DNA of 64,000 bases, taken from positions 64,192-128,191 of the forward strand of contig CAKKQB010000013.1 of assembly GCA_919901915.1 (NCBI GenBank), read 5' to 3'. The stretch comes from Omnitrophica bacterium GWA2_41_15 (GTDB lineage Bacteria > Omnitrophota > Gorgyraeia > Gygaellales > Profunditerraquicolaceae). Below the pieces are notes generated by a model. That model saw nothing but the letters and a program-made list of their open reading frames with translations. It ran no database searches and was not told where the DNA came from. The translations under genes and the position numbers were made by a program. Below, one piece after another: positions 1 through 64,000 of the stretch (position 1 is the stretch's first letter; each line of letters starts with the position of its first letter).

Positions 1-1933
1 CTTTCGCTTTTTCTCTTATCTGCTTGTTCCAGAAAAATCTTTTTTTGCTTAAAAGAGTTAGGTAAGGAGAGGCCTCTTTGAAACAAACTTCTTCTATAAG
101 AGACATGTTCTCTAAAAGCGCGTTATTTTCCTTAACAGAAAAAAGCAATTCAACCGCCTCTTTTCTTGCCCCCTCACTTTTAGACAAAGCTTCTAACGCC
201 TGCCTCTTCAACAAAGGTGTACCTTTCTCTAAGGAAAGAATCGTAAATTTTTCATCAATCGCGCTTAATTTCTGCATCGCCTTCAATACTTCTATCTTTA
301 TAAACTCATTAGAAAACGAAAAAATATTCTTAAGCGCTTCTATGGCCAAGGCCAAATCAACTGTTTTCAAGCCATCTATAATCCCTAGCATAAATCCTAC
401 ATCAGTATTCTTTTTCTCTAAATTCCCATAAAAAATGTCCTTATGCCCGGGAAAAAACTTAAAAAATAATTTCAAGGCATAAGCGCTAACCTTACCTTCA
501 TTAAATATTTTATCCAGATAAAATTCAACCCCCATAGAGGATTTTTCCAGGGTATCCGCGAAATACTCCAAGTCAGAAGACAGTGGTTCGGCCTCCCCTT
601 GCCGAAGCCGCAAGTCAGAGGACAGTGGTTCGGCCGGCTCCCAAAACAGATTTTCTATTATTTTTGTAACGCGCGTATCCAAGACATCAAGAAAACGGCT
701 TAAATACGGTTTTTGTTTTCTTCCGTCTTTCAAAGCGCCACACAGATATTTAAGATATTGATAATCCTTTACCTTAACTATCTCGGGGAGCTCTTGAGAA
801 ATTTTTTCTATAATCTGCTCGGCCTTTTCAGAGTTTTCCTCTTGCGCGAACATACTCAACAAAATCAAACGGTAATTTTTTTGCAAAATTCCACGGTCAA
901 AAGAAAAAGCTCCCCCGGAAGAAATATCATTAAGCATAGCGCTAATCCTGCCGCGATAAACCTCTGAATCAAGAGAGGCATTGGGTTGGGCCAATAATTC
1001 CTGTATCTTTTTTATTGCTTTAGGATTCTGTTTTAAAGAATCTTTATTGAATGAATCTGTTAAAAAAAGTGAAGCGATGCCCTCCTGCATTTTTTCATCC
1101 GTGAAACGGGAAAATAACTCCAAACTTAAATTATCAAAATTTTCATCTTTTAATATTCCGCTCCAAAGCGCTCCCGCGAAGTCCTCTTCGCTCAAATGTC
1201 TAAAGAATACCTTAATTTTATCTATATTTTCTCCCCCTAAAACATCTTTATGCCTTAAAACTGACCTGAACATCGCGCTAATACAGGTTCTAAATCTTTC
1301 CTGATCATGTTTTTTAAGATAATCTAAAAAGGCCGTCACGCTCTGCCTTAGCTCTTCGTCATTAAGTAAATCATCCGCCTTAAACCTTAGAGCTATCTTT
1401 TCAAAATTATCCGCGAACACGCTTACCTTCTCTGAATCGCCCGAGCCTATTGCCTGAGCGACTAAATATTCCCATACATCCCTAATTTCTTCTCCCTCAT
1501 CTTTTAAAAATTGCGAATAATCCAACTCTTCAATAGATACATGCGCGATATTCTCCTTTTTTAGAATGCCCCCAAGGCCGCCTTGTTTAAAAACTTCTCG
1601 AACAGGTAAAGCTAAGCCGGCAAGAAAATATCTCAATTCCTCAACCGTAGCGCCTTGTTCTATCTGAATACTTCTCAATTTACGACGGTGAAAAATCATG
1701 GCTAATTCAACGCAAAACCCCATTTTCTGCCAATACCTTGAGTCCAAAAACAAAGAATTGGGAGTAACGCCTATTTTTATCGGGTTTAAAAAACCAAACA
1801 CCAAATCAGCGTTTTTTTTAAATTTTTCCACGGAATCTATAAAATAGGGGTGTGTTCCAGAATAAGAGGAGGCATTGTTTATAGCTATACGCAGGCTTTT
1901 AAGAAAATCATTTAAGACTTCTTCTTTATTCAT
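1..1933 (-). CDS. hypothetical protein, 3'-partial (>=644 aa, continues past left window edge)
   Basis: Read by hand on minus strand: ATG at 1931-1933 (MNKEEVLNDFLKSLRIAINNASSYSGTHPYF...) stays open to position 1; missing from ORF track only because no in-window stop; no domain recognised; carries an in-frame 42-bp tandem duplication (AEPLSSDLRLRQGE/AEPLSSDL). Confidence 0.6.
   Translation of the reverse strand, partial: MNKEEVLNDFLKSLRIAINNASSYSGTHPYFIDSVEKFKKNADLVFGFLNPIKIGVTPNSLFLDSRYWQKMGFCVELAMIFHRRKLRSIQIEQGATVEELRYFLAGLALPVREVFKQGGLGGILKKENIAHVSIEELDYSQFLKDEGEEIRDVWEYLVAQAIGSGDSEKVSVFADNFEKIALRFKADDLLNDEELRQSVTAFLDYLKKHDQERFRTCISAMFRSVLRHKDVLGGENIDKIKVFFRHLSEEDFAGALWSGILKDENFDNLSLELFSRFTDEKMQEGIASLFLTDSFNKDSLKQNPKAIKKIQELLAQPNASLDSEVYRGRISAMLNDISSGGAFSFDRGILQKNYRLILLSMFAQEENSEKAEQIIEKISQELPEIVKVKDYQYLKYLCGALKDGRKQKPYLSRFLDVLDTRVTKIIENLFWEPAEPLSSDLRLRQGEAEPLSSDLEYFADTLEKSSMGVEFYLDKIFNEGKVSAYALKLFFKFFPGHKDIFYGNLEKKNTDVGFMLGIIDGLKTVDLALAIEALKNIFSFSNEFIKIEVLKAMQKLSAIDEKFTILSLEKGTPLLKRQALEALSKSEGARKEAVELLFSVKENNALLENMSLIEEVCFKEASPYLTLLSKKRFFWNKQIREKAK
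571..646. repeat. in-frame 42-bp tandem duplication inside gene A derived from a ~45-bp mini palindromic element
   Basis: caagtcagaRgacagtggttcggcc x2; homologous to 9768-9813 in opposite orientation. Confidence 0.7.
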
Positions 1934-2070
1934 CGTACATTAGCAACTTGAACCCGGATTTTGCAATAGAAACGACATTCGCCGGCAAATCGGTTTCGGC
2001 TATAGGAAGCCGAACCATAGCCTTGTGGCTAAAAGAGCGCATCTTCATCATTTTAACAGGAACCGGAATA

Positions 2071-2106
2071 AGTGTAGAAACGAGGCACTGCCTCGTCTCT
2101 ACACTT
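2071..2106. repeat. family D hairpin (GTAGAGACGC stem, variable loop)
   Basis: agtgtagaaacgaggcactgcctcgtctctacact. Confidence 0.6.
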
Positions 2107-2145
2107 ATTTCTGGCGCACCCTTCACATTATTTACAAAAGAACCA

Positions 2146-2376
2146 TTATTTTTGGGCTTTAATTTTCTCGATATTTATATCTTTACCTCTTAAATACTCA
2201 AAGGCCTTAGCTACTTCCTCTTCATCTCCCTCTAAGCCAAGTATAGCCCAACCGGAATACATAGAGAATGACGCCTCAAATATATTCAAGTTAATATTAA
2301 AACTTTTACACAAATAACAAATTATAGACTCATCCTTTAAATTGCCGGGAAAGGTTAACCCAATCAATACTTTCAT
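2146..2376 (-). CDS. small NIL/ACT-like domain protein
   Basis: 76 aa; ILGLEGDEEEVAKAFEYLRGKDINIE segment resembles stand-alone NIL (MetN C-terminal type) domain. Confidence 0.45.
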   Translation of the reverse strand: MKVLIGLTFPGNLKDESIICYLCKSFNINLNIFEASFSMYSGWAILGLEGDEEEVAKAFEYLRGKDINIEKIKAQK

Positions 2377-2401
2377 CTAAAAATCTCCGTAATCGATTCC
2401 A

Positions 2402-4114
2402 CTAAGCCTCCTCTGTTACCCGCAATACTTCATCTGGCGTCGTAGAGCCATTCTTGATTTTCTCTATGCCATCTTCGTATATGGTACGCGAACCTAAGAT
2501 TATCGCCTTTTTCTGAATTTCACGGCCAGGCATTTTAGCAACAACCATACTCTTAAGTTCATCATTCATCACCAGAAACTCAAAAATACCGATACGGCCA
2601 AAATATCCAGTATTCTTACAATTCTGACAGCCCTTTCCGCGATAAAATTCACCCTTATAATCTAATTTTAAATCACGCAACATCTCGTCAGAAGGCATAT
2701 AGCTTTCCTTACATTTAGGACAAATTACCCGCACTAACCTCTGCGCTAATATTCCAGTAACAGAAGTGGCAATTAAAAATGGCTCAATGCCCATATCCAA
2801 GAGCCGGGTCAGAGAACTAACGGCATCATTGGTATGCAGTGTAGAAAGCACTAAGTGCCCTGTTAAAGATGCCTGGATAGCAATCTCGGCAGTCTCTTTG
2901 TCGCGAATTTCACCTACCATTATTATATCCGGGTCCTGGCGCAAAATATTACGCAACCCATTAGCAAAAGTCAGGCCCGCAAGGGGATTAACCTGCGTTT
3001 GACGAATAAGAGGAACATCATATTCTACGGGATCCTCAATGGTAATGATATTTTTTTCTATGCTATTTATTACAGATAAGGCGGCGTAGAGGGTCGTGGT
3101 CTTACCTGAGCCAGTCGGCCCGGTAACTAAAATTATTCCATTGGGCCTTGTGATTAACTTTTCAAAGCCCTTTAGGTCTTTATCGGAAAAACCCAATTGG
3201 CTTAAACCTAAAATCACGTTGGATTTATCCAAAATTCTTAAAACTATATTTTCTCCGTTAATCGTAGGAAAAGAAGAAACCCTTAAATCAAGATTCTTGT
3301 TTTCCATCTTAATCTGAATCCGGCCATCTTGGGGCCTGCGCGTCTCAGCTATATCCATTCTCGCCATCACCTTAACACGCGAAACAAAAGCGCCCTGAAG
3401 GTATTTGGGAAGCTGCTGGGCCTCATGCAAAATTCCGTCAATGCGATAACGAATAAGTATCTTGCCTTGGGCTGGTTCAATATGGATATCGCTGGCGCGG
3501 TCTTTAACTGCCTGCATAATAATTAAATTTACTAATTTTATAACCGGCGCCTCCTCGGTAATATCAACTAATCCCTCGGGAACAAGCTTCTCTGCGCCTG
3601 TTGAAAAAGGAGACAAACCTTTAGGGCCTTTCGCCTGAACAGATAATTTTTCTTCGGTTAAATCTTCTATTAATTTTTTGACATCCCCTGCTGCCCCATA
3701 ATACTGGTCAATCATTTTTTCGATTGCCCCGGGTGAAGCCAGCATCGGCTCAATTACGTCTATACCGCTACTTTTTCTTATTTCATCTAACACCATAATG
3801 TTATGAGGATCTGCCATTGCCACTGTAAGAGAATTACCGATTTTAAATAAAGGCATGGCCTTGAATCTTTTTGCCATTGCCTCCGGAATAAATTTTATTA
3901 TCGCGGAATCAATCAAATAATCCGCCAAATCTATAAATGGAACACCTATTGAACCAGCCCATGCCTTCAAAATATCCACTTCGGAAATAAATCCCAGGCG
4001 TTCCAGGGCCTTCTCTAAAAGAAGACCTGTTTTTGCCGCCTCTTCCTGACCCTGGACAAGCTGCTCTCGCGTAATTATGCCTTCCTGAATAAGAAAATCA
4101 ACGCTTGCGCTCAT
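2402..4114 (-). CDS. pilB: type IV pilus assembly ATPase PilB (GspE family)
   Basis: 570 aa; N-terminal T2SSE_N-like region, Walker A GPTGSGKTTT, Asp/His boxes, tetracysteine CPKC...CQNC zinc motif. Confidence 0.9.
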   Translation of the reverse strand: MSASVDFLIQEGIITREQLVQGQEEAAKTGLLLEKALERLGFISEVDILKAWAGSIGVPFIDLADYLIDSAIIKFIPEAMAKRFKAMPLFKIGNSLTVAMADPHNIMVLDEIRKSSGIDVIEPMLASPGAIEKMIDQYYGAAGDVKKLIEDLTEEKLSVQAKGPKGLSPFSTGAEKLVPEGLVDITEEAPVIKLVNLIIMQAVKDRASDIHIEPAQGKILIRYRIDGILHEAQQLPKYLQGAFVSRVKVMARMDIAETRRPQDGRIQIKMENKNLDLRVSSFPTINGENIVLRILDKSNVILGLSQLGFSDKDLKGFEKLITRPNGIILVTGPTGSGKTTTLYAALSVINSIEKNIITIEDPVEYDVPLIRQTQVNPLAGLTFANGLRNILRQDPDIIMVGEIRDKETAEIAIQASLTGHLVLSTLHTNDAVSSLTRLLDMGIEPFLIATSVTGILAQRLVRVICPKCKESYMPSDEMLRDLKLDYKGEFYRGKGCQNCKNTGYFGRIGIFEFLVMNDELKSMVVAKMPGREIQKKAIILGSRTIYEDGIEKIKNGSTTPDEVLRVTEEA

Positions 4115-4132
4115 AACTGATACTCCTTCATT

Positions 4133-6085
4133 TTAAAGACGCGAACGTACAAATTTTGAGATAATTTTTTTATCTTTAGTTTTTAAATTTATAAATTCAA
4201 GGCCCAGCTTATATTCTTTAACGCCAATTCCCGGTGCCTCTTCTATATATTTTATCCAGGCCACATCCGCCATAACACAAAAAGGCTTTACTTTAGGAAA
4301 TTTCAATTTAACCTGTATCCGGCTGTCTGTTTCTATCTTTCTCTTAGCTATAAAACAAATTCCGCCTTCAGAGATATCAATAGTTTGAGAAGATTCTATC
4401 TCTTCCCCGGGCAATAAAATCTCAATATCCGCTTTATAAAAAATCCTGCGAAAACGCCTCTTTTCTAAGCCAACGCGTATCTTCTTAATATTGATACTGC
4501 TTATAAGCCGCGAAGCAGGAAGAGATTGAGATTTAGAATCATACGGCAATACTCCTAAATTTATAAAAACATTCTCTAAATTCTGTGCCGCGAAATATTT
4601 TCTTATTCTATTCTTGAGTAAATCGCAAAATTTTACGGCCACCTCTTCTCCTGCCTTTAAAAGCAGGATACCAATTTCTCCTTCTTTATAATTCTCTAAG
4701 CATACCCGCGGGGAACAGGCAGATATATCCCCCGCGCCTAATTTCTCAAATGTTTCCTCAAAAAATACCTTTAAATTACCAAGTAACCCTATGGAGTCAA
4801 TATTGAATTCTTTCTGGAATTGCGCGTAATTAACAATCAGCAAATTAACCAAATAAACAGGCAGGCTTTCTTCCGCTAAATTATTAATCTTATCCCTGAT
4901 ATCCTTGCTTAATATTTTATCCGTATAAAATCTGGGCAGGGTAAAATAAAATTTACTGCCCACGCCCAATTCAGATTCAACCCAAATCTCTCCACCGTGT
5001 TTTTCTATCAATTCTTTCGTGATAAAAAGCCCCAACCCGACTCCTTTTCTCTTTACTTGAGATTCACTGGCAAGCTGAATAAACTTATTAAATATTTTAG
5101 GTAAATCTTGTTTGGCTATCCCAATACCCGTGTCCATAACAACTACTCTAACCTTATCCTCCAAAATTCTGACTTCAATCCTAATCTTTCCGTTTTGTTC
5201 GGTAAACTTTATAGCGTTATTAACTAAGTTCGCGATAACCTGATTTATTCTTCCGGCATCTATAAATATATTTATTTCTTGGCCCTGAGGCAAATCATAC
5301 TCCAAACCTACGCCCTTTTGCTCTGCCAATTTTTTAAAAAACGCGAAAGAATCCATTAGTAAATCGCTAAGATTAACTAACGAATAACGCATTTTAATCT
5401 TACCTCTTTCAAATCTAGAAATATCAAGCAGTTCTTCTATTATATCATTTAGGCGCGCTATATTATTTTTTGCCTTCGTAAGTATTTCTTTCTGCTTAGA
5501 AATTAATGGGCCCGCAACCTCATCGATAAGAAGCATTACCGCGTCTTTAATAATCGCTAGTGGTGTCCTAATCTCATGAGAAACAACAGAAACAAATTCA
5601 GACTTCATTCTATTTAATTCTTCCAATCCTTCTATTTTTTTGCAAATCAACGCCTTTTCTTCTCTCAAGCGCTCAAATTGCATGCGCTGGGTAATATCCC
5701 TGGTAATACCAATAAGGCCGACAATCTTACCTTTATTGTCGTATCTGGGTATCTTGGTTGTTGACGCGTAATTATCAACGCCGTCTACCCGTGTAGCCCT
5801 TTCAATTTTATCAATTATAGGCTTACCGGTCGTCATAACATGCAAATCATCCTTAGCCATTTCCCGCGCCCGTTCCCGGGGAAAAATATCAAAATCCGTT
5901 TTCCCAACTACCTCTTCGGGCTTAAGGCCCAAGCCCTTAGCATGGGTCTGATTAACCATAATCAGCCTCCCCCGGGTATCTTTAAAGTAAATAACATCCG
6001 GCACCATATCCATAAGATCGGAAAGAAGTTTATACTTATTCTCTAACTCTTTATATTTCTTTTGTAACTCTTTAAAATTATTCAT
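4133..6085 (-). CDS. PAS sensor histidine kinase with C-terminal PilZ (c-di-GMP binding) domain
   Basis: 650 aa; PAS (aa ~20-135), HisKA H-box SHEIRTPL, HATPase_c (N/G boxes), C-terminal RRFRRIFY...DISEGGICF PilZ signature (RxxxR + D/NxSxGG). Confidence 0.85.
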   Translation of the reverse strand: MNNFKELQKKYKELENKYKLLSDLMDMVPDVIYFKDTRGRLIMVNQTHAKGLGLKPEEVVGKTDFDIFPRERAREMAKDDLHVMTTGKPIIDKIERATRVDGVDNYASTTKIPRYDNKGKIVGLIGITRDITQRMQFERLREEKALICKKIEGLEELNRMKSEFVSVVSHEIRTPLAIIKDAVMLLIDEVAGPLISKQKEILTKAKNNIARLNDIIEELLDISRFERGKIKMRYSLVNLSDLLMDSFAFFKKLAEQKGVGLEYDLPQGQEINIFIDAGRINQVIANLVNNAIKFTEQNGKIRIEVRILEDKVRVVVMDTGIGIAKQDLPKIFNKFIQLASESQVKRKGVGLGLFITKELIEKHGGEIWVESELGVGSKFYFTLPRFYTDKILSKDIRDKINNLAEESLPVYLVNLLIVNYAQFQKEFNIDSIGLLGNLKVFFEETFEKLGAGDISACSPRVCLENYKEGEIGILLLKAGEEVAVKFCDLLKNRIRKYFAAQNLENVFINLGVLPYDSKSQSLPASRLISSINIKKIRVGLEKRRFRRIFYKADIEILLPGEEIESSQTIDISEGGICFIAKRKIETDSRIQVKLKFPKVKPFCVMADVAWIKYIEEAPGIGVKEYKLGLEFINLKTKDKKIISKFVRSRL

Positions 6086-6104
6086 AAAAAAGATTTTTCC
6101 GTAA

Positions 6105-6255
6105 ATAGGGACTGCCCGACTGGACCCCGGCTTCCGCCGGGGTGACGAGCTAACATTGTCATTCCCTCGGTCAGCCTCATTACCATCGTCGTCATTCCGG
6201 CGAAAGCCGGAATCCAGAAAGAAATCTTGTCCACCTCGTAGGCGCGCGCTTATCT
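6105..6255. repeat. composite of family A-type hairpins between REC gene and HK gene
   Basis: ctggaccccggcttccgccggggtgac and gtcattccggcgaaagccggaatccag in opposite orientation. Confidence 0.65.
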
Positions 6256-6298
6256 TTACTCGTATTCACCTACCAGGTGGACTCTGGTTCCCTAAATG

Positions 6299-6670
6299 CT
6301 AACCAAGTAACTGGCGAATCTTCTCTAATAACACGTGGGCATCAAAAGGTTTAGTAATATAAACGTCGGCGCGCACATCTTTAGCTATTTCTTTATCAGA
6401 TTCATCAGCGCGCGCGGTAAAAATAATAATTGGAATATTTTTATATTTCTCGTCAAACTTTAGCAACCGGCATACTTTATAACCGTCCATTTTAGGAAGC
6501 ATTAAATCTAATATAATAAGGTCTGGATTCTCTTTTTTCGCTTTCTCTAAACCCTCCAGGCCATCCCCCGCGGAAATAACCTCATAATCATTAGCCTCTA
6601 ACCGCAGGCTGACAGTTTCAACCAAATCACTCTCATCTTCAATAATCAATATTCTCTTTTTACTCATCAC
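6299..6670 (-). CDS. stand-alone response-regulator receiver (CheY-like)
   Basis: 123 aa; ILIIEDE...DLIILDLMLPKMDG...K conserved REC residues; no output domain. Confidence 0.85.
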   Translation of the reverse strand: MMSKKRILIIEDESDLVETVSLRLEANDYEVISAGDGLEGLEKAKKENPDLIILDLMLPKMDGYKVCRLLKFDEKYKNIPIIIFTARADESDKEIAKDVRADVYITKPFDAHVLLEKIRQLLG

Positions 6671-6691
6671 ACGATACCTCCCTTAAAAATT

Positions 6692-6768
6692 TGGTGACGG
6701 CGGGTGGATTTGGACCACCGACTTAACGGGTATGAGCCGTTTGCTCTACCAGACTGAGCTACGCCGCC
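6692..6768 (-). tRNA. tRNA with CAT anticodon (elongator Met or Ile2/lysidine type; not initiator)
   Basis: Minus-strand GGCGGCGTAGCTCAGTCTGGTAGAGCAAACGGCTCATACCCGTTAAGTCGGTGGTCCAAATCCACCCGCCGTCACCA folds as cloverleaf; anticodon loop CTCATAC; anticodon stem lacks the 3 G-C of initiators; encoded CCA; T-loop reads TCCAAAT (C at position 55 unusual). Confidence 0.75.
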
Positions 6769-6775
6769 TTAATCC

Positions 6776-7264
6776 TTACTGTTCCAAGATAAGTTCAATA
6801 TTTCTAGAGCCGTTATTCAAAATAACCCTGTCAAGCTTTATATCAACTACAGTATGGACGCCAATCTTATCTCCCACTTTTACAATATTATCATTTATTA
6901 TCGCCAAAGAAGCTTTTTTATCACAAATTATACCCATAAGTTTTAAGCCAATTATTTCTTCGTCGCAAAAATAAGTCTTACCGCTAAAAGGGCATCTTCC
7001 CTGAACATGTCCTTTGTCCGGCGGCGATTGCCTCGCGGTCCGTGGCTCCTCCGAGAAGCGGGTAAAACTAGGAACCTGCTTGTCTAACGGGTTAATTATC
7101 GCGGATACACCAGGATTTGTTCCGTTAAGAGGTTCTTTTCTCATGGAAGGAACGGCATTGGTCAAGGACCTTTTCTTAATCACCTTTAGGGTATTTCCCC
7201 AGGCAAAAATAAAAACCAGAATTAACACTCCTGTAATAATTATTTTTACGCGTTCCTTATCCAT
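6776..7264 (-). CDS. PilP-like pilus assembly lipoprotein/periplasmic protein
   Basis: 162 aa; N-terminal TM helix; C-terminal GLKLMGII...INDNIVKVGDKIGVHTVVDIKLDRVILNNG matches PilP/GspC HR-domain pattern; position after pilO. Confidence 0.55.
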   Translation of the reverse strand: MDKERVKIIITGVLILVFIFAWGNTLKVIKKRSLTNAVPSMRKEPLNGTNPGVSAIINPLDKQVPSFTRFSEEPRTARQSPPDKGHVQGRCPFSGKTYFCDEEIIGLKLMGIICDKKASLAIINDNIVKVGDKIGVHTVVDIKLDRVILNNGSRNIELILEQ

Positions 7265-7430
7265 ATTGTCACAAAAAGAGTATTATAGTTTCCACTGAAA
7301 AAGTGGAAACTATATGATTACAACGATTAAAAAATAGATTACAGTGATTAATGTCCGACGAGAAAAAATCTCCGTAATCTTTTTAAAATCTCCGTAATCA
7401 AGTTACTGCTGGGTTTTTCAGCAGTAACTA

Positions 7431-7991
7431 TTATGGAACCTTTTTAAACAAATAAACAGAAATTTGCAAAACAGCTTCTAAACAAATTTGACCTTCCCCC
7501 GCGCCCTGAATCTTAAGCTCTCTTATCCTTACAAGAAACACGGGATTATTCCTTAAAATATCTAAATATCTATTTATGGCTATAAATTCACCTGCCAAAT
7601 TAAAAGTTATAGGCAACTCTTCTATATCATAACCCGAAACAGGAGTTTCTATTGGGCGCCTGCTCGAACTGCTAAGATTTTTAATTTCGATATTTAAATT
7701 CTTTGCTGTCTCGGATAGATTATTTATTACTATTTCTTCCTTATTAAGCAGTTGGCTTTCAATTTTATTCAGTTGCGCTCCCATACCATTTAATGCTTCC
7801 CCTACATCCTTGCCCTGAAGAATACCTTTTATTTCTAAAATCTGGCTATCAGCATCCTTCAATTGATTCTTTATCAAAGCAAACCTCCGTATCTGGGGAG
7901 AATAAACAAACTGCCAGAACAAAAACAAAAACACCGCCGCGGCTACAGCAAAATAAATAATTTTCCTCTGTTCTTTGTTTAACACTATCAT
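7431..7991 (-). CDS. PilO-like inner-membrane pilus assembly protein
   Basis: 186 aa; single N-terminal TM (IIYFAVAAAVFLFLFWQFVY) then coiled coil; gene order pilMN-pilO-pilP. Confidence 0.6.
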   Translation of the reverse strand: MIVLNKEQRKIIYFAVAAAVFLFLFWQFVYSPQIRRFALIKNQLKDADSQILEIKGILQGKDVGEALNGMGAQLNKIESQLLNKEEIVINNLSETAKNLNIEIKNLSSSSRRPIETPVSGYDIEELPITFNLAGEFIAINRYLDILRNNPVFLVRIRELKIQGAGEGQICLEAVLQISVYLFKKVP

Positions 7992-8012
7992 AGCAATATT
8001 AATTTAACACGA

Positions 8013-8218
8013 ATTCTCATGGGGCTGTTGCGAAATGCCATTTTTCGTCATTCCGGCGAAAACCGGAATCCAGAACTCTTTGATTTTAATAGACTTATGG
8101 ATACCGGCGACCGAGGGCGAAATGACCGAGGAAGTGTCGGAGCCTAACTGGGCTCGACCTTTCGCCAATATGACGATTTTAATGTATTTTGCAACAGCCC
8201 CCTCATGGATTTATCCGT
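8013..8218. mobile_element. MITE family A (~200 bp) with ~20-bp TIRs CATGGGGCTGTTGCGAAAT and internal hairpin GTCATTCCGGCGAAARCCGGAATCCAG
   Basis: near-identical copy at 51988-52171; TIRs read directly; spurious ORF 8035-8259. Confidence 0.8.
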
Positions 8219-8255
8219 GTTTATCCGTGTTCTTTTATCCGTGTCAATCCGTGTT
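8207..8255 (-). promoter_or_regulatory. cluster of 4 direct TTATCCGTGT (minus: ACACGGATAA) motifs with 10-14-bp phasing, just after pilMN stop / upstream of pilO
   Basis: ttatccgtgtttatccgtgttcttttatccgtgtcaatccgtgtt. Confidence 0.6.
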
Positions 8256-16071: not shown

Positions 16072-17286
16072 CTACCCCGGCCTAAACAATTTAATCAAAT
16101 TCCACATCGGCAGGAATATAGCCAAAGCCATAATTAAAACCATAATCCCTAAAACAAAAATTAATATAGGCTCAATATAAGTAGTCAAATTCCTGATCAT
16201 ATAAGCTGTTTCCCTGTCATAATAATCCGCCACATTTATAAGCAATTCGCCCATCCTGCCTGTTTGTTCTCCGGTTGAGACCATCTGAACTACAACAATA
16301 GGAAACAAATTGCTTACCTTCATCGGTTCAGACATACCCTTGCCCTGGTTAACATTTTCCTTGATATGCCCGATTGCCCGCGCGACAATAATATTTCCGG
16401 ACGTGTTTGCCGTTAAATCCAACACCTCTAAAATAGACACGCCGCTTTCCATTAATATGGCGGTAACACGCGCGAAACGCGACATAATAAGCAAGGTTAT
16501 CAACGGCCCCAAAACCGGAATCTTTAATTTAAGATTATCAAAAATAGGCCTGCCTATTTTTGAATTAATGAAACTCCTTAAACCAAAAATACCTGCTCCT
16601 GTCAACAAAATAAATAAATACCAAAATTTCTTGATACTAATACTAAGGGCGATTAAAATCCTTGTCGGAAGAGGCAATAACGTATTAAACTGGCTGTAAA
16701 TAACCGCAAAACGCGGAATGACAAAGGTAATCACAATAAGAAAAGCTACACATAAAGCAGAAAATGCCAACATCGGATAACGCGTGGCCGCGTTTATGCG
16801 GCTGGAAGTATCAATCTCCTGCTCTAATAACCCCGAGAGCCTTTCCAAAACACCCACTATATTACCGCTGGTCTCCGCGACCTTAATCATCGCGACGTAG
16901 ATACCATTAAAAATTTGGGATTGCTCTTTTAAGCTATCAGAGAAACTTAAGCCTCCTTTAATATTGAGGGCAATTTTTTCAATAACAGATTTAAAATATC
17001 TATTTTTTGTTTGTTGTGCCAGCGTCTCTAAGTTTGATAACAAAGGAAGCCCCGCCTTTTGCATAGAATAAAGCTGGCGCGTAAAAACATCCAACTCTTG
17101 AAGCCCCACGCGCTTAAACCGCTTAAGAATCTTTCCAACGCCCAAATCACGCGCTTCAATAATGGATATGGGAATATAGCCCATATCCGCCAGTTCTTTC
17201 GCGGCAAAATCGCTGGTTTCAGCGACAATCGTGCCTATAGCAAGCTTAGAAAATTTATCACGCGCCTTATATTTAAAATTAGCCAT
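16072..17286 (-). CDS. pilC: type IV pilus platform protein PilC (GspF family)
   Basis: Start at [10 protein letters not shown]; two GspF repeats, 3 TM; start ATG (17286) overlaps carB stop (ATGGCTAA). Confidence 0.85.
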
Positions 17287-18916
17287 ACGTAGAATAATAA
17301 TAAGGTGTAGCGGCATGGAACTCCGCGGCACAGGTATCTACAAGTTTATACACGGGAAAAATATTAAATGATTCGCGTAATTTATACATGTCTTCTTCAT
17401 TTTTACCTAGTAAACGACTCAACTGCCTATCGCTAAAACCAAATTCCTTCGCTTGAGTAAGGAGCTCTTTTGTAATATTATTCTTGTTTTTTATAATCTC
17501 TTTCTCTAAATCAATTATTTCTTTTATATTTGCCAAAAACCAACGGTCAATCTTGGTTAATTCATTAATTTTTTCTATATCCACCCCTATCCTTAAGGCA
17601 TCGCCAATATAAAAGATCCTTTCAGCGTTAGGTATTCTTAACTTTTGCTCAATCTTTTCCCACGCGCCATTATCCAATTCGCCTAAACTTTCTAAACCAT
17701 ACTTTTTAATCTCCAGAGAACGCAGGCCCTTCTGCAAAGCCTCCTTAAAAGTCCTCCCTATCGCCATTACCTCACCAACGGACTTCATAGAAACTGTAAG
17801 CGTGGGATCAGCGGATGGAAATTTTTCAAAAGTAAAGCGGGGAATTTTTACCACGCAATAATCTATTGCCGGTTCAAAACAAGCGGGCGTTTCTTTGGTA
17901 ATATCATTAGGGATCTCATCTAAGGTATAACCCACGGCTAACTTCGCGGCAATTTTCGCGATGGGAAAACCAGTCGCCTTAGACGCCAGAGCAGAGCTTC
18001 TTGAAACCCTTGGATTCATCTCAATAATAACCATGCGCCCGGTTTCAGGATTAATCGCGAATTGAATATTAGAGCCTCCTGTACTAACGCCTATCTCTCT
18101 TATGCAGGCAATTGAGGCGTCGCGCATTTTTTGATATTCTTTATCAGTTAACGTTTGAATAGGCGCGACAGTAATACTATCTCCTGTATGTACGCCCATC
18201 GGATCAAAATTTTCAATGGAACAAACTATTACCACATTATCCATTGAATCCCGCATTACCTCTAATTCAAACTCCTTCCAGCCAATTACCGATTCCTCAA
18301 TAAGAATTTCGCTGTTCATGCTGGACTCAAGGCCATACTTTGCCAAATCCTTAAATTCTTCTATATTATAAGCAACACTTCCGCCTGTTCCGCCTAATGT
18401 AAAACTCGGCCGAATAATCACCGGAAAACCTATCTCTTTAACCGCCTCTATGGCCTCATTTAAATTATAGGCCTTTTTACTTTTAGGCAGGTCCAGGCCA
18501 ATTTTTTGCATCGCCTTTTTAAAAAGCTGCCTGTCTTCGCCTTTTTTGATTGCCTTTATATCTACGCCAATGGTTTCTACCTTATATTTTTTAAGGATTC
18601 CTTTTTCCGCTAAATCTATAGATATATTTAAAGCGGTCTGCCCTCCCAATGTAGGCAATAACGCGTCCGGCCTTTCTCTGGCGATAATCTTTTCTATGAC
18701 CTCTACGGTCATTGGCTCAATATATGTCGCGTCTGCCATTTGAGGGTCGGTCATAATAGTAGCAGGATTTGAATTTATTAAAACTACTTTATAACCTTCC
18801 TGCCTTAAAACCTTGCAGGCTTGAGTTCCGGAATAATCAAATTCACAACCCTGGCTGATAATAATCGGGCCTGAACCAATAATTAGAATCTTCTTTATGT
18901 CAGTACGTTTAGGCAT
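17279..18916 (-). CDS. carB: carbamoyl-phosphate synthase large subunit, N-terminal half only (split carB)
   Basis: [35 protein letters not shown]...; ends ...[14 protein letters not shown] exactly at the boundary between the two homologous halves (cf. E. coli ...YMYSTYEEE...). Confidence 0.85.
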
Positions 18917-18922
18917 AATAAT

Positions 18923-19029
18923 TAGCGTAGAGCGTAGAGCGGATAGTAAAATTAGCATTTAGCGTAGAGCGTAGAGCGTTTAATAAAAGTCTTTTGCCTT
19001 TTCTCTACGCTCTACGCTATACGCTATCC
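18923..19029. repeat. heptamer-array palindromic repeat, family F (AGCGTAG/AGCGTAT/AGCGGAT units), between carA and carB
   Basis: tandem 7-bp units in inverted arrays around AT-rich spacers. Confidence 0.85.
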
Positions 19030-20102
19030 TTCATCATCTCTATAAATTTCCCAAATAGGTATTTCGTATCATGCGGACCAGGAGATGCCTCGGGATGAAA
19101 CTGAACAGAAAAAACAGGCAATTTCTTATGCCGCATTCCTTCCAGGGTATCGTCATTTAAATTTATATGCGTAAGCTCTATATCTTTCTTATCCAAAGAA
19201 TCTATGTCCACGCAAAAACCGTGATTTTGCGCTGTTATACAAACTTTTCCTGTCTTTAAGTCCTTAACCGGATGATTCGCGCCATGGTGGCCGAATTTAA
19301 GTTTATAGGTTTTACCGCCAAAAGCAAGCCCTAACATCTGATGGCCAAGGCAGATTCCGAATATCGGCAATTTACCAATTAAGCCTCTTGTTGTTTCTAC
19401 AACATATTTTACTGCTGATGGATCTCCCGGGCCGTTAGAAAGCAAAACCCCGTCAGGTTTAAGCTCTAAAATATCCTCTGCTCTTGTTTCAGCCGGCACA
19501 ACTACTGCTTCGCAATTATGCTCAACGAGCTCTCTTAAAATATTATATTTTACCCCGCAATCAATCACTACAACCTTATATTTAGCTTTCTTTAAACTAG
19601 GCCAGATATATTTTTTGGCACAACTTACCTCTTTAACTAAGTCTATTCCCGTCAGTCCCAATGACTTTTTTACTTTTTCCACTAAACTCTTTTCATCCAA
19701 ATCTCGCGTAGATAAAACTGCCTTCATCGCGCCTTTTTCTCTGACATGCAAGGTTAGCGCTCTTGTATCTATCCCTTCAATACCCATGATATTATTTTCT
19801 TCTAAGTATTCTCCTAATGACTGCTCCTTGCGCCAATTACTGGCAATTTTACTATATTCTTTTACCGCGAATCCTTCCAGAAACAACCCTGCTGACTCTG
19901 TATCAAGCCTGTTTACGCCATAATTACCAATTAAAGGATACGTCATCGTAACAATCTGGCCTTTATAAGAAGGGTCTGTCAAGATCTCCTGATACCCTGC
20001 CATACTGGTATTAAAAACTATCTCGCCATAGCTTTCGCCAGAAGCGCCAAAAGATTTACCCCTAAATATCATTCCGTCTTCTAATACAAGAATTGCTTCC
20101 AT
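19017..20102 (-). CDS. carA: carbamoyl-phosphate synthase small subunit (glutamine amidotransferase)
   Basis: 361 aa; CarA N-domain + class I GATase (ICLGHQ, catalytic His/Glu). Confidence 0.9.
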   Translation of the reverse strand: MEAILVLEDGMIFRGKSFGASGESYGEIVFNTSMAGYQEILTDPSYKGQIVTMTYPLIGNYGVNRLDTESAGLFLEGFAVKEYSKIASNWRKEQSLGEYLEENNIMGIEGIDTRALTLHVREKGAMKAVLSTRDLDEKSLVEKVKKSLGLTGIDLVKEVSCAKKYIWPSLKKAKYKVVVIDCGVKYNILRELVEHNCEAVVVPAETRAEDILELKPDGVLLSNGPGDPSAVKYVVETTRGLIGKLPIFGICLGHQMLGLAFGGKTYKLKFGHHGANHPVKDLKTGKVCITAQNHGFCVDIDSLDKKDIELTHINLNDDTLEGMRHKKLPVFSVQFHPEASPGPHDTKYLFGKFIEMMKDSV

Positions 20103-20107
20103 ATTTT

Positions 20108-20136
20108 TAGCGTATAGCGGATAGCGTAGAGCGTAT
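20108..20136. repeat. family F heptamer array (single arm, 4 units) between purF and carA
   Basis: agcgtat agcggat agcgtag agcgtat. Confidence 0.7.
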
Positions 20137-20157
20137 AATAGTATAAATTATTATCTT

Positions 20158-21525
20158 TTACTCCAATATGTACTTTGATATTTTTTTCGGCGGCTCTATG
20201 AGGTATTTTCCATCAAAACAAGCAGTGCAAAATTTATCTTTTGGTAAAGGCATAGCTTCCAGCATCCCTTCTTTGCTTAAATATTCAAGGCTATCCGCGC
20301 CGATAAAATCACGTATCCAATCAATGCTATGCTTAGCGGCAATAAGTTCTTTCTTGGTGGGAAAATCAATGCCATAAAAACAAGGGCTGATAAGCGGCGG
20401 GCAGCTTACCCGCATATGCACCTCTTTTGCTCCTGCCTCACGAATAGTTTTAATCCTGACCTTTGAGGTTGTGCCGCGCACAATTGAATCCTCAATAACC
20501 ACAACCTTTTTATCTTTTAAAATCGGCTTCACCGGATTAAGTTTTACCTTCACCCGGAAATCCCTCTGGGCCTGATCTGGCTGAATAAAAGTCCTGCCAA
20601 TATAATGATTACGCATCATTCCCATTTCATAAGAAATGCCTAAATGCTGCGCGTAACCTAACGCGGCGCAAGTACCGGAATCAGGGACAGGCATAACAAT
20701 ATCAGCCTTAACAGGAAATTCCCGCGCAAGCTGTTGGCCTAATTTTTTTCTTGTCTGATAAACATTCTCTTCAAAAATATTGCTGTCCGGCCGCGCGAAA
20801 TAAATGTATTCAAAAATACAAAACCCACAATCTTTTTTTATAACCGGCCTAATCGAATCTATTTTATCCTTTTGAATAAAGACAGTCTCCCCCGGCAAGA
20901 TATCCCGGACATATTGAGCGCCGATTAAATCAAATACACAGGTTTCACTGGCTAGGACATACGCCGCGCCTAATTTTCCTAAACAAAGCGGACGAAATCC
21001 TAAAGGGTCTCGTGAACCAATTAGAATATTATTAAACATTAAAACTAAGGAATACGCGCCTTTTAACTGCGCAAGCGCCCACGGGATTGCCTCTTGATAA
21101 TCTCTCTTAGGGCTATGGGCGATAAGATGCGCGATCACCTCTGAATCCATAGTCGTCTGAAACAACGCGCCCTTATCTTCTAATTGCCGCTGTAATTGAA
21201 ACGCGTTGACAATATTTCCATTATGGGCTATAGCAATATGACAGTTTTTAGTTTTTACATAAAACGGCTGGGCATTTTTTAAGGTACTGCTTCCTGTTGT
21301 GGAATAGCGCACATGACCAATCGCTAAATCGCCTTTGAGGCTAGAAATAGCTTTCTTATCAAATACCTCACTAACCAGGCCAAGGGCTTTATGGATATGG
21401 GGCTTCGAGCCATTGTGGGTAACTATGCCGGCAGATTCTTCGCCACGATGCTGAAGCGCGTATAATCCAAGGTAAGTAATTTTTGCGGCTTCTTTATGCG
21501 GATAAATCCCAAATATTCCACACAT
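20158..21525 (-). CDS. purF: amidophosphoribosyltransferase
   Basis: MCGIFGIY N-terminal nucleophile, PRTase domain, C-terminal Cys cluster. Confidence 0.9.
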   Translation of the reverse strand: MCGIFGIYPHKEAAKITYLGLYALQHRGEESAGIVTHNGSKPHIHKALGLVSEVFDKKAISSLKGDLAIGHVRYSTTGSSTLKNAQPFYVKTKNCHIAIAHNGNIVNAFQLQRQLEDKGALFQTTMDSEVIAHLIAHSPKRDYQEAIPWALAQLKGAYSLVLMFNNILIGSRDPLGFRPLCLGKLGAAYVLASETCVFDLIGAQYVRDILPGETVFIQKDKIDSIRPVIKKDCGFCIFEYIYFARPDSNIFEENVYQTRKKLGQQLAREFPVKADIVMPVPDSGTCAALGYAQHLGISYEMGMMRNHYIGRTFIQPDQAQRDFRVKVKLNPVKPILKDKKVVVIEDSIVRGTTSKVRIKTIREAGAKEVHMRVSCPPLISPCFYGIDFPTKKELIAAKHSIDWIRDFIGADSLEYLSKEGMLEAMPLPKDKFCTACFDGKYLIEPPKKISKYILE

Positions 21526-21610
21526 CTTCTATTTATAGTATAAAAAGTTATGCCTAAGCATCTCTATTATTATCTCTTTATAAATAAAAATTAAGTAGTT
21601 AATACTAAAA

Positions 21611-21772
21611 AAGTGGCATTCAGGCTGTCTCGCAATCCTTATCGTGTCATTGCGAGGGCTGATTTATCAGCCCGTGGCAATCTTTTTACGACGAAGAATG
21701 TTAAAAAGATTGCTTCGCTTCGCTCGCTCTTGACACGCATTTTATTATTGTGATACAGTCTCAATGACACGA
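21611..21772. repeat. family C palindromic repeat (TGTCATTGCGAG...CTCGCAATGACA with GAAGCAATCTTTTTAAAAAGATTGCTTC core)
   Basis: direct reading; between purF and TA pair. Confidence 0.7.
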
Positions 21773-21898
21773 AAATGAGGACTTTTCAGCGCTAACTAAC
21801 TAAGTATAACATATTCCTTTAGTCCGTCAACATAAAACGCAACTTAATTTGGGAATGATACCATAAAAGCGATAAAAAGGGGAAAAGTTAAAGTAGTT

Positions 21899-22276
21899 TC
21901 AGGCAGTTTCGATAGCTCTTGTAGGCCGAGTAATATGAACTTTGTCTTTTTTTACAATTACCATGGCATTTTCAAAGGAAGCAAACATCTTTTTTTCTAC
22001 TAAGGGGTTCAAGATGTTAAGAAGGGCATCGGGAGCGAAAGGGTTAATTCTAAAAAATACAATTCCTTTATGGGTTCCTAAGGGGAATCTATAAAGACTG
22101 GTGAAATCATTATCTAAGGTAAGAATAATTCTATTTTCTTTTCTGCAAAACGAAACTATCTCTTCATCACTAGCCTTTTGCAATCCCACATCTAAGGCTT
22201 TAATAATATCGTAGCCATTCTTACGCAAGAGTTCTACGCCACAGCTAAAGAAACAATGGTCAGCAAATAACTTCAT
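21899..22276 (-). CDS. DUF5615/Mut7-C-like PIN-fold putative toxin
   Basis: 125 aa; pairs with upstream DUF433 gene, abutting (stop/start adjacent). Confidence 0.55.
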   Translation of the reverse strand: MKLFADHCFFSCGVELLRKNGYDIIKALDVGLQKASDEEIVSFCRKENRIILTLDNDFTSLYRFPLGTHKGIVFFRINPFAPDALLNILNPLVEKKMFASFENAMVIVKKDKVHITRPTRAIETA

Positions 22277-22522
22277 TTAGTTAACCTCTTGGACAAAAAC
22301 TTCTTCGTTTTTAAAGATACAGGCAGCGTAATGAATGCAGGCTTTAATATCTTCGGGGGTAATATCAGGATAGCATTGTTTAATAATTTCCTCTATAGCC
22401 AGCCCTTGTTCAATAAGTTCCAGAACCATATAAACAGGAATTCTGGTTTCTTTAATACAGGGTTTTCCAAAGCAGATGTTGGGGTTAATAGAAATTCTAT
22501 CTTCCAGAGAATTATTTGCCAT
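22277..22522 (-). CDS. DUF433 family putative antitoxin
   Basis: Start moved to MANNSLEDR (strong AGGAGG 8 nt upstream at 22531-22536). Confidence 0.55.
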   Translation of the reverse strand: MANNSLEDRISINPNICFGKPCIKETRIPVYMVLELIEQGLAIEEIIKQCYPDITPEDIKACIHYAACIFKNEEVFVQEVN

Positions 22523-22869
22523 TGTTTCCACCTCCTGGCTGAAATATAACACGAACTTATATAAGCGTCAAGTTTTATCTCACAAAAATCAGGCCAGCCC
22601 ATATAAGTATAGATGGAAATTAGGGGAAATTAGGGACAGCGACCGTTTTTCTGTAATAAAATAGTCGCTGACCCTATTTTCCGCAATTTCGCAATTTCGA
22701 AATTATTATGAATAATATTGCCCCAAAGCAACCGCTTTCTTTTTTACCCCTTTTGGTATAGAAATCCCATAATTTATAGTGTATACTTTATTACAAAAAT
22801 ACATATCAGCTATCAGCTGTTGATGAACCGCGGTTCGTGGGATTATTATGATTAACAAAAATAACAACA

Positions 22870-22897
22870 TAGAGACGCCCCAGTGGGGCGTCTCTAC
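22870..22897. repeat. family D hairpin
   Basis: tagagacgccccagtggggcgtctctac. Confidence 0.6.
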
Positions 22898-23069
22898 AAA
22901 ATTCTTATCTTTAATTCTCTGCTTCTCTCTCCTACTTCAGCAGACAGGCTTGGCTCAGGCTCTGCCTTCTCTTTCTCAGCCTCAACCTCAGCCTTTGCTC
23001 CGCTATCTCTCCGTCAACTCCGCCAATCCCAATAATTATTTTAATTTCCTGATGGATAAGGGTAGTAAC

Positions 23070-23178
23070 GTGTCATTGCGAAGAGGAGCGCTTTTTAGCG
23101 ACGACGAAGCAATCTTTTTACGAAGTAACTCTTTAAAAGATTGCTTCACCCTCGCTAACGCTCGGGTTCGCAATGACA
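23070..23178. repeat. family C palindromic repeat, possibly with AATAATTA target-site duplication
   Basis: gtgtcattgcgaag...cgcaatgacaca; aataatta at 23031-23038 and 23196-23203. Confidence 0.65.
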
Positions 23179-23223
23179 CATTACTTTCCACAATAATTAC
23201 GAATGACTCCTAATTTGTGCTAT

Positions 23224-23513
23224 TTACTTAGGTAACCTCTTCTATCGGCAGGAGAAAGGCTTTTACGCCTTCCTTATTTAAGGTTTCTCTCAATTTTCTT
23301 ACGCGGGATAAAAGTTTCTTAGCCAAATCATCCTCGCAAGCCACCGCTAAAACATTATTTAGGCCCGGCCATACGTTACTATCTAAATGCGGCTCACTTA
23401 CTTTGCCTTTACCTAAAACACGCTGCCATTTAGTAAAATGTTAATACCGCAGGCCTCTAAGGCATCCATAACCTCTATGTCAATTGCTTCATTATAAGTA
23501 ATCAAAACTAGCT
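23224..23513 (-). pseudogene. PII-like small protein (family commonly next to CzcA/RND pumps), interrupted by -1 frameshift
   Basis: MKLVLITYNEAIDIEVMDALEACGI... stops after 34 aa; +1 frame continues KWQRVLGKGKVSEPHLDSNVWPGLNNVLAVACEDDLAKKLLSRVRKLRETLNKEGVKAFLLPIEEV; shift near 23440-23450. Confidence 0.5.
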
Positions 23514-26500
23514 TCATTGTTTATGCCTCCTGCCTTTAATAAGCGCGTAAATAACCGGGACTAAAACTAATGTAATGAGAGTAGAAATACTTAGGCCTCC
23601 GATCATGCTGATACCTATGGGCCTCCAAGTTTCCGAGCCTTCCCCGCGGCTAAAGGCAAGCGGAATCATCCCGAACAAGGTAGTGATGGTAGTCATTAAA
23701 ACCGGCCGCAAGCGGTTTGCGCCGCCGGTAACCACCGCGTCAGCAATAGAGAGCCCGCGGGAACGCAATATATTTATATAATCAACTAAAACAATCGCGT
23801 TATTTACGACGATACCGACGAGCATAATCAGGCCGATAAAAGAAGCAATATTTAAGGTTGTCCCTGTAACAAAAAGGCTAAAAGCCACGCCCGTAAAAGC
23901 AAAAGGCACGGAAAACATAATAATAAACGGGTCAATTAGGGAGCCGAATTGGCTGGCCATTACCATGTAAACCAAAAGCGCCCCCAGTAAAAATAAAAGA
24001 AATAAATCCCGGAAGGATTTTGCCTGTTCTTCCACATCTGCGCCCAGATTTACTGTTATGCCCTGCGGGATATTTTCCGTCTCAATTATTTTGCGCACAT
24101 CTTTAGCCACCTCACCTAAGGAACGCCGGAAAACATTCGCCTCTACCTTAATAATGCGCTCTTGATTCTGGCGTTCAATCTGTATGGGTCCGGTCTTATA
24201 AACTACTGCCGCTATACTGCTTAAACGGATAACCTTGCCCGCGGAATTCAGCAAAGAAATATTTTCTATATCACTTATACTGGCGCGGTCCTCGTCTTTA
24301 AGCCGCACAAAAACATCATATTCTTCTCCTGCCTCGCGGTATTTGGTAGCAGCACTCCCGTAAAAATAAGTACGCAACGTATCTGTAATCTGGCGCATGC
24401 TTAGCCCTAATAAAGATGCCTTGGTACGGTCAACCTCAATTTGTAGCTCTGGTTTGCCTATGTCGCGCGAAATACTTGTATCAACCACGCCGGGGATACG
24501 TTCCATCTTATCTTTAATTTTATTAGCAAGTTGGCCTGTAATTGTAAAATCATTCCCAAGGATTTCTACAGAGACAGGTTTGCCTGCCCCGAACATCAAT
24601 CGGGAAATCGGACTAATGGAAGAAATATTTACTTTTTTTACCCCGAGGATAGTTTTAAGCTTTGGTCGCAGACTTTCTCCGATTTCCTTGGCAGAGCGGC
24701 TGCGCTGTGTTGTTTTGCTTAATTTAATCCCGACAGTCGCGACATTTGAGCCGCTTTTTGCGCTAAATACCGAACCGAACCGACCGCTTGTGGTTGATTG
24801 TCCGCTGCGCGAATATACCTGTTTAGCCTCCGGAACTTCTCCATAGATAATTTTTTCCATTGCCCTTGCCGCGCGGTCAGTCTCTTCTACGCGCGTACCA
24901 ACCGGCATCTCTACTGTAATGGTCAAATCGCCGGAGTCTTCTTCCGGAACAAATTCCGTTCCAACGCGGGAAATAAGAAAAATACTAAAGATAAATACGC
25001 CAATAGCAATAAAAATAGTTGCACCTTTAAATTTAAGCGCTTGAGTTAAAATTTTCGCGTAAGTATAATCAAAAAAAGAAAGTAGTTTTCCGCTTTTCTC
25101 ATAAAGAAACCGCCAAAGGTCTTTTTTGTCCTTTACAGGTTCTGCCGCGGGATTTTTTAACCATAAAGAAGAGAGCATCGGGCTGAAGGTGAGAGCAGTA
25201 AAAAGCGAAGCCAGAAGCGTAACCGTAATCATTACTGCTAATTGTCTAAAGAAAACCCCGACTATTCCGGTAATAAAAACCATCGGCAGAAAAACAACTA
25301 CAGTGGTAAAGGTTGAGGCGCTGACTGCCGAGCCTACTTCAGAAGAGCCAAAGATTGCCGCCTCTTTCGGTTTCTGGCCGCGTTCAAGTTTGCGCACGAT
25401 ATTATCCACAATTACTATCGCGTTGTCCACGACCATTCCGATGGCAATAGCCAGGCTGGAAAGGGAGATGATGTTAATTGTGTAACCGAAAAAATACATA
25501 AAGGTAAAAGCGATAATCAGGGAAAACGGGATAGTCAGGGTAATGATTAGGCTGGGTAAAAATTGGCGCAGGAAAAAGAAAACCACAATTACCACAAAAA
25601 TTCCCCCCCAGTAAATAGTCTGAGACAAATCATTAATTGACTGTTCAATATGTTCGGCATTATCCATAAGCACGGCAAACTTAATTCCTTCTGGTAGGAG
25701 AGGTTGGAGCCGCAATAGTTCCTTGCGCACACTCTTAACGATATCCACGGTATTGGCGCCGGAACGTTTCTGTATCATCATCATTACACTGGGGACATTA
25801 TTTGAGCGCACAAACATTGTCTCTTCCTTAAAAGAATCCGCTACACTGGCAACATCCTTAAGATAAACGGTTTTTTCAGCCTGCTGGGTGAGGATGATGT
25901 CTTTTATCTGTTCGGGATTGCTGAATTCTCCGGGCACGCGCAGGCTGTAATCGGTAAAACCAATTTTTAGGCCGCCGGCAGGAAGGGTGATATTTTCTTC
26001 AGAGAGCCTGTTGATTACCTGTTGGGGGGAGATGTTATATGCCTCTAGGCGGCCGCGGTCAAGGCTGACATTAATCTGGCGCTCTCTTCCGCCAGAAATC
26101 TGCACTGCCCCGACCCCGGGAAGCCGTTTAAGCGCCTCAGCCACATTTTTATCCATCAGATGGTATAATTGGGTATAGTATTTTTCGGAGCTGACAGAGA
26201 AATAAAGAATAGGGATCATTGAGGTGTTAAACTTAAAGACAATCGGCGTATCAATTTCCTCAGGGAGGAGTCGTTTGGCAAATTCTAATTTATCGCGGAT
26301 ATCATTTGAGGCCTCATCAAGATTAACCCCCCATTTAAAACGGCAGGAGACTACGGATGTTCCCTCCATAGAACGCGAGGTAAGCTTGTCTAAGTTAGCA
26401 ACAGTGGCAAGGTTATTTTCTATAACCTCGGTAACCTTACTTTCTACATCTTCCGCGGAAGCCCCTTCATAAACAGTAATAACAGAAATTGAAGGCGGTT

Positions 26501-26621
26501 CAATTTCAGGCATCAAATCAAGAGGAAGCCGAAAAAAAGAAACTATCCCCCAGACTAGGACCGCGAAAAAAATCATCAGATTTGCTACCGGGTATTTTAC
26601 GCCGAATTCAGGTAATTTCAT
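23514..26621 (-). CDS. RND efflux transporter (AcrB/CzcA, HAE family)
   Basis: 1035 aa, 12 TM with two large periplasmic loops. Confidence 0.9.
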   Translation of the reverse strand: MKLPEFGVKYPVANLMIFFAVLVWGIVSFFRLPLDLMPEIEPPSISVITVYEGASAEDVESKVTEVIENNLATVANLDKLTSRSMEGTSVVSCRFKWGVNLDEASNDIRDKLEFAKRLLPEEIDTPIVFKFNTSMIPILYFSVSSEKYYTQLYHLMDKNVAEALKRLPGVGAVQISGGRERQINVSLDRGRLEAYNISPQQVINRLSEENITLPAGGLKIGFTDYSLRVPGEFSNPEQIKDIILTQQAEKTVYLKDVASVADSFKEETMFVRSNNVPSVMMMIQKRSGANTVDIVKSVRKELLRLQPLLPEGIKFAVLMDNAEHIEQSINDLSQTIYWGGIFVVIVVFFFLRQFLPSLIITLTIPFSLIIAFTFMYFFGYTINIISLSSLAIAIGMVVDNAIVIVDNIVRKLERGQKPKEAAIFGSSEVGSAVSASTFTTVVVFLPMVFITGIVGVFFRQLAVMITVTLLASLFTALTFSPMLSSLWLKNPAAEPVKDKKDLWRFLYEKSGKLLSFFDYTYAKILTQALKFKGATIFIAIGVFIFSIFLISRVGTEFVPEEDSGDLTITVEMPVGTRVEETDRAARAMEKIIYGEVPEAKQVYSRSGQSTTSGRFGSVFSAKSGSNVATVGIKLSKTTQRSRSAKEIGESLRPKLKTILGVKKVNISSISPISRLMFGAGKPVSVEILGNDFTITGQLANKIKDKMERIPGVVDTSISRDIGKPELQIEVDRTKASLLGLSMRQITDTLRTYFYGSAATKYREAGEEYDVFVRLKDEDRASISDIENISLLNSAGKVIRLSSIAAVVYKTGPIQIERQNQERIIKVEANVFRRSLGEVAKDVRKIIETENIPQGITVNLGADVEEQAKSFRDLFLLFLLGALLVYMVMASQFGSLIDPFIIMFSVPFAFTGVAFSLFVTGTTLNIASFIGLIMLVGIVVNNAIVLVDYINILRSRGLSIADAVVTGGANRLRPVLMTTITTLFGMIPLAFSRGEGSETWRPIGISMIGGLSISTLITLVLVPVIYALIKGRRHKQ

Positions 26622-27499
26622 TCTCCTCTTCCCTCTCTATCAACGATTATTGCCGCGCCGTCTTTTAGGTCCTGCTGGCCGAAAACAATCACTATATCTC
26701 CTTCTTTTATCCCGGTTAATATCTCAAGCCTGTTGTTATCGCGCCGGCCCGTAGTAACCTTAGTTTTATTAGCAATATTACCCTCTGCCAAAAAGACAAA
26801 TTTTTCTCCTCCATCCTGCACAACGGCGTCTTGAGGTAAAACCAAAACATCGCTTAAAACTGAGGCAATAATTTTAATCCGGCAAAACATCCCGGATTTT
26901 AAATGATGGCTGTTATTCGGGATAGAGATTTCTATTGGCAGGGTGCGGGTTTGCGAGTCAACCATCTCGCTGACGCGCCAAACCTCTCCGAAAAATTCTT
27001 CACGCGGATAAGCCTCTACCGCAATGACTGCTCTAAGACCGCGTTTCATATAAGGTATATCCTGCTCAGGGATATTCAGCTGGACAATTACCTCATCCAT
27101 ATTTACGACAATTGCTACCGCGCTTAAGCCGGGCGTAAGGCTAGCCCCTTTATCAAGAAGGATTCTTCCGACAATGCCGGAAATCGGAGACTCAACTTTG
27201 GCTAATTCAAATTTTAATCCGGTTTCATCGCGGTCAATATTTGCCAGCGCCTGGCCTTTTTGCACTACATCCCCCTCCTCAACCAAATATTCAAAAAGCT
27301 TCCCGGTAACTTTAGAAAAAACCTTTGCTTCGTCTTTTGCCTTAAGGCTACCGACATAATCAAAGGATAAAGTAAAATTTTCTTTTTTTACCGGCGCGGC
27401 CTTAACAACTTGTTTCGCTTGCTCTGCCATGGCAGGGCAGACGAACAATAGAATAAAAAGATAAAGACAAATTTGCATTCTATATTTTGCATTTTTCAT
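26618..27499 (-). CDS. RND efflux periplasmic adaptor (membrane fusion protein)
   Basis: 293 aa, signal peptide, HlyD/AcrA-like lipoyl/beta-barrel pattern; 4-nt overlap with RND. Confidence 0.85.
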   Translation of the reverse strand: MKNAKYRMQICLYLFILLFVCPAMAEQAKQVVKAAPVKKENFTLSFDYVGSLKAKDEAKVFSKVTGKLFEYLVEEGDVVQKGQALANIDRDETGLKFELAKVESPISGIVGRILLDKGASLTPGLSAVAIVVNMDEVIVQLNIPEQDIPYMKRGLRAVIAVEAYPREEFFGEVWRVSEMVDSQTRTLPIEISIPNNSHHLKSGMFCRIKIIASVLSDVLVLPQDAVVQDGGEKFVFLAEGNIANKTKVTTGRRDNNRLEILTGIKEGDIVIVFGQQDLKDGAAIIVDREGRGE

Positions 27500-27501
27500 T
27501 T

Positions 27502-28764
27502 TTATATCCCTCCTGTTGCCTGCTCAAACTTTGCCTTAGCGATAATGTAATCGTAAATTGCCTGCTTTTGATTAAACAAAGAAACCTCGTATTTTAGCCC
27601 GGCATCACCCAAATCAAGGGAACTGCTCTGGCCGGCTTTGTATTTTTCCTGTAATACTAAAAATGTATTTTTATAAAGGCCCTCCTCGGTTTGGCTGGCC
27701 TTTATTCTGGCAATAGCGTTCTTCAGCTCTAAATAAGTATTTTTTAATTCCAAAGCGATATCCTTAACGGTTTTTTCTTTAATAAGACGCGTTGCTTTTA
27801 AATCCACGATTGCCTGCTCAATCTTAGCCTTGGTCAACCAACCATCAAATATAGGCCCGGAGAAAGTCAGGCCAATCACATTATAATCATTCTGGTTTTT
27901 TTCCATAGCTGTACTTGCGCGCGAACGGCCGTAATAATCCCAAGAGGCATAAATATCCGGACGGTTACCCGCCTTGGCAATTTCAATTGACCTCTTATCC
28001 GCGTTCTCCTGCGCCTCATATTGCTTTATTTCCGGCCTATTACGCATCGCTTTTAAAAATGCTTCATCAAAAGCAATCACGCGCTCTTCATAATTAAACA
28101 CGCCCGTTAATTTTATCCGCGCGTCAAAACCTAAATATAATAAATTTCTCAAAAGCTCTTCGCCTGTTTCAACCTGATTTAAAGACGCGCTATAAGCCTC
28201 TTCTGTTACGGCAAGCGACAACTGAATACCTAAAATATCAGATTCAGAAACCTCTCCGTTTTTATAACGTAAAAGTAAAGAATTCAAATGTTCTCGCGCG
28301 TTTTCAAGTATCCCTCTATTTAACCGCGTAAATTCCTCACTGAGAAGTAAAGCATAAAATGCCTTTGTTACGTCTAAAACTAATTCTAATTTTGTCTTAT
28401 CCATAATAGCCCGCGCCACTTCAAATTTAGCGTTATTATACCGGATAGTATTAACAACCTCGCCACCTCTATAAAGGTATTGTTTTAAAGCGGCTCCAGC
28501 AGTAGTTTGCGCCAAGTCCTTCGCGTAATACCCCCGAGTATCTGTCAGGCTTCCAGTAAGATTTAGCGTCGGGAAAAAACTGGCTTTACTCTCAGAGATT
28601 TTCTCTTTCGCTTTTTTAACATCTTCTGCCTTAAGCAAAATGCCGCGGTTATCCCGCAAGGCAATAACTATCGCTTCATCAAGAGTCAAAGTTATCTCTT
28701 GCGCGTGGACAATAGACGGTAAAAAAAAAGTAAGTACGATTAACAAAAAAAATAGTCTTTTCAT
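27502..28764 (-). CDS. outer-membrane efflux protein (TolC-like OMF)
   Basis: 420 aa, signal peptide, two OEP repeats. Confidence 0.8.
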   Translation of the reverse strand: MKRLFFLLIVLTFFLPSIVHAQEITLTLDEAIVIALRDNRGILLKAEDVKKAKEKISESKASFFPTLNLTGSLTDTRGYYAKDLAQTTAGAALKQYLYRGGEVVNTIRYNNAKFEVARAIMDKTKLELVLDVTKAFYALLLSEEFTRLNRGILENAREHLNSLLLRYKNGEVSESDILGIQLSLAVTEEAYSASLNQVETGEELLRNLLYLGFDARIKLTGVFNYEERVIAFDEAFLKAMRNRPEIKQYEAQENADKRSIEIAKAGNRPDIYASWDYYGRSRASTAMEKNQNDYNVIGLTFSGPIFDGWLTKAKIEQAIVDLKATRLIKEKTVKDIALELKNTYLELKNAIARIKASQTEEGLYKNTFLVLQEKYKAGQSSSLDLGDAGLKYEVSLFNQKQAIYDYIIAKAKFEQATGGI

Positions 28765-28766
28765 TT

Positions 28767-29117
28767 TTAAACGAAATTTTCTTGAACCAACATCTCCTTT
28801 ATTCGCGTCAGAATACGCAGGTAATCAAGCCGATCTTTTTCTGAAATCTTGCTAAAAATTTTAATAATCATCTCTCGCCGCTGGACATTGATCTTCTTAA
28901 CCAGCTTCGTACCGCGCAAGCTAAGTTTTACTTTAATAATCCGCCTGTCTTTAGAATCATCCTGTCTTAAACAATATCCGCCCCTAACCAGCCTATCCAC
29001 AGTGCCGGTCATCGCGGCGGTAGTCACGCGCATAAAACGCGCCAAAGCGCTCATCTTAGATTCGCCTACACGGTTTAAAGACTCCAAAATCAAAATTGTC
29101 AAGGAGTAACTACTCAA
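28767..29117 (-). CDS. MarR-family transcriptional regulator (short; TTG start in ORF track)
   Basis: wHTH ...SALARFMRVTTAAMTGTVDRLVRGGYCLRQDDSKDRRIIKVKLSLRGTKL; N-terminal dimerisation helix apparently missing; start immediately after terminator T-run, no SD. Confidence 0.65.
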   Translation of the reverse strand: MSSYSLTILILESLNRVGESKMSALARFMRVTTAAMTGTVDRLVRGGYCLRQDDSKDRRIIKVKLSLRGTKLVKKINVQRREMIIKIFSKISEKDRLDYLRILTRIKEMLVQENFV

Positions 29118-29124
29118 TAAAAAA

Positions 29125-29156
29125 AGCGCCTCTGCTTTCGCAGAGGCGCTTTTTTT
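29125..29156. terminator. bidirectional rho-independent terminator separating GOGAT-family gene/MITE region from marR-efflux operon
   Basis: A7-AGCGCCTCTGC-tttc-GCAGAGGCGCT-T7. Confidence 0.7.
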
Positions 29157-29161
29157 GTAAT

Positions 29162-29421
29162 AGTTCAGCTCTCGGAAGTACCCGTCGGTGTCATTGCGAG
29201 CCCGAAGGGCGAAGCAATCTCTTTAAAAAGATTGCTTCGTCGCTATCGCTCCTCGCAATGAGACTGCGTCATAATTCGGTTTTGGTGTCATTCCGGCGAA
29301 AGCCGGAATCCATTCTCCGGCAATAACACAACTCACTGGATTCCGGCTTTCGCCGGAATGACGAATTTTTAACGATTATGACACAGTCTGAATGACACAA
29401 GTACTTCCAAGAGCTGAACTA
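29162..29421. mobile_element. ~260-bp composite MITE bounded by 20-bp TIRs (AGTTCAGCTCTYGGAAGTAC) carrying a family C hairpin and a palindromic pair of family A hairpins
   Basis: TIRs at 29162-29181 and 29401-29421; internal gtcattgcgag...ctcgcaatgag (29188-29264) and 29286-29362. Confidence 0.7.
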
Positions 29422-29466
29422 TTACCTTTTTTTGTATTTCTTAAAACAGAAAACTCCTTAAGTCCA

Positions 29467-31110
29467 TTAGGCCGCCTTCATGATCTTCTTTGCCTTGGCA
29501 TCAGCCGCATCTGTAATAAACGCGATTCCGGTTTCCTTTTCAGTCTCACGGTTGGCAGAGAAAATATCATCCCGGGTAATTGTCTTGAGCGAAAATCTCC
29601 TCGCGCCAGCCATTAACTGCTGAACCCCTGCGGCTAATTTATCCGCCAATGTCCAAACAGCAACCGCGCCATACGGAATATTTTTCATTTCATCCTTGCC
29701 AACCTTTTTCTGCACATCATAGTATCCGGAAAATATCTCATCAACAGTAGCTCCGAATTCAGCAACCGAAGCAGGAAGCTTATCCCAATTGCCACAAACT
29801 TTTTCTTTTACTGCCGGATTCAATGCTCCCTCGATATTCGAGCCCAAAAATCCGGGAATCATCAACGAGCGGCCCATACAAACAAGTTTCGTATACGGAG
29901 CGCCTAAAGCCAACGCCTTAAAAATATGGTCTTCACGGGCTAGACCGCCAGCAAAAGCCATATCCACAACTTTCTTATCTTTTTTAGTAAGCATTTGCGC
30001 GTACTCATAAGCCTTAGCATGCAAAAGAAGAGAAGGAACTCCCCATGCCTCCATCATATTCCACGGGCTCATTCCAGTTCCGCCGCCTGAACCATCAATA
30101 GTAAGCAAGTCTAATTTCGCGTCAGTAGCGTATTTTATAGACATCGCCAAAGCTTCCATTCCGTAAGAACCGGTTTTTAAAGAAATGCGCTTATAACCGA
30201 TTTTACGCAAATATTTAACCGCCTTCATAAAATTTTCTCTCACAGCGTCAGAAGAAGATAGGCTTGTATAACCTAAACGGCTGTGGCGCGCGAATGACTT
30301 AATTGCTTTGTGTTTAAAAGCCTCTTGAACTTCCGGAATCGTAGGATCAGGGTCAACCACATAACCTCTTTTCTTTAAGAAAAGGGCGTAGTCAAGGCTA
30401 TTTACCTGAATTTCTCCACCGATACACTTTGCTCCCTGGCCCCACTTAAGTTCAATAATCGCCTTATCACCATATTTCTCAATCACGTATTCAGCAACGC
30501 CATTACGCGTATCTTCCACATTCATCTGCACGATAATCGCGCCATATCCGTCATAATAACGTAAAAATGTCTCAATCCTTCTATCTAATTCCGGCGCCTT
30601 CAAAATCCTGCCGTCTTTTATTTCCGCTTTCTGATCAATACCAACTACGTTTTCGCCAACTACAATTGGAAAACCTACTAGCGCCGCGCCTACAGCAAAA
30701 GATTCCCAATATTTAGCGGCAATAAATGTTGAGCCTAACGCGCCGGTCATCACAGGAATTTTAAACTTTGTCTTTACTTGCTGCCCAAATTCACCCTCAA
30801 GGCTTACATTCGGAAAAATACAATCATCTTCAGAATTGGATAACCCTTTTGGCAAACCAGTAACTCCGTAATTATATCCATTTATACGCAAAGAATTATA
30901 GCAAACACCCGTATGAGAGGTATTGGAACTGCCTGCTGTAGTAAAACTATAATCCCTGGGGTAGAGCATTTTTCTTCCCTTAAGGCTCGAAAGCCATGTT
31001 TCACATTTTCCCATACAATCAGCCCGGCACAAGGTGCATAAGCCTGATTCCGCGGGATTGCCTCTATTCACACTCCCTAAAGCATCATTTGTCTTTGGCC
31101 ATTGAATCAT
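29467..31110 (-). CDS. glutamate-synthase-family FMN-binding domain protein (archaeal-type GltB central domain, stand-alone) with N-terminal Cys cluster
   Basis: 547 aa; CTLCRADCMGKC; TIM-barrel FMN region with DGSGGGTG motif. Confidence 0.7.
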   Translation of the reverse strand: MIQWPKTNDALGSVNRGNPAESGLCTLCRADCMGKCETWLSSLKGRKMLYPRDYSFTTAGSSNTSHTGVCYNSLRINGYNYGVTGLPKGLSNSEDDCIFPNVSLEGEFGQQVKTKFKIPVMTGALGSTFIAAKYWESFAVGAALVGFPIVVGENVVGIDQKAEIKDGRILKAPELDRRIETFLRYYDGYGAIIVQMNVEDTRNGVAEYVIEKYGDKAIIELKWGQGAKCIGGEIQVNSLDYALFLKKRGYVVDPDPTIPEVQEAFKHKAIKSFARHSRLGYTSLSSSDAVRENFMKAVKYLRKIGYKRISLKTGSYGMEALAMSIKYATDAKLDLLTIDGSGGGTGMSPWNMMEAWGVPSLLLHAKAYEYAQMLTKKDKKVVDMAFAGGLAREDHIFKALALGAPYTKLVCMGRSLMIPGFLGSNIEGALNPAVKEKVCGNWDKLPASVAEFGATVDEIFSGYYDVQKKVGKDEMKNIPYGAVAVWTLADKLAAGVQQLMAGARRFSLKTITRDDIFSANRETEKETGIAFITDAADAKAKKIMKAA

Positions 31111-31398
31111 TTTAATTCTCCTTTTCTATTTGTTACACAATTTCTCTGCCTATAGCTTTGGCTATCGAAAGCCAAAGCTAAAAATTAAAAAGACACCTTA
31201 GAAAGTATTCAGAACGTCTTTGTTCTATACTTCTTTCGAAAAACCCAACCTGCTTCTTTGCAAGTTCCGGCTGTCTTAAATTATTGACAAAATCTTAGCA
31301 CCGAAACAACTTTTGTCAAGAAAAATAAACACGAATTACCACGAATTTTCACCCCACACCAATACATTAGTAACCCGCTTTGTCGTATCGAGCGCTCT

Positions 31399-31466
31399 TT
31401 TTGGGCGAGCAAGCTCGCCCCTACGAATCGTCGTATACATCGCGTAGGGGTGGGCTTGCCCACCCT
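31399..31466. repeat. family E triple overlapping hairpins (GGGCGAGCAAGCTCGCCC / CCCCTACG..CGTAGGGG / GGTGGGCTTGCCCACC) downstream of pyrG
   Basis: 29-bp core TTTTGGGCGAGCAAGCTCGCCCCTACGAA shared with 33203-33231. Confidence 0.65.
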
Positions 31467-31527
31467 ATGTTGATTATTAAATTCGTAACTATGTTCACAA
31501 TAAATACAAAACAACGAAAATTTGCTA

Positions 31528-33186
<1,659 letters not shown>

Positions 33187-33202
33187 TCATCTTATAATTT
33201 CT

Positions 33203-33300
33203 GTTTTGGGCGAGCAAGCTCGCCCCTACGAAAAATTATCATCGTCCGGTCAAACCCCGGAATCGTACGGGACAGGCATGGCTACCCCCTACACGAGCGA
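33203..33300. repeat. family E copy upstream of pyrG
   Basis: same 29-bp core. Confidence 0.65.
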
Positions 33301-33322
33301 CAATCCCTATTATAGGATATTT

Positions 33323-34750
33323 TTAGATAATCGGCAAATTATTTTCTTGCGTCAAATACTTATCCATAAAATCAGCGCAGCGCCTTCCTTCTGAAATGGC
33401 CCAAACAATTAAAGACTGACCGCGACGCATATCTCCACAAGAAAAAACGCCTCGCCGAGAAGTCAGAAAACTTTCTTTTAACAAGTTGTTTCTCTCTGGG
33501 GGCAAAAAACCCAAGGCTAAAATTACCAAATCCCCATCGAGTTCAAATTCGCTTCCGGAAATTTCTTCCATTACAGAATGGCCTGATTCATTCTTCTTGA
33601 ATTCAACCCGGCAGCAAGAAAGCTTTTTTACGTGTCCATTCTCACCAATAAACTTTTTTGTGGAAACCGACCAATCGCGAATTCCAGCTTCTTGGTGGCT
33701 GGTAGTAGCCTTAAGAAGCAGCGGATACTTTGGCCAGGGATAATCACGCGTGCGGGATTCAGCCGGCCGCGGCATAATTTCAATCTGGGTGACGCTCTTC
33801 GCGCCTTGCCTATGCGCGACGCCGATACAATCCGCGCCGGTATCCCCGCCGCCAATCACCACAACTTTTTTATCTTTAGCATCAATAAGTTCATCCGAAG
33901 AAAATTTTACGCCTTGCGCTCTTTTATTTGATTGAATCAAATAATCCATCGCGAAATATATGCCTTTTAATTCCCTTCCTTCTATCTTTTCAGCCGCAGG
34001 CTGATCCGCCTTCGGCGGAAGATCCCGAGGAATACGAGAACCGCAAGCTAAACAAATCGCGTCAAACTCTTTTCTTGAATAAGGCGCCTTTAAATCCATA
34101 CCCACATTTATGCCCGGCATAAATTTTATTCCTTCCTTTTTCAAAATTTCTAAGCGCCGATCCAAAATCCTTTTTTCTAATTTAAAATCCGGGATCCCAT
34201 AGCGAAGAATACCGCCAATTTTATCATCCCGCTCAAACACCACTACATTATGCCCCGCCTTGTTTAATTGATCCGCGCAAGATAAGCCCGCAGGGCCAGA
34301 ACCAATAATTGCCACTTTTTTTCCGGTGCGCCTCTTAGGCGGATTAGGCTTAATAAATCCATGTTTAAACGCGTACTCAATTATTGCCAACTCATTCTCT
34401 CTTGTAGTTACCGCCTCATCATTAATCTCTAAAACACAGGCATATTCGCAAAGAGCCGGACAAATTCTGCCGGTAATCTCCGGAAAATTATTAGTAGCCG
34501 AAAGCAGCAAATAAGCCTTTTCCCACTTGCCGCGAAATAACAAATCATTCCATTCCGGGATATAATTACTAATGGGACAGCCCCAAAGACAAAACGGCGT
34601 CCCACAATCCATGCAGCGCGAAGCCTGCTCCATAGAATGTTCGACTGCAGGTAATATGCCCACTTCGCGATAATCTTGGACGCGTTCACAAACAGGCCTG
34701 CATTTAGATACTTGCCTTTTAACTTTTAAGAAACCTTTAATATCACCCAT
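33323..34750 (-). CDS. gltD: glutamate synthase small (beta) subunit
   Basis: 475 aa; two Cys clusters, GSGPAGL FAD and NADPH Rossmann motifs; overlaps gltB by 8 nt. Confidence 0.9.
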   Translation of the reverse strand: MGDIKGFLKVKRQVSKCRPVCERVQDYREVGILPAVEHSMEQASRCMDCGTPFCLWGCPISNYIPEWNDLLFRGKWEKAYLLLSATNNFPEITGRICPALCEYACVLEINDEAVTTRENELAIIEYAFKHGFIKPNPPKRRTGKKVAIIGSGPAGLSCADQLNKAGHNVVVFERDDKIGGILRYGIPDFKLEKRILDRRLEILKKEGIKFMPGINVGMDLKAPYSRKEFDAICLACGSRIPRDLPPKADQPAAEKIEGRELKGIYFAMDYLIQSNKRAQGVKFSSDELIDAKDKKVVVIGGGDTGADCIGVAHRQGAKSVTQIEIMPRPAESRTRDYPWPKYPLLLKATTSHQEAGIRDWSVSTKKFIGENGHVKKLSCCRVEFKKNESGHSVMEEISGSEFELDGDLVILALGFLPPERNNLLKESFLTSRRGVFSCGDMRRGQSLIVWAISEGRRCADFMDKYLTQENNLPII

Positions 34751-37700
34751 CTGATGCCTCCACCAACTCTATTTTCTCTTCTGTTTTTCTGCCTCCTAAT
34801 ACACGTTTATATTCAATGGGCATAACTTTTACAAATTTTTTTAATTCAGGAGTAAAATTATCTAAGATATTTTTCGCGCTGGAACTGCGCGTATAATGAT
34901 AGTGATTAGAAAGCAACTTCTCGATTGTTCGCGCGTCTTCTTCGGCCACGGCCTCAAGTATTACCATTTCCATATTGCACTTATTCTTAAAATCTCCGTC
35001 CTTATCCCAAACATAGGCGATACCGCCTGACATACCCGCGGCAAAATTTCTTCCGGTTCTGCCGATAACCACAACTCTGCCTCCGGTCATATATTCGCAA
35101 GCGTGATCTCCTACGCCCTCAACCACCGCGTAAAGGCCGGAATTCCTGATACAAAATCTCTCACCGGCAATCCCGCGGATATAGGCAGAGCCTAAAATTG
35201 CTCCGTAAAAAGTAGTATTGCCAATAATAATATTTTCTTCTACTTTGTAATTTGATTGCCTATCCGGATAGATGATAATTTTCCCTCCGGACATACCTTT
35301 ACCTACATAATCATTCGTCAGGCCTTCTAACTCAAGAGTAACTCCTTTGGCAAGCCAAGCGCCAAAACTTTGACCTGCCACACCCTTAAATTTAAAGTGT
35401 ATCGTATTCGCGGGTAAACCATCCTCCCCAAAAATACGACAAACTTCGCCGCTTAACATCGTGCCGACACTACGATTATGATTTCTAATGGATAGCTCTA
35501 TTTTAATTGGCTTCCTATTTTCCAAGGCGCCCCGAGCCAATTCGATAAGTTTTCTATCTAGAATATTGTCAATTCCGTAATCCTGTTTATAAGGAGCCAA
35601 ACCACTGCCCTCTGGCTTGCGGCTCGGGCTATGGGAAGCCCGACCATTGCCCTTTGGCTGATATAAAATCCGGGAAAAATCTATTTTCTTTGCTTTCCAG
35701 GGAAGAATCTTGCTATTTACTTCCAACAAATCAGCGCGGCCAATCAGATCATCTATTTTAACAATACCTAAACTACTCATAATCTGACGCAATTCCTGGG
35801 CAATGAAACGAAAATAATTTTCTACATATTCCGGCTTCCCGCTAAAGCGTTTCTCTAAAAGTTCATCCTGCGTAGCCACGCCAAGAGAACAGTTATTTAA
35901 GTGGCAATGTCTAAGCATAACACATCCCAAAACAACTAAGACTGAAGTACAAAATCCAAACTCCTCCGCGCCCAAAAGCGCGGCCACAGCCACATCCCTG
36001 CCGGTGCGCATTCCTCCGTCAACCTGAAGCCTCACCCTGCTTCTTAAATCATTTAAAACCAGGGTCTGATGTGTTTCGGCAATACCTAATTCCCAGGGAA
36101 GCCCGGCATGCTTAATGGAACTTAAGGGGGATGCCCCGGTGCCGCCATCTCCGCCGGAAATCAAAATCATATCCGCGTGCCCCTTAGCCACTCCCGTGGC
36201 AATAGTTCCTACTCCAATTTCAGAAACAAGTTTTACACTAACGCGCGCGCGCGGATTAACATTTTTTAAATCAAAAATTAGCTGGGCTAAATCTTCAATA
36301 GAATAAATATCATGATGCGGCGGCGGAGAAATCAAAGTTACGCCGGGAGTTGTATAACGAATCTTAGCGATAGCCGCGCTTACTTTGTGGCCGGGAAGCT
36401 GGCCGCCTTCCCCGGGCTTAGCGCCTTGCGCGATTTTAATCTGCAATTCATCAGCATTTACTAAGTAATTCGTAATAACGCCAAAACGCCCGGAAGCAAC
36501 CTGCTTTATAGCGCTGCGCTTAGAATCTCCGTTTGGGAACGCGACAAAACGCGCTGGATCCTCTCCTCCTTCGCCGGTATTAGACCTACCCCCCAATCTA
36601 TTCATCGCGATAGCTATTGTTTCATGGCAAGCCTTACTAATTGAGCCAAAACTCATCGCGCCGGTAACAAAACGCCGGACGATTTCGCTAACCGGCTCTA
36701 CTTCTTCAATGGGAATAGGCTTAACTTCTTTAAATTTAAAAAGGCTTCTTAAAGTAGCAGGATTACTTGATTGATCATTAATGAGTTTCGCAAACTCCTG
36801 GTATTTTTTAGAATCATTATTTCTTACCGCACCCTGCAAAGCGGCAATACTATCCGGATTCCAAAGATGAAATTCACCGTCTTTCTTCCACTGATACAGG
36901 CCGCCAGTTGCTAAAAATGGCCTTTGTAAACCATCGACCGCGAATGCCTCTTTGTGCCTTAGAAGCGCTTCCTTCTCAATAATTCCTAAATCAATACCTC
37001 CAATACGGGAAACTGTTCCGGTGAAATATTTATCAATTACCTCTGAACTTAGGCCCAATGCCTCGAATATCTGCGCGCCCCGATAACTTTGTAAAGTAGA
37101 AATTCCCATTCTTGAGAGTATCTTTAGAATGCCTTTATCCACTGCCTTAATATAATGCTTTATCGCGGACTCTAAATCTAAGTCAACTTCCTTATCTCTA
37201 ATTAAAAAGGCGGCCGCTTCATAGGCAAGATACGGATTAATACAATCCGCGCCATACCCAAACAAGAGCGCGAAATGATGCACCTCGCGCGGAGAAGCGC
37301 TTTGAACAATAATACTTACCTGGGTACGCAGCGCCTTTCTTACCAAATCCTGATGCACACAAGCCGTTGCCAATAACGCGCTAAGGCAGGCCTTATCTTT
37401 ATTTATACCCTGATCACTTAAAATAACAAAAGTAAAACCCTCTTTTATCGCGGCTTCTGTTTCTTTGCAAATCCTGTCTAATGCTTTTTTAAAATTGTTT
37501 TTTTCTGAAATATTAAACAGAAGAGAAATTGTTTTTGTTTTAAAACCGTTCTTTTTTATATCGTGAATCTTTTTCAGATCTTCATTTGTCAAAATAGGAT
37601 TTTTTACTAATAACTTATGGCAATGCCGCGGCTGCTCATCCAAAATATTTTTTTGCGGCCCTAAATACGTATCAAGGCTCATCACCAGCTCTTCCCTGAT

Positions 37701-39386
37701 TGGGTCAATTGCCGGATTAGTAACCTGCGCGAATAACTGTTTAAAATAACTATAAAGCAACTGCGGCTTATCAGATAAAACCGCATGCGGGGTATCATTA
37801 CCCATTGAGCCATTCGGTTCATGAGAATCTTCCACCATAGGTTTAATGATAAATTTAAAATCCTCGCGGGTGTAACCGAAAGCTTTGAATAGAGTTAACG
37901 GATCTACTTTATTAGCGGATAGCGGATAGCTTTTATTAGCGTAGAGCGTAGAGCGTAAAGCGTAGAGCGTTTTGCTTTTCCTATCCGCTATACGCTCTAC
38001 GCTATCCGCTGATAATTTATCCAACTCTAACATATTTTTTTTAAGCCATTCTCCATACGGCTTAGAGCTTGCCATTGTTTCTTTTATTTCCTTATCTTCA
38101 ATTATGCGGCCTTCTTCTGTATCAACAAAAAGCATCTTTCCCGGTTCAAGCCTTCCTGAGATAGAAATATCATCCGGCGCGATATCTAAAACCCCTGCCT
38201 CTGAAGCCATAACTACCAAATTCTTTTTGGTCACAATATAGCGGCTAGGCCTTAAACCATTTCTGTCTAAAACCGCGCCAATCCTTACGCCATCAGTAAA
38301 GGCAATGGCTGCCGGTCCATCCCAGGACTCAATAAGACAAGTGTGGTATTTATAAAAATCTCTTACATTTTGACTCAAAAGATTATTCTGCTCCCAAGCG
38401 CTGGGTATTAACATCATCATCGCGTGAGACAAAGATCTACCCGATAAAACTAAAAGTTCAAAAACATTATCAATAGCCGCGGAATCGCTTCCCCCGGGAA
38501 CAATCACCGGAAAAATTTCCTTTAAATCCTTACCAAATAATTTACTTTTTAGTAAACCTTGGCGGGCAGTCATCCAATTTATATTCCCTTTTAAGGTATT
38601 TATCTCTCCATTATGCGCCAAGAACCGAAAAGGCTGCGCCAGATCCCAAGTGGGAAAAGTATTGGTACTATAACGGGAATGCACTAAACAAATCGCGCTT
38701 TGAAGAGCGCTGTCTTTTAAATCCAAAAAGAATTTCTCCAACTGCTCAGGCATAAGCAGGCCTTTATAAGAAAGCGTGCGGCAAGAAAGATTAGTAATAT
38801 AAAAAAATGATTTTTGTTTTAAGAATAAAGAGCGGATTTCGTTTTCTATTTTCTTGCGGATAATATAAAGCCTGCGCTCAAAATCAAGGCCATCCTTACC
38901 TATACTTAGACCTTTACCTTTACCTATAAAAACCTGCTCAATCACCGGTTGAGTAAGCTTTGCGGTTTTGCCAATCGCGGAATTATCAACCGGGACAATC
39001 CGCCAACCAAGCAAGGCCTGGCCCTCTTCTTTAATAATTCTAGCAAAGATACCCTTACATAACGCGCGCTCTTTTTTGTTAGTGGGAAGAAATACCATGC
39101 CTATCCCATAATCGCCAGAGGACGGTAAAATAAAATTTTCCTTCGCGCAGGCTTTTGCCAAAAATTCATGTGGCGCCTGAATAAGTATGCCTGCGCCATC
39201 CCCGGTCTCTGGGTCGGCGCCAGTTGCCCCGCGATGAGAAAGACGGCCTAAAACCTCCATGCCCTGTTTAATAATTTCATAAGATTTTTTGCCTTTGACA
39301 TCGCAAACAAATCCTACGCCGCAGGAATCATGTTCAAAACGGGAATCATACAACCCGTATTTTTCTAATTTCTGACGATTATCCAT
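34743..39386 (-). CDS. gltB: glutamate synthase large (alpha) subunit; carries in-frame heptamer-repeat insertion
   Basis: 1547 aa; MDNRQ..CGVGFV Ntn glutaminase, FMN and GXGXG domains; residues ~459-492 encoded by palindromic repeat at 37912-38010. Confidence 0.95.
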   Translation of the reverse strand: MDNRQKLEKYGLYDSRFEHDSCGVGFVCDVKGKKSYEIIKQGMEVLGRLSHRGATGADPETGDGAGILIQAPHEFLAKACAKENFILPSSGDYGIGMVFLPTNKKERALCKGIFARIIKEEGQALLGWRIVPVDNSAIGKTAKLTQPVIEQVFIGKGKGLSIGKDGLDFERRLYIIRKKIENEIRSLFLKQKSFFYITNLSCRTLSYKGLLMPEQLEKFFLDLKDSALQSAICLVHSRYSTNTFPTWDLAQPFRFLAHNGEINTLKGNINWMTARQGLLKSKLFGKDLKEIFPVIVPGGSDSAAIDNVFELLVLSGRSLSHAMMMLIPSAWEQNNLLSQNVRDFYKYHTCLIESWDGPAAIAFTDGVRIGAVLDRNGLRPSRYIVTKKNLVVMASEAGVLDIAPDDISISGRLEPGKMLFVDTEEGRIIEDKEIKETMASSKPYGEWLKKNMLELDKLSADSVERIADRKSKTLYALRSTLYANKSYPLSANKVDPLTLFKAFGYTREDFKFIIKPMVEDSHEPNGSMGNDTPHAVLSDKPQLLYSYFKQLFAQVTNPAIDPIREELVMSLDTYLGPQKNILDEQPRHCHKLLVKNPILTNEDLKKIHDIKKNGFKTKTISLLFNISEKNNFKKALDRICKETEAAIKEGFTFVILSDQGINKDKACLSALLATACVHQDLVRKALRTQVSIIVQSASPREVHHFALLFGYGADCINPYLAYEAAAFLIRDKEVDLDLESAIKHYIKAVDKGILKILSRMGISTLQSYRGAQIFEALGLSSEVIDKYFTGTVSRIGGIDLGIIEKEALLRHKEAFAVDGLQRPFLATGGLYQWKKDGEFHLWNPDSIAALQGAVRNNDSKKYQEFAKLINDQSSNPATLRSLFKFKEVKPIPIEEVEPVSEIVRRFVTGAMSFGSISKACHETIAIAMNRLGGRSNTGEGGEDPARFVAFPNGDSKRSAIKQVASGRFGVITNYLVNADELQIKIAQGAKPGEGGQLPGHKVSAAIAKIRYTTPGVTLISPPPHHDIYSIEDLAQLIFDLKNVNPRARVSVKLVSEIGVGTIATGVAKGHADMILISGGDGGTGASPLSSIKHAGLPWELGIAETHQTLVLNDLRSRVRLQVDGGMRTGRDVAVAALLGAEEFGFCTSVLVVLGCVMLRHCHLNNCSLGVATQDELLEKRFSGKPEYVENYFRFIAQELRQIMSSLGIVKIDDLIGRADLLEVNSKILPWKAKKIDFSRILYQPKGNGRASHSPSRKPEGSGLAPYKQDYGIDNILDRKLIELARGALENRKPIKIELSIRNHNRSVGTMLSGEVCRIFGEDGLPANTIHFKFKGVAGQSFGAWLAKGVTLELEGLTNDYVGKGMSGGKIIIYPDRQSNYKVEENIIIGNTTFYGAILGSAYIRGIAGERFCIRNSGLYAVVEGVGDHACEYMTGGRVVVIGRTGRNFAAGMSGGIAYVWDKDGDFKNKCNMEMVILEAVAEEDARTIEKLLSNHYHYTRSSSAKNILDNFTPELKKFVKVMPIEYKRVLGGRKTEEKIELVEASDG
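37912..38010. repeat. family F heptamer-array palindrome inserted in frame inside gltB
   Basis: agcggat x2 ... agcgtag x4 ... ctatccgct atacgct ctacgct atccgct; translates LSADSVERIADRKSKTLYALRSTLYANKSYPLSANK. Confidence 0.85.
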
Positions 39387-39391
39387 ATTTT

Positions 39392-39558
39392 TAGCGTATA
39401 GCGTATAGCGTAGAGCGTAGAGCGTATAGCGTATAGCGTAGAACGTAGAGCGTAGAGCGGATAGCGGATAGTAAAAATCTATGTTTTAACTATATGTTAT
39501 CCGCTATTCCTACACGCTTTCTTTCCTATCCGCTAAACGCTATACGCTCTACGCTAAT
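39392..39558. repeat. largest family F locus (11-unit left arm + degenerate right arm) between glnN and gltB
   Basis: direct reading of tandem heptamers. Confidence 0.85.
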
Positions 39559-39589
39559 ATAAAATACCTCATAGACCTACGAGGCATAT

Positions 39590-41785
39590 TTAGTTTATAA
39601 ATAACATCTCCCTATATTTGGGAAGATCCCAGGTATCATCCGGAACAACAGATTCCAATGAGTCCACGTGCCTGCGGATATGCTCCATTAACGGCTTAAG
39701 CTCCTCAAAATAAATCTGCGCGCGTTTTTCGCTGCCTACCTGTTTAGCCCTATCAAGCAGTTTAACCATCGCCAGAGAATTTTTACGCACATAATAAATC
39801 TTTGAAACTACCTCACAAAGATGCTCTTTTTTATCATTTAATACCGCCTCATTTATTTTTAGGCCCGCGCTTTTCTTAAGCTTAACTAATTCATCCAAAG
39901 TAGAAGCCAGTAATTTCTCATACTTATAACCCGCTGGCACCACCGAAGCATTAACCATCTCATTTAAAGTATTAGCTTCGATTTCCAGAATGAGATTATA
40001 CATATGGATCCAAATGTGATACCGCGCAGCCAACTCCTCTTTAGAAAAAACCTTATATTTTTCAAAAAGAGCGACATTTTCTTTTTTATTTAAAGCTTCC
40101 AGCGACTCATAAGTAGCAGCGACATTCGCTAAACCGCGTTTTTTAGCTTCCTTGACCCACTCCTCTGAATAGTTATTTCCTTCAAAACGAATATACTTAG
40201 TTTCTTTAACGATTTTAGAGATCACCTGCAAAACGCCAGCGTTAAAATCCTTTCCCGCGGAAACAGCTCCCTTAATCTGCTCAGCAACATAGTCTAAGCT
40301 TTCAGCAATTATCGTGTTGATTACCGTAATCGACGTAGAGATATTCTGCGATGAACCTACAGCGCGGAATTCGAATTTAGCCCCGGTAAAAGCAAACGGT
40401 GAAGTACGATTCCTATCCGTTGAATCCTTGCTAAACTTAGGCAGACGAGCGATACCAAAATCCATAATATCAGCTTTAGAAACTTTTGACTTAACCCCTT
40501 TTTCAATCATATCCAAAATATTAGTCAATTGCTCGCCCAGAAACACACTAATGATCGCCGGAGGCGCTTCATTTGCCCCTAAACGATGCTCATTGCCGGC
40601 TAATGCCACAGAGGCGCGCAAAAGATCGCCATGCGAATAGACTGCTCTTAAAACCGCGGCTAAAACCGCTAAAAATTGCAGATTATCTTCCGGAGTCTGG
40701 CCGGGATTAAGCAAATTATTACCTTGATCATCCGCTAGCGACCAGTTCAGGTGTTTTCCGCTTCCGTTTATACCGGCAAATGGTTTCTCATGCAAAAGGC
40801 AAACCAGATTATGCTTTAAGGCAACCTTCTTCATCAACTCCATAAGTAATTGGTTATGATCAGCGGCAATATTTGATTCCTCAAACATTGGAGCAAATTC
40901 ATACTGATGCGGAGCAACTTCATTATGACGGGTTATTACCGGTATGCCCAACTTATAAGCCTCTTGAGCCACCTCAAACATAAAATTAACTACGCGCTCT
41001 TTAATCGTTCCGAAATACTGATCTTCTAATTGCTGGCCTTTAGGGCTTGGCGCGCCAATCAAAGTGCGGCCGGTCATAATTAAATCCTGGCGTAAATTAT
41101 AATAGTTTTTATCAATCAAAAAGTATTCCTGCTCCGCCCCGCAAGTTGAAAAAACTTTTTTGATCTGCTGATGGCCAAAAAGCTTAAGCAATTCCAATGC
41201 GGATTTATTTAAAGCTTCATCAGAACGCAGAAGCGGAAGCTTCTTATCCAATGCCTCACCATGATAAGAAATAAATATCGTCGGAATACAGAGAGTCTTA
41301 CCCAGCGCGCTTTCAATAATAAAAGCGGGGCTGGAAGGATCCCATGCGGTGTAACCTCTGGCTTCAAAAGTCGCGCGAATGCCGCCTGAAGGAAAACTCG
41401 ACGCATCAGGCTCGCCTTGAATCAGTTTATTCCCGGAAAATTTCTCAATAACTTTACCCGGGCCAATAATCGAAATAAAACTATCATGTTTTTCCGCGGT
41501 AAGCCCGGTCATCGGCTGAAACCAATGCGTATAATAGGTAGCGCCCAAATCAGTCGCCCAATTTTTTATAGCATCAGCAATCTCATCAGCTTGAACCAAA
41601 CTTATAATCTTACCCGCAGACATCCATGTCTTAAACGCCTCAAAAGTATCCTTAGAAATATGTTTCTGCATAGTTTCAAGGCTAAAAGTATTCTGCCCGA
41701 AATACGTAGAAACTTTATCCGGCGCCTCCACCTTATCTAATTCTAAACTTTTAATCCTAAACAAAACTTTCTGTCTTATACTCAT
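39590..41785 (-). CDS. glnN: glutamine synthetase type III
   Basis: 731 aa, GSIII length and N-terminal/catalytic architecture; RBS AAAGGAGG. Confidence 0.85.
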   Translation of the reverse strand: MSIRQKVLFRIKSLELDKVEAPDKVSTYFGQNTFSLETMQKHISKDTFEAFKTWMSAGKIISLVQADEIADAIKNWATDLGATYYTHWFQPMTGLTAEKHDSFISIIGPGKVIEKFSGNKLIQGEPDASSFPSGGIRATFEARGYTAWDPSSPAFIIESALGKTLCIPTIFISYHGEALDKKLPLLRSDEALNKSALELLKLFGHQQIKKVFSTCGAEQEYFLIDKNYYNLRQDLIMTGRTLIGAPSPKGQQLEDQYFGTIKERVVNFMFEVAQEAYKLGIPVITRHNEVAPHQYEFAPMFEESNIAADHNQLLMELMKKVALKHNLVCLLHEKPFAGINGSGKHLNWSLADDQGNNLLNPGQTPEDNLQFLAVLAAVLRAVYSHGDLLRASVALAGNEHRLGANEAPPAIISVFLGEQLTNILDMIEKGVKSKVSKADIMDFGIARLPKFSKDSTDRNRTSPFAFTGAKFEFRAVGSSQNISTSITVINTIIAESLDYVAEQIKGAVSAGKDFNAGVLQVISKIVKETKYIRFEGNNYSEEWVKEAKKRGLANVAATYESLEALNKKENVALFEKYKVFSKEELAARYHIWIHMYNLILEIEANTLNEMVNASVVPAGYKYEKLLASTLDELVKLKKSAGLKINEAVLNDKKEHLCEVVSKIYYVRKNSLAMVKLLDRAKQVGSEKRAQIYFEELKPLMEHIRRHVDSLESVVPDDTWDLPKYREMLFIN

Positions 41786-41803
41786 GTGTTCCTCCTTTTA
41801 ATA

Positions 41804-41850
41804 GTGTATAGCGGATAGTTTTACTTTTTTTTATCCACTAACCTACCCTT
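41804..41850. repeat. family F-derived short hairpin with T9 loop between amt and glnN
   Basis: gtgtatagcggatag-T9-atccact. Confidence 0.6.
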
Positions 41851-41865
41851 TATAACTAACAATTA

Positions 41866-43023
41866 CTAAGCATCAAGAAATTCTTCAGCATCCGCGTAGG
41901 CCTCTGCTCTTCTGCCAAAAAGCGAAAGTATTAATCCCGAGATATACCCACTAACAAAAGCTAGTACAACAGCAATAACAATACCTGTCCACTGCTTTCT
42001 GCAATCTAATCCGCTTACAACAAACATCGCGGCAATACCGCCCATTAAACCGGGTAGCCCATGTAAACACATAACACCGCAAGTATCTACTTTCTTAATT
42101 TTATTCTGCAACCATGGGAGAATAACAGCAAAACCAAATACCGACAAGGCTCCGGCTAATAATCCGATTACCATTGAACTAACTGGGTTCGCGTAATCAC
42201 AAGTAGAACCAATAGCCACGCCGCCAGCCAATGACGCGTTCGCGATATCACTAATTGAAATCTTGCGCCTCAAAACACAAGAAGTAATATAGGTAGCTAA
42301 CGTCGCGCCGCAAAGAGCAATAACCACATTAATTACCGTTTGTGGCACCTTTGCCGTTGGCACAAGCGCCGCGCAAAAACTTGGCCAAAAAAACCACAAG
42401 ACCATACTCCCCAACATTGAGAATCTGTCGCTTACAACATCCGTTTCTATGGGTGTATCAAATTCTTTTTTTGTGGTCAAATTCATTATCAGGCCAAACC
42501 CAAAAATAGCTCCGAAGGCATGGATTATTATAGAACCTCCAGTATCCGCGAAACCGCCATTAGGCAACAATCCAAAGCCGCCTGAAAGAATTATCCATTC
42601 ATTCAACATATAACAAGGAACAAAAAGCAACCCTAATATAATATATTGAATCATTTTTAATCTGCCTAACACCGCGCCGGCACAGATCAAAAGGCCTGCT
42701 CCCGCGAACTCTGCCAAAATCAAGCCGTCTATACCTGTCTGAACATTTCCAAATAAACCTAAACTATTGAGACAAATATATAACGGTACTGCCACGCTTA
42801 CCAGCAAGAATGTCGCTGTCAACGCGGAGCGCCCATACTTTTTAACAAAAACCATCAAAAAACCAAACCCAACTAAAAGCATTGCCATTATATGTATTGC
42901 CCGATCACATTTTTGAACATCTGTAACTGGGCCTAAAAAATCCTCTGCCGAACTAACACGCAGAAAAATTAACGACGCAGCCAACACCAACAACAATATT
43001 AACATCCAACGATTTTTTTTCAT
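41866..43023 (-). CDS. amt: ammonium transporter (Amt/Rh family)
   Basis: 385 aa, 11 TM, Amt signature DFAGG...; leader with promoter/operator/terminator. Confidence 0.85.
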   Translation of the reverse strand: MKKNRWMLILLLVLAASLIFLRVSSAEDFLGPVTDVQKCDRAIHIMAMLLVGFGFLMVFVKKYGRSALTATFLLVSVAVPLYICLNSLGLFGNVQTGIDGLILAEFAGAGLLICAGAVLGRLKMIQYIILGLLFVPCYMLNEWIILSGGFGLLPNGGFADTGGSIIIHAFGAIFGFGLIMNLTTKKEFDTPIETDVVSDRFSMLGSMVLWFFWPSFCAALVPTAKVPQTVINVVIALCGATLATYITSCVLRRKISISDIANASLAGGVAIGSTCDYANPVSSMVIGLLAGALSVFGFAVILPWLQNKIKKVDTCGVMCLHGLPGLMGGIAAMFVVSGLDCRKQWTGIVIAVVLAFVSGYISGLILSLFGRRAEAYADAEEFLDA

Positions 43024-43083
43024 TTTATCCTTTCTTTGCCTAAAAAAGTAACTTCCCTTAATAAGCTGAAGACGTCCCTGTCC

Positions 43084-43119
43084 TTAAAAACAAGAAGCCC
43101 CAAAACATTTTGGGGCTTC
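43084..43119 (-). terminator. intrinsic terminator inside the amt 5' leader (attenuator)
   Basis: minus GAAGCCCCAAAATGTTTTGGGGCTTC followed by TTGTTTTTAAGG; 60 nt upstream of amt ATG. Confidence 0.7.
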
Positions 43120-43130
43120 TTTGCCTTTGA

Positions 43131-43175
43131 CTTAATTGTCAATTAAGATCATAGCATATTTCATATTCTTGTCAA
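43131..43175 (-). promoter_or_regulatory. amt promoter (minus-strand TTGACA-16-TATGAT) with 8-1-8 palindromic operator CTTAATTGWCAATTAAG spanning the predicted TSS
   Basis: -35 at 43170-43175, -10 at 43148-43153, palindrome 43131-43147. Confidence 0.6.
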
Positions 43176-43201
43176 GAAAAAAAATGCAAGGGGAGGGGAA
43201 T

Positions 43202-44635
43202 TTAGGTTCTTTCGTCTTTAAGGTAGTTAATTATTGAAAAAGCGGCTTTCTTAGCCATGCCCATTGCCTCAATAACCGTGCCTTCTCCACCCACGATATC
43301 TCCGCCGGCAAAAACGCCTTTAATAGATGTCTCCATAGTTTGGGGGTTTACGATAACATCTTTGTATTTATCGGTTTTTAACTCCGATGTAACATTAGTT
43401 AAAACCTGATTTGCCTGCAAACCCACGGCAATAATCGCTATATCGCAATCTATTCCAAAATCGCTTCCCTCTACAGCAACCGGCCTTCTTCTCCCGGATT
43501 CATCCGGCTCTCCCAAGCGGCACCTAAGACACCTTAACTTTTGCACCTTTCCTTCCTCATCGCCGATAAACTCTACTGGCTGAACCAAAAATTCAATTTT
43601 TATTCCCTCTTCCTTAGCATGTTCGATTTCCAATCTTCTTGCCGGCATCTCAACTTCAGTCCTACGATAAAGAATTGTGGTGTTAGGGCTAAACCCATTT
43701 ATTATTTGCAATCTTAACGCGGCTCGAGCAGCATCCAAAGCTGTATTGCCTCCGCCAACAACTAAGACCTGCTTACCTATATTAATAGGGGTGTGAAACT
43801 GAGGAAACTTGTCAGCTAACATCAAATTAACCCGAGTTAAGAATTCATTGGCTGAATAAACATTGCCTAAATTCTCGCCTTTTATTTCTAAAAATGACGG
43901 CACACCCGCGCCCAACCCCAGAAATATAGCAGAATATCCTTCGCTAAAAAGCTCATCTAACGCCTTAACTTTTCCCACAATAAAATTAGGGATGAGTTGA
44001 ACCCCCAATTTCTTTAACTCATTTATTTCATAATCAAGAACATCGCGCGGCATCCTAAAAGGGGGTATCCCATACCTTAAAACTCCGCCCGGTTTATGCA
44101 AACTCTCAAAGATATCCACCTTTACTCCCTGCCTTGCCAATTCACCGGCGCAAGCCAAACCAGCCGGACCAGAACCCACAACCGCGACTTTAAACCCAAA
44201 CTTAACAAATTTCTGATCCTTGCCTGCTGGCGCCTCCAAATTATTCTTTACCCCATAATCACCGACAAATCTTTCCAAAAAATGAATATTGATTGCCTGC
44301 TCTGAAGCAAAAGAGGCGGTCTTTTTTGTCAAAACACAAGCCCTGCGGCACTGATATTCCGCGGGACAAACCCTTCCGCAAATAGAGGGAAAATCATTCT
44401 TTTCCCGAAGAATAAAATAAGCCGCCCTATAATCTTTTTTGGTAATCCAAGAGATAAACTCCTTTATATTTATTCCTACGGGACAACCGAATTGACAAAT
44501 AGGGTTCGGACACTGCAGACAGCGGTTAGCCTCAATAAGCGCCTCTTCTTCTGTGTATCCTAAAACTACCTCATCAAAATTCTTTATTCTTTCTGAAGGA
44601 TTTAATTCTCTTACTTTTACTGCTTCTTTTTTCAT
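43202..44635 (-). CDS. nfnB: NADH-dependent reduced ferredoxin:NADP oxidoreductase large subunit (NfnB/SudA, GltD-like)
   Basis: 477 aa, 2x[4Fe-4S] Cys motifs, FAD and NADPH Rossmann folds. Confidence 0.8.
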   Translation of the reverse strand: MKKEAVKVRELNPSERIKNFDEVVLGYTEEEALIEANRCLQCPNPICQFGCPVGINIKEFISWITKKDYRAAYFILREKNDFPSICGRVCPAEYQCRRACVLTKKTASFASEQAINIHFLERFVGDYGVKNNLEAPAGKDQKFVKFGFKVAVVGSGPAGLACAGELARQGVKVDIFESLHKPGGVLRYGIPPFRMPRDVLDYEINELKKLGVQLIPNFIVGKVKALDELFSEGYSAIFLGLGAGVPSFLEIKGENLGNVYSANEFLTRVNLMLADKFPQFHTPINIGKQVLVVGGGNTALDAARAALRLQIINGFSPNTTILYRRTEVEMPARRLEIEHAKEEGIKIEFLVQPVEFIGDEEGKVQKLRCLRCRLGEPDESGRRRPVAVEGSDFGIDCDIAIIAVGLQANQVLTNVTSELKTDKYKDVIVNPQTMETSIKGVFAGGDIVGGEGTVIEAMGMAKKAAFSIINYLKDERT

Positions 44636-44661
44636 CCTCTTATTTTTAATGTTTTAGTATT

Positions 44662-44741
44662 TAGCGGATAGCGTATAGCGTATATATAGGTTTTACTATC
44701 CGCTATACGCTCTACGCTATACGCTATACGCTTGATATTTT
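44662..44741. repeat. family F palindrome between nfnB and nfnA
   Basis: agcggat agcgtat agcgtat / atccgct atacgct ctacgct atacgct atacgct. Confidence 0.85.
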
Positions 44742-45569
44742 AAGATTACAGATATGCTTTTCTTTATCTAAATAAACACTGTTCCTCTTTGTCAATTCAT
44801 CCCAATTTACTTGAGTTCCGTCAAATTCCGGGCCATCAACGCAAGCAAATTTCGTCTTACCTGCCACAGTTACACGGCAACAGCCGCACATTCCAGTAGC
44901 ATCTACCATCAAAGGATTCAAAGAAACAATGGTTTTAACTTTAAAATCGCTAGCAACCTCGCAAACTCTTCTCATCATCGGTATCGGGCCGACTGCGTAA
45001 ATTAGCGAATAGCGGATAGCGGATAGTGAATAGCTTAATACCTCCTGCAAAATATCAGTAACAAAGCCTTTCCTGCCGCAAGAACCGTCATCAGTGGTTA
45101 TATAAAGCTCATCGCAAAACACCTTTAGCTCCTGCTCCAAAATCAATAAATCATTGTTTCTTGCGCCCAGTATAGTAGTAGTATGGTTTCCCGCTTCTTT
45201 CAAAGCCTTGGCAACCGGATAAATCTCCGCAATTCCTACGCCTCCGCCTACAAGAATTAAATTTCCAAAATTTTTAATCTCAGTAGCATGCCCCAGGGGC
45301 CCGGCCAAAGCGTATAATGAATCACCAACCTCCATCTTGCCCAGCAACTTAGTAGTTAAGCCAACCTCTTGAAAGATCAAGGTAATTGTGCCTATGTCAG
45401 AATTTTTATCTACTATAGTTAGAGGTATCCTTTCGCCTTCCTCGCATACCATAAGAACAACAAATTGGCCCGGTCTTACTTTCCTGGCAATAAGCGGGCT
45501 TAAGATTTCAAAGCGCTTAATTGTTACGTCTTGCGTTTGTGCTAAAATTTCTTTTTTGATTATCCGCAT
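44724..45569 (-). CDS. nfnA: NfnA/SudB (PyrK-like FAD/[2Fe-2S] subunit); in-frame heptamer-repeat insertion
   Basis: 281 aa; C-terminal CGCC...C 2Fe-2S; segment LSYSLSAIRYSLI encoded by repeat 45003-45036. Confidence 0.75.
   Translation of the reverse strand: MRIIKKEILAQTQDVTIKRFEILSPLIARKVRPGQFVVLMVCEEGERIPLTIVDKNSDIGTITLIFQEVGLTTKLLGKMEVGDSLYALAGPLGHATEIKNFGNLILVGGGVGIAEIYPVAKALKEAGNHTTTILGARNNDLLILEQELKVFCDELYITTDDGSCGRKGFVTDILQEVLSYSLSAIRYSLIYAVGPIPMMRRVCEVASDFKVKTIVSLNPLMVDATGMCGCCRVTVAGKTKFACVDGPEFDGTQVNWDELTKRNSVYLDKEKHICNLKISSV
45003..45036. repeat. family F single arm inserted in frame in nfnA
   Basis: agcgaat agcggat agcggat agtgaat. Confidence 0.75.
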
Positions 45570-45607
45570 AGAAAAAATTGATTACCGAAAGAAAAGGATT
45601 CGTTGAT

Positions 45608-45728
45608 GGGACTGTTGTGAAATACCAAACCTTGCGTCATTCTGAGGCCGAAAGCCGAAGAATCTCGACGCTGATAAGATCCTTCGCTTCGCTCAGGATG
45701 ACGAAAAAGGGTATTTCGCAACGGTCCC
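45608..45728. mobile_element. MITE family B: same TIR family (GGGACTGTTGYGAAATAC) with different internal hairpin GTCATTCTGAGGCC...GCTCAGGATGAC
   Basis: TIRs at 45608-45626 and 45709-45728. Confidence 0.7.
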
Positions 45729-45740
45729 TTGATCGGAATC

Positions 45741-46478
45741 TTACTTTACATCACTGTAATCATTCTTATTTTTTAATTCGGCAGTTAAAATAATTGCTTC
45801 GGCGATTTCGCGCATGGACTTACGTTTATCCATACTCTGTTTTTGAATTAATCTGTAGGCCTCGGATGGTTTTACATCTGCCTCCTGGGAAAGTATATCC
45901 TTTGCCCGTTCAATCAGCTTGCGGGTAACTAAGGCTTCTTCAGCGCTATGCGCCCGCAAAGATAATTCAGCATTTTCAATGGCCATAGCCGTCTGATTGG
46001 CCAAAGTTGTAAGAAGACTTATCTCGGATTTTGTAAACTTATGTCTTTTTGAGGTATAACAATTAAGCACGCCGATTACTGTCCCTCTTACTGCCAAAGG
46101 GACACTAGCCAAAGAACAAAGCCCTTCTTTTTTAGCGATGTCCCTATTTAAGTAATCCGCGTCTTCCCTGACATCCAAAACAACCATTGATTTATTATCC
46201 CGCGCAACCGCTCCCGCAATCCCCTCTCCTAATTTTATATTGGGTTTTTTATTGTAGCTTTGAGAAATAGACTGGGTCGCGCGTACAACTAATTCTTTCC
46301 TCTCGGAATCAAGAAGCATCAAAGAAGAGATTTTTAAATTCATCACCTGGGCAGTAACCTCAACAACTAAACGAAGAAGCTCGTCCAGATACAAGCCTGA
46401 AGTAATCAGGTTCGCGACCTTAGAAATCGCCTCAATCTGCTTTGTATAAACCTGATAACCCTTTACCTTTTTAATCAT
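45741..46478 (-). CDS. GAF-ANTAR RNA-binding antitermination regulator
   Basis: 245 aa; N-terminal GAF; C-terminal ANTAR (EAYRLIQKQSMDKRKSMREIAEAII). Confidence 0.8.
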   Translation of the reverse strand: MIKKVKGYQVYTKQIEAISKVANLITSGLYLDELLRLVVEVTAQVMNLKISSLMLLDSERKELVVRATQSISQSYNKKPNIKLGEGIAGAVARDNKSMVVLDVREDADYLNRDIAKKEGLCSLASVPLAVRGTVIGVLNCYTSKRHKFTKSEISLLTTLANQTAMAIENAELSLRAHSAEEALVTRKLIERAKDILSQEADVKPSEAYRLIQKQSMDKRKSMREIAEAIILTAELKNKNDYSDVK

Positions 46479-46484
46479 AATTAG

Positions 46485-47642
46485 TTAACGATTCCTCTTC
46501 AAAAAACTTTCTATTCTACTTAACGCCTCTTTCAAATTATCAAAACTTGCGGCATAGGATATGCGAATATTGTCCGCGAACTGAGCGCCAAAAGCTGTGC
46601 CCGGAATAACCGCGACCTTTTCCTCCTTTAAAAGCTGTTGGCAAAAATCCATCGCCTTAAGACCGCTGCTTTTTATGCTGGGAAAAGCATAGAAAGCACC
46701 CTGCGGCTTTGAACACTCAAGGCCGATGCGATTCAGCTCACTAACCACAAACTCTCTTCTTCGTTTATATTCACGCTTCATCTCTTCCACTGATTTTCTG
46801 CCTGAATGCATCGCTTCAGAAGCAGCTATTTGAGAAGTAATAGACACGCACATAATGGTATACTGATGAATCTTAGTCATAGCCGCGATAATCTCTTTTG
46901 GGCCGCAAGCAAAGCCCACACGCCAGCCAGTCATCGCGTAACTTTTGGAAAAACCATCAAGATAAACAGTCGAATTTTTTGCTTGAGGCAATGTCGCGAA
47001 AGGCGTATGAGTAAAATCATACGTCAAATCTCCATAAACCTCATCGCTGATACAAAGCAGATTATACTTCAACGCGATCTTCTTAATTTCCTCTAATTCT
47101 TTTTTAGTATAAGATACGCCCGTAGGATTAGTAGGGTAGTTCAATATAATTGCTTTAGCTTTCTTGTCTATGCTCTTCTCCAAGCTTTCCGGTGTAAGCT
47201 TAAAATTGTTTTTACTTGTATCGATATAAACAGGTATACCGCCGGCTAATTCACTAACCGGGCCGTAAGAAACATAACATGGCTCGGGTATAATTATTTT
47301 ATCACCCGGATTTATAATGGAACGCAAAACTAAATCCAAAGCCTCGCTTACCCCAACAGTAATCAAAATCTCTTCATCCGGACAATAATCCAAACCGTAT
47401 TTATTTTTTAGGTATTGTGAAATGGTCAGCCTTAATTTATACAAGCCCTTATTTGAGGTGTAAGAGGTAAAACCCTCTTCTAATGAAGCTATCCCTGCTT
47501 CGCGTATCTGCCAAGGCGTAACAAAATCCGGCTCACCCACGCCAAGGGAAATTACATCCTTCATGCCTAATACTAAATCAAAAAACGCGCGAATTCCGGA
47601 GGGATGCATTTGCTTAACTTTTTCGGAAACCAAATCTTTCAT
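46485..47642 (-). CDS. class I/II PLP-dependent aminotransferase (aspartate aminotransferase-like)
   Basis: 385 aa; NPTG, SKSYAMTGWRVGF PLP-lysine region. Confidence 0.85.
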   Translation of the reverse strand: MKDLVSEKVKQMHPSGIRAFFDLVLGMKDVISLGVGEPDFVTPWQIREAGIASLEEGFTSYTSNKGLYKLRLTISQYLKNKYGLDYCPDEEILITVGVSEALDLVLRSIINPGDKIIIPEPCYVSYGPVSELAGGIPVYIDTSKNNFKLTPESLEKSIDKKAKAIILNYPTNPTGVSYTKKELEEIKKIALKYNLLCISDEVYGDLTYDFTHTPFATLPQAKNSTVYLDGFSKSYAMTGWRVGFACGPKEIIAAMTKIHQYTIMCVSITSQIAASEAMHSGRKSVEEMKREYKRRREFVVSELNRIGLECSKPQGAFYAFPSIKSSGLKAMDFCQQLLKEEKVAVIPGTAFGAQFADNIRISYAASFDNLKEALSRIESFLKRNR

Positions 47643-47650
47643 CGTTTTCA

Positions 47651-47718
47651 GCGTTTAGCGGATAGCGTTTAGCGTATAGTTTTTTTTATCCGCTATACGC
47701 TCTACGCTATACGCTATT
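47651..47718. repeat. family F palindrome between lrp and aminotransferase
   Basis: arms around T8 loop. Confidence 0.85.
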
Positions 47719-48202
47719 AATACGATATAGCTATCCTCTTATTCTCTTCCCTGTGCTTCAAAATCACTCCATCTTCCTTATATTTTTTTAATAAAAAGTG
47801 CGTGACTATGCCGCGGATATTCTCGAGGCAAGAAAGTTTCTCCGCTACAAATTGTGAAACTTTTTGTAAATTCTTGCCCTCAACTATAACCAAAAGGTCA
47901 TACGTGCCGGAAATCAAGCAACAGTCAGTTACCTCCGGAAACGAATAAATACGCTCAGCAATTTTATCAAAACCAATATCCTTTTGCGGAGCAATATTAA
48001 CCTCTATCAAAGCCCTGACGGAAGGCTCTTCGGTTTTAATTAAATCCTTATTTATTACTGTTTTATATTTTAAAATTATCCCCTCTTTTTCATACTTTTT
48101 TATCGCCTCTTTTATTGCCTCCGGCTTTTTCTTTAACATTTTCGCGATCTCTTCCGGAGTTACAAGCGCGTTCTTTTCTAATATCTCTAATATTTCGTCC
48201 AT
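47717..48202 (-). CDS. lrp: Lrp/AsnC-family transcriptional regulator
   Basis: 161 aa; HTH + RAM domain. Confidence 0.85.
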   Translation of the reverse strand: MDEILEILEKNALVTPEEIAKMLKKKPEAIKEAIKKYEKEGIILKYKTVINKDLIKTEEPSVRALIEVNIAPQKDIGFDKIAERIYSFPEVTDCCLISGTYDLLVIVEGKNLQKVSQFVAEKLSCLENIRGIVTHFLLKKYKEDGVILKHREENKRIAISY

Positions 48203-48225
48203 TACCTCGCTCCTTTCAGTCGCTC

Positions 48226-48288
48226 GGAGAGAACAGATTACAGAGTACGGATTACTGAAAGATTTTTCTGTGCTCTGTTCTCTGTGCT
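48226..48288. repeat. family G heptamer palindrome (CAGAGAA/CAGAGCA units) forming nadE 3' end
   Basis: gagagaacagattacagag ... ctgtgctctgttctctgtgc. Confidence 0.8.
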
Positions 48289-49008
48289 TTCTTTAATATA
48301 GCATATTTTCGGCCCTTCCCTCTTATGCTCTGATTTCTTTACCATATTTTTTACTTTATTTACTTTCTCTTTTGATAAGACCTGTTTCTTCTTGTTTTCC
48401 AAACGCTCCAATATGTCATCTAACTCGTTATAGGTAAGCCCCATTTCTCCTTCATCGGTCTGGCCTGGCCAGAGTCCGGCAGTAGGCGGCTTAGTAACAA
48501 TGGATTCGGGAATCTTTAATTCTTTAGCCAATGCCCTTACCTGTTTTTTTAATAAACCGCCGATTGGCAAAATATCCGTTGCCCCGTCGCCATACTTGGT
48601 AAAATAACCGACTTCAATTTCAGATCTATTTCCTGTGCCGCAGACAAGATAATTAAGTTTATTGGCAAAATAATATAAAACTAACATCCTTAAGCGCGGT
48701 TTTAAATTTGCCAAAGCTAACGGCCCCGCTTTGGGTAAAATTTTCATGACATTGTCGTAAATATCAGCCAAATCAATTAATTTTATTTTTATCCCAAATT
48801 TCCTTGCCACTAACTTTGCGTCATCTAAATCCTGTTTTTGACTATGACAGCCAAGAAACAAAACCAAAAGTTTTTGTTTACCCAGCGCTTCCCTGGCTAA
48901 AACAGCTACCACCGCGGAATCTATCCCCCCGCTTAAACCCATAACAATACCCTTTGCCTTAGCCGCTTTGACCTGCTGCCTAATCCAAGAAATAATTTTC
49001 TTTTTCAT
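48238..49008 (-). CDS. nadE: NH3-dependent NAD+ synthetase; C-terminus supplied by heptamer repeat
   Basis: GLSGGIDSAVVAVLA PP-loop; last 16 aa STENRAQKNLSVIRTL encoded by repeat 48226-48288. Confidence 0.85.
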   Translation of the reverse strand: MKKKIISWIRQQVKAAKAKGIVMGLSGGIDSAVVAVLAREALGKQKLLVLFLGCHSQKQDLDDAKLVARKFGIKIKLIDLADIYDNVMKILPKAGPLALANLKPRLRMLVLYYFANKLNYLVCGTGNRSEIEVGYFTKYGDGATDILPIGGLLKKQVRALAKELKIPESIVTKPPTAGLWPGQTDEGEMGLTYNELDDILERLENKKKQVLSKEKVNKVKNMVKKSEHKREGPKICYIKESTENRAQKNLSVIRTL

Positions 49009-49107
49009 ATTTTATTTAAAAATATCACCTAAATAAACCGGGACCGAGAACCGCCCCTGTTTCTTGCCCCTGCTTCTCACAATATTGCACTTTTAAGCAA
49101 TGCTCGT

Positions 49108-49815
49108 TTACGCGGCTTCGCGCAAAAAATTTGTACCCCTGCAGGCGCCGACGCAAACTCCGCAAACATATTGATCTGCTAATCTCTGCTTTTGAAACTC
49201 CTTTAACTTCTCAAAACACTTGATATGATCAAATTCTGTTGCTTCCTCTTTTATTGCTCCAGAGGGACATATTTTAGCACAAAGCATACAACTACCGCAA
49301 TCTTTTTTTACCGGCTTATCTATTTTCAAAGGCATATTGGTAAGTATGGTAACTAAGCGAAATTGACTTCCTAAGGTTTCGTTAACCAATAAATTATTCC
49401 TGCCAATCCAGCCTAAACCAGCTAAGACACCTATCTTTTTATGCGAAAGATGCGCCTTTTGGTTCTGCCAATCTAAAATTATTGAAGCAGGAATTGGCAA
49501 GGCAAGAAAACTTTTTTTCTGTATGTAATTACATATTTTAAGGCTACTCTGATCCAAAAACGCGTTGACTACGCGATAATGATGAAAATAAAGACGGGTA
49601 GGACTATCAACAATTTCTTCTAAAATACTCCCGGATAACCTTACGCCCAGGCAAACCGCGCTATCTAATTTATCAATGGCCTTGCCAGATAAAAGAAAAT
49701 CCTTTTTTATCTCTTTGATATCCGCGACACCAAATAAATCTATACCTAAATCCTGACAGAATTTCTTTAATTGCGAATAATTTTTATTTTTGCTTACACT
49801 CTCTTGCATATACAA
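49108..49815 (-). CDS. epoxyqueuosine reductase (QueG)-like 4Fe-4S protein, short form
   Basis: 235 aa; GLGWIGRNNLLVN...LGSQFRLVTILT like QueG core; CGSCMLCAKICPSGAI ferredoxin motif. Confidence 0.5.
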   Translation of the reverse strand: MYMQESVSKNKNYSQLKKFCQDLGIDLFGVADIKEIKKDFLLSGKAIDKLDSAVCLGVRLSGSILEEIVDSPTRLYFHHYRVVNAFLDQSSLKICNYIQKKSFLALPIPASIILDWQNQKAHLSHKKIGVLAGLGWIGRNNLLVNETLGSQFRLVTILTNMPLKIDKPVKKDCGSCMLCAKICPSGAIKEEATEFDHIKCFEKLKEFQKQRLADQYVCGVCVGACRGTNFLREAA

Positions 49816-49832
49816 TTATCAAAAACCACCCT

Positions 49833-49901
49833 GTCATTCTGAGGCCCTGAAGGGGCCGAAGAATCTCGACGCTAATAAGATCCTTCGCTTCGCTCAGGAT
49901 G
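49833..49901. repeat. family B internal hairpin module without TIRs, overlapping mnmG 3' end
   Basis: gtcattctgaggccctgaaggggccgaagaatctcgacgctaataagatccttcgcttcgctcaggatgac. Confidence 0.7.
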
Positions 49902-51773
49902 ACAAAAATGAGATATTTTCTTCAAATACACCATTAAAATAGAAATGGCCGCGGGCGTTACTCCGGAAATTCGCGAAGCCTGGCCCAGATTTAATGGCCT
50001 AAACTTACTTAGCTTTTCTTTAACCTCTCTCGAAAGGCTATTGATAGCAGTATAATCCAACCCCTCCGGAAGCCTGATTTTTTCTAAATTTTTAAATCTC
50101 TCCACATCCTTTAATTGCCTCCGGATAAATCCCGCGTATTTTACCTCAATTTCAATCTGACGTAAAGCTAATTCCGGAAAATTATTGAAAAAATCCTCCT
50201 GGCACAAGTTTTTTAATTTCTCGATGTCAATCTGCGGCCTTTTTAAGAGCTCCTCAAGAGTTACGGATTTCTTTAAAGGAGAACTACTATATTGGGTCAG
50301 CTTATCATTGACCTCCCGCGTTGGCTTAAGACGCGTATTTCTTATACAATTAAAACCTTCGGTTATCGCGTCTTTTTTCCTTTGTAATTTTTCATAATCC
50401 TTGCTATTTACCAATCCTAAATCATACCCTATTTTTCCAAGGCGTAAATCCGCGTTATCTTCGCGCAAGATCAAGCGATATTCCACGCGCGAAGTAAACA
50501 TCCGGTATGGCTCAAGAGTTCCCTTAATAGTTAAATCATCTATCAATACGCCAATATAGCTGGTCGCGCGATCCAAAATCAATGCCTCCTTAGATTTTAC
50601 TCTTAAGGCCGCGTTTATTCCCGCGATTAAACCCTGGGCTGCTGCTTCCTCATAACCGGTAGTGCCATTAATTTGTCCGGCAAAATATAAATTCTTAATC
50701 AATTTTGTTTCTAAAGAAAGCTTTAGCTGGGTAGGCTCTGCCACAGTATGCTCTATTCCATAACCAAAACGAATAATTTTAGCATTCTCTAATCCTTCAA
50801 TTGAATGTATTAAGTCCGATTGCGCGTCTTCAGGCAAACTTGTGGACAGGCCATTCGGATACACCTCATCCGTAGACAAACCTTCTAGCTCCAGAAACAC
50901 CTGGTGCCTTTCTTTATCAGAAAATTTAACAATTTTGTCTTCAACTGACGGACAATAGCGGACTCCCGTTGCCTTGATAAGGCCGGTATAGAGCGGAGAA
51001 CGGCATAAATTATCAAGAATAATTTTATGAGTTCTTTTATTTGTATAGGTTATATGGCAGGGAACTTGTTTTTGTATTAACTTTTCACTTGAAAAAGAAA
51101 ACGCTCGCGCCGGATTATCCCCTTCCTGAACTATAAGCTTAGAAAAATCTATTGTATTCTTATCTAAGCGGCTGCAGGTCCCGGTTTTAAATCTAAGCAA
51201 ATAGAAACCTAACTCCTTTAGGTTATTTGTCAGGCCTATCGCCGCTGGCTCATTGATGCGCCCCGCGCTAAAAGACTTAAGGCCAACATAGATTAAGCCA
51301 TCTAAAAACGTGCCCGGACAGATAACCACGGTTTTGGATAAAATCTCCTCGTCCTTACTCGTAACCACCCCCATCACTATATTATCAGAAACTACCAATC
51401 TTTTTACCTCCGCCTCTTTGATAAAAAGATTTTCCTGTTTCTCCAATATTTCCTTCATATACTGGCTGTATATTTCCATATCCACCTGCGCGCGGGATGA
51501 TTGCACAGCCGGCCCCTTAGAGGCATTAAGAATTCTAAACTGAATTCCGCTAAAATCAGCGGCCTTCGCCATTTGCCCGCCCAAGGCATCAATCTCTTTT
51601 ACAAGCTGGCCCTTGCCTACTCCGCCAATCGCCGGATTACAGCTCATCAAGCCTATTGTTTTCACGCTCAAAGTAATAATAAGCGTCTTGCAGCCCATCC
51701 GCGCTGAAGCCAACCCTGCCTCAATTCCAGCATGGCCGGCGCCAATAATTATAACGTCGTAATTTTGAGTCAT
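49872..51773 (-). CDS. mnmG: tRNA uridine-5-carboxymethylaminomethyl modification enzyme MnmG; C-terminus runs into MITE
   Basis: 633 aa; IIIGAGHAG FAD motif; terminal HFCHPERSEGSY encoded by repeat 49872-49901. Confidence 0.95.
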   Translation of the reverse strand: MTQNYDVIIIGAGHAGIEAGLASARMGCKTLIITLSVKTIGLMSCNPAIGGVGKGQLVKEIDALGGQMAKAADFSGIQFRILNASKGPAVQSSRAQVDMEIYSQYMKEILEKQENLFIKEAEVKRLVVSDNIVMGVVTSKDEEILSKTVVICPGTFLDGLIYVGLKSFSAGRINEPAAIGLTNNLKELGFYLLRFKTGTCSRLDKNTIDFSKLIVQEGDNPARAFSFSSEKLIQKQVPCHITYTNKRTHKIILDNLCRSPLYTGLIKATGVRYCPSVEDKIVKFSDKERHQVFLELEGLSTDEVYPNGLSTSLPEDAQSDLIHSIEGLENAKIIRFGYGIEHTVAEPTQLKLSLETKLIKNLYFAGQINGTTGYEEAAAQGLIAGINAALRVKSKEALILDRATSYIGVLIDDLTIKGTLEPYRMFTSRVEYRLILREDNADLRLGKIGYDLGLVNSKDYEKLQRKKDAITEGFNCIRNTRLKPTREVNDKLTQYSSSPLKKSVTLEELLKRPQIDIEKLKNLCQEDFFNNFPELALRQIEIEVKYAGFIRRQLKDVERFKNLEKIRLPEGLDYTAINSLSREVKEKLSKFRPLNLGQASRISGVTPAAISILMVYLKKISHFCHPERSEGSY

Positions 51774-51823
51774 TCGTAAATATTATGAAGTAATTATCGT
51801 AAATATTTAATAGACAACCTGAT

Positions 51824-51987
51824 AACGAAAGTTCCTGTTTGCGCACGAAATTTTTTGCCATGCGCTACGGTTTACTCCTCGTTTCCGCAGTGACTTACCA
51901 AAAAAAACAAGTGCTCCAACTCGTCGTAAATCCTTGCGCACATTTGGCAAAAAAATTTCTAATTGTGCGCAAACAGGAACTTTCGTT
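51824..51987. repeat. 164-bp element bounded by 23-bp perfect inverted repeats (AACGAAAGTTCCTGTTTGCGCAC) adjacent to MITE A copy 2
   Basis: arms at 51824-51846 and 51965-51987. Confidence 0.65.
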
Positions 51988-52171
51988 GAGTCTGTTGCGA
52001 AATGCCATTTTTCGTCATTCCGGCGAAAGCCGGAATCCAGAACTCTTTGATTTCAATAGGCTTATGGATACCGGCGACCGAGGGCGAAATGCCCGAGGAA
52101 GTGTCAGAGCCCAACTGGGCTCGACCTTTCGCCGGTATGACGGTTTTAATGTATTTCGCAACAGTCCCTCG
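51988..52171. mobile_element. MITE family A, second copy
   Basis: ~95% identical to 8013-8218 including TIRs. Confidence 0.8.
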
Positions 52172-52280
52172 TTATCTGACAACCATCATTTTTTATCACA
52201 TTATTTACGAAAGAACCATAATTTTCCATATAAATTAAAAAAAATGCTATAATTTAGATTCTTTCGTATTTAAAATAATC

Positions 52281-52310
52281 CGTAGGGGCGGTTCGTGAAC
52301 CGCCCTTACG
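52281..52310 (-). terminator. 30-bp perfect palindrome CGTAGGGGCGGTTCGTGAACCGCCCTTACG downstream of apgM (terminator or repeat family)
   Basis: GC-rich 12-bp stem; minus strand followed by ATTATTTTAAAT. Confidence 0.5.
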
Positions 52311-52353
52311 ACGAAACATAAATCATTGAAACGGTTGATTGGCGCGTTTAATA

Positions 52354-53637
52354 TTATTCTCTCGCGCTTTTCACGAGGAGAGGCATGATATCCCGGCCAA
52401 GAAGCTCGCCAAGCGAACCAAGCGATGCCGCTTTTTCAGAAAAACTTAAAGAACCGTCGGGCTTAATGTTTCCACCCGAGATAAGCAAAGGAACGGGGTC
52501 AGAGGAATGGGCTTTTATGACGCAAACAGTAGAATGATCCGCGGTTACAGCAATAATCGTATTGTTTATATCTATTTTTGGCAAAAAGCTTGAAAAAAAA
52601 TACTTATCTATCGCTTCAATAATGTCTTTCTTTTTATTAAAATCTCCGTCGTGCGCTGGCTCATCAGGGCCTTTGATATGCACATAAATACCATCATATT
52701 TCTTCATTGATTCCAAAGCCACCTTAGCCCAAACAGGATAATCCACATCTAAATGCCCGCTTGCATCAGGAACATCAATTATATCCATACCTGTTAATAA
52801 GGCAATCCCTTTTTCTACAGGCATCTGCACAAATGAACCAAACTTTACATCGTAAAAACTCTGAATAGGGGGAAATTTAGGGATGTGGTCCCCCGCGTCA
52901 CGCGATAAAATCACATTGCCGGGCATCTTATTTTCAGAAATCCTCTTTTTATTAACTAAGGAATCATTTAAAACTTTATGGGATTTCTGGGTAAATTCAT
53001 TTAAAAGCGCGGCCGCCTCCTTTGACTCGGGTGAATTCTCGTATCCGGGCATAGGAATTGACTCAACCACAAAATTCTCAAATTTCTCCTTGGCAACACC
53101 AAACACACCCTCCCTGTCATACGCGGGATCAGTATTAGTAATCCATCCGGATAATCTAGAGCGAACCCCTCTTATCACCAAAATTCCGCGATGCCCAATA
53201 GTACTTTTAAATTCAAAAGTCGCGCTTGAAAGCGTAACCTTTGAATTAATTTCTTTTGATAAAGCGACAGCCTCTTCAGTGGTAAGATTTCTTCCCACGC
53301 GCCTATCCTTAATTGTCAAGCCATCTGGCGCCACTGTGGCAAAATTAACCCGGAAAGCCACATCACCATCATTTACAACCAACCCTTCCGCGAAAGATTC
53401 TAAGGGCCCTCTGCCTGTATAATATTTGTGCGCGTCATAGCCTAAAAGACTGATTACCGCGATATCCGACTCCGGAGCAATTCCCTTAGCAACAGGATAA
53501 ACAATACCGGTTCTGCCTTTTTGAGCAAGACGATCAAGATTAGGCGTTAAAGCCGCCTCTAAAGGAGTTTTATTACCTAATTCCTTAACCGGTAAATCAC
53601 CTAAACCATCGAGAACTATATAAATAATTTTTTTCAT
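52354..53637 (-). CDS. apgM: archaeal-type cofactor-independent phosphoglycerate mutase
   Basis: 427 aa; MKKIIYIVLDGLGD metalloenzyme N-terminus. Confidence 0.85.
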   Translation of the reverse strand: MKKIIYIVLDGLGDLPVKELGNKTPLEAALTPNLDRLAQKGRTGIVYPVAKGIAPESDIAVISLLGYDAHKYYTGRGPLESFAEGLVVNDGDVAFRVNFATVAPDGLTIKDRRVGRNLTTEEAVALSKEINSKVTLSSATFEFKSTIGHRGILVIRGVRSRLSGWITNTDPAYDREGVFGVAKEKFENFVVESIPMPGYENSPESKEAAALLNEFTQKSHKVLNDSLVNKKRISENKMPGNVILSRDAGDHIPKFPPIQSFYDVKFGSFVQMPVEKGIALLTGMDIIDVPDASGHLDVDYPVWAKVALESMKKYDGIYVHIKGPDEPAHDGDFNKKKDIIEAIDKYFFSSFLPKIDINNTIIAVTADHSTVCVIKAHSSDPVPLLISGGNIKPDGSLSFSEKAASLGSLGELLGRDIMPLLVKSARE

Positions 53638-53644
53638 ATTTTAT

Positions 53645-53700
53645 TAGCGCGGATAGCGTTTAATTTTTTCTATACGCTATACGCTCTACGCTATACGCTA
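53645..53700. repeat. family F palindrome between nrdJ and apgM
   Basis: agcgcggat agcgttt ... atacgct atacgct ctacgct atacgct. Confidence 0.85.
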
Positions 53701-53710
53701 AAACTTTTAT

Positions 53711-56068
53711 TTAACATTTACTAAATCCGCACCCCTGACATTTGACACAACCCTCTTCGTGACGCAATGTTCCTCCGCAATCAGGACAAACACCCATAAT
53801 CTCCCCATGCAATTTAGCGTTAAAAATAACAGCTTCATCACTAGAAGAGTGCTTCATAGCCATATCTACGGATTCTAAAGAAGCTACAGCCGAGGCGCCA
53901 TTTATCAACCTTTTCTCAATCACACGGGCAATAGCATCAGCGCAAGAAAATATTCGCTGCCCCTTTTCCCATGATGGACTGGGACAACGGATATTGCGCA
54001 ATTGCTCAATAATGGATTTTACCTCAATGCCTGAACGAAAAGCCAGAGAAACCAACCGGCCAATAGCTTCGAGCTGAGAAGCAGCGCAACCACCGGCTTT
54101 ACCCATCTGAGTAAAAAGCTCAAAAGGCATACCTCCTTCATCACTATTGGTTGTTATATATAAGTTACCGCATCCTGTAGCGACTTTGGTCGTTGTGCCG
54201 CTAATTACTTCCGGCCGCGGCTGCGGAGCAATTTCTTTCTTAGTCTCTGGAGTTTTTGTATCCTGTTTTTGCTCATTATGCGCGATATTTAAAACCTGTT
54301 CTTCACGGCTCCTATCACGATATATGGTAATACCCTTACAACCCAATTCATAAGCCAGCTCATAAGCGCGCTCGACATCTTCTATTGTTGCCTCATGAGG
54401 AAAATTAATAGTTTTGGATACAGCGTTATGTGTATATTTCTGAAAGACAGCCTGCATACGCACATGCCACTCAGGCGAAATATCGTGCGAAGTAACAAAT
54501 ACCCTCCTTATGTCTCCGGGAATATCCTTAAAATCATGAATAGAACCTTTTTCAGTAATTCTTTGTATCAACTCGCGGCTATAAAAACCTCTTTCACGCG
54601 CCACCTTTTCAAATAACGGCTCAACCTCCATCAATTTATTATTATCCATTACATTACGATAATAGGATAAAGCGAATAACGGCTCTATCCCTGAAGAACA
54701 GGGCCCGGCAATAATACTAATTGTTCCGGTAGGAGCAATAGTAGTTAAAGTGGCATTGCGCAGACGCAACCCCTTAGAACCTTCTTTTTTATCATAAATA
54801 CTGCCTTCAAAAACAGGAAATAATCCTTTCGTCTTGCCTAATTCCTGCGACTTCTTAATTGCCTCATTTAACACAAAAGACATCACCTTATCGGCAAGGT
54901 TAACCGCTTCATCGCTATTGTAAGGAATATTAAGCTGTATTAATAAACTTGCCCAACCCATAACGCCTAAACCGATTTTACGCGTTAATTTTGTGGCTTT
55001 TTCTATAGCAGGTAATGGAAATTTATTTACATCAATAAGATTGTCCAGAAAATACACGGCTAAATGCGTTACGCTTCTTAATTTATCCCAATCAATCCGT
55101 TCGGCGCACTTTGTTTGCTCAGGATTGATGGTGAGCGTAGTCGAACCATCAATTTCACAGCCTCCTGCTCCTTTTTCCTTAATCATCCGCGCCAAATTTA
55201 CAGAACCTAAATCACAACTTTCATAAGGCAAAAGTACTTGCTCACCACACGGATTTGTTGATTCATATCTTCCCAATTTCGGCGTGGGATTAAAATCATT
55301 CATCCTATCAATAAAAATAAGTCCTGGTTCGCCATTCTTATGCGCCTGTTTTACGATTAAATCAAATACTTTTTTCGCGCTAAGCTGCCGGACGGCTTTA
55401 TTTGTATGGGGGTCAATCAAATCATACTCTTGTCCATTTTGTAATTTCCGCATAAAATCATGAGTTATGGCAACCGAAATATTGAAATTAGTAATCTCTT
55501 TATTACTGTTCTTACAAGTAATAAATTCCAATATATCCGGATGGTCTACACGCAAAATACCCATGTTAGCGCCTCTGCGGCAACCGCCCTGCTTTACCGC
55601 CTCTGTTGCCGCATCATAAACTCTCATAAAAGAAATCGGGCCTGAGGCAACCCCTCCAGTGGTTCTAACCATAGAGTTTTTAGGGCGCAGGCGAGAAAAA
55701 GAAAACCCTGTACCTCCACCGGATTGATGAATCAGAGATGTTGCTTTTAATGTTTCAAATATCGACTCCATAGAATCTTCAATGGGAAGTGTAAAACAAG
55801 CGCTCAATTGAGCAAGCTCTTTTCCCGCGTTCATAAGGCAAGGCGAATTCGGCATAAATTCCAAGGCAGTCATAATACGATAAAAAGCCTCTTCTAATTG
55901 AGCTATCTCTTCTTCTGTCTTACCATAAAGTTTATCCGCGCTGGCAATCGCTTTTGCTACACGGCGAAATAACTCTTGCGGCTTTTCGACAACACAACCC
56001 GTCTCATCCTTGCTCAAATATCTTTTTTCTAATACCTTTAAAGCATTCTCAGAAAGTTTTAATGTCAT
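53711..56068 (-). CDS. nrdJ: class II (adenosylcobalamin-dependent) ribonucleotide reductase
   Basis: 785 aa; LKVLEKRYL N-terminus, catalytic Cys loop, C-terminal CPDCGG...CVKCQGC zinc ribbon. Confidence 0.9.
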   Translation of the reverse strand: MTLKLSENALKVLEKRYLSKDETGCVVEKPQELFRRVAKAIASADKLYGKTEEEIAQLEEAFYRIMTALEFMPNSPCLMNAGKELAQLSACFTLPIEDSMESIFETLKATSLIHQSGGGTGFSFSRLRPKNSMVRTTGGVASGPISFMRVYDAATEAVKQGGCRRGANMGILRVDHPDILEFITCKNSNKEITNFNISVAITHDFMRKLQNGQEYDLIDPHTNKAVRQLSAKKVFDLIVKQAHKNGEPGLIFIDRMNDFNPTPKLGRYESTNPCGEQVLLPYESCDLGSVNLARMIKEKGAGGCEIDGSTTLTINPEQTKCAERIDWDKLRSVTHLAVYFLDNLIDVNKFPLPAIEKATKLTRKIGLGVMGWASLLIQLNIPYNSDEAVNLADKVMSFVLNEAIKKSQELGKTKGLFPVFEGSIYDKKEGSKGLRLRNATLTTIAPTGTISIIAGPCSSGIEPLFALSYYRNVMDNNKLMEVEPLFEKVARERGFYSRELIQRITEKGSIHDFKDIPGDIRRVFVTSHDISPEWHVRMQAVFQKYTHNAVSKTINFPHEATIEDVERAYELAYELGCKGITIYRDRSREEQVLNIAHNEQKQDTKTPETKKEIAPQPRPEVISGTTTKVATGCGNLYITTNSDEGGMPFELFTQMGKAGGCAASQLEAIGRLVSLAFRSGIEVKSIIEQLRNIRCPSPSWEKGQRIFSCADAIARVIEKRLINGASAVASLESVDMAMKHSSSDEAVIFNAKLHGEIMGVCPDCGGTLRHEEGCVKCQGCGFSKC

Positions 56069-56149
56069 TTTTTTTCTCCCTATCGTATTACATTTGACAC
56101 TATCATATTACACGTATTGTCAAAAGTATTTAGTTAATTCTTTTATATC

Positions 56150-56225
56150 TGCTGGCTCTTGTCATTCCGGCGAAAGCCGGAATCCAGTCTTCTGGACCCC
56201 GGCTTTCGCCGGGGTGACATCTTAA
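56150..56225. repeat. pair of family A-type hairpins upstream of nrdJ
   Basis: gtcattccggcgaaagccggaatccag + ctggaccccggctttcgccggggtgac. Confidence 0.65.
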
Positions 56226-56338
56226 ATTTTCTATAATAAGTATAACCTATACAAAAATTTTTGTCAAGAAAAAAACACAATCTATAGTATTATATTAAAT
56301 TAAGTATACAATATGCTGTATTTTACCTCGAGTGGGGT

Positions 56339-57367
56339 TTAACCGGGATTTAAAGGTTGACAGGATTCCCTGATAATTAATTCTGATGGCAAAATTATTT
56401 TTTCTATTTTCTCATTATTCCCCGGACGCATAAGCAAGTTTATTTTTTTTACGCTTTCCTCGCCCATCTTAATCAGGGGCTGCCGGACTGTAGTTAAAGC
56501 TACCGGGCCATAAAGACCGGATGGATTATCATCAAAACCTACGATAGACAAATCAGCAGGTATCTTTTTGCCCAATTCTCTGGCTACGCTCATTACCTCC
56601 AAAGCCATAGCATCCGAAGAAACAAATACAGCAGAAGGCCCGTCTTGCATCTTAAGCAAATTTTCCGCGGCACTCCTGGCCTGGCCGCGAGAATAATCCG
56701 TTCTAAATATATATTTTTCGTCTAACGTGATATTGTTCTTCTCTAAAATATGCTTATACCCCTCAAAACGCTGAGTTGCCGCTTGCGTAGCCAAATCGCC
56801 CGTAATATGCGCTACTTTTCTATGCCCCAAACTAATTAAATAATTAACTGCTACCTCCGCTCCGCCTGTATTATCAACAGCAATACAATTAACATTTAAG
56901 TCTTCAATGAAATTATTAATTACCACGCAAGGAATATTATTATCCAGCACGTCTAAAAGCTGTTGGCGATTACCGATAATATCAGCAAAAATTATGCCGC
57001 CTAAACCGCTTAAATTTAAAAATGCCTGCCTATTAGTAAGATGTAACAATAAATCTAATTTTAACGCGTCGCAAAGCGTGCCGATACCGCGTATCAACTC
57101 CAGCGCGTAAAATGAATAAAAAATCCCTTCATATTGCGGCATAACCAAAGTTACTACATTGCTTTTTCCTGTGGCAAGCCTTTGCGCGAATATTGATGGT
57201 TTAAATTTAAGCTCCTCAATTACCTCCAATACCTTAGCGCGATTCTTTTCTCCTACTGTGGGAATTTTATTTATCACACGCGAAACTGTAGTAATAGATA
57301 CCCGGGCTTTACGGGCAACATCCTCTATGGAAATAGTCTTGGAAGGAGTTTTTCTAATGCGGCTCAT
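56339..57367 (-). CDS. LacI-family transcriptional regulator
   Basis: 342 aa; N-terminal HTH (ISIEDVARKARVSITTVSRVIN) + periplasmic-binding-fold sugar domain. Confidence 0.85.
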   Translation of the reverse strand: MSRIRKTPSKTISIEDVARKARVSITTVSRVINKIPTVGEKNRAKVLEVIEELKFKPSIFAQRLATGKSNVVTLVMPQYEGIFYSFYALELIRGIGTLCDALKLDLLLHLTNRQAFLNLSGLGGIIFADIIGNRQQLLDVLDNNIPCVVINNFIEDLNVNCIAVDNTGGAEVAVNYLISLGHRKVAHITGDLATQAATQRFEGYKHILEKNNITLDEKYIFRTDYSRGQARSAAENLLKMQDGPSAVFVSSDAMALEVMSVARELGKKIPADLSIVGFDDNPSGLYGPVALTTVRQPLIKMGEESVKKINLLMRPGNNEKIEKIILPSELIIRESCQPLNPG

Positions 57368-57384
57368 TCATTAAATCACAAATA

Positions 57385-57460
57385 TACACGAATTTTTTAA
57401 CACGGATTTTCACGGATCTATCCGTGCCCATCCGTATCTTATTTATTCGTGTATATCAAG
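57385..57460 (-). promoter_or_regulatory. cluster of 6 motifs in both orientations (incl. palindrome CACGGATCTATCCGTG) upstream of LacI-family gene
   Basis: acacgaattttttaacacggattttcacggatctatccgtgcccatccgtatcttatttattcgtgt. Confidence 0.6.
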
Positions 57461-57462
57461 TG

Positions 57463-58326
57463 CTATCTAACAACATCCCCGATCTTAACGGGAAACATTT
57501 CTCTCTTTATATCACAAGCCGCGATATTGCTGCGAGTCTGAATCACTTCAAGAGAAGCGATAAGTTGATCTTCTCTATAAACCCGAAAGATATCACCTAC
57601 CTTGGCGCCCGCGTCAAACCCTAAATTTATAATCACGAAATTACTCTCTTTATTTATTGCTAATACTTTGCCCCTAACGGGCACGACAGGTATTTCCCGC
57701 GCTTCGGGTTCTGCCGATGGACGCACCACAATGGGAGATAGCTCTATGGCTTTTATACCATCCCTTACCTCTTCGGCCTTAGGTATCCGCGGCCCGGGCG
57801 CGCTTTGAATAACATCCGGCTGTTCTTTAAGGTTATCTACCTGCGCTACAGGGCTTGGTATTATCTGCTCTTCTCCTTCAAAACTTTGTTCAACCTTTAT
57901 CTTCTCTTTTTGTGAATCCTGAAATTTTTTCTCCAGATCATTCTTTTGCTCGTTCAACTTACTTAATTGCCGCGTTAGAATCTTATTATCATTTTTTAAT
58001 ACCTCAAATCTCTGCTCTAATAGAGCCTTGGCATTCTTCTCTTCCTCTAATTCACTCGTTATACTATCTATTGCTTTTTGAAGGCCATCCTTTTCCGAAG
58101 AAATCTCATCCATCCCAGCGCTTAAAGAATTAAGCTTTTTTTCATAATCATGCGCGTCGCTTTTAAGCTTATTAATACCATTCTCTAATGTTACCTTTTC
58201 CTCTTTTAAAACTTCTTTATCTCTTATTAATTGCTGCTTAACGCCTTGGGCTTGTATAAAAAGAAGAAAAAAAACTATCGCGAAACCCGCAAGACCTATT
58301 ATAATAAATTTTGTTTTTTGCTCCAT
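57463..58326 (-). CDS. membrane-anchored coiled-coil protein with C-terminal small beta domain (unknown function)
   Basis: 287 aa; N-terminal TM, ~150 aa coiled coil, Pro-rich linker, C-terminal VRGKVLAINKESNFVIINLGFDAGAKVGDIF..VKIGDVV. Confidence 0.5.
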   Translation of the reverse strand: MEQKTKFIIIGLAGFAIVFFLLFIQAQGVKQQLIRDKEVLKEEKVTLENGINKLKSDAHDYEKKLNSLSAGMDEISSEKDGLQKAIDSITSELEEEKNAKALLEQRFEVLKNDNKILTRQLSKLNEQKNDLEKKFQDSQKEKIKVEQSFEGEEQIIPSPVAQVDNLKEQPDVIQSAPGPRIPKAEEVRDGIKAIELSPIVVRPSAEPEAREIPVVPVRGKVLAINKESNFVIINLGFDAGAKVGDIFRVYREDQLIASLEVIQTRSNIAACDIKREMFPVKIGDVVR

Positions 58327-58364
58327 CAGTTCTCCTCAGAAAAGAAAACTTATACTTACTCTAA

Positions 58365-59591
58365 TCAAACAAATGTTTTCTGCATAACAAGGCTTGCCGC
58401 GCCTAATGCTACCGCGTTTTCTCTTAGCTGGGAATAAACTATCCTTAAATCATCGGTTGCCTCCCTAAAAGCCCAAGACTTAACCGTAAAATTAACCTTA
58501 CTTAAAAAATCATCTCCTGCTTCTTCAAGCCCGCCTCCGATAACAACAGTCTGGGGATTAAGCAAATTCACAAGATGCGCGATTTTTATACCTAACCTTC
58601 TGGCTGCCACTTCTAAAACTGAAAGCGCGATTTCATCCCTTGAGCGCACAGCTATAAATACACTTTTTAAATCCACATTATCTATATTACTTGAGGTAAG
58701 CTTAAAAAACTTTTCCGCCTTCTCCTTATCCTTAGCCAGCATTAACTTCACATCGCTGACAATACCCATATCCATTTCCCAATGCTTTATAAAACAACTG
58801 TTGCCGAGAGAACAATTAAAATCATCCTGCTCCTTATAATTAGAAATTGAAACTTCTCCGGCGTAACCTTGAGACCCGCGGTAACAATCGCCATTAATCA
58901 TAATTCCGCACCCCACACCTGAGAACATAAATATAGCATTACTAATATCACGGTTTAGAACAAACCATTTCTCGCCGAAACAAGCGGCGGTCGCGTCATT
59001 TTCAATTAATACTGGTAAATTAAATTCTTTTCCTAATAGATCGCCTAAAGGAAAATCTGCCGAAGCATACGTATAACAATGATCCATCTTTTGAGGCCAG
59101 TGTATGGAACCATTTTTTTTGTTAATCAAACCGGCAATACCTACACCAATGCCTCTTATTTTAGGAGTATACTCCTTTGAGCGCCTGAAAATCTCCCGAA
59201 CAATCTCAAGCAGGCATTCAGCAATATCTTTAACAGAAGGCCTTGGACGGACAATCTGTGTTTTGGTAATGATGTTGCCTTTTAAATCTATCAAAAGGCC
59301 AACCATGTTCATAAGATTTAATCCTACCCCGATAACATAACCGGCTTGAGAATTTAAATCCAAAAGAACAGGCCTTCTTCCGCCTTCCGAAGTATCTAAT
59401 TCTTTCTCGTAAATTAAATCCTGTTTTATAAACTCATCGATATAACTAGAGATAGTTACTACATTTACGCCCATCTCTTTAGATATATCCGGACGGCTTA
59501 TAGGCCCATGCCTTCTTAATATTTCCAATATATCAATATTGCGTTTCTCTTTTTCTGATAAAATTTCTTTTTGAAGGTTTAATGAAGACAT
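58365..59591 (-). CDS. ROK-family transcriptional regulator (HTH + sugar-kinase-like domain)
   Basis: 408 aa; N-terminal wHTH, ROK signature with Cys/His zinc motif. Confidence 0.85.
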   Translation of the reverse strand: MSSLNLQKEILSEKEKRNIDILEILRRHGPISRPDISKEMGVNVVTISSYIDEFIKQDLIYEKELDTSEGGRRPVLLDLNSQAGYVIGVGLNLMNMVGLLIDLKGNIITKTQIVRPRPSVKDIAECLLEIVREIFRRSKEYTPKIRGIGVGIAGLINKKNGSIHWPQKMDHCYTYASADFPLGDLLGKEFNLPVLIENDATAACFGEKWFVLNRDISNAIFMFSGVGCGIMINGDCYRGSQGYAGEVSISNYKEQDDFNCSLGNSCFIKHWEMDMGIVSDVKLMLAKDKEKAEKFFKLTSSNIDNVDLKSVFIAVRSRDEIALSVLEVAARRLGIKIAHLVNLLNPQTVVIGGGLEEAGDDFLSKVNFTVKSWAFREATDDLRIVYSQLRENAVALGAASLVMQKTFV

Positions 59592-59737
59592 CTAGCGCAC
59601 CATAAGTATAATTTTTATAAAATTTTCGTACCCGCCATTAACTATTTATACTACTAAAAATAGGGCAAGTCAAGAAAAATCGTAGAGATTATTTCGTGTT
59701 TAAGGTAATAAACGTAGATTAAATATAAAAGATATTT

Positions 59738-59767
59738 GTAGGGGCGGTTCGCGAACCGCCCAAATAA
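59738..59767 (-). terminator. near-identical palindrome GGGGCGGTTCGCGAACCGCCC downstream of GH gene
   Basis: minus strand followed by AAATATCTTTTATATTT. Confidence 0.5.
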
Positions 59768-59775
59768 TAGAATTA

Positions 59776-61116
59776 TTAATGAAATTTTTTCTTGGCTTTT
59801 TTTGAGATACACAAGGCGGGATTTTTCCAAAACTCTTTGAGCGTATAATAAGCTTTGCGGGGAGAGCGTTTATTCAACCTTTGTCCTGCCGGGTCTTTAC
59901 TGCCTAATAAGGCATCCTCAGGCTCTTGCGACAATGCCACAATACCAAACCACTCTTCATTCATATTTTTATTGCCTTCTACCTTTATATCAAAATAATA
60001 GTTTCCGTTAGACCAATTCGAACCAGTATCATGCTCGAGCCACGTATCAGAGGCATGCTCATCATACTTCCACCATTCATCTGACCACTCAAAAATAACG
60101 CCGCCTAAACAATTGCCCGCGCCTTTCTTATTACCCGCCAGATTCCCATAAATCTGACACCATTGAGATTCCAGGAAAAATGCCTGCATATCCTGATCTT
60201 CCTTTTTTAAATAGGCATCATAACAATCAGCACCAATTTCTACCAAAAGAATTGGCTTGTCAAAAGTTAATTTTAAAGATTTAAAAAGGTTTCCAAAGGT
60301 CTTACCTCTATAGATAATGCAAGCAATCAAATCTACGTCAGGACAATATTCCTTCGCGTATTCCAACCCTGTCAACTCGCCATTCCCCAATGCCACAGGA
60401 TGTTGAGGGTCGAGTTCATGGACAGCTTTCGTCAAATCATTTACATAAGAATAATAAATCCTGGAACGTATGGCTCCTTGTTTCTGGGGATCTGGTTCTT
60501 TTTCTGCTTCTTCGCAGGCCCAAGGATTAACACGGCCTAAACAAGAATAGTTATTTTCATTGCCCATAATCCACATAAGCAATCCGGGCTCGTCCTTATA
60601 TAAGCTGACCATATCCAGGACATCTTTCTTTATTCTTTCCTGAAAACCCTTATCTCCATAGAATGGGCCGGGATACTCCCAAAAAGATAACCAATGGCCT
60701 AAAATTGTGCGTATTCCGTAAAGCTGATAAAGCTCGCTAATTACTTTTTTTACCGCTTCTGGATTATCTCCCGGCTGATAAATTCTTATGGTATTAACCC
60801 CCATCTCATGCATCAGTTTTCCGTCTACAATCCAAGGTTTATTGGGGTCAGACCACCAGTCATATTCGTGATTCTTACCAATAGGAACAGGATTATAACA
60901 AACCCCTTTTACGATGTAAGGTTTTTTATCTACTATCAACTGGTAGTAATTATTTTTAAGTTTTTTAATATAAACTCCGGGCTTTGGCTTTGAGGCCATA
61001 CCCATTAAAAACAGAACACAGAGCACAGAAAACAGAGAACAGAATATTTTTCTCTGTGCTCTGCGCTCTGTTCTCTGTGCTCTATTTTCCGTTCTCTTAT
61101 TCATACTTAATTTCAT
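59776..61116 (-). CDS. putative clan GH-A (TIM-barrel) glycoside hydrolase; N-terminus encoded by heptamer repeat
   Basis: 446 aa; MGVNTIRIY, IMGNENNY (acid/base), GGVIFEWSDEWWK (nucleophile region); paralog of 62381-63961; start uncertain (alternative Met at MGMASKP). Confidence 0.65.
   Translation of the reverse strand: MKLSMNKRTENRAQRTERRAQRKIFCSLFSVLCVLFLMGMASKPKPGVYIKKLKNNYYQLIVDKKPYIVKGVCYNPVPIGKNHEYDWWSDPNKPWIVDGKLMHEMGVNTIRIYQPGDNPEAVKKVISELYQLYGIRTILGHWLSFWEYPGPFYGDKGFQERIKKDVLDMVSLYKDEPGLLMWIMGNENNYSCLGRVNPWACEEAEKEPDPQKQGAIRSRIYYSYVNDLTKAVHELDPQHPVALGNGELTGLEYAKEYCPDVDLIACIIYRGKTFGNLFKSLKLTFDKPILLVEIGADCYDAYLKKEDQDMQAFFLESQWCQIYGNLAGNKKGAGNCLGGVIFEWSDEWWKYDEHASDTWLEHDTGSNWSNGNYYFDIKVEGNKNMNEEWFGIVALSQEPEDALLGSKDPAGQRLNKRSPRKAYYTLKEFWKNPALCISKKAKKKFH
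61001..61074. repeat. family G heptamer palindrome forming 5' end of GH gene
   Basis: aacagaacacagagcacagaaaacagagaacagaa / tctgtgctctgcgctctgttctctgtgctct. Confidence 0.8.
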
Positions 61117-62290
61117 CTAAATAAAATGTTACTCCTTGCGGATTATTGTCAAGATTAGCCGCCCAGCAGAAACCACCGATAATATAGGACATATCCTTGC
61201 CCTTTAAATCAATAGAATACTGTGTCCATTCTTTGTTCAGGATAACCGGGCCAATATTAGCTGAATCAGAATCAGAATATTCCCCCATTATTCCGCCAAC
61301 CTTAAATTCCTCGATACGCTCTCCTCCATTTTCTCCGTGCGCCCAAAAGGATAATTTAACAGCCTTGGACAGATCATAACCCGCGTCTATTGTTCCCCAG
61401 TTATTAGCCGGCTCCTGCCAAAACATCCCCGCCCAACGACTGCCTTGAGAAGCCTTATTACCATAAATAATTTTAATACAAGTATCTCCTAAATAAGGGT
61501 TCTCCTTCGACGTTCCATTAAATTTCAAATCACTGTAATCACCCATCCAACCCGAAGAAATAAAGTGGTTTATGGAAGACCTATCAGCATAAACATAGAA
61601 AGGCATCTCCTTTTGTTTTTTGCCTTCCGGTTTCATAGCTGAATCAACCTCAAACTTTATATCGTCAATAAAAAATTTGGCTCCTTCGAGATTCAAATCA
61701 GCGGTAGTAATCCACGAGAAACCACCGCTTACACAAGATAAGTCTTTCCCCGCAAGATTAATTGTATATTGCTTCCATACATCAGTAAGTTCGATCGGCC
61801 CCATTTGCGCGTCTACTGAATCTGGATATGTATTTTTTGGCTCAATACCAATTCCGCCGACCTTTACCTTCTCTATCACTTCCCCGCCTTTAGCGCCTCT
61901 TGCCCAAAAAGTTAACTTAGTCATCCCGGTTAAATCATACCCGCCTTTTTTGCTTCCCCAATTATTAGCCGGATTCTGCCAATAAACACCTACCCATTCC
62001 TTGCCTTGCGATCTCTTGGCGGTATATTCAAATTCAATGCAAGTACTTCCTGAATGAGGGTCTTCCGTAGACTGATCATTCATCTTAACATCGCCATAAT
62101 CACCCATCCATCCGGAAGGGGCATAATGATTTTCACGGCTATTTCTATCCGCGTAAACCACGAATTCCTTAGTGCCCGCGACACTCTCAACAACTTGAGT
62201 TGTTTCTCCGGTTTCCCCTGCTTCCTGCGCCATTACGCAAAAAGGCAACGCCAAAATCGCTGCTACTAACACCACTAACAACTTCTTCAT
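61097..62290 (-). CDS. secreted protein with two tandem ~170-aa carbohydrate-binding-module-like repeats
   Basis: 397 aa; signal peptide; internal duplication YADR.S..NHY.PSGWMGDY...W.G..WQ.PANNWG..GYDL..L.FWA.G..GGE.IE..KVGGI. Confidence 0.55.
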   Translation of the reverse strand: MKKLLVVLVAAILALPFCVMAQEAGETGETTQVVESVAGTKEFVVYADRNSRENHYAPSGWMGDYGDVKMNDQSTEDPHSGSTCIEFEYTAKRSQGKEWVGVYWQNPANNWGSKKGGYDLTGMTKLTFWARGAKGGEVIEKVKVGGIGIEPKNTYPDSVDAQMGPIELTDVWKQYTINLAGKDLSCVSGGFSWITTADLNLEGAKFFIDDIKFEVDSAMKPEGKKQKEMPFYVYADRSSINHFISSGWMGDYSDLKFNGTSKENPYLGDTCIKIIYGNKASQGSRWAGMFWQEPANNWGTIDAGYDLSKAVKLSFWAHGENGGERIEEFKVGGIMGEYSDSDSANIGPVILNKEWTQYSIDLKGKDMSYIIGGFCWAANLDNNPQGVTFYLDEIKYE

Positions 62291-62308
62291 TTTACCCCTC
62301 CCATTTTT

Positions 62309-62378
62309 CGTATTACGTGATGCGTGACGCGTATCGCGTTAAAATTTTCGCAATACGCACAACGCACGACGCAATACG
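62309..62378. repeat. family H heptamer palindrome (CGTGACG/CGTATCG units) between CBM and GH genes
   Basis: cgtatta cgtgatg cgtgacg cgtatcg ... gcaatac gcacaac gcacgac gcaatac. Confidence 0.75.
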
Positions 62379-62380
62379 AA

Positions 62381-63961
62381 TTACCTCCACATCTTCTTAT
62401 ACTGATAATACGACTTCCTCAACTGCCTTAAAAAAGGGCTTACCTTCCCATCCCCTTGGCCGCAAATACCTAGCCACTCCTCATGCATAAAACCATCGGG
62501 AAACGGCCCGGTCCATAAACCCTTTGTATCATGCATTGAAGGCTCGTACGCTTTCCACCATTCATCTAACCACTCAAAAACAACCCCGCCTATGGAATTA
62601 CCATCTCCCGCGCAAAATGCCGAATTCTTAAGTATGTCATCCCATGTAGCGCTGTGATATTGAGCCTGCAAATTCTCGGCTTCATCAGAAGTTTTTCCTT
62701 CAGCATAAGCAGGACAGCCATACTCTGTAATAAACACCGGCTTATCCGCCTCTTCTTTTACCTGACGCCAAATTTGGCCAAAACCGTAATTGCCTCGATA
62801 AGCATTAGTGCCAAAAATATCTATATCCGGGGCATCTTTGCCAAACTTATCTAAAAACAAAACGTCACCGCTGCATATAGCTACCGGGTGTTCAGGGTCA
62901 ATGGATTTAATACGTATAGCTACCTCATTAGCAAATTTAAAAAAAGCATCCGGCTCCTTATCCGCGTTGCAAGCATAACCATAAACATTTTCATTACCCA
63001 AAAGCCAGAAAAGCACAAATGGCTCATCTTTAAATTCCATAACCATATCCGTTACGGATTTCATCATATTTTTCTTATGTTCCTGATTATTATAATCTGT
63101 TCCGGGATTCCAGGACGCGCCTGAACCAATGGCATACTTACCTAAAAAGTCCCCCATAATCACCCTAATACCGTATTTATCATAAAGTTCACGCAGAAGT
63201 TCCTTATCTATTTTTTGCGGATGATGATACAGCCTTATAGTATTTACACCCATCTCCTTCATTAACTTAAAATCTCCCACTGCCGGCTCATTCTTATCCC
63301 AAAGATTATTTTTATTTTTATCCACAAAACTATCATATGGGCCGTCAGGCTTGCCATTACCATTAAAATCCTCATTCATCCAATTTCCCATCGTACCTTC
63401 ATCCGGAGATTGACCAACTTTCGTAGGCGCGTAAGTTACACCACGGATTTGGTAAGGTTTTTTATCCACGAATAGTTCCCAGTCACCGGTTTCATATTGG
63501 ATAAGATTGACCTTACCACTGCCTAACCTCTTTTTTATACTTAACAGGCTTTTATCCGGCTTAAACCTTAATTTTTCTAAAATATTTATCTTAACAAATT
63601 TTCCCGGATTAGCAATTACCACATCGTTAGAAACATCGTTATCGAAACCATTTTCTATCCTTACGTAAGCGTCGGCAAGCTTGTAACCTAACTGGGGATT
63701 CTGCCGCAAGAGAAAATTTATCTTAGAAATAGCGGCTTGCGCCAAATACCATGGCGTATGCCAATAAGTCCAGCCGTAACTTCCCGGAAAATGCACTAAA
63801 ATAGCGTAGTAACATTTTATCGCTTGTTTTACCAACCCGGACTTTTCCAACATCAACGCGGTATAAAATAATTTTACGCCTGTCGGCTCAGGCGCGGTTT
63901 GCCATTTTAAAAATGCCGCTTCTAAATCCGGCGAATGCATAAAATCCCAATGCGAACCCAA
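62381..63961 (-). CDS. putative clan GH-A glycoside hydrolase (paralog), 5' end may extend beyond window
   Basis: 526 aa; MGVNTIRLY, LLGNENVYG, GGVVFEWLDEWWK; ORF-track start is TTG at 63959-63961 with open frame upstream to 64000. Confidence 0.65.
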   Translation of the reverse strand: MGSHWDFMHSPDLEAAFLKWQTAPEPTGVKLFYTALMLEKSGLVKQAIKCYYAILVHFPGSYGWTYWHTPWYLAQAAISKINFLLRQNPQLGYKLADAYVRIENGFDNDVSNDVVIANPGKFVKINILEKLRFKPDKSLLSIKKRLGSGKVNLIQYETGDWELFVDKKPYQIRGVTYAPTKVGQSPDEGTMGNWMNEDFNGNGKPDGPYDSFVDKNKNNLWDKNEPAVGDFKLMKEMGVNTIRLYHHPQKIDKELLRELYDKYGIRVIMGDFLGKYAIGSGASWNPGTDYNNQEHKKNMMKSVTDMVMEFKDEPFVLFWLLGNENVYGYACNADKEPDAFFKFANEVAIRIKSIDPEHPVAICSGDVLFLDKFGKDAPDIDIFGTNAYRGNYGFGQIWRQVKEEADKPVFITEYGCPAYAEGKTSDEAENLQAQYHSATWDDILKNSAFCAGDGNSIGGVVFEWLDEWWKAYEPSMHDTKGLWTGPFPDGFMHEEWLGICGQGDGKVSPFLRQLRKSYYQYKKMWR

Positions 63962-64000
63962 AAGCCTTTTTTGCTCCTTTGCCTTCTTAAATTCGGGGTC

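Follow-up and report, generated by a model that had tools for sequence, protein, structure and literature searches.

A heptamer-built hairpin between two genes of an Omnitrophota sugar-utilization operon

A palindrome made of 7-nt units separates two genes in a sugar-utilization operon of an uncultured Candidatus Omnitrophota, which raises the question of whether this element matters for its repeats, as an array of sites or as the product of a repeat-making system, or for the structure into which the repeats fold. We address this question in a 64,000-nt stretch of DNA (the window), at the orthologous locus of a relative, and in a larger sample of Omnitrophota DNA. The element is referred to as H to distinguish it from two other heptamer families of the window, F and G. 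The original prediction described four heptamers, an AT-rich spacer, and four reverse-complement heptamers at positions 62309-62378, an arrangement that we recover with 2 nt more on each side (62307-62380).

Sequence and placement of the hairpin

A repeat search delimits an inverted repeat whose two arms, each of 32 nt, lie 10 nt apart (62307-62338 and 62349-62380), giving a total of 74 bases. The arms are 78% Watson-Crick complementary at the DNA level, and each is composed of about 4.5 degenerate heptamers, reading on the plus strand cgtatta cgtgatg cgtgacg cgtatcg cg, then ttaaaatttt, then cg caatacg cacaacg cacgacg caatacg. The flanking genes are transcribed from the minus strand, and on this sense strand the 5′ arm (62349-62380; about 4.6 degenerate heptamers with a GCGU core, located by repeat search, fold, and lag-7 identity) reads UUCGUAU UGCGUCG UGCGUUG UGCGUAU UGCG as RNA. 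It is followed by a 10-nt AT loop, AAAAUUUUAA (62339-62348, minus strand), and by the 3′ arm (62307-62338, minus strand), CGCGAUA CGCGUCA CGCAUCA CGUAAUA CGAA, which pairs in register with the 5′ arm; loop and 3′ arm were both located by repeat search and fold.

Identity at lag 7 reaches 19/25 in the 5′ arm and 18/25 in the 3′ arm, that at lag 14 is 13/18 and 10/18, and every lag from 1 to 13 other than 7 gives at most 10 matches. The lag-7 value was reached in none of 20,000 shuffles, with any lag from 3 to 12 allowed (p < 5e-5). Because the units are degenerate (TGCGTNN on the sense strand), TRF detects only the best part of the element (62355-62373, period 7, 2.7 copies, 91% matches). H consists of head-to-tail 7-nt units in at least 2-3 copies and is intergenic and near a start codon, as is characteristic of heptanucleotide SSRs. 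A search for its exact pattern gave this single occurrence in the window and none in another genome across 163 fetched loci. The ENA and Logan contigs match the window at 100% identity (three assemblies, one population), and phase variation by unit gain or loss was not observed among these three identical assemblies.

The base of the hairpin directly abuts the TAA stop codon (62381-62383, minus strand) of the upstream glycoside-hydrolase (GH) gene, which encodes a Glyco_hydro_2_C-type TIM barrel, 777 aa long in the full contig. On the other side, the Shine-Dalgarno (SD) sequence of the next gene, GGGAGGGG (62295-62302, minus strand; read from the sequence), starts 5 nt past the 3′ end of the hairpin, and the ATG of a conserved 397-aa secreted protein (62288-62290, minus strand) lies 16 nt past it. 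The gene for this protein spans 61097-62290 on the minus strand, and H occupies the 90-nt spacer from the GH stop to the SD and ATG. The neighbors had earlier been named in plus-strand order, which is accurate for that strand; transcription, however, proceeds in reverse, with the GH gene upstream and the 397-aa gene downstream. The label "CBM-like" previously attached to the 397-aa protein is without support, as the protein has no Pfam match at E < 1 and no PDB sequence match.

Given its high stability and its position immediately past a stop codon, H could serve as a terminator or attenuator for the upstream ABC-transporter and GH genes, either free of a U-tract or as a Rho-dependent pause site; at the opposite end of the 397-aa gene, both in the window and in many relatives, T runs come after the hairpins. 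H resembles intrinsic terminators in being a G+C-containing hairpin directly after the stop codon. These, however, have a short G+C-rich stem with a 3-8-nt loop, followed after 0-2 nt by a U-rich tract, whereas the 3′ flank of H, AAAAAUGGGAGGGG, is not a U-tract, its 10-nt loop and 32-bp stem (about three times the usual length) are far from canonical, and a consensus scan of the site found neither a canonical terminator nor a sigma-70 promoter. The next gene begins 16 nt on and leaves no room for a promoter, so efficient termination would shut off expression of a protein with 66-80% conservation across the phylum. Termination at this site strikes us as quite improbable.

Sense-strand pairing and its conservation with compensatory change

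Folding of the element differs between the two strands. The MFE of H is −41.1 kcal/mol on the minus (sense) strand (z = −5.4) and −32.4 kcal/mol on the plus strand (z = −6.0), and none of 200 shuffles folded as well on either strand. On the sense strand, 30 of the 32 stem positions are paired, five of them as G-U, with two single mismatches, which provides the double-stranded length, at least about 20 bp, found in RNase III-type intercistronic sites. The mismatches seen between the arms in DNA become G-U pairs on the minus strand, and non-Watson-Crick pairs number five G-U to zero A-C. When the register is slipped by ±7, 19/25 positions are paired, versus 30/32 in register; the variable positions of the units are thus mirrored between the arms. 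A search of the whole window with Rfam 15 at gathering score returned a tRNA elsewhere as its sole match, and at E ≤ 10 the locus itself gave sub-threshold generic hairpins, e.g., miRNA precursors at 22.5 bits versus a gathering score of 90. A CRISPR array was also considered and rejected, given a 7-nt unit where such arrays have repeats of 23-50 nt, the lack of spacers, and a CRISPR-DR33 match of 13.7 bits versus a gathering score of 39.

One close relative, locus L001, carries a hairpin at the same place. It is 81% identical to the window in DNA and 80% identical in the 397-aa protein; in genome and metagenome scans with this protein, matches reached at most 75% protein identity. L001 is the only informative ortholog, so the covariation described here rests on two sequences and has low statistical power. 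The L001 hairpin folds at −37.6 kcal/mol on the sense strand (z = −6.7) and −21.9 kcal/mol on the antisense strand (z = −3.5), and it too has five G-U and zero A-C pairs. Since only one wobble pair is shared with the window, the two loci together present nine independent wobble states and no A-C. Although about 30% of stem positions differ, pairing is retained in 93.2% of cells, compared with 15-59% when the registers are slid by 1-3 columns. Between window and L001 we find three double compensatory changes (A-U>C-G, U-A>G-C, and G-C>C-G) and six one-sided changes that keep the pair through wobble, and only one intact window pair is broken in L001. A shuffle control on the stem covariation is uninformative with two sequences. 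The ortholog has a 5-nt gap near the loop relative to the window, and its 5′ arm also shows a significant period of 7. Pairs thus appear to be kept by compensatory substitution, as expected of a structured RNA, at the low power that two sequences afford. From this sequence comparison, we regard H as probably a real, selected sense-strand RNA hairpin.

Alternatively, H could be a functionless by-product, in which lineage-wide heptamer slippage and template switching at quasi-palindromes fill unconstrained DNA, the arms are repeatedly re-templated, and the excess of G-U stems from strand-biased C>T/A>G mutation. A sense-strand skew does exist at four-fold sites (T 2119, A 1201, G 1378, and C 1247), so neutral mutation could favor G-U over A-C by about 1.4-1.9 fold, and the 9:0 wobble ratio at H and L001 has a p value of roughly 0.01-0.02 given this skew, not 0.002. 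That ratio nevertheless exceeds the most generous neutral expectation, and re-templating would be expected to yield perfect Watson-Crick pairs. The energy gap between sense and antisense is moreover large in two lineages (8.7 kcal/mol in the window and 15.7 kcal/mol in L001), and the stem has outlived a divergence at which a neutral spacer should be largely randomized.

In relatives at 66-75% protein identity, this position often has no hairpin or a different structure, so any function must be dispensable or replaceable; such absence or replacement is what a by-product would lead one to expect. At the same position, other Omnitrophota carry non-homologous heptamer hairpins that end 14-22 nt before the ATG (L104, L113, L127, L152, L158, and others). 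Weighing these observations together with the lineage-wide ones below, we consider an origin without function somewhat unlikely.

Heptamer arrays in the window and across Omnitrophota

The H unit had been taken to be unrelated to family F, which our comparison contradicts: the H pattern, GCGTNNTGCGTNNTGCGT, matches every F array at ≤2 mismatches (23 matches versus 0.24 expected). H and F (GCGTA[T/G]A) differ mainly at one constant position, share the same arm orientation, and are kin, with the GCGT core in the same arm of both. Copies of the F type are found at at least nine sites within 35 kb, some in frame inside genes. The F hairpins of the window have one G-U to six A-C pairs and similar energies on both strands. 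This lack of sense bias, which would suit a by-product, indicates that RNA-level selection is not general to heptamer hairpins. Two further ideas about F were dropped. A GAF-ANTAR gene (45741-46478) lies among the F hairpins; however, the loops of these hairpins are not the paired hexaloops of ANTAR antitermination targets, and no Rfam match supports such a role. The F unit TACGCT could be read as a TAnnnT −10 box of leaderless mRNAs; the spacing fits two loci only, the hexamer is G+C-rich, and the idea does not apply to H because H is followed by an SD.

Palindromic elements of Rickettsia are dispersed and lie in part in frame inside genes. The dispersal of F-type copies could similarly suggest a REP/MITE-like mobile palindrome inserted between the two genes, REPs being alike in this respect (PMC3733652). 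Against this, H is single-copy in its exact sequence, its flanks (GGAGGUAA adjoining UUCGUAU at the 5′ base, AUACGAA adjoining AAAUGGG at the 3′ base) carry neither an unpaired GTAG/CGTC tag nor a target duplication, and the L001 ortholog points to vertical descent. The window contains no RAYT or other transposase, with no transposase domain in the 38 ORFs scanned with Pfam. Mobility of this kind appears extremely unlikely.

Within the window, period 7 accounts for 13 arrays (383 nt), compared with at most six at each of the remaining periods between 4 and 12, and the same operon contains at least five further unit types just past the window end. The lineage-wide survey covered 1.3-1.8 Mb of Omnitrophota DNA, with hairpins counted on 1.33 Mb and unit types on 1.8 Mb. 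Arm identity at lag 7 is at least 0.6 in 55 of 163 strong hairpins, against 1-8 hairpins at lags 5, 6, 8, 9, and 10, and 192 arrays comprise 107 canonical heptamers. Period-7 arrays and hairpins are in excess throughout the lineage. The expectation that the architecture would recur with unrelated units is thereby borne out, and the possibility that no further families exist, named beforehand as the outcome that would count against it, fails on the abundance of such arrays. Recurrence with unrelated units also speaks against a single sequence-specific binding site. The shared layout fared less well. A clear inverted partner within 110 nt exists for only 59 of 180 arrays (11 in the control), and the loops are no common feature, ranging from 3 to 40 nt with an AT fraction of 0.71, versus 0.62 in non-heptamer hairpins and about 0.6 in the genome. 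A 7-nt unit indel separates the close pair L116/L127 within another array. Survey-wide, G-U exceeds A-C by 93:56 (p = 0.003), which we take as weak evidence and not as proof of RNA selection, since neutral mutation under the skew could by itself give about 1.4-1.9:1 and the trend is reversed in the F hairpins; the case for H uses only the counts from its own locus.

As one candidate, the original prediction named a system that would multiply arbitrary 7-mers and make inverted copies of them, which we take to mean dedicated enzymes. Many unrelated units with one period, and often one layout, would fit such a system, as would the presence of different heptamers at orthologous positions in different species. 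Yet no transposase or other candidate enzyme was found in the 64 kb of the window, two thirds of the arrays lack a clear inverted partner, and the heptamer excess is also found in phyla without this architecture (PMC4692102, PMC4679880), so a general property of polymerases is a simpler cause. We give such a system hardly any credence. The same diversity of units, together with the appearance of arrays and hairpins wherever constraint is low, such as stop-to-start spacers, signal-peptide regions, the gltB interdomain linker, and a C-terminal tail, is in keeping with the functionless by-product considered above.

The period itself could instead be functional if H offered successive binding sites to a protein that recognizes nucleic acid in 7-nt steps, such as an S1-like protein, a DNA-binding regulator, or a cold-shock protein, each of the latter binding about one heptamer. 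The preference for period 7 over periods 6 and 8 is sharp, and in many Omnitrophota arrays only a few nt separate the repeats from a start codon. Evidence that Bacillus subtilis CspB binds heptamer repeats with one protein per unit is reviewed in PMC4679880, and S1, Csp, or CsrA have been proposed for TAACTGA repeats by start codons (PMC4679880). The 107 different units share no common motif, however, and those of H are degenerate and base-paired, hence not available as single strands. A binding array would be a very improbable explanation for H.

Proposed origin and role in the light of known systems

The account that we propose is of a sense-strand intercistronic RNA hairpin with a slippage and templating origin and a post-transcriptional role, a combination for which we see about as much ground for belief as for doubt. 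The 7-nt periodicity would here be a trace of how the stem was constructed, not of a binding partner. A short F-like seed with a GCGT core would have expanded via slippage-type heptamer duplication, after which the complementarity of the arms would have been kept by arm-to-arm templating, by selection, or by both; slippage and templating seem to us a reasonably likely source of the element. The predicted transcribed stem, with 32 bp, two mismatches, five G-U pairs, and a 10-nt loop filling the whole spacer, would then have persisted as an RNA structure that works after transcription. It might be a barrier to 3′ exonucleases or a processing site for a double-strand RNase, an insulator preventing other pairing of the downstream initiation region, or a device opened by terminating ribosomes, and each of these three roles would determine how strongly the downstream cistron is expressed compared with the upstream ones. 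A function of this class is a tentative suggestion on our part.

Template switching occurs at quasi-palindromes, and in principle it would suffice together with heptanucleotide slippage and selection on RNA pairing. Mrazek et al. 2007 put forward heptanucleotide slippage (cited in PMC4679880 and PMC4692102), and in these two accounts heptanucleotide SSRs are the most abundant class of long SSRs and are ascribed to polymerase slippage. Bacterial examples are the long SSRs of Mrazek et al. 2007, the tandem heptanucleotides of Calothrix and Nostoc, GGGAATC in Xanthomonas, TAACTGA in Beggiatoaceae, and GGGACCG and MTYCTGA in Geobacter metallireducens. Like the arrays described here, these SSRs consist of tandem 7-nt units, lie mostly between genes, and often come within a few nt of start codons; relatives retain them at the same intergenic site with differing length and sequence, and some form inverted pairs with stem-loop potential, slippage being the proposed cause (PMC4679880, PMC4692102, PMC2700814, bioRxiv 10.1101/2022.06.06.494920). 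In those genomes, however, one or a few units dominate, whereas Omnitrophota have 107 types in 1.8 Mb and several per operon; about one third of the Omnitrophota arrays are paired into hairpins, some arrays are translated as signal peptides and linkers, and H shows sense-strand wobble and compensatory change, all unlike the known cases.

That bacterial intergenic DNA holds an excess of 7-nt repeats has been recognized since 2007, and the accounts of PMC4679880 and PMC4692102 give no accepted cause or function for it. The Omnitrophota case is a variant of this known and unexplained excess; we found no report of the kind for Omnitrophota. H is one instance of lineage-wide hairpins, spacers, and even signal peptides built from arbitrary 7-base repeats, a well-behaved example that provides the best evidence for RNA-level conservation, and not a new kind of system. 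With many independent units, paired and unpaired, coding and non-coding, and swapped at orthologous positions, the phylum offers a natural experiment that could separate mutational origin (slippage and templating) from selection (on RNA pairing, translation initiation, and signal-peptide coding).

REP/BIME elements are likewise imperfect palindromes, of 20-40 bp, that lie between unidirectional genes, mostly just downstream of coding regions and in some cases inside genes, and they are thought to act as RNA hairpins in mRNA stabilization and termination (PMC3733652). REPs are high-copy elements of a single sequence that carry an unpaired tetranucleotide tag and lack an internal 7-nt period, whereas H is single-copy, untagged, and heptamer-built; H does not occur in many copies, and the related F-type units do.

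Intercistronic hairpins that set differential expression within operons include the REP hairpins of malE-malF and the RNase III sites of the phage T7 early genes. H resembles them as a long stable stem between cistrons of a sugar-transport operon that ends just before the next RBS, and a stem of at least 20 bp with internal mismatches, as predicted here, is the kind of substrate that RNase III accepts. We know of no periodic repeat structure in the malE-malF and T7 examples.

Palindromic and short-unit repeats are tolerated in frame inside genes in the palindromic elements of Rickettsia, and opa-type leader-peptide repeats encode signal peptides with a unit length that is not a multiple of three. 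Both bear on the sister elements F3 and G2 rather than on H, which is non-coding. Heptamer arrays also occur in coding DNA, in signal-peptide regions, the gltB interdomain linker, and a C-terminal tail, as would suit a mutational process that occupies any sequence able to tolerate it, whether or not a function results. A more far-reaching possibility, clearly unlikely in our judgment, is a sequence-making process specific to Omnitrophota, in which arbitrary heptamers would be seeded, expanded, and mirrored where constraint is low and then co-opted, possibly through an unusual replication or repair enzyme. H may then be one product of a pipeline from repeat to function. Other hairpins would be translated. 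A purine-rich 5′ arm encodes Lys, Arg, Gln, and Glu and its complement Phe, Leu, Ser, and Cys, and with one arm as a charged n-region and the other as a hydrophobic h-region, such a hairpin would be a ready-made signal peptide or interdomain linker. For annotation, operon spacers in this phylum can be hairpin and nothing else, and long "intergenic" hairpins may overlap real start codons and signal peptides. The second heptamer hairpin of the window (family G, AGAGNAC units; 61008-61095, minus strand), on the other side of the 397-aa gene, folds at −50.4 on the sense strand versus −36.1 on the antisense strand and probably encodes the signal peptide of the gene that follows.

Placement and architecture of the hairpin

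The heptamer hairpin (H, 62307-62380) lies within a sugar-utilisation operon, in a window of 40.5% G+C in which nearly all genes are on the minus strand. The operon comprises, in order, two PilZ genes, a solute-binding lipoprotein, two ABC permeases, a 777-aa glycoside hydrolase (GH) with a Glyco_hydro_2_C-type barrel, a 397-aa protein, a 446-aa protein, ROK, and LacI. In the direction of transcription, the GH gene is upstream of H and the 397-aa gene downstream. The GH stop codon TAA (62383-62381, minus strand) adjoins the first stem base, and the stem end at 62307 is followed by AAAAU, the Shine-Dalgarno (SD) sequence GGGAGGGG (62302-62295, minus), and the ATG of the 397-aa gene (62290-62288, minus). 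Because the stop codon touches the stem and the SD and ATG come just after it, H constitutes the entire intercistronic spacer and is untranslated. The 397-aa protein (61097-62290, minus) shares 66-80% identity with hundreds of Candidatus Omnitrophota MAG proteins and has a 100% identical counterpart on a 133.6-kb contig; its earlier designation as CBM-like found no confirmation in either a Pfam match or a PDB sequence match.

A repeat search delimits H as an inverted repeat of two 32-nt arms around a 10-nt AT-only loop, 2 nt longer on each side than originally described. On the plus strand it reads cgtatta cgtgatg cgtgacg cgtatcg, the spacer ttaaaatttt, and then four heptamers approximately complementary to these, and the earlier description of four heptamers, a spacer, and four reverse-complement heptamers is accurate for arms read from this strand. 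At lag 7, the two arms match themselves at 19/25 and 18/25 positions, and at lag 14 they do so at 13/18 and 10/18, with at most 10 matches at all remaining lags from 1 to 13; the lag-7 value was not attained in any of 20,000 shuffles, even allowing any lag from 3 to 12. The arms pair at 30/32 positions in register versus 19/25 when slipped by one unit, so the variable unit positions are mirrored between them. The fold is far beyond chance: its z-score is -5.4 for the minus and -6.0 for the plus strand, and neither strand is matched by any of 200 shuffles.

Pairing on the sense strand

Watson-Crick pairs alone account for 78% of positions on the plus strand. In the mRNA (minus strand), G-U pairing accommodates five of the seven DNA mismatches, so that 30 of 32 positions are paired, and the stem energy is -41.1 kcal/mol on this strand compared to -32.4 on the plus strand. 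A hairpin also occupies the equivalent position (4555-4623) in L001, the locus from the nearest relative available (GCA_030018895.1; 80% protein and 81% DNA identity to the window). Its 5' arm likewise has a 7-nt period (15/20 at lag 7), its fold is stronger in sense than in antisense (-37.6 versus -21.9 kcal/mol), and, as in H, it contains five G-U and no A-C appositions. When the two sequences are aligned and scored on the structure of the window, 93.2% of cells are paired, a value that falls to 15-59% if the partner is slid by 1-3 columns. Three pairs have changed on both sides (A-U to C-G, U-A to G-C, and G-C to C-G) and six on one side through wobble, while a single pair intact in the window is broken in L001. 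Since the two hairpins share only one wobble pair, they provide nine independent G-U states and zero A-C. Sense-strand four-fold sites are skewed (T 2119, A 1201, G 1378, C 1247), which could favour G-U over A-C approximately 1.4-1.9 fold; under this mutation bias, a 9:0 ratio has p ~0.01-0.02. These comparisons suggest, with moderate confidence given that two sequences are too few for formal covariation, that pairing is selected in the sense-strand RNA, and we consider it probable that H is a selected RNA hairpin.

Alternatively, H could be a functionless by-product of re-templating and biased mutation. The hairpins of family F (unit GCGTA[T/G]A) fit this description well because they have no sense bias: unlike H, they show a G-U to A-C ratio of 1:6 and similar energies on both strands. 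For H itself, we regard this origin as rather doubtful. A transcription terminator is unlikely, as H is without a U-tract and there is no room for a promoter before the highly conserved 397-aa gene. The notion of a REP/MITE-like mobile element has very little to recommend it, given that H is untagged and single-copy among the loci searched, that no transposase was found among the ORFs of the window, and that the L001 ortholog indicates vertical descent. H likewise does not show the defining features of a REP, an intrinsic terminator, a CRISPR, or any Rfam family.

As a selected RNA hairpin, H would present a sense-strand stem of about -41 kcal/mol extending from the stop codon to 5 nt before the SD. 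This stem could block 3' exonucleases or serve as a substrate for a double-strand RNase, could keep upstream sequence off the initiation region, or could be unwound by ribosomes as they terminate. Each of these three mechanisms would adjust the expression of the 397-aa cistron against that of the GH and transporter cistrons, much as the malE-malF and phage T7 intercistronic hairpins tune relative cistron expression. We tentatively propose a post-transcriptional function of this class for H, without choosing among the three.

Related and translated heptamer elements

The original prediction held the H unit to be unrelated to those of two other heptamer families, F and G. This is correct for family G (AGAGNAC), which differs, but not for family F: the pattern GCGTNNTGCGTNNTGCGT, at up to two mismatches, matches every F array of the window (23 matches versus 0.24 expected). 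The sense-strand units are GCGT-N-N-T in H and GCGT-A-(T/G)-A in F, each in the 5' arm. TCGTG units occur in the L001 ortholog, and a TTCGTGA/ATCGTGA hairpin lies about 5.5 kb upstream in the H operon, directly after a PilZ stop codon (1471-1520 of L002, the continuation of the contig beyond the window). H is most plausibly an F-like hairpin that is old and has degenerated. It probably arose from a short F-like seed by heptamer slippage, its arms being kept complementary via template switching at quasi-palindromes, which is a known process, by selection, or by both.

The F-type arrays at 18924-19027, 20108-20137, 39392-39556, 44662-44732, 47650-47717, and 53655-53700 fill spacers between nitrogen-metabolism genes (purF, carA, carB, glnA3, gltB, nfnAB, an aminotransferase, and apgM). 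Often they start at or within a stop codon and reach to 5-8 nt from an ATG that lacks an SD; in one, an arm has 11 units. A GAF-ANTAR RNA-binding antitermination regulator is encoded amid this cluster (45741-46478, minus); the F loops bear no resemblance to ANTAR dual hexaloops.

Several sister elements appear, from their reading frames, to be translated. F3, a 117-nt F-type hairpin (37899-38015, minus), lies in frame within gltB (ORF 34743-39386) as 39 codons between the amidotransferase (GATase_2) and central domains, a site with 38 residues versus 12 in B. subtilis GltA (7mfm_G), reminiscent of the in-frame palindromic elements of Rickettsia. A single F-type array of 4.6 copies of TAGCGAA/TAGCGGA (45003-45034, minus), in the ORF of an NfnA/PyrK-like subunit (44724-45569), encodes SYSLSAIRYSLIY; the corresponding stretch of the Pyrococcus NfnI small subunit (5jca_S) is EEG---RKIDLVH. 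The family-G hairpin G2 (61008-61095, minus), directly after the 397-aa gene, is probably also coding: from an ATG at 61116 overlapping the end of that gene, it reads MNKRTENRAQRTERRAQRKIFCSLFSVLCVLFLMGMAS, and it folds at -50.4 kcal/mol in sense versus -36.1 in antisense. Its purine-rich 5' arm yields a charged n-region and its pyrimidine-rich 3' arm a hydrophobic h-region; as purine-rich arms encode Lys/Arg/Gln/Glu and their complement Phe/Leu/Ser/Cys, such a hairpin reads as a signal peptide. The orthologous hairpin has an open frame throughout in 18 relatives, with a charged and then a hydrophobic segment, often with a lipobox. The same design recurs in other secreted proteins, such as MMNKLKAKSVKCKFAVQSLKLLILSLSFTLFAFHFTLA|ERDK in L010 (another Omnitrophota locus), and in the solute-binding protein and GH gene of this genome. 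Translated sister elements point to arrays arising in any sequence that tolerates them, the hallmark of a mutational process.

Separately, the close pairs L011/L102, L116/L127, L090/L092, and L111/L114 differ by in-frame coding insertions of 24, 39, or 48 nt. These are G+C-rich palindromes (TCCCGCC...GGCGGGA) within protein-coding DNA and represent a second kind of intragenic palindromic element in Omnitrophota.

Period-7 arrays across Omnitrophota

The period-7 phenomenon is general and extends beyond this genome. Period 7 accounts for 13 arrays (383 nt) in the window versus at most 6 for each other period from 4 to 12, and for 72 arrays in 1.26 Mb of sequence from ~80 further Omnitrophota species, versus 27 of period 6 and 13 of period 8. 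In 1.33 Mb, 55 of 163 strong hairpins (arms of at least 16 nt) have a lag-7 arm identity of at least 0.6, versus 1-8 at lags 5, 6, 8, 9, and 10, and pooled arm autocorrelation peaks at lags 7 (0.44) and 14 (0.42) over a baseline of ~0.26. Including metagenome loci, 192 arrays reduce to 107 canonical heptamers, bearing out the claim that one architecture recurs with many units. With no common motif among these 107, it is highly unlikely that H provides sites for a protein, such as Csp or S1, that binds by reading heptamers.

Just outside the window, the H operon holds at least five more unit types (TCGTGAA, CTGTTTT, GCCTGTT/AACCGGC, AGCTGAT, CAGCCGT, CTTACCA; L002 1471-1520, 1571-1601, 2851-2905, 3826-3848, and 4703-4806). 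The TCGTGAA hairpin follows the PilZ stop codon, (CTGTTTT)5 encodes the lipoprotein signal peptide of the solute-binding protein, the GCCTGTT/AACCGGC hairpin ends 6 nt before a permease ATG, (AGCTGAT)2.5 adjoins the next ATG, and (CAGCCGT)4 and (CTTACCA)4 lie within the GH signal peptide. Orthologous positions hold different units by species: just before the SD of the 397-aa gene, ending 14-22 nt before its ATG, hairpins are built from GCATATC/GATAAGC (L104), AAAAGTA/CTTTTAA (L113, L127), or GCATATG/CATAAGC (L152); in further species, the position holds a direct array of A-rich heptamers, an unrelated hairpin, or nothing. In one array, the close pair L116/L127 differs by precisely one unit of 7 nt.

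The leader of the 397-aa gene also contains, 60-130 nt upstream, a conserved GGAGGTAGAAAGGAGG(C) motif in many distant Omnitrophota (L005, L007, L009, L021, L084, L087, L110, and others), often with ...GCTCATTGGAGG and a small hairpin (ATAACTTATG...CATAAGTTAT) ahead of it. This motif could be a leader or regulatory RNA, or a tandem pair of SD-like sites.

The inverted layout and AT-rich loop, originally put forward as shared features, do not hold as rules. A clear inverted partner within 110 nt accompanies only about one-third of arrays (59/180, versus 11 in a non-reversed control), and loops range from 3 to 40 nt, with an AT content of 0.71 versus 0.62 in other hairpins and no common module. 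The dedicated amplifier of 7-mers that was suggested as a common generating mechanism is extremely improbable, as the window yielded no candidate enzyme and the majority of arrays lack a clear inverted partner. The original observation is confirmed and its interpretation supported in part only.

The closest known kind to H is the bacterial heptanucleotide simple sequence repeat (SSR), with which it shares the 7-nt period and intergenic position, the defining features tested. As far as Mrazek et al. 2007 is cited in PMC4679880 and PMC4692102, heptanucleotides are the most abundant long SSR class, and 7 nt was suggested to correspond to the DNA segment held by the polymerase. Beggiatoaceae have TAACTGA repeats adjoining start codons (PMC4679880); Xanthomonas GGGAATC and Nostoc GGGGA(C/T)T repeats form some inverted pairs and occupy conserved intergenic positions at variable length (PMC4692102); four-unit elements occur in Geobacter metallireducens (PMC2700814); and Nostoc heptamers influence recF and recO expression (bioRxiv 10.1101/2022.06.06.494920). 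The Omnitrophota arrays differ from these in their number of unit types, frequency of hairpin pairing, RNA-level conservation at the H locus, and translated copies, and a literature search found no publication on such repeats in Omnitrophota. Taken alone, H is an intercistronic hairpin of ordinary type and good conservation; what makes it of interest is the pattern that it reveals across the lineage.

The window contains further repeats of other kinds. A non-heptamer palindrome, GTCATTCCGGCGAAAGCCGGAATCCA...TGGATTCCGGCTTTCGCCGGAATGAC, is present in two copies (29287-29362 and 56160-56219), one with a perfect 26-bp stem, and is a putative REP-like dispersed element. A 177-nt dispersed repeat (8025-8201 and ~51992-52168) is 93.8% identical between two non-coding copies in the same orientation. 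Decamer repeats of TTTATCCGTG (8210-8255, 14013-14046, 14692-14734, and 15178-15198) lie upstream of type IV pilin genes; pilin ORFs with an N_methyl motif span 14737-15617, and a perfect 464-nt tandem duplication (14714-15598) extends across two pilin genes.
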